Source of the DNA: Macrostomum lignano
Lineage: Eukaryota
Direction: 5' to 3'
Assembly (NCBI GenBank): GCA_002269645.1
Contig: NIVC01000023.1
Coordinates: forward strand, 1,178,001-1,242,000
DNA length: 64,000 nt
Part shown: positions 1-64,000 of the stretch, in pieces
Numbering within the stretch: the first letter of the stretch is position 1
Layout: each line of letters begins with the position of its first letter
Translations under genes and position numbers: made by a program
Notes under the pieces: generated by a model
Database searches by the model: none
What the model was told of the DNA's origin: nothing
The model's input: the letters and a program-made list of their open reading frames with translations, nothing else

Positions 1-37
1 CCCTATTAAGTAATACTATTGCTTTTAATTCTCATAG

Positions 38-3000
38 ATTCGTTCATCAGCAAGAGGAGTCTGCAAGTCTGCAAACCGGTAAACGCAGACCTTTGTCAGA
101 ATTTTTCATAGCTAGATTGAGTGTGTGTAAAGATTTTCCTTTTAAACTTTTCAAGCGACTAGCCGGTAGCGCGCCCCGGTTTTACTTTTGCTTTATACTT
201 GCATTGAAATTTTCAGTTACTTTGATTTCAACTTCGTTGCACTGTTGATCCATGTAGTATTATCGCGCATGCATTTCTAAATAAATATTAACGTAATGGA
301 CTCAAGGTAAGCCAAACCCAACCATTTCAGACATTCCGACCGGCGTTATTGCTTTTCATCGACGCGTTCGTGGCCGAAGTGTTGTCAGTCGAAGAGGCGA
401 AACGAGCCACATCCGGTCAGGCCTTCGATCCCAGAGCGGGCGATCTTTTCAACAAGCTGATCATGAACATCTTGTGAGTGACCTTCACTCTCTTCTTTGC
501 TCATGAGATGTTTTTGGCGCCGTCTACCTGTGCTTTGTAGCTTGAAGTTGAGGGTTCGAAACCTTAATTTTACGTTGCATCAAAAGCGGTCAACATCAAT
601 TCAGCGATCAAATCGCACGACTGCTGTACGAAAGGAAGCCGATATACTCAAACAGACCGTGTCCTTTCAAAAATTGGTCTCTACTTGATGGCTGTGTAAC
701 GACGCTTATTGAGCACACTAAGCCTTTATATTCAGGAAGCCAATATATCCACTAGATTCATAATTTGTAGGTAGTTATAGGTAATTGAAATCTGTTAACT
801 CGATCGGTAGCTAAGATAATCGTAATAAAATCCTCCATATTGATTCGCGTTTTTTCTAGCCAATCGCCCGGAAAGGCGATGCTCCGGCAGATACCAATGC
901 AGCTCAAGCTGCTCGAAATTCTGCTTCTAGCCGTTCGCAGCCTAAGCTTAACTATTCTCGTGAGCGGCTGGCGGTGCGACATGTTTAACTGGCCGGACCT
1001 GACTGACCAGCTACCTGCTGTCCTTGACGCAATGGTTCAGTGTGTGCGACAGCCAGTTATTACACTCGACACTTTGAACTATGGAAGCATGTTTCTTAGA
1101 ATACCGCTAGATTTCATCGACAATGTGGTGTAAGATTGGCGCATTCATGTTTTAAATTTTATTTCAGCCTAGTTGGCAAAAATTGGCATCTCTGGAAGTA
1201 GAAAACAGATTTACCGTATGGTCTGACCGCAAGTCACATAGAAAGGAAGTATGCACGACCTATGCTCTGCTGTAGTGCTGGACTTAGGCCTAACAAAGAA
1301 TTACTTGGAAGCTTCCAAGAGGTAATTTGATCAAGACGCTAATTTTCATTGACAGGAGGACCTCGCCAGAAACCATTTGCAATCTGCTTGAGAAATTTCG
1401 TCCACTTCTGGAAACCTGCCTTGAAAATGAATTGGCTACAGTCGACGTAACTGGCAGTGACACCTTGACTCTGGAAGGCCAAATACTGCACTCTGTTGTT
1501 GTTAGTCTAACCGCTGGATTCCAACAAGCTGCGAAGGTAAAAATAACTTCATTCAGCCCATGCTACGAAGCATTTTACTACAAAAGTTACGTTCGTAAAG
1601 CTAAAAAATTAGATTGAAAATTCGCACCTGCAGCTAGTGACAATCAACAAGGACCTATTTCCTCTGTACACCAAAGCCGTGGACAGGTTCTTCAGCAGCT
1701 CACGGGGCGACATGGCTACCGGAGTTTTGCTGGGGCTTAACAATTGCCTTGGCAACAGCTCAGATACCGTGTTTGCTTTTCTGCTGCATCTACCTCTTCT
1801 AGTGGATACGTATAAAAGAACGAAGAGAGAGCAACCGGAAATTTACACCGGCTTGGCACCTGGATTGATATGTAAAATTGAAATAGCATCTCTTTACAGA
1901 CACTGTGTAAAATATGAGTATTTCAGAGCATCTCTCCGTACATTCCAGACACTCTGCAAAGCAGTTCACGCAACGAGGTGCCAGACACATTGGCGCAACA
2001 AATTCCACAGCTTATTAGCCTTCAGGATGGCACTCTGAACATTGATACGCAACTGACATATTTGGTGGCACACGCTTGCAAGCACAACAGCAAGCACTGC
2101 CCCGATGAATTACGAGATTACATGCTCAAAATGCTCAAGAAGATAGGAGATCATCAATTTACAGCTCTAGAAGGACTTAGGTTTCTTGGTGAAGATCAGC
2201 GTATTGTGAAGGAAAGCTGCCTAGATACACTGGCAGAAGCGGCCAAGTCCAACATAGTCTCATCATTCCAGCGATGAATACCATTGAAAAGTGCAAATTC
2301 AGTACAGGCAAATTGATGACAGCCATAACTGACGTCGTAAATCATTATCTTGAAAAGGAGTCGGCGACTGAAAAGCTGGCCAGCTGCCTCGCGCTGATGC
2401 GACGTGTCGGAGTCGACAGTCCGCAGCTGCTGGCTGAGCGAGAGTCCGACATCAAGCGCTGGAAGTCAAGCCCGGCTCTGCTCGACGCCTGCAACCACCT
2501 GCTCGATGTGATCGCAAACCGCTCGCTCGTCGGTCTGGAAGGCCAAATCACCGACCAGAGCGACAAGATCGGCGGACTCGAGAGAGACTTGAGCGACACC
2601 GGACACAAAGTCGACGAGGTGTCGGGTCGCGTGGACGAGACCAGAGACGAGCTCGGACAAGTTCGGGGCAGAGTGGACGCGACGGAGGGCCGCGTGGACG
2701 AGCTGAATGTCGCTGTGGGCGTGCTGGGCGAGAAGGTCGAGGAGATCGATCTCAAGGTGAGTCGCTGAGAAGAAGCCTACAGCAGGCTCATATGGTTGAT
2801 AAAGAAGCCAACTCGCAGTTACAACTCCACTCCAGACTCTGAACGCGGCTCCTGCGTGGTCTCGCGAAGTGTCCCGACTGATGAACCCGGAGTCCGACAT
2901 TGACTGGCGACTGCTGGCTCAGAGACTGAACTTCTCGGCCGACGACATTCGAGCATGGGCCACAACTGCGGACCCGTGCATGAGTATGCTGGCCGAGTTC

Positions 3001-4551
3001 TACACAAACAACCGAGCAGCGGAAGCGTCCAAGGCTGTGCTGCAGCAGCTCAAGGAGATGAACCGTCTTGACGCAGCGGCCATTGTCGAGGCGTCCATTC
3101 TGAACGCAGGTGAGTACGAGCTATCTGAGCTTGATGCTCAGAGCTGAATCGAGACCACTCGTTGCTCAATTGAATATCTGAAATCGTATCGGAGCTAGCT
3201 GCTCGCCGTTTCCATTCAGAGTCCGCTGCCTCCGACGACCCGGTCGAGTTCACGGCGCCTCGCAACGTCTTCCTCAGCTATCAGTGGGGCCACCAGGCCG
3301 AGGTGAAGATGCTCAAGCAGCACCTGGAGAAGGCCGGGTATCGCTGCTGGATGGACATTGGCCAGATGGGAGGCGGAGACAAGCTGTTCTCGGCCATCGA
3401 TGCTGGAATTCGGTCAGCCAAGGTGGTCATTGCGTGCGTGACGGACAAGTACTCCAAGTCGGACAACTGCAGACGAGAGGTGAGCGTGTTTATCCTGAGT
3501 TCATCCTTGCAGTAGAGTAGCTACATATGTGCTCACACATACATGTGTCGCTCTCATCTCCAATTTGCAGCTGAACCTGTCCGTGTCGCTGAACAAGCAC
3601 CTGATCCCGGTGCAGCTCGAGCGAGTCTCTTGGCCTCTGGAAGGAGCCATGGAACCTCTGCTGACCGAGTACCTGTACATCCGCTTGTTCGATCGGAGCG
3701 GCAAGGCGTCCGGCTCCGGCGGAGTGTTCTGGCCGCCGGACAAGTTCATGGAGCTGCTGGTTCAGATCCGGTTGGCCGTGGCGCCCGACTACGACTCGGT
3801 GAGTGCAGAGTACGCGAACTGGTGGCAGCCGCCCAGCGCCGACGAGACCATCGTGCTGCCCGACCGGAAGGAGGCCTCCAAGACGGACGCCAAGACCAAG
3901 ACGAGCTCGGCCTCTGCCTCGGCCGACAAGTCTGACTCGGCCGACAGCCGCGACGCTCCGACAGCCGCTCCGCAGGTGTTCCTGTCCTACCAGTGGTCCA
4001 AGCAGTCAGAAGTGAAGGCGCTCTACTCTCGACTCTGCAGTCTCGGCTTCACCTGCTGGATGGACATCTTCCAGATGGGAGGCGGCGACTCGCTCTACGA
4101 GAAGATCGACCGCGGAGTTCGCGGCTGCAGCGTCGTTGTCGCCTTCGTCACTCCCAAGTACGCCGCCTCGCCCAACTGCAGGCGAGAGGTGAGCCTCGCC
4201 GACGCCATCCGCAAGCCGATCGTTCCGGTGATGCTGGAGAAGATGGCGTGGCCGCCCGAGGGTCCGATGTCGATGCCGCTCACGCAGCTCATCTACGTGC
4301 AGATGTACAAGGACGCGGACGACCAGCTGACGTGGCGCGGCGAAAAGTTCGAGGAGCTTCACGCCAGACTGCGGCAAATTGTGCCGGCGCCTGCGGCAGA
4401 GGCTGCAGCTGGTGGACAGGCGAAGAGCGGAACAGAAGCTGCAGAGGCTGGTGTGCCTGCGAGCCTGCCTTCAATGAGCGAGAAGAAGCGGGAGAAGCTG
4501 GCGAGGGTGCAGAGCGCCGCTGGTCGCTCGAAGACATGCGAAATTCTCTGA
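38..4551 (+). CDS. Multi-exon gene (5' incomplete): helical/ARM-like N-terminus, coiled coil, Death domain, two TIR_2-type domains, C-terminal CaaX (CEIL)
   Basis: Phase-consistent exons ~2272-2756 (coiled coil), 2836-3109 (Death-like: DWRLLAQRLNFSADDIRAW), 3220-3479 and 3571-4551 (VFLSYQW...WMDI.QMGGGD...NCRRE twice). Upstream exons (38-78, 331-473, ~605-750, ~861-1129, ~1169-1216, ~1276-1321, ~1355-1536, ~1634-1871, ~1949-2188) are approximate. Confidence 0.85.
2836..3109 (+). CDS. Death-domain exon of the TIR gene
   Basis: ccactccag acceptor, G|gtgagt donor; translation AWSREVSRLMNPESDIDWRLLAQRLNF...LQQLKEMNRLDAAAIVE has the death-fold pattern. Confidence 0.8.
3220..4551 (+). CDS. Tandem TIR exons (3220-3479, 3571-4551)
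   Basis: NVFLSYQWGHQ...SDNCRRE|LNLSVSLNKHLIPV and QVFLSYQWSKQ...SPNCRREVSLADAIRKPIVPV; GT-AG intron 3480-3570 in phase 0. Confidence 0.92.
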
Positions 4552-5866
4552 CTACGATGAGGAATTTAAGTTTTGATGTTAAATCAAATGTTTAGGGTTT
4601 TGAAAGTCGACAATATTGTACTGACAAGTCAAGTATATCCGATTTCGTTATGTTAAGTTCAATTTATTTATTTGAGACAATATTTGACTTCTTTACTGCA
4701 GAAGTAAAATTTAGGACAACTTCTGAAGCAACCACAGAACTAGAGTAACTAGACATGTCAGTTGCAAAGAATGCACTGATCTAAACTTTTCAGATTATAA
4801 AGATAGATACCGACAGACCATTTTTAGTATATGGACTAGCGCCCTAGTCCCCTAGTCAGGTGGATAAACAGTTTGACTCTTGCCCGCTTGTGTCTGACTG
4901 ACCTCTGTCCTTACTGGTCTCTCATTGGCTGAGCTAAACTGGGCCTGCCCCCTAGACTGGGTTTCGTCCGTCCTGCGTATACTTGTGTACATCGAGTTAA
5001 ATGCTTGTTGTTGATTCCTTAACCCCATATGCTCCCGAGGCCGCAAACCCCGGGGTTCAAGAAGGGAAATTTTCAACTGCCACATTTAATTTAAAATACA
5101 CGACTGCAGCGCAGACAAACTAAGCTCGTCGTCGTACCTAAACAATAATAGACGCTGTATTTTTTCACATCTTTAATTATCCTATTACCTGTTAGTCAGC
5201 TCTTTCTCGAGACAATTAAAGGTACATTTATATTTAGTCGGACGAGTTTAGATTACATACACACGAGCGTAGTACTACGTAGGACGTAGTAGTTTTCCTA
5301 CCATTGTAGACATATCGACAGAGACTAGAAGGCTTCGCCAGTAGTCTGTGTCGCCCTTTTTATAGCTCTCTAGGAAAACCACTGAGCATATTTTACTGTT
5401 TTTAATTTTGACGTCAAATTGCACTAACAAGAGAATTAGAAACACAGTCTGTAAAAGCGCCGTTTCCACTGGTTTTTTAATGTCTAATTTCTAATTTATT
5501 GTCGAATTTAATGTCCGGCGTTTTGTCGACTGCCTGCTAGCTGATGCCATGCCGGTGCCCGGACACTACCGGCGGTGCGGCCTACATTCGGGCCAAGGCC
5601 CTGAAACGCGCCCTGTAATATTGTTGTTGTCTTCATGCATGCTTATTCAACCTATCAGATAGGATCCTATAGTTTTTAAGCAAATATATACTGAAAGCAA
5701 ATTATTGTTTACTCAACTATAATAAGTTAACCAAAGCAATGGTCGTGAATATCTGAAAAAATATCGATTTGGCTTTTTCACTTTGTTAGACTACTTCACG
5801 AGTATATACAACTAAACAATAAACTTACTCTACATTGTGTGATTAGGCCCGGTATACGAAGGTCTA

Positions 5867-6240
5867 CGACGTTTGCCTGCCGGACGTTTGCCAGCCGACG
5901 TTTGCCAACGTTACTAAAACCTACCCAAAATATCAAGAAGACGAAGAGCGTTCTTATAGTGAGCAGTAGTTTGTTAGTAACCTGTATATTTAATAGCAGT
6001 AGTAGGGAGCGAGGTGAAATTAGATTAGTGCTATGTCCACAGTTTTCAACTGCAAGTACGTAAGCCAAGAGAGGGCATAACTCTAACCAATTGCCGCCTG
6101 CAAATATCCGGCTGGCAAACGTCGGCTGGCAAACGTCCGGCTGGCAAACATCGGCTGGCAAACGTCGGCTGGCAAATGTCCGGCTGGCAAATGTCCGGCT
6201 GGCAAACGTCGGCTGGCAAGCGTCCCGCTGGCAAACGTCG
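5867..6240. mobile_element. MITE/foldback-like element with inverted blocks of ~14-15 bp subrepeats (CGGCTGGCAAACGTC)
   Basis: GACGTTTGCCAGCCG units at 5867-5911 are the reverse complement of the tandem units at ~6100-6240; no clear TSD. Confidence 0.55.
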
Positions 6241-7369
6241 CTATCCCGGTATGGTGAGGGTGTCCGGAAAAGTTTTGACACTTTTAATACCCAGTGCCGT
6301 TTTGTACACTCTCTGAGCCTTGGGGGCTGGGGCAATCGCACGACAACCCACCCTACTGGCCAATTTTCGTGCACACAAGCCTTAAGCCTCCTGCATTAAG
6401 CAACCACAGCCCGGTTCGAACTAATTACAAATTAACTAAGTAATGCCGCAGAACTTCTTTGACTAATGAAATGAGAGCTCAGGACTACAACAGAAAAAGC
6501 AGTCATTAGTGCTCAAATTTTTAAGGTTAAAGTTGGCCAGAGCTGGTTTCACTCATCAGAGTGACAGCAGAATGACATCAGATTTTATTTAGTCAGTAGA
6601 AAAGCTTAAACTTCTGCTCCGACTTTGTTTTGCTACACTAACAAAGGCACACACACGAGCTAAGGAAGTCATAAAACAGCAAATCACAGATGGAACTAGG
6701 CTTCGATAACGCATATATTAAGTATATCAATGCCGTACTTTCGACTAGCCAACAAAATGCACCAAAATATCGATCTCATTGGCATAATGTCGTATTTTAA
6801 TGAAGCATAATAAACATAAATCTCTAGTCACATGTGCGAATTTGTCACACTTTATATATATGAAAACGAATTAGAAACTATTTGAATTTGCGCCAAAGCC
6901 GGAATTTTTTATTAACGTAAAACTAATAGCAAATTTGAATAATTTATAAAGGAGTGTTGACATCAATGATAGGAGCACGACACATTGCAATAAATAAAGT
7001 GATAGAAGCAGCGAATAGTATACTCAATAATGTAACCAAGGTTCACCTAACAAAATCAATCACAACAAGAATGGAAGATTTCAAGCCATAAAATTCTTGA
7101 TTTAGAATTCTAACAGCAGGATTTAAAACAAAAATATTATTGCTAATAATAACTACATAATCATCTATATACTACAAATTGCAATACTAAAAATAGTTTG
7201 ATGTTTTGCAGATCACTCGATTGACTTATTTTTTTGAGTACATTGATCATCAAGATACAAATTATTTCATTTAAACTTTTACTTGTAGACTGACGAAAAA
7301 AGAATCATTTGTAGGACTAATTTTTGTCTAATGTACTCCTACTTTCAATCTAGTAAATGTACGCATTGT

Positions 7370-7762
7370 GAGTAATCGGCAGGTCTTTCGACTAAAAACT
7401 AGGGCTCCAGCAAGGGTTTCCCTCTTTTAGTCAGGGGCTTAAGCGACATTGTCACACAACCGGCGAGAGGCATTGCTGCCCATTCCGCCGACTCCCCTGA
7501 GCAGGCAAACAAGCGCGCGGATACGTACGCAGTCATACGCACAGGCACACACTCACACATAAGTGTACAGCGGCCCTAACTTTATTTATCGTTAGGCATG
7601 TACACTTCACTGCGCCTTGGGGGGTTGGTTCTCAAACTGGGCGTTAATTGCACGAGCAGAGCCAAGCCGAGATTCCAGTTTAGCCCCAAATTGATGTGAC
7701 TGCACTTGGAATCGAGCCTGGGCCGCTGGCACATCAGAGCGCCGCGCTGGACCACTGGGCCT
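7370..7762 (-). mobile_element. tRNA-derived SINE-like repeat
   Basis: Minus strand has A-box-like AGTGGTCCAGCG and B-box-like GGCTCGATTCC; body is shared with 13405-13730. Confidence 0.65.
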
Positions 7763-7949
7763 GGGGTTTCGCTTTTAGGCCAAGTATAAATTTTATGCCT
7801 AGATAAATTTGTTATAAAATATGCAAATTATACTACTGTCCCGATAGTAGGTACACGTAAGGAAAATATGTGAAAAGTGGTAAGGTGGCAACTTTAGCTA
7901 TATTTTCTGGTTCAGCACAAAATACATCTGTTCCAATACTGCCACTGTC

Positions 7950-10900
7950 TCAAGACCAGACGTCCTCCTTGTACCGGCCTTCAATTCGCATCCGAGCCAG
8001 CAGGTGAGCGGCAGCCGATCCGCCGCCCGACTTTTTCGTCGACGAATCGTCGACTTTGTCGATACCAGGAGCTAGGGCGGCCTCCAGCGCAGCCAGGACG
8101 TCCTTAGCCATGCCAGTGGCATCGCCGCAAACCAATACGCAACAGGTGGATTTGTGCTCGCCTAGTAACAGGCGCCTAATCTCGGCAGCCTCCGTTGCTA
8201 TCCAATTAGTCACGTAGCCTCTGCATTGATCCGATGCCAGCTTAGGAAGCTGGGATTCGTCTAAACGAGAGAAAGCCAGTCGGATCTGCTGCACAGCGCC
8301 AGAATTTTGCAGCACTTCGATCGGTTCGCGGAAAGCGAAATCCCAATCGGGTCGGCGGCAGCCGTGAAGCAGCCAGGCTTCGCCGAGCTGCTGCTCTTTG
8401 GTGTCTCTGAAAAAATGTCAAAAGGTCATTAATTTTTTCTGGTCAATAATTTAAATAGACTAGGGGTCGGACAACTTTTTTTAACTCAAGGGCCGGATTA
8501 AGAATCCAGCTTATGGCTGCTGTTGAGATGAGAGTAGAAAGGAGAGGGAATAGATTATGAAAGACGAGAGAAGAGAGTGAGAGAGAAGAGAGAGAGGGGA
8601 TAGGGGAGAGAGGAGAGAGGAGACGGGAGAGAGGAGAGAAGGGAGAGGGGACAGGGGAGAGAGGAGAGAGGAGAGAGATGAGGGGGAGAGGGGAGAGAGG
8701 AGAGAAGGGAAAGGGGAGAGGAGAAAGGAGAGAGGAGAGGAGAGAGAGGAGAGAAGGGAGAGGGGGGAGAGGGGAGAGGAGAGAGGAGAGGAGAGGGGAG
8801 AGAGGAGAGAAGGGAAAGAGGAGAGGAGAGAAGGGAAAGAGGAGAGGAGAGAGGAGAGGAGAGAGGGGAGAGAGGAGAGAGGGGAGAGGGGAGAGAGTGG
8901 AGAGAGGAGAGAATGGAGAGGGGAGAGAGGAAAGAGAAGAGAGGGAGAGGGGAGAGGGGAGAGAGGAGAGGGGAGAGAGGAGAGGGGAGAGAGGATGGGA
9001 CAGGAGAGAGAGGAGAGAGTCTACGGAAAAGGTTTCTCAGGATTTTTTGATTTTGTTGTAAGCTGTAAAGTGTCTGTTATTAAAGTTGTAAATTTGCTGA
9101 CTTCCAAGACTTGGCGAACAACTGTTTATCTTTAGGTCCAGCTCACCCATTCTCAAGCAGCCGCTGTCGTCTCCAGTCCAGAAAAGCGCAGAGAGGCGCG
9201 CACCCAGTGCCCGGCCCGATCAGCAGCAGCGGCCCGTCGGTCATCTGCGATTCTGTCAGCCGAAAATTGCGATTCTCTCTGCCGTAGACTGGAATGCGAG
9301 CGCCCGGCGATAGGCGTCTCAGCCAGCCTGTGGCCACGCCTTCACGACTAGCTGTGCGACCCGACTCAGCAGGGATGTATACCTCGCTAAAGTACAGTTT
9401 GACGGAGCTAGGCGAACCGTAGTTGGCTAGGGAGTACGGCCGGGCCTGCAGTCTGGAGTGTTCGAGCGGCAGTTTGTGACCCGCCGATTCTGGGACGGGT
9501 TTTTGGCCGATTCTGGGACGGGTTTTTGATCGATTTTGGGACGGGTTTTTTGGCCGATTCTGGGACGGGTTTTTGGCCGATTCTGGGACGGGTTTTTGGC
9601 CGATTCTGGGACGGGTTTTTGGCCGATTCTGGGACGGGTTTTTGGCCGATTCTGGGACGGGTTTTTGGCCGATTCTGGGACGGGTTTTTGGCCGATTCTG
9701 GGACGGGTTTTTGACCGATTCTGGGACGGGTTTTTTGGCCGATTCTGGGACGGGTTTTATGGCCGATTCTGAGACAGGTTTTTTGTTTGATCTGGCTTGT
9801 GTCTGATTCTAGGACGGATTTGTGGGGGATTCTTGGACAGGTTCGTGTCCGATTTTTTCGTCCTAGATTTGAAGAGGGTATTGCTGATACATTCGGAGCG
9901 ATTTTTCCATGACTGTGATGTTTTTACTAATGAATTTTAAAATTCGAATAGTAGGCTGTTTTCACTTGTGAACTTCAGGTGTTTTTTTAATCAAGAATCG
10001 GAAATCATTTATTATACAAATGAGAAACAAAGGAAAGCTCATAAATATCAGGTTGCATTCCATTAAACAGGCCTCACCTAGGCAGGTAGGGCAGCAGGTG
10101 ATCCAGCGGCGGCCGGCAGGACGGGAAATGACGCAGCAGATCCAGTAGGGACAGCCGGGGCCCCAGCAACAGGCGAGTCTTGGCTTCGCTGGTTTGCCTG
10201 AGTTAATAAAAGTTCCAGGTGAGCGCAGGTGCTGACATCAGGGGAGATTCTCAATGTGAATCAGGAGGATTCTCAATGTGAATCAGGGGGATTCTCAATG
10301 TAATCAGGGGGATTCTCAATGTGAATCAGGGGGATTCTCAATGTGAATCAGTGGCGATTGTCAATCAATGTGAATCAGTGCCGATTGTCAATCAATGTGA
10401 ATCAGTGCCGATTGTCAATCAATGTGAATCAGTGCCGATTGTCAATCAATGTGAATCAGTGCCGATTGTCAATCAATGTGAATCAGTGAGGATTCTCAAT
10501 GTGAATCAGTGACGATTCTCAATGTGAATCAGGGGGATTCTCAATGTGAATCAGGGGGATTCTCAATGTGAATCAGGGGGATTCTCAATGTGAATCAGTG
10601 ACGATTCTCAATGTGAATCAGGGGGATTCTCAATGTGAATCAGTGGCGATTGTCAATCAATGTGAATCAGTGGCGATTCTAAATGTGAATCAGTGCCGAT
10701 TGTCAATCAATGTGAATCAGTGGCGATTGTCAATCAATGTGAATCAGTGCCGATTCTCAATGTGAATCAGTGCCGATTGTCAATCAATGTGAATCAGTGA
10801 CGATTCTCAATGTGAATCAGTGGCGATTGTCAATCAATGTGAATCAGTGCCGATTGTCAATCAATGTGAATCAGTGCCGATTGTCAATCAATGTGAATCA

Positions 10901-13900
10901 GTGCCGATCGTCAATCAATGTGAATCAGTGACGATTCTCAATGTGAATCAGTGGCGATTGTCAATCAATGTGAATCAGTGGCGATTGTCAATCAATGTGA
11001 ATCAGTGCCGATTGTCAATCAATGTGAATCAGTGCCGATTGTCAATCAATGTGAATCAGTGCCGATTGTCAATCAATGTGAATCAGTGCCGATTGTCAAT
11101 CAATGTGAATCAGTGAGGATTCTCAATGTGAATCAGTGACGATTCTCAATGTGAATCAGGGGGATTCTCAATGTGAATCAGTGGCGATTGTCAATCAATG
11201 TGAATCAGTGGCGATTGTCAATCAATGTGAATCAGTGCCGATTCTCAATGTGAATCAGTGCCGATTGTCAATCAATGTGAATCAGTGACGATTCTCAATG
11301 TGAATCAGTGGCGATTGTCAATCAATGTGAATCAGTGCCGATTGTCAATCAATGTGAATCAGTGACGATTCTCAATGTGAATCAGTGGCGATTGTCAATC
11401 AATGTGAATCAGTGGCGATTGTCAATCAATGTGAATCAGTGCCGATTGTCAATCAATGTGAATCAGTGCCGATTGTCAATCAATGTGAATCAGTGCCGAT
11501 TGTCAATCAATGTGAATCAGTGCCGATTGTCAATCAATGTGAATCAGTGAGGATTCTCAATGTGAATCAGTGACGATTCTCAATGTGAATCAGTGACGAT
11601 TCTCAATGTGAATCAGTGACGATTCTCAATGTGAATCAGTGACGATTGTCAATCAATGTGAATCAGTGGCGATTGTCAATCAATGTGAATCAGTGCCGAT
11701 TCTCAATGTGAATCAGTGCCGATTGTCAATCAATGTGAATCAGTGACGATTCTCAATGTGAATCAGTGGCGATTGTCAATCAATGTGAATCAGTGCCGAT
11801 TGTCAATCAATGTGAATCAGTGCCGATTGTCAATCAATGTGAATCAGTGCCGATTGTCAATCAATGTGAATCAGTGCCGATTGTCAATCAATGTGAATCA
11901 GTGCCGATTGTCAATCAATGTGAATCAGTGCCGATTGTCAATCAATGTGAATCAGTGCCGATTGTCAATCAATGTGAATCAGTGCCGATTGTCAATCAAT
12001 GTGAATCAGTGCCGATTGTCAATCAATGTGAATCAGTGCCGATTGTCAATCAATGTGAATCAGTGCCGATTGTCAATCAATGTGAATCAGTGCCGATTGT
12101 CAATCAATGTGAATCAGTGCCGATTGTCAATCAATGTGAATCGGTGCCGATTCTCAATATGAATCAGTGCCGATTGTCAATCAATGTGAATCGGTGCCGA
12201 TTCTCAATATGAATCAGTGCCGATTGTCAATCAATGTGAATCAGTGCCGATTGTCAATCAATGTGAATCAGTGCCGACTCTCTGTACTTGATTAACTAAT
12301 AGAATAATGGATTCCATGCATAACTATCACATTGTCACCTGGCGCAAAGCTGCCGCAGCCGCAGGCGCTCCCGACGGTTCCCAGCATACTCTGCCAGCAC
12401 CCGGCGCAGTAGATTGCTCGGTGGCTGTCGAATATCAACGTAGCGCAGCAGCAGGCTGGCCAGAGTCACCGGCCTGTCCGCAGGCGGCAGATGGTCCGGC
12501 GCCTTCTTGCCGCCGCTGCAAACCAGTCGAACAACCCGACGGCCGTCGACGCCGAGACGGTGCAGCAGATCGTCGACCTCTTGGGGACAGTTGGCCGGGC
12601 AGAGCGAGATGGCATCGCCAGGCGCCAGACTGTGCGCCCAGGCTCCGGCGCCAGACACATCAAGACTAACGCGCCAGATTCGTTTTGGCGCCGCAGACGA
12701 AGATAACTCGTCTAGCGCTAATAGAGGCGCTAAATATGTGGCGCCGCCTCCGCCGATGGCGCCGGGCGGTCGACCGAAAGCGCCGCCAGCGCCGCCGTCA
12801 CCGCACAACTCCGAATCGGCAGCATCGGCAGCGTCAGCAGTTACGGAAGCGGCTCCATCGTCAGCCGGATGATCAACCAGGCTGAGGTAGCGAGCCGGCA
12901 GCGGTGGGACAGCCAGGCTGGCCTCGTCTGGCCACGCAACACCCTCGAGATCATCGCCGAAAACCTATAGGAACGCGAGCAGAGCAGAGGAAATCTTTGT
13001 GTCGGAATAATGGCTTGATAATAAGCTCAGTTGGTACGGGTGGGGCTGCGGGGAAAAGCGTCTTCGCTCGCGCATCACCACCCACTTGGTTTGAATCCGC
13101 GGCCATATTAATTTGGGGCTTGTGTGCTCGAAAATTGACCGTGGAGGTTGTCGTGCGGTCATGCAGGCCCACCCTTCAAGGCATATAGAGATGTACATGC
13201 CTGACGATTGGGAAGTTTTAAGGGCTGCTGTACACCCTGTGTGAGTGCGTGCCTGCGAACAGTATTGGCGCTTGTGTGCCCAGGAGTCAGCGCAATGGGC
13301 AGAGTTGACTCATGCAAAGGGTGCACACAGACCTCCTGCAAGTATACTCTACAGCCAGTTTGCTCCAAATGACCCTCGTTAGGAGTCGCATTCTTAAACG
13401 AGCACAATACATTGATTGGTTTCTGTACTTCGCTGAGCCAGGACGATAAGCCGTTCTTATTAGAGACAGGGGGCTGCGTGGATTCTGGCCCACTTCAAGC
13501 GACATTGGCACACAAGCGCTCGGATACGTACGCAGGCACACACACAGGCACACACTCACACAGGAGTGTACACCGGCCCTAACTTAATTTATCGTTAGGC
13601 ATGTACACTTCACTGCGCCTTGGGGGTTGGCCAAGCCGAGATTCCAATTTAGCCTAAAATTAATGTGACTGCACTTGGATTCGAGCCTGGACCGCTGGCA
13701 CACCAGAGCGCCGCGCTGGACTACCAGGCTACGGAACAACCTGACAAAATTTCGTAGACAAACACTTATTTAAAGTTCTATTTAACACACTTCACAAGAC
13801 TCGATTCACATTCTTACCATGCTACTCTTCAGTAGGCGATCTCTTCCTAGACACAGAATAATAAAAACTCAAATCGGAGTTCTTGACGCTAAAAGTATTT

Positions 13901-14686
13901 TCAGGGAAGGATTTCGAAGGAATAGACACATCGGGAAGTGACTGCAACCCTGGAAATGCACTTAGACAGACGATCACACGGAATGTTACAGCAGACCTGA
14001 CTTTCTCATGGCCCTAATGTCAAGAAGCCCTACATACTCATAGGCCGATGTTCGTGCATAAGACGAAAAAAATTGTAAGCAGCACTCACTGGGCCATCGT
14101 CGGAGTTATCGCAGCCAATGTCCGCATTGATATCAAGGGCACCAGATCCAGCACCTGTCAGACTAATACCAGCCATATTATCAACAATCTTAGCGTCGTC
14201 TTTAACATCAGAAGCGGCATCGGCGGCAATCAAAGCATCCACAGCTGGCCAGAGTCGCTCTAGAAACGGTCCAACAGTGAGTTCCAAGCCGACTGCATCG
14301 TCAGCCAAAGCGGTTGGCAGAAACAGTTCGGCGCCCAACGATTTAAGCTTAGTCTCAATGGTTTGCGGGCATTTGCCAAAGCTAGTGTAGTTGGTATCGC
14401 CCAGGCCTAGCAAAGAGAATCGAATATGGCTGTAGGCATCGGCTGGCAGATCCGACCGGCTCAGCAGGCGGACAAATTTAGCCGCATTATCCGGTGCGTC
14501 CCCATCGCCAGTGGATGAACACACTATGATAAGCCGACGGACCGTTGCTAGGTCTAACTGTTCGTTGCAGGTGCGCAGTTCAACGCGAATCTTCGGTCGA
14601 GTCTGCAACTCCGAAGCGATGTCCTCTGCGATGGCCTGCGCTTGGCCAGTCTGACTGCCGTAGAGAATGTGCCAGGTGGCCGGCAT
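7950..14686 (-). CDS. MTRR: Methionine synthase reductase; exons 14686-14090, 12964-12339, 10197-10078, 9452-9147, 8406-7950 (2106 nt, 701 aa)
   Basis: Flavodoxin motifs (ILYGSQTGQAQAIAE, TGDGDAPD, GLGDTNY, ADDAVGLELTV), FAD/NADPH motifs (RPYSLA, IGPGTG, HGCRRPDWDF), C-terminus RYKEDVWS. All four introns are GT-AG and phase-consistent. Confidence 0.95.
8540..9018. repeat. Polypurine (GGAGA/GA)n low-complexity tract in MTRR intron 4
   Basis: Almost pure G/A sequence. Confidence 0.95.
9482..9790. repeat. ~23-bp minisatellite (GGCCGATTCTGGGACGGGTTTTT) in MTRR intron 3
   Basis: About 13 tandem units. Confidence 0.95.
10240..12280. repeat. 27/23-bp minisatellite array (CAATGTGAATCAGTGCCGATTGTCAAT / CAATGTGAATCAGTGACGATTCT) in MTRR intron 2
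   Basis: About 2 kb of two interleaved unit types. Confidence 0.97.
13030..13400 (+). mobile_element. tRNA-derived SINE-like repeat (second subfamily) in MTRR intron 1
   Basis: GTGGGGCTGCGG then GGTTTGAATCC B-box-like motif; aligns by eye with 49435-49740. Confidence 0.55.
13405..13730 (-). mobile_element. tRNA-derived SINE-like repeat in MTRR intron 1
   Basis: Minus strand TGGTAGTCCAGCG and GGCTCGAATCC; shares GTACATGCCTAACGATAAA core with 7370-7762. Confidence 0.65.
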
Positions 14687-14760
14687 GACTTGTTTCAGTA
14701 TGCGATAATTTCGCTTCCTTAGCATCAATGGCGTCAGGGTCTGCTTTCTGTACTGTGTGG

Positions 14761-15183
14761 GACTGACTGACTGACTGACTGACTGACTGACTGACTGGCT
14801 GACTGACTGACTGTGTGACTGACTGACTGGCTGACTGACTGACTGGCTGACTGACTGACTGACTGACTGACTGACTGGCTGACTGACTGGCTGACTGACT
14901 GACTGCACTGAAGGGCTGACTGACTGTGTGACTGACAAGGGCTGACTGACTAACTGACTGACTGACTGACTGACTGACTGACTGACTGACTGACTAACTG
15001 ACTGACTGACTGACTGGCTGACTGACTGACTGACTGACTGACTGACTAACTGACTGACTGACTGACTGACTGACTGGCTGGCTGACTGACTGACTGACTG
15101 ACTGACTGACTGATTGACTGACTGACTGACTGACTAACTGACTGACTGACTGACTGACTAACTGACTGACAAGGGCTGACTAA
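14761..15183. repeat. (GACT)n tetranucleotide microsatellite upstream of the MTRR start
   Basis: About 100 units. Confidence 0.97.
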
Positions 15184-15838
15184 CTAACCTAAAGTTATTT
15201 TTAAAGGAAAAGCACTTAAGATTTTTTTTGATAATACAGCGATCAGCACAGTACAGAGAGTGAATATTAAAGCCAAATAATAAATTGTATATAATAATTT
15301 TGCTTAAAATTACACATGCGTTCAAGGTTATACACGCTAGACAATAAACTATAAAGTACAGCATGATACCTCATAATTCATTATTAACATACACTTATTA
15401 ATAACAGACCTTACTAAATGGAACTACCACAATTAATATAAGAAGGTTTGCATACAGTTACGAAGCATAATAAAAATAGCCAAATTCTTTTCAATATTAT
15501 AATTCATACGTACAAGGCATATACAATAGCTATAAGATATATATAAGAACTTAAAATTTCGTAAACCTACAATAGAATCAGACAATATTTTCAAAATTGA
15601 AATTGCTTTTAAAAAACGAAAATTTGTCGAAGGCTTATGAATTTTTCGGGAATTAGACCTGCGCTTGTACATATACTCGTAATAAGCTATATTCCCAATA
15701 CATAACAATCCCAGTTGCTAAGGGATGAAGTGGCGTAAAATGCAAGAGAAAATACATGTATGTAATTCCCGTACCTCAGGGTACTCTAACTCTAATAAGT
15801 CAAGAGCAATCCGGGATTTTCGTAATTCTAGGGATAGC

Positions 15839-16015
15839 TTATGAGCGATTCTATGAGTGGTTTATGAGTGATTCTATGAGTGGTTTATGAGCGATTCAAT
15901 GGATGGTTTATGAGCGATTCTAGGGGTTGTTTATGAGCGATTTTGGAGTGGTTTATGAGCGATTTTTGGGGTGGTTTATGAGCGATTCTAGGGGTGGTTT
16001 ATGAGCGATTCTAAA
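15839..16015. repeat. 22-bp minisatellite (TTATGAGCGATTCTATGAGTGGT-like)
   Basis: About 8 degenerate units. Confidence 0.85.
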
Positions 16016-16210
16016 GGTAGTTTTGGGTGCTTAGAAAAGTTTTCCTGATCGAGCTAGGACCTAGGATCCTGCGAGTTCGAGGATGAGGATTAGATCTAAT
16101 TAACTGGGCAACCTTAAATTATGCAGAGGTTTGTAACTGGATCAAAACTTTCCGAGTCCTTCCTGTCAAATCTAGATGCATGAGAATCTCATCTTATTTA
16201 ACACAATTCA

Positions 16211-17588
16211 CTAAAAGCCAACAGAACGCCGTGGCCGCATCAACCAGCCCATAATCTTGAACAGGAAGTACAGCCCAATAGCCGGGTACAGCACCAGCTC
16301 CCGCCGTCTGCGCTGCTCATTCTCCGACTCTAGAGCTTCCAGTCGTTTCTGCAGCCGCAGCAGAGCCATGTTCAGATTGCCGCCAACCGGGGCGGCCCCA
16401 GCGGCCGAGGCGGCGACCAGGGCTCCGGGGTCGGAGGCGTCGCTGCCGCCGGGGTTGCGCTTGCGCCGGGGCCTGTCGCTGGGGTTTCGATTTGGAAACA
16501 CATCGGTTGAAAAAGGTGAGTGATTGATTTTTCAAGCTTTTGGAGAGAAGACGATCTGGGAGGCTGGCACAGCGACTGAGGATCTGGGAGGCTGGCACAG
16601 CGACTGAGGATCTGGGAGGCTGGCACAGCGACTGAGGATCTGGGAGGCTGGCACAGCGACTGAGGATCTGGGAGGCTGGCACAGCGACTGAGGATCTGGG
16701 AGGCTGGCACAGCGACTGAGGATCTGGGAGGCTGGCACAGCGACTGAGGATCTGGGAGGCTGGCCTAGCAACTGACACTCTGGAGAAGCTGGCCCAGCAA
16801 CTGACACTCTGGTAGGCTGGACCAGCAACTGACACTCTGGGAGGCTGGCCCAGCAACTGACACTCTGGGAGGCTGGCCCAGCAACTGACACTCTGGTAGG
16901 CTGGACCAGCAACTGACACTCTGGGAGGCTGGCCAAAGTGACTGAGGATGTGGGAGGCTGGCCTAGCAACTGACAATCTAGAGAAGCTGGCCCAGCAACT
17001 GACACTCTGGTAGGCTGGACCAGCAACTGACACTCTGGGAGGCTGGACCAGCAACTGACACTCTGGGAGGCTGGCCCAGCAACTGACACTCTGGGAGGCT
17101 GGCCCAACGACTCAGAATCTGGGAGGCTGGGTCAGCAACTGAGGATCAGGGAGGCTGGCCCAGCAACTGGGGATCTGGGAGGCTGGAGAAGGACCCAAAA
17201 CTGGCAAGAGTCCCAACCGAATACAGCAAAGCAGGCACCTCTCCGACTGCTCAGGCTGTATATCTGGGTAGCGCACCCGGTCCAGAGTGATGGTGTCGGG
17301 TGGCGACTCCACCGAGATGAGGTCGCCGGGCCTGACCTGGATGCTGGGGTCCAGCGGATCGTAGCTCGGGTCACTGGCGTCCCCAGCCTCGCCAGTGGCC
17401 AGAATGCGATCTGGGATGCTCATGTCTACCACGATGCGGCTAAAACCGGAGCCCGGATAATCTGAGTCAACTCCGAATCCCTTGGACGAGGAGTCCAGCG
17501 CGCCCTGGGCGCCGATTCTCTCGGGAATGCGCATATCCCTGCTGACGTCCTCGGAGAACTTGTGACTTTCGTACAGATTGGAGCTCAT
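16211..17588 (-). CDS. MFF: Mitochondrial fission factor; exons 17588-17239 and 16478-16211 (205 aa)
   Basis: Two N-terminal repeats (FSEDVSRDMRIPERI, DMSIPDRILATG), SPPDTITL motif, coiled coil LQKRLEALESENEQRRRRE followed by a C-terminal TM tail. Confidence 0.9.
16550..17190. repeat. 28-bp minisatellite (two variants) in the Mff intron
   Basis: GATCTGGGAGGCTGGCACAGCGACTGAG and CAACTGACACTCTGGGAGGCTGGCCCAG units. Confidence 0.93.
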
Positions 17589-17692
17589 CTGGCTGTACTG
17601 TAAGAAAGTTACAAAACTCGCATCTGTATTTTAGATGCTTTGTTCTACTGTACTGAATGTAGAATATCGATATTTTCGGGTTACTGCAGATT

Positions 17693-18016
17693 GCCTGTCA
17701 ACTTAGGCTCATAAAGTGGAGCCCGAGTAACCTATGTACACAAACGATATGTCATTCTGCTCACAGTGACACCAGGAAGCAAAAATTGGACCTGGGATAG
17801 GAAAGAACAAGCAAGGGGACTATTAGGGACAATTACATAAACTTAAGCTCATAAGGAGGAGTTGCCAATTGTCCCCTTGCTTGTTCTCTTCAATCTCAGG
17901 TCCAATTTTTGTAACTTTTTTCCAAACCCAGCTTCTTGGTGTCACTGAGCAGAATGACGTATCGCTTGTGTACATAGGTTACTCGGGCTCCACTTTATAA
18001 GCCTAAGTTGACAGGC
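17693..18016. mobile_element. Hairpin MITE with ~130-bp imperfect TIRs
   Basis: GCCTGTCAACTTAGGCT...GTGACACC at left is the reverse complement of GGTGTCAC...TAAGTTGACAGGC at right; TSD not evident. Confidence 0.8.
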
Positions 18017-19516
18017 CCTACATATTTGTATAACTACATATTTGTAGTTTGTATCTGATGAAAAGGGTATATAGGCCTACAAGCGTCCCAGATTAACTTG
18101 TGTCATCCTAGAGTTGACTCTAAAACAATGAGATGCCTTAGTAGAAGTCGACAAAAAGTCATCAAAGAAATGCCTATGAGTCAATTTGAGGCATATATTC
18201 TCTGCAACTCTGAAATGACTTTGAGGCTATAGAGTCATATCTGATGCATGAGAGAATCACTGTAGAATCATTTGTAGTTGCCTCTAAAGTGCATCTGTAT
18301 CCCTTTATGAATTAAAAACACTTTTTTTGCATTTATAACCTTGTGTATTTTGTCTACTTTAGTTAAATACTCGTACTAACACAATGACTCTTGGTAGACT
18401 CTTTTACAATTTTACAACTCATGTGATGCACTTATGACTCAACAGTTGCCTTTCTATCACTGTTGGCCATTGGCTCTTGTTACAAAAAACAAATTCAGTG
18501 GGGTTAGCAACTATAATAAGTATCTATGACTATAGTAGCTACAAATATGCCTGTGAAAAGCAATTGCTCAAATGGCTGCAACTACAATAATATGGTAGTT
18601 TAAATATTTTCAAAAAAATTACCATAGTATTATTTTTAAATTTTGAATTTTTAGAAAAAATAAAAGTACTTCAAAATAGTAGCTAGCATAGATTAATAAG
18701 AAAGCAACATTGTATGACAAAATTGAGACAAGCAAGACAAAAATAGTATGCTAAAAACTTAAACTTTTTATAAGAGCAAATAGCAGAAAAAAATGTTTTG
18801 CTATATTTTGACTATTACCTATGGGTCCATGAGAATTGCCTGCAGTCTGCAGATGAATTGCTTGCAGGCAATTTGCACTGCCAGCAAATCTTGGTGAGAA
18901 AACATAAATGCATAACCCCCTGATTTACACTGGCCATGCAATTTACTTTTTGACCAAAAATGTAACTTACCTGTGAAAGAAACACTGGGGCAAAAGTTAA
19001 TGCAATTTTGGGTAAATGGTAGGCATAACTATGATTGCCTTATTAAGGTTAAATGTCTTATCAGATAATTAGTATTTTATCTATTCTTTTGGGTGGGCAT
19101 TTTTGCAACTTACCCCTGGTCTCCCACAATTTATGGTGGCCAGATTGGCCAAGTTGGCTAGCAGTTGCACATATATATGGGAAAAGCTCAGTAGGCAAAT
19201 CTCCTACTGGCAAATCTTAGTAGGCAATTTATTTGTAGGCAATTCTTGTGCTCTTAGTATCTATTCTATATTGTAAGTAGTAACTTAATTTTAAGAGGTA
19301 TGATAAAATGATAAAATATGATAATAGTTTTTTATAAAAATTTCAACTGTATTTTTTAATCTAAAGAGCATTTTGCTTTGTATAGGCCTAGCTTTGCTTT
19401 GTATACAATTAAAATTGTTTTTTTCTTGGGTTTAATTATTTAATGCTCATTGTTTTTTGGTCTTTTACTTCAATAAACTTCAAGTTTTTCTTTTTTAAGT
19501 TTTTATAAATTACAAT

Positions 19517-20247
19517 ACCAGGATGGAATTTTTGCTTAGGGGAAAGAAAATGTGCACACATTTTTGGAACATTGCGCAAGTGCACACGCCAGCTGTAAAA
19601 ATAATTAGTCATAATGCAATCATGGCCTTTATGCTAAAAATGAAATTTCTAGTTTTTCAATTCCATGTTGACATAACTTAAAAAAATGTACTCCAAGTGT
19701 AAAGTAGCTCTTATTTATGTGAAAACTCCACTTCAGGGGTAAGACCCCCCAAAGGCAGAGAGCTTGTATCTAATATACCTGGCCAACAATAAAGGTTGTC
19801 TGACAAAGCGTAAGCTAATCAAACGCACGCGTGCAGGTGTACACCTGCACTGTACATTACACTGAGGGGAGCAACTGAGCAGACCCACGCTACCACAGCT
19901 ACATTTTTAGAGAAAATATATTTTTTTAAATTATAAAAGTTTCACTAAACTTTAAAGTAACTGTTTTTGCCAAAAACTGTTATTCCTTGTTTTACTTTTG
20001 TTTAAAAATTTTCTGGTATAAAAACAACCTAGACCATGAAAAGTAAGAAAACTTGAGTGCACATATGCTCTATAACCATGTTGTATACTTATAAAAGTCA
20101 AATCCTGTCTATGATTCTGTGGCAAATAGCTTTTTGCATAAGTTTATACGATCAAGCGCGCATATACCTTCTTTGAGAGTGCACAAGTAGGCCCCTTTTA
20201 GCATACACAAATGTGTAACAACTTTTGTGCAAGAATTCCATCCTGGT
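19517..20247. mobile_element. Putative MITE with ~19-bp TIRs
   Basis: ACCAGGATGGAATTTTTGC ... GCAAGAATTCCATCCTGGT. Confidence 0.55.
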
Positions 20248-22261
20248 TTTAATATTTTTTTTCTAACTAATCTAGGCCCTAGTTTTTTTGAGAGTTTGCA
20301 AAATGGCTAGCAATGCCTTTTGCTAGTTATGACAAAATTGCATAAAGTTTATCAAAGTAAATATATATAGGTAGGCCCTAGGCATATGCCGCATATAGCT
20401 CCTGGCTTTCAATAAAAAATAAGCCACCATTGTTCATTATAAATATAAGCAAAATGCTAGGCCTATGCTAATGATAGAGAAACAAATCATTAGGCTTCAA
20501 GTATAGGTATAGCTATGTCTATATTCTAGTTATTGAAATTGGCTTTTGTCCTATAGGCCCTAACATTTAGCCTATGAGTTGTCTTTAAACTAAAGCATTT
20601 AATATGCAGTCATAGGGCATACAGTCCCTAATGACAATGCCTAATTAGCTAATAGTATATAATAGGCATTCTAGGCCTACAATTTTGCATAAATCAATAT
20701 GAATTCATGAATTGTTATTTCAAGAGTTATATAATTAAATTATAAAGTTATCATAGGGTCTAAAACAATTATACTAATCAAGGGCCTACCTTGCCTTGGT
20801 TGGTTAGGCCTATAAAGATACTAAAATTGTATAAAGATACTTAGGGCATAGTCAAGCAAGACAAAACCAAAATATGAAATAAAACTGTTTTAGGCCTAGC
20901 CGCCTAGTAGGCCTAGGGCATAAAGCCATAATAATCATATATTTATAATAATCCTAGGCCTATTTCAATAGGCCTATTAGACCCAAACAATAAAGCTAGA
21001 AGCTAGGCGGCCTAGGCCTACTACTGACCACTGCGACTGATTTCGAGCAATCCAGCATTGGTAACAATATGGCAAGATGTTAATCATGGCCTAATAATGC
21101 AACAGCAATAATTAGACTAACATGCGGCATGCGCATGATTAACAAAAAACATCAATTGACAATGTTGCCCACTGTTTCGATAGTAAAACTTGAAGCCCTA
21201 AGCTTGGCCCAACTCTACGTTGTTCATATAATTAATTAAAGAGATTATATATAGGGACCTATACCGAATCCGAAATACTGCTTAAACGCTTGCTTACGCA
21301 CCTTGACACACGGTTGCGGTGTCGGAATTTTTTCCAAGAATGGCTAAGGTTGGTATTGCAAATTTTCCGTAATTTAAGCAAATCCAGGGTCTAGTTTAAA
21401 AAATATACCTCTTCGTCGTTAATTCTTTGGAACCTCGGTATAGTTGTCTTTTTGTAGTGGAGTGATGTCATTGCTTTTTACTATTATAACTGTCTGCATT
21501 TTTCATGTATATTCACTGCCATTTGCAGAGCTATATCATTCTAAAGCCTTATTAATTTTTTTAAGTTCTTCCATTCAAGCTACAAAATGCATCCACAAGT
21601 AGAGTTTGGTGTTTTTTGGTGTCTCAAAGCTTTGGGCACGTCTTTTGCCAGTCGTGCTTCTACAAAACATGTACGACTATGGTTTGAATGAAATCATTGA
21701 AGTGGGGTCAATCACAAAGTTTTAAAAGTGCCTGCATCCGAAACAACACCCTTTTATTACAGATAGCCGGCTGGAGCACCGCCCCTGCTGAGCGCTATTA
21801 CTGCACCGGCGCCGTCAGATGCTGCTGGCCACTGCCTCCGGAGCCTGGCTGCATGCAGCTGTGCAACCCCCCCCCCCGTTCCCTCAATCTGGCCCTCATC
21901 ACGCTGCACCGGACGACCGAGCGCAACTGCGCCTTAATTGGTCAGGCCCGCACTGCATGCCACTCTGACTTGACTTGCTTGCTTCATCATGCACTGACTT
22001 TGCAGGTGCTTCACGCTGCTGACCCCTTAGGGTGCTGCTGCCTGCCACGTACTCCTTCCCGCCTGTTTAGCTCCCCAGAGGGGTCTCCTCTCTCCGCCGT
22101 CGCGTATTAATTAAATTTAGAATAAAATAAAATAAATTAAATTAAAAAGTACGTACCTCTGGAATAAACTTCCAGGATTGTGAGCTGCATGGGCATGCAA
22201 GTTGTGGGGCATTGATTTCAGCCAGCAGCAATATTCAGGCGCGTCGCCACCCAGGGGGGGG

Positions 22262-25200
22262 CACATGGTGACGCGAATTGCGCAAAATTGCACAAAATTA
22301 CGTGAGAAAATTGAAAAAAATTGGGCAAGAATTGCGCAATAATTGCACTCAAATTGTTCATTAAGTGCAATAAAATTACACGAAATCACGCTTAAAATTA
22401 CAATTTAATTGAGCATAAAATTGCAATTCAAGAGCTTAGAAATTGCCGTTGGAGTGGCACTTCAGAATATTGATACGCTCGTATTATAGTGCAGGTAAAT
22501 TTTAAGACTTCCCAAATTTAGCACTCGATCTGCAATTTTCATTATATCTGCTCAGAATTGAACCCAGAAAAGTAATTAAGACACAGTAAAAACCACCGGT
22601 GTTATTTCGGAATACATTAAATTTTGCAATTTTTCAATAAGATGTTATAATCATTTTTCAATCCAATACATTTCATTGTAATTTTTTATTTCACTTTACT
22701 ACATATTAAAAAATAAAACTACAAACAGATACTAAATATAAACGTGTACGGGCAAAAAACGATGTATAAGATACAAGAAAATACTTGCATAGATTAGTAA
22801 AAATTATTATTATTAAAATATTACTATTTAACTATTTAGAAAAATTATTATTAAACCATTAATAAGCACACTGAACATTGAAACTAATTGAAAAATTCTT
22901 TTACATTTGAAGTGCAAAAGCGTTCTAAATAAACATAATTTATTAGTTAAACAATATTTTAACTTTCAGGGGTGCTGGCTGCATCAGCATGTTTATCTAA
23001 GCAGTTTAAAACTTTAAAGATGAAGCCTTTTACACATCTATGATGAAGCTTTTGGATACTTTTAAGTTCAAAACCTTTCTAGATTCCGAAATGAGACTTT
23101 CTAAGAACCCACAGGTAATTATTTTGTAGAATTGAATATTTAAAAAAAGATCCCAGATAAAGTTAGGATTCACTTTTCGCTTATTTATAATTTTTTATCG
23201 CCTTTCCATGATCTTACTTAGACATTACTTTTTAAGGCTACCCAACATTGCCAGCCTGAAGCTCGTTAGAGCTTCCAGAAGTCAATTACAGTGATTACCT
23301 TGCAGTGATTTAGTGATTGCTTATTTAATGTTATTCCTATAGGCTATAACTGATACTTAATGGTTTCCAGTATTGTCTTTCTTACACTTGCCAGAAATGT
23401 CACGAAACATTTGATTTAACGATGCTCGCACAGATCTCCAGTTGTAGGCTGCAAACCATTCGGACAAAACAGCTCGAAGCTCCTCGACAGATTGCTCGTC
23501 CATCGCAATGCGCTCCATTAAGCCATTCAGCTCAATAATTGCAGAAATGCAATACTCCTCACCGAAGCATCAAAGAACGTACTTTATGTACATTGGAGTT
23601 TATGTACATTGGCCCGCTATGAGAATTCGATTTAGGAAACTATAGAAGCACAAACTCGAAAGGCAACGGTTGGTCAAATTTGTCTGCAGCATGCCTTCGA
23701 TTTTGTGTGTTCATTTCTTGGCTGAAAGAGAAACACAATTGAGTATTGAGTTGAAGTTGCACTGCTTTATAATTATAAAAGAGTATTATATTATAAATAA
23801 TAATTATAAAATAATGATATAATTAATAATTATAAAATAATTATATAATTAATAATTATAAAATAATTATAATAGATTATAAAAACAAAGTAGCTTTTTG
23901 AGCCACTTATTTTATTTATTTATATAGATTTCATTTTAGAATTTTGGCATACCATTAATTTGTATATGGAATCATAAAATATTATTTTGAAAACTTGCAA
24001 CCAAGATTTTCATAAAACAATCTAGATATCGTGATATGATATATAGTCTAACAGACAATATATCAATAGAAGCCAAAATATTAAATACCTTAAAATAGTA
24101 GCTAATTAGTAAACAGAAGCTATACAAATGATTATACGCTCATAGCTAGGCCTAGTCATTAAGTCATTGATTAAGTTAGTAATCTAGTATATACCTACTT
24201 ACTCAACTATCTTTTGCATATATTATGCTGTACCATTTAATAACCTGATAAGCTTCAGTTTGACTTTTAGACAATACATCAATTAATTTAATTAGAAAAA
24301 AGTAAATGTTTTTAAAATAGCTATAGCTACATTAATTAAAAACCTATTTGTAGGCCTAGCTAATTCATAAATGCCTATTAAACAATGATGTTCAATTTCA
24401 TGCTTCACTAATTTAATTTAATGTATAGCTCCTATAAATAGTAGAGCTACTAAAATAATTTTGAATTGAAATACATAATGTAATGACCAATGACAATGTA
24501 ATTACAATTAAAGTATAACTTATTAATACAAAATTTTAGTCTACAAAGTGCCACTGCAGTATTAAAATTAATTGTATGCACTTGCCTGATACTGAGAGAG
24601 CTCTAGTCCTAGATATAAGAAAATGATAGAAAAGTATAATTACATGTATGAAACTAAAAGATAAAGTTCAAATACAGAGTTGACAAAACATTAACAATGA
24701 CATAGTACATAGACAATTGGTAGCTTTTAGTATTTTATAAAAGGAGCTATGAAAAATGAATTGGACAAACTCCAATAATGCTAGCTAGACTAGTCAATAC
24801 TTATTAGTAATAGCTAGCAATAATAGGACTAGAATTAGATATTAGATAAACTAAAAAACTTTTTTTGAGTTTTACAATCTTAAGAAGTCAAGACTACAAG
24901 AGTAAATAGCAAGGCTAAGTTCTTGTCATTTACGATAAGTGAAAAGCAAGTGGCATTACTAGCCTTCAATTTCAATTACAATGATAAAAAAAGCTAGTAA
25001 AAACAACAAAGGAGAAGGCAACAACAACAAGCAAGAGCAAGAAAGCAGCAATACGTCGACCAATATGGAGCAATAAGGCGCGCTGCTTTTTAAATTTAGC
25101 AAAGTTGTTACACTTTTAAACAAAAAATTCCTAAAATGGTAGATACACTTTCTATTGAATATACAAAGCAGATAGATTTCTAAGAAAAATCAATTTTATT

Positions 25201-25716
25201 TGTTTGTAAGAATTTAGAACACTTTAAATTTGTTCAGGGAGTCGTGAAAATGCAGTCATGTAAGTACAACTTATATTGTGCATATTTGCAGCTTATATAA
25301 ATCATTTTATACCTCAATTTCGAAGACTTTGTCTATACTATGCTTCAATATATTGCAATTCATTTTCTGTACTCGTCAGAATCTGCATGTAATCGTTAAA
25401 AAATAATTTCTTTTGGCAATCTACATGTAATAGATGCGATGTAAATGTACCAGTAGCAAGGATATTTTTTATCTACTACTATACAAGTAATATTTAAAGC
25501 ATATTTGAAATTGAAAAAATTGCAATATTCTTTGCAATGCGATTGCAAGAATTTCACTTTCTTGATATGTCTTTAACACTACTTACATAAGCATCTAAAG
25601 CGCACATGAAAGTTGAGAAAATTGCAAGTTCTATGAGAAAGAAATTGCAATTAAGTCAATTATTCTGAATAAAATTGCAAGTTTCAAATTTTTTCCTCAA
25701 TTTCGGGTATCATGTG
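22262..25716. mobile_element. Non-autonomous CMC/EnSpm-like element (3.45 kb)
   Basis: CACATG...CATGTG termini with further imperfect TIR similarity, AATTGC subterminal repeats at both ends, flanked by GG within a G-run. Confidence 0.7.
23357..23590 (-). pseudogene. Decayed exon similar to the BEN-like C-terminus of the accessory gene at 27688-29639
   Basis: YIKYVL*CFGEEYCISAII...VEELRAVL...WRSVRASLNQMFR versus FIKRYIKHRFGEGYLIEHII...VAEFQRLL...WQSVRDHLNQLAR. Confidence 0.55.
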
Positions 25717-27687
25717 GGGGACAGGAGGAACATGTCCCTCCACGGCCCCAGTAAAAGCTATGGGGGGAGACATGCCAGTGCTTTGTCCCCCCCACCCCAC
25801 CTTGTGACTGGTTGTGGTAGTCAATGATTTTTCTTCAGGGCGCCAAAATAGCGCCTGCGGTGCTAAGATGAGTGCCTGCGGCACTAAAATGAGTGCTGAC
25901 AACAGATTCTGAAAATAATGTACATGTAGGAATTTACTCATGTACACCCTAGACTCCAATCATGGATTATCCATGCATGGTCCATGATTACATGCATAAA
26001 CCATGCATGACCATGTTGTTTCCATGCATGGCCTCTTTTTTGTCCCATCGATATCCCATGCATGGCTTTAGAATTTAAATTGTTCGAGAGTGTTACTGAA
26101 AATGAACGTAGCACAGAAAAGGCATTTATTAAAAAAGTTGATCTGTGGTGACCGGAATACCATTTCATCTTCACTAAAAATTAGAGTTGTGTTTTTTTGT
26201 TATTTCTTCTCACGCAAATCTGCACAAATCATAATGAAAACACTAAAATGAATGGTGCGCTGAAATGGAATTATCTTAGTATCGTACAATGTTAGGCCTA
26301 TAATATAGTACGGTACTTTAAAGCTTTCAGCTCTGTGTTTCAAACTTTATTGTTGTCTGCAAAGAGTAGAATTCTCGATTCTTCTATTTTGTAATATTGT
26401 ACTTCAACTGCAATTTGTTTGCTAATGAACTTTAGTTATATTCATATCTATGTATATTATCTACAATAGCTTTTATTGATGCATTAATATTGGTATTGAC
26501 TATTGCCATTGTTAAATGCCAAGTTGATGCCAATATGATGAATGAATATAATTTTGTATGCCTTGCCTTTGTGAAGCTTAGTAATATTAATACACCTATA
26601 TTTATTGGCTAATGGCTATGTAACATTTGACTCATTGAGATGTTGCCCTTGTGGCCCTGTAATATATGGCCTAGGCCCTAGGCCTAATATATTATAGGGC
26701 CCACATAGGGCTAGGCCTATATCATATAGGTTCCTTAGGCACTAGGCCTAATCTTTGATTTAATATAGACTAGGCCTATACTAGGCTAGGCTCTATGCAG
26801 TATAAACATATTTATAAGGCCTTATCTATGAGATATATGAGTAGGCCTATGACAATAAAGCATATTGTTATCATTACTTATATATTATTTTACTTTTTAT
26901 GAAGTTAGAATTGTCCTTTAAAAATCAATTTATTTCTAGGGTCAAGAATAGACCCAAAGGCAAAATAGAGGCTAGGGGCTATTATTATGGTCTAGATTAG
27001 GCCTAGTCTTTATTAATAATAATATTAGGCTACTATTAGAACTACTTGGCATGTCATATATTTTAGAATCTAGACCATCTTCAAAGGTGGATACCTAATA
27101 AAGGAGACAAAAGAAATCTGCTTCCTATTCTAATTTACATCAGTAAATATAAAGTAATAAGAATAGGCCCTATGCAATGTTTAAGCTTAAACAAAGTTTT
27201 AATTCTCTTGACCTATGGCATTTTATTTCTCTTTCCCAAACCAACATAGGTCTCCACATTTGGTATATGCATTATATTATATTATTAGTGTAACAAAACT
27301 ATGGCAAATTGCCTTTTTTGCTCAGGCATCTACTTTTCAATGTGGCTATAGGCCCCTATACATACACATATATATATATATGATGAGTAGATGATGAGCA
27401 ACACAGCTATTTTATATATATACATAGGTGTAATAAATATGCTAGAATGAAATGCAGAAATATTTAGATTGTTTTTATATGCTCAAATGCCATTGAGATT
27501 TTGGACTGACTATTCGTCATCTTAAACTTTGTTTTGGATGTGGTAGTCTGGTATCTGGTTTATAATTAGGTATCTATGCATGGCATTTGCCTCTTTGGTC
27601 TAGTGACTTTATGACTTTCAAAAAGTTTTTCCCTTATAAAAAATCATTTACCTAGACAATTTTATACTTCAGAATGTGATTTAAGTC

Positions 27688-29639
27688 ATGGCTTCTACCC
27701 GAAGGACTTCAAAGACGCCTTCAAGATTTACAACTGACTATTCATCAACCTTCTATTGCTTCATTTTGCATTCAGTAGCACATGATGAACAATATGTTTC
27801 TATTTCTTTTGGTTCACCATATTGGCCAAGGTCTATGACTGATGAAGATAAGATTCAATTGATACAAGTAAGAGAATTGTTTGATTTTTTAAAAAAATTA
27901 ATCAAAAAAATTAATTTATTAATAATAAACCAGATTTCTTTTTTTCCTATTTTTAGGGAAACAAAGTGTTTCTTCACATGTATGGTAAGCTCTTTGCTGC
28001 TACCCTAGTAGCAAAAGGAACAGAGCGCCATATCACTTCTGCCATGAACCAACTTTCAAACTTGGTTAGTGAGGCAGAGAATACAGATAGCCTCATAGAA
28101 CAGGCAATTGAGCATTTTCGGAAGAGTGACTCAACATCAAAGTTGAAGTCTACCTCTAACCAGCAGGCTATTGAGCCTAGTTCACATGACCATGACCTTC
28201 TGAATGACATGTATGACCTAGCTGGAGTAGATGATGAGCAACAAAGCTCATTCCTGGAATCAGTGCCTCAGCATATGGGTAAGAAACTCTTTGGGCTTCA
28301 TCTTTAAAGATAGATAAAAATGTTTGCTTCTGATATTTTCATATTTCAATGAGAGCTTGTTTCCATTTTTAGCTAAAGTGGCTTCTGTTTTTGACAAGGA
28401 GGTTGGCATTGTAACCAATGAAATTGCACAAGCTGCAAGCTTCATGGACTCAAGTTAGTACAAATTCTGTTCTTTTTTATAATTGTTCATGTTGACTAAT
28501 GAAAAATATTTTACTAATTAATGATTTTCTTGACTTAGATTATAAGGAGAAGTCATTTTTATTTAGAAGATCATTATACTCCTATTATATTTTATTGTTC
28601 ATGTAATCTAAGGATACATCTATATTTTCCTCTTGTTATATCTAGGCAATGCTCTTGCTACACAAGATGCAGCCAGTCACAATGCTGAATCTGTGTCAGG
28701 TAAAAATGGTTTCCATTGTGTTTTGCTGATTGTAAAAGTATTTAAAAATTAGTAAGCCTCATTAAGCTCATCTTTACTTTTAGACATCAAAGAGTTCATC
28801 CGGGCTGAGTTAATTGCACTTGAGAAGCGCCTAATGGCCAGGATGAGTCGCCTTCTAAGGAAGGATGTCAGCTTTGGTGGCCAGCTGACAATTAAGGAGT
28901 ATCAAGATGAGGTAGCTCTGGTATTCTGAGTATTAGCAAATTGTACTTTTGGTTAACATACTTATAGTTATTTATATATACTGATTTTAGGAGTTCAGAT
29001 GCATTGATGGATCTCTGGCTACTGTTTCATCAATTTTGTGTAACGACCCCAAGGTCTTCATTAAGCGCTACATCAAGCATCGCTTTGGTGAAGGGTACCT
29101 AATAGAGCACATTATCGACTCCTCCTCTGGGCGACGCAGTGCCCGGCGACCAGCTCCAGCTGAGCATGTGGCTGAATTTCAGCGTAATGTTATTTGTACT
29201 ATGCTAATGCAATTCATTTGAAAAAACAGAAGTTTATGAGAACTTTATGTGAACTTTAAGAACTTTATGAACTTTATGAACTTTAAGTTTATGTGAACTT
29301 TATCTTGCCAACAATTCTAAATTATAGAAAGATGAATTGTAAATTTGAATTTAGACCAGGAACTGAGATCTAGACTCAATTTTAGTGTAATTAATTAAGA
29401 GGTGATTTTTAGGCATGCACCAATTTTGCAAATGGAGGGCATTTTCGTAATGGTAAGTATTAAGTTCAACCATTTCTATCCCCCAAATACTTCGTCTTCC
29501 AGGTCTTCTGCAGCTGTGCTACCGGACATCTGGCTTCAACTTCAGCGAAATATGGCAGTCTGTCCGCGATCATCTTAACCAGCTAGCCAGGGAAGAAACG
29601 CGTTCCAGGAAGCGATCTGCTGCTGAAGCAGCGGCCTAA
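27688..29639 (+). CDS. Transposon accessory protein, 7 exons (27688-27867, 27957-28278, 28373-28453, 28646-28699, 28784-28911, 28991-29183, 29503-29639; 364 aa), coiled coil plus putative BEN-like domain
   Basis: Six GT-AG introns, all phases consistent, no internal stop. The BEN assignment is by pattern only. Confidence 0.75.
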
Positions 29640-29815
29640 GATTGTCGTTCTTCTCATGGACATGGATGCATCCTCTATGCTGACTTCTTTTTGCATGTGC
29701 TTATTTTTTCTACTACAATGTATTTCCTTTCATAATTTTGTCTGAAGTATTCAAAAATGCCTGGAATTCTCACTTGCTCTATAATCAAAAGTAATTAGTT
29801 CTTTTTCAACAAATT

Positions 29816-32113
29816 ATGGTAGAGTCTGAAAATGAAAGCGAGCCTTCTCTCTCAACTGACTATTCGGCGCACTTATGCGAGTCCATTAGTTCGCCTTCTG
29901 ATATTTCATCATTGAGCAATATCAGTGCGAATGCAAATGCACCTAGCATTGAAATCGATCTGAAGCGGACTAGCACTGCTGCTACTGCTTGCTCTGATGA
30001 TTTAGTGCCAGATGATGAGGACATTAAAAATCTGTCTAGTCTATCAACCATTTCTGATCCTGATGTACAAGCCGCTCTAATCTACCAATGGGCCATTACA
30101 TCGGGGGTTTCTGAGGCAGCTCTCGATAGGCTATTAAAGCTTGCTTCTGTTCTTCTTCGGGGTGCAGGGCCCCACACATTTCCAACCAGCGCTAAAGTGC
30201 TTAAGTCGAGACTAAACAATGTTTGTTCTATTAATGACAGCTGTGTTTCCGAGATTTCTGTTTGCAGTGAATGCAAAGGCAAATGTGATGTTCATCCTCT
30301 AAAGGCAAAAGCTACCGTGACTCTTCTAGACATTGTTCCTCAGCTCCGGGTCATCTTGACTAGGTACATTGGAACAATTCTCCAGTATGAGCAGGAGTTA
30401 CGAATGAGTAGAAACAGTGATGTCCTGAATTCCGAAATTGTGAACAAGCAAAATTTAAAGCTATCCTCAGGCAAAGAACTCCACTTGCATCTTCTCATAT
30501 CTGCTGATGGTGCCAACTTTTTCGAAAGCATTCAGAGCAGTTTTTGGCCATTTCAAGCCCAAATTCTGAATCTCCCAGGGCATATTCGTCAACGCTTTGC
30601 CAATCTAATTCTCATAGCCCTTGTTTCCTCCAGGGCCGTTCCTAACTTTCAATATTTTTTGTCCGATTTAATGAATCGCTTGCCGAAGCAGTTTGATTTT
30701 TTGGACTATTGTGTGTACGTCCATTGCACACTATTTGTGTGTGATTTACCAGCTCTTGCTAAGCTCTTTTGCATTCGTCAGTTCAATGGGGCATTTAGTT
30801 GTCCGAAGTGTCTCCATCCTGGCGAGAGTATAAAAGTGTCTCAAAAGGGATCAAATTGGGTTTTCCGATTTGACAAGAACCACATTTTTCCTCTGCGAAC
30901 AGCAGCTACTCACAATGAGCATTGTCAACTTGCTAACATTCGCAACAAGCCTGTTTTCGGTGTAAAAGCACGCAGTTGTTTGTTGAACTACATTTCTTTT
31001 CCGAACTGCTATGCCATCGACAGCTTACATTGCTTTTTTGAAGGTCATATAAAATACCTTTTAGAAGAATTGACATCCTCGGCGAATAGACATGAGCAAT
31101 ATTTTTGCTCAACAAGTTGTCTGGCATTTGTCGCAGCTTGTATACGCAATTCTGTCATCCCATCCAGTGTTTTCGTTAATTCCAATTTTGGAAGCTTTTC
31201 GGATTGGAAGGCCAAGCATTTTAAAAGTTTTGCTTTGTATTTTCTTTTTCCTACCTTAGTGCAGCGAGTAACGCATTTGCCTCTGAAGCTGCTACTTACT
31301 AATTTGGTGCTTCTTTATCACATGCTATATAACCCACGGTCGAATAAGTCCGACATTGAAAAATTGGCTGAGTCGTTTGTTGGCAATGCTCAGAAAGTCT
31401 TCGGTCCGAGAATTTTGCGTCTAAACTTTCACTTGCTTTTGCACATTGCTGATCAGTATGAATTGCTTGGTCCTGTGTCTTTTTATTCCATGTTTGCTTT
31501 TGAAAGCGCAATTGGAATGTTTAAGAAATTTTTGTGTGGAACTTCATCGTTTGGCTCCCAGCTAGTATTGAAGTTTTTGTGGCAAAAGGAGCTATTTCAT
31601 TATTTTAGTCAAGCCCAGGATCCTGCGGTTCTAGAAGCCTTCAATTCCATATCTTTGGAGCCAATGCGATCAGAGGGCATTCTTCGAAGCTCTGAAGCCT
31701 ATGTCCATGGATATTTGTTTTCCAGTGTACTCTCTGCTGGCAAATCTACCAGCTCAAATCATCTTTGCATTTTGAAGTCTGGCGAAATTTGCTCAATCCT
31801 TGAATTTAAATTACCGAATCATGTGCGCGTTCAAATTCTGGAACCAATCGTCTCGCTTTTTGACTACATTTCTTCTAGCACATCATGGCCTGAGGATTTA
31901 GTAGAGTGGCAACAGATGCTTAGCGCAATGTTTAAGAGGTGCTCGTCATTTAATTATGTTCTAGTTATTTTGTCGACTGCACAGCGATTGTCCCCGGAAA
32001 AGTTTGTCAATCTGGCGGATATCGACCGTCCTTGCATTGCTGTTCCCGTAGCGTCCTATAGTAAGGATTGCTTTTGTGCTATTCCCCTGTGCAAATCATT
32101 TGAGCATGATTAG
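29816..32113 (+). CDS. EnSpm/CMC-type DDE transposase (765 aa, intronless)
   Basis: LISADGANFF..SSFWP..ILNLP..R, CDLPA, FNGAFSCPKC, IDSLHCFFEG, NFHLLLH, SMFAFES motifs. Confidence 0.93.
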   Translation: MVESENESEPSLSTDYSAHLCESISSPSDISSLSNISANANAPSIEIDLKRTSTAATACSDDLVPDDEDIKNLSSLSTISDPDVQAALIYQWAITSGVSEAALDRLLKLASVLLRGAGPHTFPTSAKVLKSRLNNVCSINDSCVSEISVCSECKGKCDVHPLKAKATVTLLDIVPQLRVILTRYIGTILQYEQELRMSRNSDVLNSEIVNKQNLKLSSGKELHLHLLISADGANFFESIQSSFWPFQAQILNLPGHIRQRFANLILIALVSSRAVPNFQYFLSDLMNRLPKQFDFLDYCVYVHCTLFVCDLPALAKLFCIRQFNGAFSCPKCLHPGESIKVSQKGSNWVFRFDKNHIFPLRTAATHNEHCQLANIRNKPVFGVKARSCLLNYISFPNCYAIDSLHCFFEGHIKYLLEELTSSANRHEQYFCSTSCLAFVAACIRNSVIPSSVFVNSNFGSFSDWKAKHFKSFALYFLFPTLVQRVTHLPLKLLLTNLVLLYHMLYNPRSNKSDIEKLAESFVGNAQKVFGPRILRLNFHLLLHIADQYELLGPVSFYSMFAFESAIGMFKKFLCGTSSFGSQLVLKFLWQKELFHYFSQAQDPAVLEAFNSISLEPMRSEGILRSSEAYVHGYLFSSVLSAGKSTSSNHLCILKSGEICSILEFKLPNHVRVQILEPIVSLFDYISSSTSWPEDLVEWQQMLSAMFKRCSSFNYVLVILSTAQRLSPEKFVNLADIDRPCIAVPVASYSKDCFCAIPLCKSFEHD

Positions 32114-34345
32114 GAAGCAATTATTTTGTTTACTACGAGTTGACATATGCTTGGCGTGCTTTAAAAGCAGCTATCCGCTAATTTCGGCGAAAAATTACCT
32201 ACATCAATGTCAAAAAGTTTGTGGCGCATTCCCGGGTCGGCTTTTTATCAAATGCAGAATGTGACATAATATCTGGTTGCCAAGAGTGGCAGTTAGCAAT
32301 AGCGAAATATTGACTTGTAAATCTTTGAATTTGTTTGATAAAAGTGCGCCAAATGTGTCATTTTATCCGTGTGCATTCATATTTGTTCAACTTTCAATTT
32401 ATCATGCGCCATTATTTAGGGCTTTATGTTCGATGCCTGCAAAAGCTACACATGTGCGTTCCATGCCCCCCATTGTGTTTCATGCGAGCATACGTTTTTG
32501 CAGTTAATTTTTTGTGTACATTTTCATATTGTTCCTTTTGTGCTCCAATGCTTGCTTCTAATTTCTATTCATTGTCTATTTTTAATTACGTCATGTCTTA
32601 TGTACATGTACTCTATCCTGTGAAAATTTGTACTCCAATGCATATGCTTTTCGTGTGTCAGCACTTTTTTGTCGTTGATTGCTCCGTTACATTTTTCACA
32701 GTCTTTTATGCTAAAAGACTCCTATGTTTCGCTGTCATTTCTATCAACTGTTTAATTTTTTGTGTGCATTTTTTCATGTTCTCTTTTAATAGTTTTTATT
32801 TTATTTTTCTCAAATACATGTCGTTTTCCCATTTCTATAAAGGCTATAAAATTTACCTATATAACACACTTTCGTTGCTATGAAATGATTTCCATTGGAT
32901 TTGCTTTTGTTTCTTTTAGAGCTTCTTTAAAGAATAATGATAATTACGAATGATCAAGGACAACAATTAGGAATATATAAAGCGCTCTAAGCACATGTTG
33001 TAATTTCTACTTGCAAAAGTAGTGTCATGAGGAATATTGACCGCTTTTTAGTTTCATACATGGACATGGATGGCATCTTTCCATGCATGAATTCAACATG
33101 GAACCATACATGATCACGGATGGGGCCATACATGAGCAGGGATGATACATGGATGGGTTCATGTATGAATCATGGATGACTTGTCCATGATTGGAGTCTA
33201 GGGCATGTACACGTAGAGAATTCTTGGCTTTGTCCCCCCCCACCATAAAATCCATCATGGTGACGCCCCTGGGTGATATTGAATAGAATTGTACAGATTC
33301 ATAATAGATATATGGGGTTCTCATGTAGCTATATGCTGCGTACATATAGCTACAGCGAATTATGGGGATCATTTCCTCAAGCATTTCAAACCAAATAAAG
33401 ACCAACTGAAAATTCAATATAAGTTGCCGTCCGCACACATAGCGTTTTACATGTCGAAGTTCGCTTCCGTAAGTTAACCGAAAGTTTCTAAAAATGCAAT
33501 CACTCAAACATCCAGTAACACGCAGTGCAATATATAATTACCGCGTGAACTATGTACATGCATATCGGTGCTTTGGTTTTCATTGGAACTACATGCATCT
33601 ACCATATGTCACTGACGATAGAGCTGGCCTATTTTTTTATTTCAGTGCAATTAAGTTTTTACACCGAGATAACAGCTATCAAGAATTCCACAGTTGGGTT
33701 AAAATGTTCGCACGCTATAATAAAAATGCGGTGATTTTATGCAACAGCATTTACTGTTCGTCAGTATAGGTGGGGGTTTCCATTTGAGAAATTTCCACAC
33801 ACTCGGTTCTACATGCAATATATTATGAATGTGTATTTGAAAAAAATTAGAACACATTTTGAATCTACTACCGTACAGCATTCCAATTACATGTTTTCAT
33901 TTAAATACTTCGTAAATGGATATGCATGGTTTCCAATAAACTCGGCCCGAAAGCCCAAATTCATGTCTCCAACGTTTTTAGCTAGGCCCGAGAATCTCGA
34001 TCTCCTGATTCGTAGGTGTGTGACCCGGGACATTTTTTGTCTAAGGCCAAACTGTATAGCTGACGTACGTGATAAATAGAGTTCGTGGCCAGCTAATTTA
34101 GCCAGTATTTCGTTATGGCCTTTTGAAATTTAGAAGTACGGATACGCATGGTATGATCACAGGCACCGAAAAGATGAATAAGTATACTATACGAAGTATA
34201 TAGATAAAATTACGGGTGTCCCAAGAATTAAGGATAAGAAGGTATCAAAAAAATTAGATGGAACAGCGGAGTACTGCCATAGAATTAAAAATAGTTGAAA
34301 AATTAGCTAGCGAGCAGAAGCTATTGAAATCATTTCAGAAAAGTG

Positions 34346-34655
34346 GCCTCCAAAACCATAGACACAAAATCTACCATTGTGTACCTCCAAAACCATAGAC
34401 ACAAAATCTACCATTGTGTGTCTCCAAAACCATAGACACAATCACCATTGTGTGCCTCCAAAACCATAGACACAATCTACCATTGTGTGCCTCCAAAACC
34501 ATAGACACAAAGTCTACCATTGTGTACCTCCAAAACCATAGACACAAAATCTACCATTGTGTACCTCCAAAACCATTAGACACAATCTACCATTGTGTAC
34601 CTCAAGAACCATAGACACAATCTACCATTGTGTGCCTCCAAATCCATAAACACAG
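34346..34655. repeat. 35-37-bp minisatellite containing CCATAGAC
   Basis: About 8 units of CCTCCAAAACCATAGACACAAAATCTACCATTGTGT. Confidence 0.92.
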
Positions 34656-34665
34656 TCCATCATTA

Positions 34666-34835
34666 ATGGGCGTCGCCATGGATTTTATGGTGGGAAGGGC
34701 GAAGCCAAAAGTTCTACATGACAGTTCCTACATCATTTTGGGAATCTATGTTGTTAGCACTCATTTTGGCGCTGTAAAGCAAAATGATTAATTTTCATAA
34801 CGGGTGACAGGTGGGACATGCCCCTGGGGACGCTC
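34666..34835 (+). mobile_element. Degenerate short relative of the hAT MITE
   Basis: GGGCGTCGCCATGGATTTTATGGTGGG start matches the 53404 element; ends in a CATGCCCCTGGGGACG-like motif. Confidence 0.5.
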
Positions 34836-35634
34836 TAAATTTTGATCAAGACAATTATTAACCATGAGCTGGTTGGACGTCTGACACAAAGTATTTACGT
34901 GCAACAGCTTGGCTATACATTTACAAAAGCATACAAACAGTTGGCAGTGGATCACAGCTTGGAGTATTAGCTGTACAGCCAGGTGCAATCCTCTAATGAA
35001 TTTCTGCATGAGCAAAGAAGAGGAGGCTCCTCTCTATGTGCGCTCTCGGCGCATGAGGGGGCAGCCGACAGCAAACTCTTTGCATGGCCAATCGGCAGTA
35101 CACTTTAGATAGAGCGATTTACACTTGAGGTCTGGCCGTCTCCTCTCTTCCCCTGGGCAGTTGGGCTTCAGGGCTACAGCAAGCCCGTGCCAAACTAGAA
35201 CTGTACATGCAGTGCTAGCAATGCACGCCTGAACGCAAAAGCTGGCTTATTTACGAGATTAGCAGAAACTCTGGCTAAGAACGGTGCGGACACGGAGAAG
35301 AAAGCTATACATGTTTAAAAAGAGACAATTCAAATGCTGCTAGATGGAGTGCCAGGACCTACAGTTGTGAGCGGAGCGGCAGAGACTAATTTATAGGATT
35401 AAGCCAGTAAGATTCAGAAAGGGATTCGCAATTGTGTCTCGAGCACCCTTTGATCAGCAATCGTCAAAATGGATTGAGCGCCAACTGCTTAACGAAAAAT
35501 CGGTGAATTTTCCCCATCAATGCTTCATTTTCAAGCACAGCCAACCACAATCCTTCGGATAATTAACAGAAATTAAAAAATCACATCGACTTATTTCCCG
35601 GTAAGAAGTCACCGAATTTTTTATGCATATAATA

Positions 35635-36554
35635 CAGGATTTTTCGTTTGATTTCATAAAATTGTCATTTGATTTCGTCCATAGAAGTTGGCAGCGCGGC
35701 CATAGAGTCTATGGCAATAAAGTGCTCTGTTTTCCGATTGAATTCATAACTTTGCCACTTCATTTCGACTTGACGCGCGGAGTGACTCAAACACTGCAAG
35801 AGGGGGCTGGGATATCAGTGGGTGAATATCTATGGCCAAACCTCTCATGGAAATGAAAAGCCTATATGAACGTGTCCTCTTCTTGGGCAACAGTCACCTT
35901 CCTTGTGTGCCTAAAAATGGCTGCATACGCGTCCATTGGAAACGTATAAACGCGGCCAATCGTATTCAACTGCGAACTCTGCCACCGTACTCTTCATTTC
36001 TTAACGCCGCGGAGCAGGCACACAGTTGCCTCAAGGCTTCGCTTAAACGCCAGCTAGCAACACCTGAGCTTCAACAGGAACTTAGCTATCCGCCTGATGG
36101 CATCAACCTAACGCAGTGGAGACTCATGCTGCTTTTCCGCTGCGGCTACGTTGCACTAGAGGAAATTTCCGCCGCGAAGTGCCTTGCCTGGGAACGACAT
36201 GTGATGCGGTTTCTGCCCCTGTGCATCAATGAGCAGCAGATAATGTGAAATTTGTAGCTTGTTGCAGCGAACGAGCATTAACTTTGGCTGACATAACTGA
36301 TTTCACTGTTGCAACTGCCTACTTCCTCATGTGACTTAAATACACAGCTTTCTGTTTTTAACAGTTCTTTCTGTACTGGACAAGCGCATCGACTTTTCTG
36401 TTGCCTTTCTACTGGGTATGTCGAAATGAAGTGGCAAAGTTATGAATTCAATCGGAAAACAGCGCACTTTATTGCCATAGACTCTATGGCCGCGCTGCCA
36501 ACTTCTATGGACGAAATCAAATGACAATTTTATAAAATCAAACGAAAAATCCTA
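35635..36554 (+). mobile_element. IS630/Tc1/mariner deletion derivative (920 bp)
   Basis: 135-bp TIRs (35635-35769, 36420-36554), TA on both flanks. Confidence 0.88.
35832..36248 (+). pseudogene. C-terminal DDE_3-type transposase fragment
   Basis: LRTLPPYSSFLNAAE matches the LPPYSP.LNPIE motif. Confidence 0.85.
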
Positions 36555-37154
36555 TAATAAGCGAAGCCAAGGAGTTTGTGCCATAGAGTATCTCAGAGTT
36601 TAAGTGTACGAGCTTTTTTTCTGACATGAGCAGAGATAAATTCTCCACCAAAGATTAACTCGAGCTAAATATAGATGTTATAATGCACTGATACCAAATA
36701 AGGAATTCCGTTATCTATACGGTAGCGGAGCAGGGATTGGCGAACTCTTTATATCCAGCGCCATATGGAGAATCTAGCGCAGGTGGGGAGAGGAGATGGA
36801 ATAGAAAATAGAGAGGACAGAAGAGGAGAGAGAATAGGAGGCTAGAGAGGAGAGAGGAGATTTTAGACAAGAAAGCTGAGAAGACACCATGCAAGCTTGA
36901 GCGGGCCGGATTGCTATTGTGAAGTTTCAAAGGACCCATGGGCTAGATAGAGAGGCTTGGCAGGTCGCATGTGGCCAATGCACAGGCCAGAGTTTGCCTA
37001 CCCCTGGTTTAAAGCAAAACAGTGAAGCTGAAATTCTGCTTCTTGCATTGAATTTTTGCCGGGGGTCAGCAAGCAGACGGCTGTCTATGGGTAAAAAGTG
37101 AATGCGCAGATTTGGCTTCAGTTGCAGCTGCGAAGTTCGTATGTTTCAGAGAAC

Positions 37155-40100
37155 ATGCTAACAGACCTGAGAGCTTGGCCTAAAATGTTCCGAGTGGCAG
37201 CATTGGTCCTACTCAGCTTGGTAAGGATACAATTGACGCTGAGAACAAATTATTCGTATCAAATTCCTCTGCACCTTGTATAGATACCTTCTACCTTTGT
37301 GCTGATATATTGCAGAATCTAGTGCTGCTTATTACTGGTCCAAAATTATTAAAACAAAATAATGAGTGCGTTACTGAGCATCATCAGCAACATCAGAGCA
37401 CCGGGCATCAAGCTGATCCAGTGACTACTAATCCAGCCACGCCGGTCAGTTCATTCATCAACTACACAGGAATTTCTGGCATCCCGAAGATACTTCACTA
37501 CGTGTTCAAGAGCGAACAGGTGTTTGACTCCTACAAGCCGTTCATCAAGAGCTGCCTTGACCAGAACCCGGACTGGCAGGTGCTGTTTTGGAGCGACTCG
37601 CACAGCGAGAAGCTGATCGCCGATCACTATGCCCGATTCATTCACAAGTACCGCAGCTACCGAGACAGGCTGGAGAAGTCCGACTCTGTTCGGTACATGA
37701 TTCTGCACAAGTTCGGCGGTGAGCCGTTTGTGTCTCTATAATTTGTCTTGTTTTGCCTTGCCTGGACACCTGGACACAAAAATTTGTCGCTGTGGCAGCG
37801 TAGGCTCACAACATTGAAATTTCACAGCATCGATAAAGCCAATTGGCGGTGCCCTTCATGACGTCGAAAAAATCCCATTCACCTTTCGTGTAAATTTCAC
37901 ATGATTGAAGCTGCATCCATTATTGTCCAGGTATTAACCCCTAATTAGATCAAAAAATCAAAATATTTACACAATCCTACACACGTAGTGACGTAAGCTT
38001 TGTTTTGCTGTATCCTACATGTATAAATGCTCACTAGCAATGAGCTCGTCGAGACTAAAGGACCCGGAAGCGAGATGTTGCAGACTCAGAAAAAAACAAT
38101 GCTTTGTTGCTATGGCAAAGATACTGTTGAACTTTTGAGTCTGCAGTCTTCAAACGGGTCATCATAGGCGGGTCGCTAAGATCAGCTCACTCTCTACCTG
38201 TGCAATCCGACATTGTCGCTCACATGCTGCAGGTGTCTACCTGGACATGGACGTCGAATGCCGCAAGCCGTTCAGTCGATTGTTCACGCAGCCTCCAGTC
38301 CAGGAGAGCCTCGCGGTCGCCTCGGCCACTGTGGCGCCCTCGGCCTTCCTGGGCGAGGAGCGACGCGAGCAGACGCGCATTCTGTACGGCTACTCCTACT
38401 GCGCCATGAACTCGGTGATGGGCTCGAGGCCCGGCCATCCGTTCTTTCAGCTGGCCATCGATCGGATGCTCGGCATGCCGATGCTGGCTCACGCCCGCCT
38501 GACGACCGGGCCGGACTTCCTGACCGGACTGTACCGGATGTGGCTGAACTGCTCTGCGGGCCCCGCCTCCTGCCAGGCCAAGGAGCCCGTGCTGCTGTAC
38601 CCCGCGCGGCTGGTCTCGCCACTGATGGACACCTCGCTGGTCAACTGGGAGAGCAAGTGCCGGCCGTTTCGTGAGTATTTTGGTGCCGTTTCACATGCGC
38701 GAGCGAGCATGCCTCAAATGCATGCTGTATCTGTGTACCTTAGTCTATGGGTCTGAGTCTAAGTTGCGAATATTGTAAATAAAGCACACGACGTATCAAC
38801 CGATCGATTTTCAGTTTGGGCATCTTTTTATCACTTTGCTTGGCTTTTGCAGTCTATGGCCCATAGAATAAGGAAAGATCAAGGCCTCTCACAGGCAGCG
38901 TATAGAGGGTTCTCAATTTGGATGGCTTTATTCTCAGTTAGGCTGTCAAAAGCTACAGCTAATGTACTTTGAATGAGATGTGCTTCGCCAATTTTCTAGA
39001 TTGTCTACCCCTAGAAAACAATAGACATAATCTTACCATTGTCCCACGCTGAACATATTGTTTTCATGGTTTTCTCACCATTTCTCACCATTTCTCACCT
39101 TCTTGTCTCACTTACGAATAACCGCATTGTCGAATTTCAGTGGGGCCATAGACAAAAAGGGCATCGAAAGGAGAGAGGGGTTACCGAGGAGAGAGAGACA
39201 TAAAGACTGAGGTGGTTTACTGGAGTTTGGGCCATAGACAACGAAGTTGCAAACAGGCCGGGGGTAAAGAGGGTGGAAAGGAAGGAGATGTGGAGAGAAA
39301 GAGAGAATAAAACATAAATAGCTACATTCGCTTGGCCATGGAGAAACAGACGTCATATCCGATCAACTGGGGCAATCTGCCTGTCGAAAGTTTAGCCAAC
39401 GTATCTAGCAGCGAACTCAATTGGATCTCAAGACTTTCCACATCTCAGAAGGACATGAAGGATAACGAAGATTTTTTGAACTTCTTGCACTTTCTTGAGA
39501 GCGGTGATACTGCCGATGATTTGCCTCTGCTACCGGCCGAGGATGATGCTCCAGCTGAAGAGGATGGAGAGAATGAAACTGAGCCGAAACGAGTTCCTAT
39601 GGATATGCAAGAGGCAATGACGAAAGATGAAATAGTGACATCAGGCTGCTGACATCAGCATCCAAAGTTCCATCGTGCAAGAAGCAGTGAGCGTGTCTGA
39701 TGGTCGTCAGATGAACGGTTGGAATATCTTTATTATGAACAACTGCACTTTCAACAATTGCAATCTGTAATCGTCTTCGGCACAATGACAATTGCGCCAT
39801 ATTGATACTGCACTATTAACTTTCCATAGCGCTAATCTTTTGTTGTTGGTGTTTGCTGTTTTGTTTCAAAAATAGGCGTCCATTATCCCGAGTTAGAAAT
39901 CATTATCCTGAAGTTTAAGTGAAAAAATAAATGGAATGTGCTCATGGTTTAACCATAGACGATTGCATTATCCTAAAGGCTAATTTTTGACAATAAAAAA
40001 ACAGCGGTCCCAGTGCGTGACAACGATTGTCTGGCGCGAGCCATAGACAAATCGTTGTCACGTTCTTCGACCGCTGATTCTTTGCATTGTTTTTCTGTTT

Positions 40101-42223
40101 GACGATTAAAAACAATGCATTGTTTGTAGTATCGTATGTTTCGCTACGCACACTCGTGTTTGGCCATTATTTCAGTCCCTTACCTACTACGCAACGTCAT
40201 TGTCTATAAGACACATAGAGGCCATTATTTCAGCATAGCGTAGTCTGGCGGCCATTATTTCAGCATACCGGAAGCGGTCATTATTCCACACTTTTTATCA
40301 CGCTTTAATTGGCTGTTTTGAGAGTTTTTTTACCCAGGCCATAGACGACTTAGTGTCTTAGTGACTTAGTGTCTTAGTGTCTTAGTGTCTTAGTGACTTA
40401 GTGACTTAGTGTCTTAGTTTGACTATAGACAACACGTGATGAGTGCTGATTTCGTTTGCGTCTTGCAAGAAATCAGGAAAGCGGGTAGTACGAGTAAAAG
40501 CAATTTGTCTTGTCAAACAACAACTATGGCTGGTGCATCTCGTCAAACAGCCCCGCTTATTAATTGGAAAAATCTTCTTGTCGACGACTGAACGAACCGT
40601 GCGACCTATGTTTCAGTGGAGGTGACACAGGAGATGCGGGTGAAGCATGGTAAGCATAATATGTCAACATTGTAAGTAAAGGGAGTGTCAACTTAAGCGC
40701 TAGAATGGAGCCCAAAGCAAGGCTCCAGACCAAACCGACTGGAATCGATAACCATGACGGTGGCAGCTGTTTAAATGATTCAAAACCTGGATGCGCCCGG
40801 TTGTACTTTGCCATCGAGTTCTTGATAACAACGTCTAATCGGCTGCGCTCGCTGAAGCCGGCTGACTGCAGTCACTGATACGGTTCGTGCCTCTCGTTAA
40901 CACATTTGTCCTGCTTGATGGCAGCAAAGCAGCACTCAACATAGCAGAACATAGTGGCACAGCGGATGTCTCGGCGATTCTAGTTACCTGGTCCGACCAG
41001 TTATCGATACAGGTCGGTTTGGTCTGGAGCCTTGCTTCGGGATCCATTCTAGAGTCTTAAGTTGACATGAGATCCCAATTTTATCCCCTTTATCCCCTGG
41101 GACCCCAAGGAAGGGACCCGGATGGGATGTCTCGGCGATTCTAGTCACCTGGTCCGACCAGTTATCGATTCCAGTCGGTTTGGTCTTTCTTTGGCCTTGC
41201 TTTGGGCTCCATTCTAGCGCTTAAGTTGACACCCCCTTAGTGGCTATACTATTGGTTACATAGGAACTGTGAATTTTTTACAATGTTCAATAATCTGCTG
41301 CAGGTCGGATGGATTCGGAACGCGCAGTTCGCTTTTTCGAGAACTTCCACTTCAAGGATTGCACGTTTCAGTTTTAATGAGCAACTTCTGATGAACATTC
41401 TGACTACTGTGTTGTTTTTGTGCTTAATGTGCGCGTTTTCCATTGTTTGGTGGCTAAAATGTCTTGACTATCCTTTTTTCAATGTATTCCAGAATGGCAT
41501 GTAGACTGCATGTTTGCGAACATTATTCCCTTATGTCAGTTAATAAATGCAAGGTTAACTAATCGTCTCTGGTTCAAACGCCTGCTAAAGCTGAACTAAT
41601 GGCCAGTTGAGTTTGTCATTACGCCAGGCTGTGTCTTATGGACAATGTATTGCTATGCATTTTTGGTGACAATAACACGCGCGTGGGATGCGTGTTAATG
41701 GTCTTCAAATTGCTAGATAATGCAGCCGAAACGCGTCCAAAAAATGAAAAAGTCAACGTTGATAGCGTCATTCATCTTTCTACTGCTTTTGAGGAGAGCT
41801 TCTCTTCCTCAGCTTTATGTTGCTTTGTGCATAAATTGCCTCAGTCCCAAGTGTAACAGATTCTAGGGACTCTAAAGAGTGCTAGCGCAGTTGGGATCAA
41901 GACTCATTCTGTCTCGAGCGTATTTTCATGTAATTTTTGTCTTCACCTGTACGAAGCTTTCAGTGTTTTAATTCGAGCAATAAACGCAACTCATTTCAGT
42001 CTCGAAGGGAAAGCCGGATGCCAAGCTGGAGGGCAGGAGAAAATGGGAGGCCATGGGCTGCTCTCAGCTGGTTGCCAACGGGTGGAACTACGATCAGACT
42101 GACGATACAACGGTTGCTGTGCACCGGTTCCTGCACCTCGGCTACGGGAATCAAGGATTAAACAAGAGGAAATTTAACCTTTTTACCGAATTCCCTAGGA
42201 TTAGGACTCACTTTTCCACTTAG
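37155..42223 (+). CDS. GT32 (Gly_transf_sug, DXD) glycosyltransferase, copy 1; exons 37155-37220, 37316-37718, 38233-38670, 42000-42223 (376 aa)
   Basis: N-terminal TM segment, IPKILHY, RYMILHKFG|GVYLDMDVEC, TGPDFLT, VAVHRFLH; all introns GT-AG and in phase. Confidence 0.88.
39338..39770 (+). pseudogene. Internally deleted remnant of a putative tyrosine-recombinase (Crypton-like) element
   Basis: N-stub YPINWGNLP...PKRVPMDMQEAMTKDEI joined out of frame to a tail GWNIFIMNNCTFNNCNL*; CCATAGAC on both flanks. Confidence 0.45.
40355..40420. repeat. 8-bp tandem repeat (GTCTTAGT/GACTTAGT)
   Basis: About 8 units. Confidence 0.85.
40526..41377 (+). pseudogene. Second Crypton-like remnant, interrupted by a MITE
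   Basis: N-stub APLINWKNLLVDD and tail RFFENFHFKDCTFQF*. Confidence 0.35.
40680..41237. mobile_element. MITE with ~70-bp TIR and an internally duplicated right end
   Basis: GTGTCAACTTAAGCGCTAGAATGGAGCCCAAAGCAAGG at left; reverse-complement copies end at ~41068 and ~41232. Confidence 0.78.
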
Positions 42224-43044
42224 TGTAACTCAGAGGATTGAAATCGCCTTTTATCAGATTGAATGCCAACAAGGCCATAAATTAAAGCCAATTTCTATAA
42301 GCTTTATCTTTATGGTTATTTCGCCACTGTTTATGTTTGCATACTCGATTATTGGTTTAGCTGACATTACTTGACATTTTGTAGCCATGCTTGTTAAGTA
42401 GTATAACTTTTGTCGTGCTAAGTGGAACAGTGGGCATGCCAAACGGAACGGCCCATAGAGAGTTCTATGGCCTAACGATTGAATGAAATCGAGAAAGCAA
42501 GGCCATAGACAATTCGATTTGGCATGCTAAATGGACGATTAAACAAAATTGAAGACAAAATTGAAATTCAGACATTAATGAAGCATAGTTCAAGTCTCAA
42601 TCACAAATAGAAAGCATCAAAATTGACAAAAGATCAACTTTAAAACTCAATGGCTCTCTGGGATCTCCACGTTACGGTGGTGGTAGTTTGCTATGTGCCC
42701 TGAAATCTTTGCTTCGTTTGTCCACCTCTTTGGATGACCGAATGCACCGTGTTGGTGCACAGATTGACACCGTGCGCTTTCGTGGGTGTTCACGAGCCAC
42801 GATTCCTAACAACACTGACACATCAGCTTCATCGATAGTCCATGGTGCAAAACAGATTCTATATTGCCTAGATGAGCCACACCCGCCACAGATTCTATTT
42901 TGCCTAGATGGGTCACTCGGTGTTATGATTACAAACCCCGGTGTTATGATATGACCATAGACTATGGCTTCTGTTGCTCTCAAGCATTAGCGATTAAAAT
43001 AAAAGAGAAGAATACATGTAATACTCTTTATCGAGCATCGAGGC

Positions 43045-43430
43045 TTGAAACCAGAGCTGTTGCAGATTTTACAGACACTACTTCATGAAACGAACAATTA
43101 TGCTCGCAGTCTCAAGGCAACGTACGAGCGCATTCGAGATGATCCGAATCTGGGTGAAGCCAAAATTGTTATTAGACCTGACCGTCGGCCCGATGGAGAA
43201 CACCTTCGACGGTATAACCTGCCAAGGGCAAACGAAGTTGGTATCCTCATTGTAGGAAGCGAATTGGACGGTGCTTCAACTCATAGGGACATTGTAGTCA
43301 ATCTTCGTGGTGGCAAAAAGCAAAGGATTTCTGAAGTTCATAGGTCATATGATCCACTTGAGTACGTGCTACTCTTCCCGAATGGCGAGGACGGCTGGCA
43401 CTTTCATTTAAAGCTGGCTAATGGTGTCAA
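43045..43430 (+). pseudogene. Helitron RepHel N-terminal fragment
   Basis: RRYNLPRANEV...RDIVV..RGG..QRISEVHRSYDPLEYVLLFPNGEDGWH. Confidence 0.9.
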
Positions 43431-44811
43431 TCGATTACTGACACCGCAGCTGACGACGTGCTTGCATTTGAATTCCCAGCGTCGATGCAGCCGCATATCG
43501 ACCGGATGCGTCGAGTTGTTATCCGCTGTGGAGCGCAACGGGTACTTATATATACAAATGTATATTAACGGGTATGATTTGACTTTTTAATAGTTCGTAC
43601 TTGAAGAACACATTAATACACTTTCCATTTTAGTACGTCGGCCTGTTGAACATTTGTAACGAATTCCTATGAAAGATGGAAAGCTTACGGGAAACTCCAT
43701 GAAAAATACGGGAATCTGCTGCAACCCCAAGTAACCGAGGATATTTTATGGTTAAATAATTATTTAGGATATGCTGCAAGTAATTTTAGGTTGTTGTTTA
43801 AGTTAATCGTTGTCGATTACGTTAAGATTCAATGCTGCTGAAAATTTCAATTTACTAGATCAAACTTTTGTTCTCAAACTTTCAAGCAAATTAACTACTA
43901 CTTAAATTTGTTCCAAAATTTTTAATCGAATAAAACTAAACTAACCCAACTAACTAAACTATACTAACTAACTAAATTCACCCGCAAAAATACAATTGTA
44001 ACATTATGCCACATGCTAAAAGTAATAATTAAAAGCGAGTCTCTGAAATAAAAAGTGATAAGTTTGCCCGCAATAACTTCAACATGTCCATGGTCGGATG
44101 CTTTTCTTACTTGTTCTGTATATCAGCATACTTTTGAGTACAAAATGGACGTCGGTTTTATTTGATTGTTAATTTAGGCCTTAAAAATCCAATGGAAGAT
44201 TGCGTCTAATCCAAAGAGAACTGTACAGTCTCCCCCCGAAGGGGGGGCAAATTCGCTAGTATATAACTAAATCTGAAAAGTTTCTATATATGTATGTATA
44301 TATGCACATAATCCATTTTAAAAGAATTTATCCAACCGATTTTTTTCAAACTTGCACCATTCGATCAGAAATTCTTGCGAATCGGTACAGTTCTCTTGGC
44401 TAAGAGATTGCTTCATTTTAAAGGGCTCAAATATTAGAAAAACTGTACTTTCCCTATCTAATTAGTGTATTTTTCTTGCAGTGAGAGCTCAATATGTCTA
44501 CAGCCATAGACTAAACTTCAGTTCTTGAGTTGATGCTGTGAGCTATACATAGCTATACTTGAAGCTTATTATATTTTACAATAATAAATAATATCCTCAT
44601 CTTCAACTTGAATTGTTTGAAACCGGAACTGCAATTGTCTGAAGGCTTAGTGGGGAAATTCCAGAGATGTAAAGTAAAGATGTAATGTAAAGAGATATCC
44701 ATTCTCACTGGGCGAAATTGCTGAGATATCAAGGCTCACCGGGGGGAATTGCTGAGATATCAAGGCTCACTATTGGTGGATAATCATTGATGGAATTGCT
44801 GCGATACATAA

Positions 44812-46036
44812 CAGTCTAATGGGTGCTGTTGTAAACTGTCTAATTGGTGCTGTTGTAACTGTCTAACGGATGCTGTTGTAACTGTCTAATTGGTGCTGTT
44901 GTAACTGTCTAACGGATGCTGTTGTAAACTGTCTAATGGGTGCTGTTGTAAACTGTCTAACGGGTGCTGTTGTAAACTGTCTAACGGATGCTGTTGTAAA
45001 CTGTCTAATGGGTGCTGTTGTAAACTGTCTAACGGGTGCTGTTGTAAACTGTCTAACGGGTGCTGTTGTAAACTGTTTAACGGGTGCTGTTGTAAACTGT
45101 TTAACGGGTGCTATTGTAACTGTCTAACGGGTGCTGTTGTAACTGTCTAACGGGTGCTGTTGTAAACTGTCTAACGGGTGCTACATGTATTGTAAACTGT
45201 CTAACGAATGCTGTTGTAAACTGTCTAATGGGTGCTGTTGTAAACTGTCTAACGGGTGCTGTTGTAAACTGTCTAACGGGTGCTGTTGTAAACTGTTTAA
45301 CGGGTGCTGTTGTAAACTGTTTAACGGGTGCTGTTGTAAACTGTTTAACGGGTGCTGTTGTAAACTGTTTAACGGGTGCTGTTGTAAACTGTCTAACGGG
45401 TGCTGTTGTAAACTGTCTAACGGGTGCTGTTGTAAACTGTTTAACGGGTGCTGTTGTAAACTGTTTAACGGGTGCTGTTGTAAACTGTTTAACGGGTGCT
45501 ATTGTAAACTGTATAATGGGTGCTGTTGTAAACTGTCTAACGGGTGCTGTTGTAAACTGTCTAACGGGTGCTGTTGTAAACTGTTTAACGGGTGCTGTTG
45601 TAAACTGTTTAACGGGTGCTATTGTAAACTGTCTAACGGGTGCTGTTGTAAACTGTCTAACGGGTGCTGTTGTAAACTGTTTAACGGGTGCTATTGTAAA
45701 CTGTTTAACGGGTGCTGTTGTAAACTGTTTAACGGGTGCTATTGTAAACTGTTTAACGGGTGCTGTTGTAAACTGTTTAACGGGTGCTGTTGTAAACTGT
45801 TTAACGGGTGCTATTGTAAACTGTATAATGGGTGCTATTGTAAACTGTTTAACGGGTGCTGTTGTAAACTGTATAATGGGTGCTATTGTAAACTGTATAA
45901 TGGGTGCTATTGTAAACTGTATAATGGGTGCTGTTGTAAACTGTATAACGGGTGCTGTTGTAAACTGTATAATGGGTGCTATTGTAAACTGTATAATGGG
46001 TGCTGTTGTAAACTGTCTAACGGGTGCTGTTGTAAG
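44812..46036. repeat. 24-bp minisatellite (GGGTGCTGTTGTAAACTGTCTAAC) inside the Helitron
   Basis: About 50 units. Confidence 0.96.
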
Positions 46037-46749
46037 CTGAAAAGAAAAGTGCTTGCTCGAAAAAATGTTTGGGATACGCAAAGCAGGTCAGCCTGGTACT
46101 CTATATAACTAAATCTGAAAAGTTTCTGTTTGTATGTATGTAAATAATCCATTTTAAAAAATTTTAAATTTTTATGTCCCGCAAAGCGGGTCTAATTGCT
46201 AGTATTACCTAATTGAATAAGCTGCTGTGGCTGCAGCAGCAGCTAGTGTTTATGGCCCTAACCCTTGGGTTTTCGGGGCCTCGGGGACGTCCGCTAAATA
46301 CATAGCGAATGCCGGAGTCACCCATCAGTCATCACGGTAATATAGAATCTGTGATATGAACAGTGACAACGTTAACCATACATAGCGATATCATAGATCC
46401 GATGATATGGTTAATGAAATGATATACATATTTGGAATATGCTTAATTTTTAGTAGTTTTAGAATGACCACAGCTGCATACATGATACCTCGATCGTGCC
46501 AATCCCATGCTTTTGTCTTATTAATTCCACGTCAGCTTTATTTACTTTGAATTTTAGAGCAACCCTTTACCCTATATCTGTGCTGTGTAAAAAAGTATTG
46601 AAAATTTAATATAAAAATGCAAAGCATCGCATGTTTACCGTTGGAATTCTTTTCAACAAAAAACGTTTACCGGTAGTCTGTAAACGTGAGCTGCTATACA
46701 ATCTAAGATCCACATTTTCTGTAATTTACATTTTATTTGAATTATCAAT

Positions 46750-47300
46750 ACTTATACAATTCACTCATTTTGGAGCCGCAGGCACTCATTTTAGCGTCAC
46801 AGGCACTCATTTTAGCTCTGCAGGCACTCATTTTGGAGCCACAGGCACTCATTTTAGCACAACAGGCACTCATTTTAGCGCCACAGGCACTCATTTTAGC
46901 GCCACAGGCACTCATTTTAGCGCCGCAGGCACTCATTTTAGCGCCACAGGCACTCATTTTAGCGCCACAGGCACTCATTTTAGCGCCACAGGCACTCATT
47001 TTAGCGCCACAGGCACTCATTTTAGCTCCGCAAGCACTCATTTTAGTGCCGCAGGCTCTCATTTTGGAGCCACAGGTACTCATTTTAGCGCCACAGGCAC
47101 TTATTTTAGCGCCACAGGCACTCATTTTAGCGCCGCAGGCACTCATTTTAGCGCCACAGGCACTCATTTTAGCGCCACAGGCACTCATTTTAGCTCCGCA
47201 GGCACTCATTTTAGTGCCGCAGGCTCTCATTTTGGAGCCACAGGCACTCATTTTAACGCCGCAGGCACTCATTTTAGCGCCGCAGGTACTCATTTTAGCA
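46750..47300. repeat. 21-bp minisatellite (GCACTCATTTTAGCGCCACAG), remnant of the hAT MITE without termini
   Basis: Same unit as 53515-54730. Confidence 0.92.
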
Positions 47301-47902
47301 CTCATTATTATTGTACCATGACCTTTGTGCCCGCTGGGCACTTATTCTTGCCTTTTAATGCCATAGACTACATTTAAGCCCGCTTGCAGGAGTCAAACTT
47401 ACTTTAATGCAAATTAGCGGGCAGTTAATGTCATTAACTGCCCGCTAATTTTGTTCCACTTTGTCAAGGACACAAATGTCTATGGCACAATAATAGTAAT
47501 ACCCATGCTTTAAGGGCGTTAATGGGAAAATCAGAGGGCGCCGTTAATGTACTATTATTAAACAGACGCTGGCTCAGGTGGCATATGGTTTTGTCATCGA
47601 CAATAAGAGATTGCGTCTATGGTTTTGTGAGGTAGAAAATGTCTTGTTTTCACGAGTGGCAAAGCACATCTTAGTCAAAAAGTACATTATAGCTACTATA
47701 CTTAAGTCGCGCTCGCTCGAACATGTGAAACGGCACCAAAATACTCACGAAATTAGTTTTATAAAATCACAGTAATATGCCTGCTGTTACCAATTGGAAA
47801 AATCTGCCGGTGGAGTCGCTGAATTGTGCAATAATGGCCGTTTTGACTCGCATTGTGTCTGGATAAAAGTTCTTTACAATGGCACAGCTATAAATAACTC
47901 AC

Positions 47903-48314
47903 GAAACGGCCGGCACTTGCTTTCCCAGTTGACCAGCGAGGTGTCCATCAGTGGCGAGACCAGCCGCGCAGGGTACAGCAGCATGGGCTCTTTGGCCTGG
48001 CAGGAGGCGGGGCCCGCAGAGCAGTTCAGCCACATCCGGTACAGTCCGGTCAGGAAGTCCGGCCCGGTCGTCAGGCGGGCGTGCGCCAGCATCGGCATGC
48101 CGAGCATCCGGTCGATGGCCAGCTGAAAGAACGGATGGCCGGGCCTCGAGCCCATCACCGAGTTCATGGCGCAGTAGGAGTAGCCGTACAGAATGCGCGT
48201 CTGCTCGCGTCGCTCCTCGCCCAGGAAGGCCGAGGGCGCCGCAGTGGCCGAGGCGACCGCGAGGCTCTCCTGGACTGGAGGCTGCGTGAACAATCGACTG
48301 AACGGCTTGCGGCA
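47903..48314 (-). pseudogene. Inverted copy of GT32 exon 3 lacking the DXD codons
   Basis: Reverse complement of 38233-38670, starting at CRKPF. Confidence 0.92.
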
Positions 48315-48822
48315 AACTGCTCATGTGTAATTGTCTTCCACTTGTACGTACGGATTGATGACTAAAAACTCAGCTAGATCCTCCGTGTAACATCGCAACA
48401 CGTCGGTACATGCAAGGCCCGTTGCAAACTGCTCCATTTGAAGCACCCCAAAATTCAGGCTACACGTCCAAACTATAACTGCGAAGCGAGGCTTCTAAAG
48501 TAGAGTTTCAAATTTAGTGCCGAATTCTACGAGTACAGTGGAAATTATGTTCTTGATGAAGCGATGCATAAATGCTGTGGACAATGCTCGAAAACAGCAG
48601 AGCAGGGACTGTGCATTAGGAATGTACATTCATGAGACCCGCCCCTGAGACGAAGTATAAGTATAAAGCCCTGAAAAGCTCTGAAGCTGGTCGCTTGCAG
48701 TGGAGGGCGTGCGACAGTGGGAGGCACACGAGCTAAAAAGAAACTGCTTGAGAACTCGTAGACCTGCTCCTAGCAAGCAGACTGGCTCGAATTCGTTAAC
48801 AGAATCACTATAGCCACTTAAG

Positions 48823-51383
48823 ATGCATACAACAGCTTTAAGCTTTAATTTGCAAAAGCACAAGCTTCTCCTGACTTGTCTTGTCTGTTTGGTAAGCTTG
48901 TTTTCATACACGTTTGTCACTGGTTAGATTTCTGCATCAAGAGTTTCTATAGAAAAAATCACGACTAATTGCAGAAACTACTGCTGGTTGTGATAGTTGG
49001 ACTAAAATTTATGAATTCTCAAAACTGGACTAAGCAGATTGCGCAGCTAACCAAAGCTTCCGTCCCGTCGAAGATACTTCACGACGTGTTCAAGAGCACC
49101 GGGCATCAAGCTGATCCAGTGACTGCTAATCCAGTCACGCCGGTCAGTTCATTCAGCAACTACACAGGAATTTCTGGCATCCCGAAGATACTTCACTACG
49201 TGTTCAAGAGCGAACAGGTGTTTGACACCTACAAGCCGTTCATCAAGAGCTGCCTTGACCAGAACCCAGACTGGCAGGTGCTGTTTTGGAGCGACTCGCA
49301 CAGCGAGAAGCTGATCGCCGATCACTATGCCCGATTCATTCACAAGTACCGCAGCTACCGAGACAGGCTGGAGAAGTCCGACTCTGTTCGGTACATGATT
49401 CTGCACAAGTTCGGCGGTGAGAATTCAATTAGGGATGCGTTGTGGGGCAGAGCAGCTCAAACGTAAACACGTCTGACCATCGCGTTACAACCCAGTTGGT
49501 TCGATTCCGTGCGCAAGCCAACATTCACTTGGGGCTTGCGTGCTCGAAAATTAGCCGACGGAGTGTGCATGCCTGACAGATGAAAAAGTCACACCATGTG
49601 TGAGCGAATGTGTGAGTGCGCGCCTGTGTACAGTACTGGCGCGCTTGCCTGTGCTCAGGAGTCTGCGGAATGGACAGAATTGCCTCCAGCCAGCTGGTCG
49701 TAGGTTGTAGGACGCGTTGCACCAGGGTTCCCACACTTCTATGTGTTTATAATTATTAGGAATGAGTAATTAGCGAAACTTCTTTGAGCCTGGATAATTC
49801 TGTAAGGCGTCGGAAAGATCACCTCACGCTAACTGCACATTGTGGCTCAAATGCCGCAGGCGTCTACCTGGACATGGACGTCGAATGCCGCAAGCCGTTC
49901 AGCCGATTGTTCACGCAGCCTCCAGTCCAGGAGAGCCTCGCGGTCGCCTCGGCCACTGCGGCGCCCTCGGCCTTCCTGGGCGAGGAGCGACGCGAGCAGA
50001 CGCGCATTCTGTACGGCTACTCCTACTGCGCCATGAACTCGATGATGGGCTCGAGGCCCGGCCATCCGTTCTTTCAGCTGGCCATCGATCGGATGCTCGG
50101 CATGCCGATGCTGGCGCACGCCCGCCTGACGACCGGGCCGGACTTCTTGACCGGACTGTACCGGATGTGGCTGAACTGCTCTGCGGGCCCCGCCTCCTGC
50201 CAGGCCAAGGAGCCCGTGCTGCTGTACCCCGCGCGGCTGGTCTCGCCACTGATGGACACCTCGCTGGTCAACTGGGAGAGCAAGTGCCGCCCGTTTCGTG
50301 AGTATTGTGGTGCCGTTTCACATGCGCGAGCGAGCATGCCTCAAATGCATGCTGTATCTGTGTACCTTAGTCTATGGGTCTGAGTCAAAGTTGCGAATAT
50401 TGTAAATAAAGCACACGACGTATCAACCGATCGATTCTCAGTTTGGGCGTCTTTTTATCACTTTGCTTGGCTTTTGCAGTCTATGGCCCATAGACTAAGG
50501 AAAGATCAAGGCCTCTCATAGGCAGCGTACAGACGGTTCTCAATTTGGATGGCTTTATTCTCAGTTAGGCTGTCAAAAGCTACAGCTAATGTACTTTGAA
50601 TAAGATGTGCTTCGCCAATTTTCTAGATTGCCTACACCTAAAAAACAATAGACATAATCTTTCCATTGTCTATGACAAAACCATGAAAATAATGTGTTTA
50701 GCGTGGGACAATGTCGTTATGGACATTTACACGCAACAGCAATTTAAACAATAACGAAGGGTAATTTTTTTTTATGTCAGAAAAACATCAAAAACTGTTC
50801 AGCAAAAAAACGTATTTAATCAGCTAATACCAGGCCTACATAGAAACGTCACTCGAAAAGAATATCGATCAGATTGCGACTGCCGCCAATGGTCACTTTC
50901 ATCTTCTTTGACGGAGCAGCATATTCCTCCAACGTAGCCTCGCTTATTGTGGTTTGAGTTTTGACGAGCAATCTTAACAATCTCATTAGTTTCGGAAACT
51001 GTATGATTCAGCGCCTGATCCACAGCCAGAGATGCCCTATACAAACTGCGATCACGACGCCTCGATAAATAGCGCTGCAGTATTTTCATGTAGTTTTTGT
51101 CTTCACCTGTACAAAGCTTTCAATGTTTTAACTCGAGCCATAAACGCAACTCATTTCAGTCTCGAAGGCAAAGCCGGATGTCAAGCTGGAGGGTAGGAGA
51201 AAATGGGAGGCCATGGGCTGCTCTCAGTTGGTTGCCAACGGGTGGAACTACGATCAGACTGACGATACAACGGTTGCTGTGCACCGGTTCCTGCACCTCG
51301 GCTACGGGAATCAAGGATTAAACAAGAGGAAATTTAACCTTTTTACCGAATTCCCTAGGATTAAGACTCACTATTCCACTTAG
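48823..51383 (+). CDS. GT32 glycosyltransferase copy 2; exons 48823-48891, 48975-49416, 49860-50297, 51160-51383 (390 aa)
   Basis: Open, phase-consistent; different TM exon from copy 1 and a chimeric exon 2. Confidence 0.85.
49435..49740 (+). mobile_element. tRNA-derived SINE-like repeat in GT32 copy 2 intron 2
   Basis: GGTTCGATTCC B-box; body aligns with 13030-13400. Confidence 0.6.
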
Positions 51384-52319
51384 TGTAACTCAAAGGATTG
51401 AAATCGCCTTTATCAGATTGAATGCCAACAAGGCCATAAAGTAAAGCCAATTTCTATAAGCTTTATCTTTATGGTTATTTCGCCACTCTTTATGTTTGCA
51501 TACTCGATTATATTTGGTTTAGCTGACATTACTATGCTTACTATGTAGCTATGCTTGATAAGTAGTATAACTTTTGTCGTGCTAAGTGGAACAGTGGGCA
51601 TGCCAAACGGAACGGCCCATAGAGAGTTCTATGGCCTAACGATTGAATGAAATCGAGAAAGCGAGGCCATAGACAAGTCGATTTGGCATGCTTTATGGAA
51701 CGATTAAATAAAATTCAAGACTGGCTTTTCATTGTCTATGGCCCAAAATGGGGTCTGTGAAGTAACAATTGGAGTTTTCTTTACAGAGAGACTAAAATTC
51801 AGACATTAATGAAGCCTATTTCAAGTCACAATCACAAATAGAAAGCATCAAAATTGACAAAAGATCAACATTTAAGACTCAATGGCTCTCTGGGATTTCC
51901 ACGTTACGGTGGCGGTAGTTTGCTAGGTTCCCTGGAATCTTTGCTTCGTTTGTCTAACCGTAACGTCAGGACCCTTCCTAGGTTGACACCGTGCGCTTTT
52001 GTGGGTGTTCACGAGCCACGAGTCCTAACAACACTGACACATCAGCTTCATCGATAGTCCATGGTGCAAGACAGCGACGATGCACGATGTACGTCTGTAC
52101 GCTGTCGGTCACGTACAGAAATTTGAGGCGTCATTATAGCAGAGCTCGATCAACGGTACGAAAATGAAAGCGTCTTGTTGTTGTCTGTGGGAAAAATTCA
52201 AATCGTTGCTATAATCTGGTTAATCGTCCCATAGTAGGACAAATCGACTTGTTTATGGCTTGCTTTCTCGATTTAATTCAATCGCTTGGCCATAGAACTC
52301 TATGGCCAAGATTCAAGCC

Positions 52320-52460
52320 AAGCCACCACAAATTCTATATTGCCTAGATGAGCCACACCCGCCACACATTCTATATTGCCTAGATGAGCCACACCCGCCA
52401 CACATTCTATATTGCCTAGATGAGCCACACCCGCCACACATTCTATTTTGCCTGGATGGG
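52320..52460. repeat. 36-bp VNTR (GATGAGCCACACCCGCCACACATTCTATATTGCCTA), ~4 units
   Basis: Paralogous to 42855-42910 and 60920-61275. Confidence 0.9.
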
Positions 52461-53403
52461 TCACTCAGTGTTATGATTACAAACCCTGGTGTTATGATAT
52501 GACCATAGACTAAGGCTTCTGTTGCTCTCAAGCATTTGCGATTAAAAGAAAAGAGAAGAGTACATGTAATACTCTTTATCGAGCAATTAAAATATTACAT
52601 AATTGAATAAGCTGCTGTGGCTGCAGCAGCAGCTAGTGTTTTTATGGCCCTAACCTTTGGGTTTTCGGGGCCTCGGGGACGTCCGCTAAATACATTAGCG
52701 AATGCCGGAGTGACCCATCCAGGTAATATAGAATCTGTGACATGAACAGTGACAACGTTAACCATACATAGCGATATCATAGATCCGATGATATGGTTAA
52801 TGATATGATGTACATATTTGGAATATGCTTAATTTTTAGTAGTTTTAGAATGACTACAGCTGCATACATGATACCTCGATCGTGCCAATCCCATGCTTTT
52901 GTCTTATTAATTCCACGTCAGCTTTATTTACCTTGAGTTTTAGAGCAACCCTTTACCCTATATCTGTGCTGTGTAAAAAAGTATTGAAAATTTAATATAA
53001 AAAGTCCAAAGCATCGCTTACACGTTTAGTCTGTAAATGTGAGCTGCTATACAATCTAAGATCCACATTTTCTGTAATTTATATTTCATTTGAATTATCA
53101 ATAGTTATACGCTCATAAATCTTGTGATTCCTGGTATTTAGAGACATCTAGAAATAGTCAATTTAGAGAATCTGTAAAAATTGCAGTCTGCAGACTTTTG
53201 CAACATCTGCGGGGTCAGAGTGGATCAGAAGCGAAAATCGTAGGGTAGAGATGCTGGCATTTTATTTGATTTTTAACTTTTGATTGATGATTCATGCTGC
53301 TGGCATGCTGGATTTCAATCAATTTTCGATCTGGGATGCCGAATGGCTCTGCGATTCTGGCACTTAATAAATCAAGTTGCACCGTTGCTGGTGTACTCGC
53401 TTG

Positions 53404-54875
53404 CAGGGGCGTCGCCATGGATTTTATGGTGGGGGACAAAGCCAAGAATTCAACATGTACATGACTGAAATGACTAAATTCCTACATGTCCTTTGTTTTG
53501 AGAATCGGTGTTTTCAGCGCTCATTTTAGCGCCGCAGGCACTCATTTTGGCGCTGCAGACACTCATTTTAGCTTCGCAGGAACTATTTTTAGCCCCACAG
53601 ACACTCATTTTAGCGCCACAGGCACTCATTTTGGCGCCGCGGCACTCATTTTAGCGCCACACACACTCATTTTAGCGCGGCAAGCACTCATTTTAGCGAC
53701 GCAGGCACTCATTTTAGCGCCGCAGTCACTCATTTTAGCGCCGCAGGCACTCATTTTAGCGCCGCAAGCGCTCATTTTAGCGCCGCAAGCACTCATTTTA
53801 GCGCCACAGGCACTCATTTTGGCGCTGCAGACACTCATTTTAGCTTCGCAGGAACTATTTTTAGCCCCACAGACACTCATTTTAGCGCCACAGGCACTCA
53901 TTTTGGCGCCGCGGCACTCATTTTAGCGCCACACACACTCATTTTAGCGCGGCAAGCACTCATTTTAGCGACGCAGGCACTCATTTTAGCGCCGCAGTCA
54001 CTCATTTTAGCGCCGCAGGCACTCATTTTAGCGCCGCAAGCACTCATTTCAGCGCCGCAGGCACTCATTTTAGCGCATCAAGCATTCATTTTAGCGCCGC
54101 AGGCACTCATTTTGGCGCCGCGGCACTCATTTTAGCGCCACACACACTCATTTTAGCGCGGCAAGCACTCATTTTAGCGCCGCAAGCACTCATTTCAGCG
54201 CCGCAGGCACTCATTTTAGCGCATCAAGCATTCATTTTAGCGCCGCAGGCACTCATTTTAGCGCCGCAGTCACTCATTTCAGCGCCACAGGCACTCATTT
54301 TAGCGCCGCAGGAACTATTTTTAGCCCCATAGGCACTCATTTTAGCGCCACAGGCACTCATTTTAGCGCCGCAAGCACTCATTTTAGCGCCGCAGGCACT
54401 CATTTTAGCGCATAAAGCACTTATTTTAGCGCCGCAAGCGCTCATTTTAGCGCCGCAAGCACTCATTTTAGCGCCACAGGCACTCATTTTAGCACCGCAG
54501 GCACTCATTTCAGCGCCGCAGGCACTCATTTTAGCGCCGCAGGCATTCATTTTAGCGCCGCAGGCACTCATTTTAGCGCCGCAGGCACTCATTTTAGCAC
54601 CACAGGCACTCATTTTAGCACCACGGGCACTCATTTCAGCGCCGCAGGCACTCATTTTAGCGCCGCAGGCACTCATTTTAGCGCCGCAGGCACTCATTTT
54701 AGCACCACAGGCACTCATTTTAGCACCGCAGGCTATATTTTGGCACCCGGAAGAAAAGTTCTTTTTTCCACAACGGGTCGCAAGATGGGGTGGGGGACAA
54801 AGCATCGACATGCCCCCCATAGCTTTTACTGGGGGGGGGGCATGTCCCCCCCCCCCCCCAGTGGCGACGCGCCTG
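53404..54875 (+). mobile_element. Intact hAT-type MITE carrying ~58 copies of a 21-bp minisatellite
   Basis: TIR CAGGGGCGTCGCCA / TGGCGACGCGCCTG; perfect 8-bp TSD CTCGCTTG (53396-53403, 54876-54883). Confidence 0.93.
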
Positions 54876-55240
54876 CTCGCTTGTCAACAGTCGAATATTT
54901 CTCAGCCAACACAGAGCCTCGAGAATAGCGAGGCGGGCCACAATGAATCAATTGTGAATTTCAGAAATTCTGCAATGGAAATTTACAAAGATTGAATTTG
55001 CAGCTTGATATAAACAATAGCGCCAAGCGTTGTTGACTAACGTAACTCGCGGCTGCATGTCTTCGATTGTGGCTAGAATGAGTGTGTTTAAACAAATCAG
55101 TGCAGCATTTTATTGCAATAAAAAAGTGGTTAAACACTGAGCAAATTGATATCATTTCGTTCTCGGAAATATTTTTCTACAAGTCACAAAATATCGCTGC
55201 TGTAGTAACAAATTTCAAGATCAAGATCATCGGTGGCATA

Positions 55241-55242
<2 letters not shown>

Positions 55243-55294
<52 letters not shown>
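55243..55294. repeat. (ATT)n microsatellite at the unit 2/unit 3 junction
   Basis: About 17 units. Confidence 0.95.
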
Positions 55295-55296
<2 letters not shown>

Positions 55297-55434
55297 AAAT
55301 CACAGTAATTTGCCTGCAGTTATCAATTGGAAAAATCTGCCGGTGGAGTCACTGAATTGTGCAATAATGGCCGTTTTGACTCGCATTGTGTCTGGATAAA
55401 ATTCTTAACAATGGGACAGCTATAACTGACTCAC

Positions 55435-55760
55435 AGAACGGGCGGCACTTGCTCTCCCAGTTGACCAGCGAGGTGTCCATCAGTGGCGAGACCAGCCGCG
55501 CGGGGTACAGCAGCACGGGCTCCTTGGCCTGGCAGGAGGCGGGGCCCGCAGAGCAGTTCAGCCACATCCGGTACAGTCCGGTCAAGAAGTCCGGCCCGGT
55601 CGTCAGGCGGGCGTGCGCCAGCATCGGCATGCCGAGCATCCGATCGATGGCCAGCTGAAAGAACGGATGGCCGGGCCTCGAGCCCATCATCGAGTTCATG
55701 GCGCAGTAGGCTCTCCTGGACTGGAGGCTGCGTGAACAAGCGGCTGGACGGCTTGCGGCA
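55435..55760 (-). pseudogene. Inverted GT32 exon 3 fragment with internal deletion
   Basis: Reverse complement of exon 3; the PVQES-to-YCAMN segment is deleted. Confidence 0.9.
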
Positions 55761-56271
55761 ATTTGCTCATGTGTAATTGTGTAATACTTGTACGTATGGA
55801 TTGATGACTAAAAACTCAGCTAGATCCACCGTGTAACATCGCAACACGTCGGTACATGCAAGGCCCGTTGCAAACTGCTCCATTGTTGAAGCATCCCAAA
55901 ATTCAGGCTACACGTCCAAACTATAACTGCGAAGCGAGTCTTCTAAAGTAGAGTTTCAAATTTAGTGCCGAATTCTACGAGTAGAGTGGAAATTATGTTC
56001 TTGATGAAGCGATGCATAAATGCTGTGGACAATGCTCGAAAACAGCAGAGCAGGGACTGTGCATTAGGAATGTACATTCATGAGACCCGCCCCTGAGACG
56101 AAGTATAATTATAAAGCCCTGAAAAGCTCTGGAGCTGGACGCTTGCAGTGAAGGTTGTGCGACAGTGGGAGGCAAACGAGCTAAAAATAAACTGCTTGAG
56201 ATACTCGTAGACCTGCTCCTAGCAAGCAGACTGGCTCGAATTCGTTAACAGAATCACTATAGCCACTTAAG

Positions 56272-59200
56272 ATGCATACAACAGCTTTAAGATTTAATTT
56301 GCAAAAGCACAAGCTTCTCCTGACTTGTCTTGTCTGTTTGGTAAGCTTGTTTTCATACACGTTTTTCGCTGGTTAGATTTCTGCATCAAGAGTTTCTATA
56401 GAAAAAATCACGACTAATTGCAGAAACTACTGCTGGTTGTGATAGTTGGACTTAAATTTATGAATTCTAAAAACTGGACTAAGCAGATTGCGCAGCCAAC
56501 CAAAGCTTCCGTCATGTCGAAGATACTTCACGACGTGTTCAAGAGCACCGGGCATCAAGCTGATCCAGTGACTACTAACCCAGTCACGCCGGTCAGTTCA
56601 TTCATCAACTACACAGGAATTTCTGGCATCCCGAAGATACTTCACTACGTTTTCAAGAGCGAACAGGTGTTTGATACCTACAAGCCGTTCATCAAGAGCT
56701 GCCTTGACCAGAACCCGGACTGGCAGGCGCTGTTTTGGAGCGACTCGCACAGCGAGAAGCTGATCGCCGATCACTATGCCCGATTCATTCACAAGTACCG
56801 CAGCTACCGAGACAGGCTGGAAAAGTCCGACTCTGTTCGGTACATGATTCTGCACAAGTTCGGCGGTGAGCCGTTTGTGTCTCTATAAATTTGTCTTGTT
56901 TTGCCTTGCCTGGACACCTGGACACAAAAATTTGTCGGTGGCAGCGTAGGCTCACAACATTGAAATTTCACAGCATCGATAAAGCTAATTGGCGGTGCCC
57001 TTCATGACGTCGAAAAAATTCCATTCACCTTTCGTGTAAATTTCACATGATTGAAGCTGCATCCATTATTGTCCAAGTATTAACCCCTAATTAGATCAAA
57101 TAATCAAAATATTTACACAATCCTACACACGTAGTGACGTAATCTTTGTTTTGCTGTATCCTACATGTATAAATGCTCACTAGCAATGAGCTCGTCGAGA
57201 CTAAAGGACCCGGAAGCGAGATGTTGCAGACTCAGAAAAAAACAATGCTTTGTTGCTATGGCAAAGATACTGTTGAACTTTTGAGTCTGCAGTCTTCAAA
57301 CGGGTCATCATAGGCGGGTCGCTAAGATCAGCTCACTCTCTACCTGCGCAATCCGACATTGTCGCTCACATGCCGCAGGCGTCTACCTGGACATGGACGT
57401 CGAATGCCGCAAGCCGTTCAGCCGATTGTTCACGCAGCCTCCAGTCCAGGAGAGCCTCGCGGTCGCCTCGGCCACTGCGGCGCCCTCGGCCTTCCTGGGC
57501 GAGGAGCGACGCGAGCAGACGCGCATTCTGTACGGCTACTCCTACTGCGCCATGAACTCGATGATGGGCTCGAGGCCCGGCCATCCGTTCTTTCAGCTGG
57601 CCATCGATCGGATGCTCGGCATGCCGATGCTGGCGCACGCCCGCCTGACGACCGGGCCGGACTTCCTGACCGGACTGTACCGGATGTGGCTGAACTGCTC
57701 TGCGGGCCCCGCCTCCTGCCAGGCCAAGGAGCCCGTGCTGCTGTACCCGCGCGGCTGGTCTCGCCACTGATGGACACCTCGCTGGTCAACTGGGAGAGCA
57801 AGTGCCGCCCGTTTCGTGAGTATTGTGGTGCCGTTTCACATGCGCGAGCGAGCATGCCTCAAATGCATGCTGTATCTGTGTACCTTAGTCTATGGGTCTG
57901 AGTCAAAGTTGCGAATATTGTAAATAAAGCACACGACGTATCAACCGATCGATTCTCAGTTTGGGCGTCTTTTTATCACTTTTTACCACAATCGTTTATT
58001 GTGGTTGGATTTTGGACGAACTAGCTAAACAATCTTATTGACATTAGTTTCGGAAACTGTATGATTCAGCGCAGCGCCTGATCCACAGCCAGAGATGTCC
58101 TATACAAACTGCGATCACGACGCCTCGATAAATAGCGCTGCAGTTTAAGAAAAGTTGGCAACTGATTTGTCTAGATTCAAATGTGTTCACAGAGAAACAT
58201 TATGAATATGATGGGCAAAAGCACAGGTCAAACTACCTACCGTATGAAGCGGTTGGTGTACACCTTACTAAGGCCGCCTGCTTTCTCACTGACGTTCTTC
58301 ATAAACTCATGAAGATAGCGAAAGCCTCTAGCAATTTTCTCGGAAAATCTATAGCGGTTCGCTGCATCTTGACTGTCTAATGACTTGGGCACGAATGACG
58401 TGCAAATCAAGTCGAACTCGCCGGATGTTACTCCTGATGTCTCACCATTCGGTATAGCTCCGTAGTTAAATAGAGGAGGCAGAACTTCTGCCACTGTAGT
58501 TGGCTCTGCGTCAGCCATGGCGATTTCGTTTGCGTAAATGAAAGATGCAAGCAATCAAATCTGCTGTCTTTCTACTCAGCTCTCTTGGTTTCTGTCTCAT
58601 TCTTTATGGGCTCAAAAACTACAGTGCATATTAATGTCGTTGTGGGCCATAGACTAAAATTTATTTACACCCACACCCCCATTCTCACTCTTCCCCCTCC
58701 TCGACTCCTTCCGACGTCAACTAATGCCATAGACGAAAGCGCATGGGAAATGTTTCTACTGCACTATTATTGAGTGTTAATGTCATTACCACGCTCGCGC
58801 TATCGCGCTCGCTCGCACTCAAAAATAGTATTTTGACCTTTGCTTTTGCCCACCATATTCATAATGTTTCTCTGTGAACAAATTTGCATCTAGACTAATC
58901 AGTTGCCAACTTTTCTTAAACTGCATAGTAACTAGAGTGTGCGACCTGGATGCCTGTGGCCAGACTATCCAGGAGACCTTGCTCATCACTAGGCAAAAGT
59001 GTGAGCGAACTGTTTAGCGCTATTTATCGAGGCGTCGTGATCGCAGTTTGTATAGGGCATCTCTGGCTGTGGATCAGGCGCTGAATCATACAGTTTCCGA
59101 AACTAATGAGATTGTTAAGATTGCTCGTCAAAACTCAAACCACAATAAGCGAGGCTACGATGGAGGAATGTGCGGATGTTTATCAAGAGCCTGTCCAGAC

Positions 59201-59984
59201 CGACGGCGCACTACGTGTGCAGGCTGCTCCGTCAAAGAAGATGGAAGTGGCCATTGGCGGCAGTCGCCATCTGATCGATATTCTTTTTGAGTGATGTGTA
59301 GGCCTATGTAGGCCTGGTATTAACTGATTAACATACGATTTCTTTCTTGAAAAGTTTTTGATGTTTTTCTAACACCAATAAAATAAATTTACCCTTTGTT
59401 TTTGTTTAAACTGCCGTGTTTAAACATCCCACGCGCGTGTTATTGTCACCAAAAGTGCAAAGCAATGATCTTCAAATTGCTAAACAATGCAGCCGAAACG
59501 CGTCCAAAAAAAATCAACGTTGATAGCGTCATTCATCTTTCTACTGCTTTTGAAGAGAGCTTCTCTTCCTCAGGTTTATGTTGTTTTGTGCATAAATTGC
59601 CTCAGTCTCAAGTGTAACAGATTCTAGGGACTCTAAAGAGTGCTAGCGCAGTTGGGATCAAGACTCGTTCTATCTCGAGCGTATTTTCATGTAGTTTTTG
59701 TCTTCACCTGTACGAAGCTTTCAATGTTTTAATTCGAGCAATAAACGCAACTCATTTCAGTCTCGAAGGGAAAGCCGGATGCCAAGCTGGAGGGTAGGAG
59801 AAAATGGGAGGCCATGGGCTGCTCTCAGTTGGTTGCCAACGGGTGGAACTACGATCAGACTGACGATACAACGGTTGCTGTGCACCGGTTCCTGCACCTC
59901 GGCTACGGGAATCAAGGATTAAATAATAGGAAATTTAACCTTTTTACCGAATTCCCTAGGATTAAGACTCACTATTCCACTTAG
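56272..59984 (+). pseudogene. GT32 copy 3; exons 56272-56340, 56424-56865, 57379-57815, 59761-59984, with a 1-bp deletion in exon 3
   Basis: Exon 3 is 437 nt versus 438 (TACCCGCG versus TACCCCGCG); may be a sequencing error. Confidence 0.75.
57990..59294. pseudogene. Two divergently oriented remnants of a putative tyrosine-recombinase element (minus: 58517 to 57990; plus: ~58830-59294)
   Basis: 58140-58235 and 57990-58140 are reverse complements of 58830-58924 and 59018-59160. The plus copy reads HSN(fs)RVCDLDACGQTIQETLLITRQKCERTV*RYLSRR and, in another frame, ...PSKKMEVAIGGSRHLIDILFE*. Confidence 0.5.
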
Positions 59985-60919
59985 TGTAACTCAGAGGATT
60001 GAAATCGCCTTTTATCAGATTGAATGCCAACAAGGCCATAAAGTAAAGCCAATTTCTATAAGCTTTATCTTTATGGTTATTTCGCCACTCTTTATGTTTG
60101 CATACTCGATTATATTTGGTTTAGCTGACATTACTATGCTTACTATGTAGCTATGCTTGATAAGTAGTATAACTTTTGTCGTGCTAAGTGGAACAGTGGG
60201 CATGCCAAACGGAACGGCCCATAGAGAGTTCTATGGCCTAACGATTGAATGAAATCGAGAAAGCGAGGCCATAGACAAGTCGATTTGGCATGCTTTATGG
60301 AACGATTAAATAAAATTCAAGACTGGCTTTTCATTGTCTATGGCCCAAAATGGGGTCTGTGAAGTAACAATTGGAGTTTTCTTTACAGAGAGACTAAAAT
60401 TCAGACATTAATGAAGCCTATTTCAAGTCACAATCACAAATAGAAAGCATCAAAATTGACAAAAGATCAACATTTAAGACTCAATGGCTCTCTGGGATTT
60501 CCACGTTACGGTGGCGGTAGTTTGCTAGGTTCCCTGGAATCTTTGCTTCGTTTGTCTAACCGTAACGTCAGGACCCTTCCTAGGTTGACACCGTGCGCTT
60601 TTGTGGGTGTTCACGAGCCACGAGTCCTAACAACACTGACACATCAGCTTCATCGATAGTCCATGGTGCAAGACAGCGACGATGCACGATGTACGTCTGT
60701 ACGCTGTCGGTCACGTACAGAAATTTGAGGCGTCATTATAGCAGAGCTCGATCAACGGTACGAAAATGAAAGCGTCTTGTTGTTGTCTGTGGGAAAAATT
60801 CAAATCGTTGCTATAATCTGGTTAATCGTCCCATAGTAGGACAAATCGACTTGTTTATGGCTTGCTTTCTCGATTTAATTCAATCGCTTGGCCATAGAAC
60901 TCTATGGCCAAGATTCAAG

Positions 60920-61275
60920 CCAAACCACCACAAATTCTATATTGCCTAGATGAGCCACACCCGCCACACATTCTATATTGCCTAGATGAGCCACACCCGC
61001 CACACATTCTATATTGCCTAGATGAGCCACACCCGCCACAGATTCTATATTGCCTAGATGAGCCACACCCGCCACAAATTCTATATTGCCTAGATGAGCC
61101 ACACCCGCCACAAATTCTATATTGCCTAGATGAGCCACACCCGCCACAAATTCTATATTGCCTAGATGAGCCACACCCGCCACAAATTCTATATTGCCTA
61201 GATGAGCCACACCCGCCACACATTCTATATTGCCTAGATGAGCCACACCCGCCACACATTCTATTTTGCCTAGAT
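60920..61275. repeat. 36-bp VNTR, ~10 units
   Basis: Same unit as 52320-52460. Confidence 0.93.
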
Positions 61276-61757
61276 GGGTCACTCAGTGTTATGAATAAAA
61301 ACCCCGGTGTTATGATATGACCAAAGACTATGGCTTCTGTTGCTCTCAACCATTAGCGATTAAAAAAAAGAGAAGAATAAATGTAATACTCGTTATCGAG
61401 CAATTAAAGTATTAATTTATTGAATAAGCTGCTGTGGCTGCAGCAGCAGCTAGTGTTTATGGCCCTAACCCTTGAGTTTTCCCGGGGACGTTCGCTATAT
61501 ACATTGACAAGCATTTCGCTACCCATTAACACGCATTTGGGATGCGTGTTATTGTCCACACTTGCGTGTTATTGTCCATAGATAAAAATTCAACATGTAT
61601 GCAAGTTATAGTCTATGGTTTTAATTTCATAATAACGAAAAACTGACAAACGTGCAAACGATACGGAGTTAAAAAAACGTATTTAACACAATTAAACGTT
61701 TTTTGTTAATAGCCTTTTCGAGCAACAAATTGTTTAAAATCCTTGTAAAAAAAGTCG

Positions 61758-62321
61758 TTACTCAAATTCAATACTTATCAAATTATTACCGCCATCGATA
61801 TTGAAACGCATTTTTTTTGCCGGGCTAGCTTGGATTTGAACAGGTTTGTTGTACGATACCGTAGCGACACTGCTGCTGGCGACAGTCAACACGGATGTGC
61901 AGGCGGTAGGTTTATCAAATTTTTCAGCAGCACACAAGCCGGAACCAGAGGCCTGTTCACCAGAGGCAGTCGGTGCGTAGGCTTCTATTCATACAAAATT
62001 CGAAAAAACGTTTACCGTTCTCTTCCATTTGGCGCCTGGTGCTCGCGGGCAGTCCTTCCTCGATCTCGATGCCATCTAACTGGACCAACTCAGCACTCAG
62101 ATCGCCACAAGCAGTTAGTTGTTCTTCGAACTCCTCTAAATTGTCAAGTTGTTCGGTGTCATGAAGCTCATGAAGTCGTCGATAAGCTCCCGACATTCAT
62201 CGCCGTTCGACGAAAGTCTCGTATTTACGTCTAACTCTACATCACTGACGCCACTAATCTCATCCGTCGGCAGAGCGTTGTAGTTAAGTAACGGCGGTAG
62301 AAGTTTAGTAGATGTAGACAT
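61758..62321 (-). pseudogene. Internally deleted putative tyrosine-recombinase element remnant, inserted in unit 3 only
   Basis: LLPPLLNYNALP...EEGLPASTRRQMEENGKRFFEFCMNR joined to PAKKMRFNIDGGNNLISIEFE*; direct repeats GCGTGTTATTGTC at ~61544/61565 and ~62468. Confidence 0.5.
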
Positions 62322-63294
62322 GTCTCGCTTTTAATTAATTTAGTTCTGCATACTCAAGTAGCATTTGCCCAAGCTTTATATCTCGCAGCAAACAGTTCTT
62401 ACTGATGCTCGCTTAAATGACTGTTCTGTTCAAATTGTCTTTGGCCAAAGAGACTTCTTACGAGACTGCGTGTTATTGTCTTTCTTGACCATAGACTGCT
62501 ACCCTATAGGGAAACGCTAGTCAATGCACTCATCTGCAGTCGGGGTGCATGATATTGGTATAACACGCGAGCGCCGGTAATACCATTAGCGAATGCCGAA
62601 GTGACCCATCCAGGATATAGAGAATCTGTGATATGAACAGTGACAACGTTAACCATACATAGCGATATCATAGATCCGATGATATGGTTAATGATATGAT
62701 GTACATATTTGGAATATGCTTAATTTTTAGTAGTTTTAGAATGACTACAGCTGCATACATGATACCTCGATCGTGCCAATCCCATGCTTTTGTCTTATTA
62801 ATTCCACGTCAGCTTTATTTACCTTGAGTTTTAGAGCAACCCTTTACCCTATATCTGTGCTGTGTAAAAAAGTATTGAAAATTTAATATAAAAAGTCCAA
62901 AGCATCGCTTACACGTTTAGTCTGTAAATGTGAGCTGCTATACAATCTAAGATCCACATTTTCTGTAATTTATATTTCATTTGAATTATCAATAGTTATA
63001 CGCTCATAAATCTTGTGATTCCTGGTATTTAGAGACATCCAGAAATCGTCAATTTAGAGAATCTGTAAAAATTGCAGTCTGCAGACTTTTGCTACATCTG
63101 CGGGGTCAGAGTGGATCAGAAGCGAAAATCGTAGGGTAGAGATGCTGGCATTTTATTTGATTTTTAACTTTTGATTGATGATTCATGCTGCTGGCATGCT
63201 GGATTTCAATCAATTTTCGATCTGGGATGCCGAATGGCTCTGCGATTCTGGCACTTAATAAATCAAGTTGCACCGTTGCTGGTGTACTCGCTTG

Positions 63295-64000
63295 CAGGGG
63301 CGTCGCCATGGATTTTATGGTGGGGGACAAAGCCAAGAATTCAACATGTACATGACTGAAATGACTAAATTCCTACATGTCCTTTGTTTTGAGAATCGGT
63401 GTTGTCAGCGCTCATTTTAGCGCCGCAGGCACTCATTTTAGCGCCGCAAGCACTCATTTTAGCGCCGCAAGCACTCATTTCAGCGCCACAGGCACTCATT
63501 TTAGCGCCGCAGGCACTCATTTTAGCGCCGCAAGCACTCATTTTAGCGCCGCAAGCACTCATTTTAGCGCCGCAGGCACTCATTTCAGCGCCACAGGCAC
63601 TCATTTTAGCGCCGCAAGCACTCATTTCAGCGCCGCAGGCACTCATTTCAGCGCCGCAGGCACTCATTTTAGCGCCGCAAGCACTCATTTTAGCGCCGCA
63701 GGCACTCATTTTAGCGCCGCAAGCACTCATTTTAGCGCCGCAGGCACTCATTTTAGCGCCGCAGGCACTGATTTTAGCGCCGCAGGCACTCATTTTAGCG
63801 CCGCAAGCACTCATTTTAGCGCCGCAAGCACTCATTTTAGCGCCGCAAGCACTCCTTTTAGCACCACAGGCACTCATTTTAGCGCCGCAGGCACTCATTT
63901 TGGCGCCGCAGGCACTCATTTTAGCGCCGCAGGCACTCATTTTAGCGCCGCAAGCACTCATTTTAGCGCCGCAAGCACTCATTTTAGCACCACAGGCACT
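63295..64000 (+). mobile_element. Duplicated copy of the hAT MITE with its 21-bp array (runs off window)
   Basis: Same left flank CTCGCTTG and CAGGGGCGTCGCCA end as 53404. Confidence 0.92.

What the first reader, a model, noticed from the sequence alone, without database searches (positions are those of the whole stretch)
38..4551. SARM1-like logic in a different chassis: helical repeats, coiled coil, Death domain and two TIRs that both keep the catalytic-position Glu
Seen: a Death-like exon followed by two TIR_2-type domains ending SDNCRRE and SPNCRRE. Established: the alphaC Glu (SARM1 E642, plant SxWCxxE) is the catalytic residue of TIR NADases, and activity needs TIR clustering. Inference: the N-terminal helical region may autoinhibit and the coiled coil/Death domain may oligomerise, giving an invertebrate cell-death or immune NADase. 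ARM/DEATH/TIR combinations have been catalogued in invertebrates, so the architecture may not be new, but its function is unlikely to be characterised.
Basis: partly seen in the sequence, partly recalled or inferred. Interest (0 to 1): 0.7.

Follow-up and report, generated by a model that had tools for sequence, protein, structure and literature searches.

The report
Flatworm ARM–Death–double-TIR gene copy
This is the 3' two-thirds of a Macrostomum flatworm gene from a conserved but functionally unstudied invertebrate family (helical solenoid, coiled coil, Death domain, two TIR domains, lipid-anchor tail); it resembles the axon-death enzyme SARM1 in layout, its chemistry is unproven, and this copy carries a frameshift.

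Summary
Window 38-4551 (+) splices into a 1036-codon reading frame with ten GT-AG exons. It encodes an ARM/HEAT-like helical region, a coiled coil, a Death domain and two TIR_2 domains carrying SDNCRRE and SPNCRRE. The gene is cut at its 5' end by the window edge; about 480 residues are missing.

It is not a new architecture. It belongs to "ecTIR-DC family 6", catalogued in invertebrates, with 1350-1600 aa orthologues in molluscs and rotifers. All are uncharacterised.

Both Glu residues align with SARM1 E642. That Glu is kept by more than 70% of all TIRs, including non-enzymatic TLRs. The partner Trp of the WxxxE motif is Asn in both TIRs, family-wide.

- A conserved C-terminal CaaX prenylation box, CEIL here, present in 82 of 86 relatives.
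- The family persists in Macrostomum and bdelloid rotifers, which lack TLRs. This argues against a plain TLR-adaptor role.
- This copy has a 1-nt frameshift at about 2257, or an 83-nt rescue intron, plus substitutions at invariant TIR1 positions.
- The 3' half (2381-4551) is a GC-rich tract 93% identical to a paralogue whose 5' half is only 26-44% identical.

The parts
38..78 (+). First exon visible in the window (phase-2 acceptor). The gene continues upstream of the window.
   Evidence: ag|AT..CCG|gtaaac. Its translation RSLQVCKP aligns with the paralogue P0001 (KLIQLNAAK).
331..2188 (+). Exons 331-473, 860-1129, 1356-1536, 1634-1871 and 1949-2188: the ARM/HEAT-like helical region (aa 14-370).
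   Evidence: GT-AG borders. Identity to M. lignano P0001 is 26-44%, with the same intron positions. The family profile hits CAND1, importin beta-3 and AP-3 delta. The AF2 model of the paralogue's equivalent region is all-alpha and matches beta-catenin, designed ARM proteins and transportins.
2189..2271 (+). Segment that is either an 83-nt rescue intron (GTGAAG...CAG) or exon sequence carrying a 1-nt deletion at 2256/2257. Read through, the frame stops at TGA 2275-2277.
   Evidence: The paralogue aligns in frame A to 2256 and in frame B from 2259. The nucleotide alignment shows a single-base gap. In the paralogue gene the region is one exon, L001 16130-16972.
2272..2507 (+). Last helical repeats. 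The recombination or conversion breakpoint lies at about 2381.
   Evidence: Nucleotide identity to L001 jumps from about 57% to 97-100% between 2351-2380 and 2381-2410. GC rises from 0.45 to 0.6 at the same point.
2508..2756 (+). Coiled coil (aa 450-532).
   Evidence: Weak Pfam coiled-coil hits (DUF7310, Laminin_II). The family profile matches trimeric coiled coils: P22 gp26 at 2.8e-6, reovirus sigma-1 and Lpp.
2875..3093 (+). Death domain (aa 546-618), within exon 2836-3109.
   Evidence: PF00531 at 27.9 bits, above its cut-off. Nearest solved relative is the p75NTR death domain. The AF2 model shows a six-helix bundle with pLDDT about 95.
3255..3780 (+). TIR domain 1 (aa 636-780), split by intron 3480-3570. 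Holds QMGGGD 3363-3380, SDNCRRE 3459-3479 and Glu710 at 3477-3479. Copy-specific changes: P733L at 3637-3639 and G738E at 3652-3654.
   Evidence: PF13676. hhalign to the SARM1 TIR gives probability 96% with Glu aligned to E642. P733 and G738 are P in 18/18 and G in 17/18 of the relatives compared.
3976..4395 (+). TIR domain 2 (aa 846-985). Holds QMGGGD 4072-4089, SPNCRRE 4168-4188 and Glu916 at 4186-4188.
   Evidence: PF13676, profile positions 1-115 of 122. hhalign to the SARM1 TIR gives probability 90%. phmmer aligns SPNCRRE with SDWCWDE of Cat1.
4396..4536 (+). Low-complexity, basic C-terminal tail.
   Evidence: The equivalent inter-TIR linker has pLDDT below 50 in the model. The tail varies in length and repeat number between paralogues.
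4537..4551 (+). CaaX box CEIL plus stop codon: predicted geranylgeranylation site.
   Evidence: 82 of 86 family proteins with complete tails end in Cxxx. The last residue is L in 35, M in 27 and I in 13.

Best explanation
**What it is.** The locus is a paralogous copy of the Macrostomum member of ecTIR-DC family 6. It is cut by the window edge and may be damaged.

**Family architecture.** About 900 aa of ARM/HEAT solenoid, a coiled coil, a Death domain, TIR, TIR, a disordered basic tail, and a CaaX box.

**Most likely mechanism for the family protein.** It is a lipid-anchored, constitutively oligomeric signalling switch that acts without Toll-like receptors.
- The prenylated tail holds it on a membrane.
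- The coiled coil pre-assembles it, probably as a trimer.
- The ARM/HEAT region keeps the Death-TIR-TIR module off until a cue is sensed.
- Release lets the two TIRs pack head-to-tail with neighbours, forming composite pockets around the invariant Glu.

**Committed reading of the output.** The pockets hydrolyse NAD+ or a related nucleotide to non-cyclic products, because the cyclisation-linked aromatic is missing. The Death domain recruits further partners.

**Shown versus inferred.**
- Shown: architecture, family membership, Glu alignment, loss of the Trp, CaaX conservation, and presence of the family in Macrostomum and Rotaria, lineages a published survey reports as TLR-less.
- Inferred: prenylation, autoinhibition, oligomeric state and all catalysis.

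**Probabilities.** Membership in the family: 0.95. NAD+-consuming activity: about 0.4.
For: - The Death-TIR-TIR module is 45-56% identical to proteins of molluscs, annelids, rotifers, amphioxus, hemichordates and echinoderms.
- Full-length orthologues of 1350-1600 aa share the whole layout.
- The literature describes ecTIR-DC family 6 as ARM-like plus Death plus two TIRs (PMC6836662).
- Glu is invariant in both TIRs and aligns with SARM1 E642.
- All 25 invariant TIR2 residues lie in betaA/AA loop, betaB/BB loop/alphaB, alphaC and the betaD region. The first three are the elements that build the NADase pocket in SARM1 and AbTir.
- The best structural neighbours are enzymatic TIRs: SARM1, SPARTA, AbTir, Cat1.
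- PADLOC defence-TIR models score 1e-8 to 1e-9 per domain. The animal-type PF01582 model scores 5e-7 for the whole protein.
- CaaX is present in 82 of 86 relatives.
- M. lignano and bdelloid rotifers have no TLRs (PMC8609888) yet keep the family.
- The 3' tract has dN/dS 0.13 against the paralogue.
Against: - The WxxxE Trp is replaced by Asn in both TIRs family-wide. W-to-A mutants of SARM1, L6, ROQ1 and AbTir lose or reduce activity.
- The Glu is also conserved in non-enzymatic TLR TIRs.
- Foldseek scores for Hydra TRR-2 and TLR15 TIRs (TM 0.68-0.75) are as good as those for SARM1, so fold does not discriminate.
- Death plus TIR is the signature of the adaptor MyD88.
- No activity, localisation or expression data exist for any member.
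- In this copy the frameshift would stop translation before the coiled coil. Two invariant TIR1 residues are also changed.
Confidence: 0.4

Rival explanations
1. Non-enzymatic, MyD88-like scaffold. The TIRs only make TIR-TIR contacts with other TIR proteins at the membrane. The Death domain nucleates a Myddosome-like complex with death-domain kinases or caspases. The conserved Glu and loops serve packing, not catalysis.
For: - Death followed by TIR is the MyD88 order.
- The authors of PMC6836662 propose TLR signal transduction from gill co-expression with TLRs.
- The Aplysia survey files such proteins as MyD88-like with an Armadillo-type fold.
- The Trp of WxxxE is absent.
- The Glu is also kept by non-enzymatic TLR1/2/6/10.
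- A C-terminal membrane-targeting element after the TIR is also a feature of arthropod MyD88 (PMC7075850).
Against: - The family is retained at 45-50% identity in M. lignano and bdelloid rotifers, which lack TLRs.
- The TIRs are of the TIR_2, bacterial-defence type rather than the TLR/MyD88 type.
- The MyD88 Box 2 motif is replaced by an invariant QMGGGD loop.
- Invariant residues concentrate on the pocket elements.
Confidence: 0.35
2. Whatever the family does, this particular copy is a recently inactivated paralogue, a pseudogene or a decaying duplicate. This question is independent of the mechanism question.
For: - A 1-nt deletion at 2256/2257 lies inside what is a single exon in the paralogue, with a stop at 2275-2277.
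- Three of the four copy-specific substitutions in folded domains hit conserved sites: S535N, P733L (P in 18/18 relatives) and G738E (G in 17/18). Paralogue-specific changes fall at variable sites.
- No protein identical to this gene's product was returned from the 5.8-billion-protein collection.
Against: - About 370 codons over six exons upstream of the deletion, and about 660 codons downstream of it, are otherwise open.
- A plausible 83-nt GTGAAG...CAG intron, within the size range of this gene's other introns (77-386 nt), restores the frame.
- dN/dS of the 3' tract is 0.13.
- A single-base indel could be an assembly error.
- The protein searches scored only 8000 word-sharing candidates, so absence from the results is weak evidence.
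Confidence: 0.4
3. The mosaic (diverged 5' half, near-identical 3' half) and the frameshift are artefacts of assembling a repeat-rich, partly duplicated genome.
For: - The window is full of minisatellites.
- M. lignano carries many recent duplicates (general knowledge).
- Single-base indels are a known error type of long-read assemblies.
Against: - The 3' tract is 93% identical to L001, not 100%, with introns at 87% and exons at 96-99%, so it is a separate locus.
- There is no high-identity stretch upstream of the breakpoint at which an assembler could have switched copies.
- The reading frame and intron positions are kept across the junction.
- The same GC step exists in the paralogue.
Confidence: 0.1

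Closest known systems
ecTIR-DC family 6 (Gerdol et al. 2017 classification; described in Loripes orbiculatus, Mytilisepta virgata; Aplysia 'MyD88-like with Armadillo-type fold')
   Same: Long N-terminal ARM-like region, central Death domain and two C-terminal TIRs. The named hits are invertebrates only. The Death-TIR-TIR module is 45-56% identical.
   Different: Nothing in architecture; this is a member. New here:
- a flatworm representative;
- the conserved CaaX tail and the NxxxE motif, neither mentioned in the passages I could read;
- the chimeric, GC-rich 3' tract and the damage in this copy.
SARM1 / C. elegans TIR-1
   Same: An N-terminal ARM-type solenoid, then an oligomerisation module, then a C-terminal TIR with the alphaC Glu. 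The TIR fold is the top Foldseek match (TM 0.68-0.77). A WPxP-type motif after betaD is shared.
   Different: - No SAM domains; a coiled coil plus Death domain instead.
- Two TIRs, not one.
- Trp638 equivalent is Asn.
- A CaaX tail, which the SARM1 TIR lacks (its aligned region ends without one).
- TIR sequence relationship is remote (20-28% identity in the hhalign matches). [quoted passage not shown]
MyD88 (including arthropod MyD88 with a C-terminal membrane-localisation domain)
   Same: A Death domain directly upstream of the TIR, and a membrane-targeting element at the C-terminus.
   Different: - About 900 aa of ARM/HEAT plus a coiled coil in front.
- Tandem TIRs of TIR_2 type with QMGGGD in place of Box 2.
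- The Death domain is nearest to p75NTR, not MyD88.
- The family is present in TLR-less animals.
Bacterial defence TIRs (SPARTA TIR-APAZ, AbTir, ThsB, Cat1, TIR-SAVED)
   Same: These are the best sequence-level and good structure-level matches for both TIRs, and the Glu aligns.
   Different: The bacterial enzymes that make cyclic ADPR have an aromatic residue four positions before the Glu; this family has Asn. The domain context is eukaryotic.
Oyster TIR-STING
   Same: An invertebrate cytosolic TIR protein. [quoted passage not shown]
   Different: Its sensor is a STING domain, and it has no Death domain, ARM region or CaaX. I did not compare the sequences directly.

Membership tests
ecTIR-DC family 6 | Long N-terminal region with ARM-like repeats | tested here: met
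   The visible 440 aa are 26-44% identical to the paralogue's solenoid. The family profile hits CAND1, importin beta-3 and AP-3 delta. The AF2 model matches beta-catenin and transportin. The first ~480 aa lie outside the window.
ecTIR-DC family 6 | Central Death domain | tested here: met
   PF00531 at 27.9 bits against a cut-off of 22.6. Six-helix bundle in the model.
ecTIR-DC family 6 | Two C-terminal TIR domains | tested here: met
   PF13676 in two stretches, E 6e-47. Two TIR folds with pLDDT above 90.
ecTIR-DC family 6 | Sequence orthology with catalogued invertebrate members and no vertebrate members | tested here: met
   45-56% identity over 451 aa to mollusc, annelid, rotifer, amphioxus, hemichordate and echinoderm proteins. 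No vertebrate name appears among the hits. Many hits are unnamed, so absence from vertebrates is not proven.
SARM1 family | Tandem SAM domains forming the octamer ring | tested here: not met
   No SAM hit in Pfam. A coiled coil and a Death domain occupy that position.
SARM1 family | TIR with the WxxxE motif (W638, E642) | tested here: not met
   The Glu aligns with E642. The motif reads N-C-R-R-E, and hhalign places a gap or Asn opposite W638.
SARM1 family | ARM domain with an allosteric NMN/NAD+ pocket | not testable with these tools
   Only a general ARM/HEAT fold is supported. SARM1 ARM was not among the listed matches.
Catalytic (NADase) TIR domains | Glutamate on helix alphaC in a pocket formed by betaA, the AA and BB loops, alphaB and alphaC | tested here: met
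   E710 and E916 lie on the alphaC helices of the model. They are invariant in the family and align with SARM1 E642 and the Cat1 DE. Pocket geometry could not be inspected because model coordinates are not returned.
Catalytic (NADase) TIR domains | Aromatic residue four positions before the Glu (required for cyclase products; important in SARM1, L6 and ROQ1) | tested here: not met
   Asn706 and Asn912. Asn is invariant or nearly so across the family. Role of the aromatic.
Catalytic (NADase) TIR domains | Measured NAD+ cleavage that depends on the Glu | not testable with these tools
   Needs biochemistry.
MyD88-type adaptors | Death domain followed by a single TLR/IL-1R-type TIR with Box 1-3 motifs, working downstream of TLR/IL-1R | tested here: not met
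   - Two TIRs of TIR_2 type; PF01582 matches only weakly.
- The BB loop is QMGGGD.
- The host lineage has no TLRs.
CaaX-prenylated proteins | C-terminal Cys-aliphatic-aliphatic-X, conserved in orthologues | tested here: met
   CEIL at the C-terminus. 82 of 86 relatives end in Cxxx, with L, M or I last. Actual lipidation was not tested.

The most novel reading that the evidence does not exclude
**Family.** ecTIR-DC family 6 may be a second animal TIR death or immune switch, independent of SARM1. It would be membrane-anchored by prenylation and gated by an ARM/HEAT sensor. Its NxxxE active site would make a product, or use a substrate, different from WxxxE TIRs. It would supply TIR signalling in animals that have lost all TLRs.

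**Macrostomum.** The effector half (coiled coil-Death-TIR-TIR) may behave as a GC-rich cassette, homogenised by gene conversion between paralogues whose sensor halves have diverged to 26-44% identity. That would be an NLR-like division into a variable sensor and a shared effector.
Probability: 0.15. Interest if true: 0.75.

Novelty: new member of a known kind. Interest (0 to 1): 0.45.

Why it matters
SARM1 and oyster TIR-STING are the only animal TIRs named as NADases in the papers I read. A 2026 atlas stresses that several animal TIR clades remain unstudied (PMC13142454).

This family is old and strongly conserved. About 50% identity links flatworm and amphioxus over 450 residues, and the pocket-forming residues are invariant. 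It survives in lineages without TLRs.

If its TIRs are enzymes with an NxxxE site, that widens the chemistry and the cell biology (membrane-tethered, Death-domain-coupled) of TIR signalling in animals. If they are not, the family shows that an invariant "catalytic" Glu can be kept for structural reasons.

M. lignano is a laboratory model with RNAi, so the question is testable. The window copy itself adds mainly an example of chimeric or concerted evolution and possible decay.

Tried and rejected
- **Whole-protein search.** The word-indexed protein search with the whole model returned only the two M. lignano paralogues. The same search with an N-terminal profile did too. Only 8000 word-sharing candidates are scored, so neither said anything about the N-terminus elsewhere.
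- **Structure prediction of the window's own N-terminus.** I modelled the paralogue's equivalent region instead. Its first 230 residues are low-confidence.
- **Start codon at 296.** An ATG at 296-306 followed by gtaagc was considered as a start exon. I rejected it because the intron would be 24 nt and no downstream acceptor keeps the frame.
- **Donor at 2180/2181.** Rejected because it gives a stop.
- **Tandem copies.** I looked for them in the window and in L001 and found none.
- **Short single-TIR+CaaX relatives.** I tried to identify their organisms. The record carries no name.
- **Fold search as a discriminator.** TLR-type TIRs score as well as SARM1, so it did not separate enzyme from adaptor.
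- **Orthologue with a fast-evolving N-terminus.** Rejected because dS is 0.06 after the breakpoint and saturated (1.9) before it.


Full report
**1. What is in the sequence**

Window 1-4551 carries a multi-exon eukaryotic gene on the + strand. Ten exons with GT-AG borders join into one frame of 1036 codons ending at TGA 4549-4551. The exons are 38-78, 331-473, 860-1129, 1356-1536, 1634-1871, 1949-2188, 2272-2756, 2836-3109, 3220-3479 and 3571-4551.

Position 38 is a phase-2 acceptor preceded by a pyrimidine tract, so the gene begins upstream of the window.

Pfam finds the following:
- a Death domain at aa 546-618, above its curated cut-off;
- two TIR_2 domains, E 6e-47;
- weak coiled-coil matches over aa 454-547;
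- nothing in the first 440 residues.

SDNCRRE is nt 3459-3479, the last codons of exon 9. SPNCRRE is nt 4168-4188.

AlphaFold2, run on an alignment of 46 relatives, gives a six-helix Death bundle and two TIR folds with domain pLDDT above 90.

**2. Whose gene it is**

The closest proteins are two Macrostomum lignano entries, P0001 (1518 aa, partial) and P0002 (1401 aa). They carry about 480 more N-terminal residues than the window can show.

Identity along the protein is sharply bimodal. It is 26-44% over aa 1-400 and 96-100% from about aa 405 to the folded end.

At DNA level, window 2310-4462 is 92.9% identical to the P0001 locus (L001), introns included. Identity jumps from about 57% to 97-100% between 2351-2380 and 2381-2410, in the middle of an exon.

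| Region | dS | dN | dN/dS |
|---|---|---|---|
| After the breakpoint | 0.06 | 0.008 | 0.13 |
| Before the breakpoint | 1.9 (saturated) | 0.37 | 0.20 |

After the breakpoint the introns are about 87% identical.

A 30-fold difference in synonymous divergence cannot come from selection on the protein. The two halves therefore have different ages. The likely cause is non-allelic gene conversion or recombination between old paralogues.

In both loci GC rises from about 0.44 to about 0.6 at the breakpoint. It falls back at the stop codon. This fits GC-biased conversion of a shared 3' cassette.

An assembly chimera is unlikely. The tract is 93% identical, not 100%. There is also no identical stretch upstream at which an assembler could have switched copies.

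**3. Damage in this copy**

In the P0001 gene, residues 692-972 are one exon. That exon corresponds to window 1949-2756.

The paralogue aligns to the window in one frame up to 2256 and in another frame from 2259. The nucleotide alignment shows a single-base gap after AACAT. Read through, the frame stops at 2275-2277.

My open model depends on removing 2189-2271 as an 83-nt GTGAAG...CAG intron. Its size fits this gene's other introns, but it deletes 28 codons that are homologous to coding sequence in the paralogue.

Downstream, three of the four copy-specific substitutions in folded domains hit conserved positions:
- S535N;
- P733L (P in 18/18 relatives);
- G738E (G in 17/18 relatives).

The last two lie in the TIR1 motif WPPxGxxGP. 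The paralogue's own changes fall at variable sites.

This copy may be recently inactivated, rescued by intronisation, or affected by an assembly indel. I cannot tell which without reads.

**4. The family**

The Death-TIR-TIR module alone finds 202 proteins at E<=1e-10. Identity is 45-56% over the full 451 residues. Named sources include:
- bivalves and gastropods;
- Capitella;
- bdelloid rotifers;
- Branchiostoma;
- hemichordates and echinoderms;
- a bryozoan.

An exhaustive profile search finds full-length orthologues of 1350-1600 aa. In these the shared 720 positions start at residue about 650-750. They come from Rotaria, Haliotis, Patella, Mytilus, Mizuhopecten, Dreissena and Nucella, and all are named "uncharacterized".

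The long N-terminal region is therefore ancestral, not a flatworm addition.

A profile of 15 full-length members matches HEAT/ARM proteins: CAND1 at 2e-6, importin beta-3 at 5e-5 and AP-3 delta at 5e-5. Its coiled-coil part matches trimeric coiled coils such as P22 gp26, reovirus sigma-1 and Lpp. Its Death part matches the p75NTR death domain.

An AF2 model of the paralogue's solenoid is all-alpha. It matches designed ARM proteins, beta-catenin and transportins. Its C-terminal half is confident and its N-terminal half is not.

The literature already names this architecture. [quoted passage not shown] TIR domains" is assigned to "ecTIR-DC family 6 ... reported only in other invertebrates". It is enriched in gills (PMC6836662). 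Family 6 is also gill-enriched in Mytilisepta (PMC5549309). Aplysia surveys list "MyD88-like" proteins with an Armadillo-type fold (PMC9334734).

I found no functional study.

**5.

The protein ends in CEIL. Of 86 family proteins with two SxNCxxE motifs and a complete tail, 82 end in Cxxx. The last residue is L (35), M (27) or I (13), usually after KSKS or a similar stretch.

This is a conserved CaaX box. It predicts prenylation and membrane attachment, which is an inference from the motif.

A shorter sister group has one TIR2-like domain, a long basic tail and a CaaX box. It shares 60-67% identity with TIR2.

**6. Is it a SARM1-like NADase?**

For:
- Both Glu residues are invariant and lie on helix alphaC.
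- They align with SARM1 E642 in profile-sequence alignments against a SARM1 TIR sequence verified against PDB chains.
- phmmer aligns SPNCRRE with SDWCWDE of the CRISPR-associated TIR enzyme Cat1.
- The best Foldseek hits are SARM1, SPARTA TIR-APAZ, AbTir, Cat1 and RPP1.
- Bacterial defence-TIR models match each domain at 1e-8 to 1e-9.
- All 25 invariant TIR2 residues lie in betaA/AA loop (SYQW), betaB/BB loop/alphaB (WxDIxQMGGGD, KID), alphaC (YxxSxNCxxE) and the betaD region. The first three of these, with alphaC carrying the Glu, are the elements said to form the NADase pocket.

Against:
- The Glu is conserved in more than 70% of all TIRs and in more than 90% of TLR1/2/6/10. [quoted passage not shown]
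- In the WxxxE motif the Trp stacks on the substrate.
  - W638A lowers SARM1 activity.
  - L6 W131A and ROQ1 W82A lose NADase activity.
  - AbTir W204A loses most cyclisation.
  - All cyclase TIRs carry an aromatic at this position (10.1101/2022.05.07.491051).
- Here the position is Asn in both TIRs throughout the family.
- TLR-type TIRs (Hydra TRR-2, TLR15) score as well as SARM1 in the fold search.

My reading: if the TIRs are enzymes, they are hydrolases rather than cyclases, or they act on another substrate. I give catalysis about 0.4.

**7. Adaptor or autonomous switch?**

Death plus TIR suggests a MyD88-like adaptor, and the clam authors proposed exactly that.

However, the M. lignano genome has no TLRs, and nor do the bdelloid and most other rotifers surveyed (PMC8609888). 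The family is nonetheless retained in Macrostomum and Rotaria at 45-50% identity.

The protein therefore does not need canonical TLRs. TLR-like TIR proteins do persist in these lineages, so an adaptor role is weakened but not excluded.

The layout is a regulatory solenoid, a constitutive oligomeriser, assembly and effector domains, and a membrane anchor. It is that of a self-contained switch, analogous to SARM1 but not homologous in its oligomeriser and only remotely in its TIR. [quoted passage not shown]

**8. Verdict**

The gene is a new flatworm member of a known, catalogued, functionally unstudied family. "SARM1-like logic" is a fair analogy for the layout. The evidence offered for catalysis, retention of the Glu, is weak on its own and is offset by the missing Trp.

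The additions worth keeping are:
- the conserved CaaX tail;
- the NxxxE motif;
- persistence of the family in TLR-less animals;
- the GC-rich converted 3' cassette;
- the signs of damage in this copy.

Interest is moderate.

Noticed in passing
window 2381-4551, and L001 16500-18868: There is a sharp compositional step. GC is 0.57-0.67 in the shared 3' tract and 0.38-0.47 in the 5' half and flanks, in both paralogues. The step starts at the conversion breakpoint and ends at the stop codon. It may reflect GC-biased gene conversion of an effector cassette.
   Followed up: partly
window 4396-4536 vs P0001 C-terminal tail: The tail repeat AEAAAGGQxKSG is present about once in the window gene and about six times in P0001. 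This is a copy-number difference in the disordered tail.
   Followed up: no
P0077-P0122; locus L002 3001-4308: A short sister family has a single TIR2-like domain (60-67% identical), a long Lys/Ser/Thr-rich tail and a CaaX box. One example (L002) has no intron. Most records come from unnamed ENA assemblies.
   Followed up: partly
window 7445-7760 and 13508-13737: A ~320-bp element is 92% identical to sequence just 3' of the P0001 gene (L001 20095-20412). A second copy at 79% identity lies in the window. It is either a dispersed repeat or a remnant of synteny.
   Followed up: no
window 10338-12277; 44810-46039; 46762-47299, 53520-54733, 63411-64000; 52326-52458, 60928-61276: The window holds large minisatellites: a 27-bp unit x75, a 24-bp unit x51, a 21-bp unit in three arrays and a 36-bp unit in two arrays. 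The paired arrays, 8.6-9.9 kb apart, suggest a segmental repeat.
   Followed up: no
window 29816-32113 (+): A 765-aa ATG-started ORF has DUF1258 (6e-13) and DUF4218 (2e-5) domains and sits in an AT-rich stretch. It is probably a transposon-derived gene.
   Followed up: partly
window 14030-14938 (-): An ORF contains a flavodoxin domain (PF00258, 1.5e-24). It is presumably an exon of a flavoprotein gene on the opposite strand.
   Followed up: no
window 8525-9019: A GA-rich, purine-strand low-complexity tract with GC skew +0.35.
   Followed up: no
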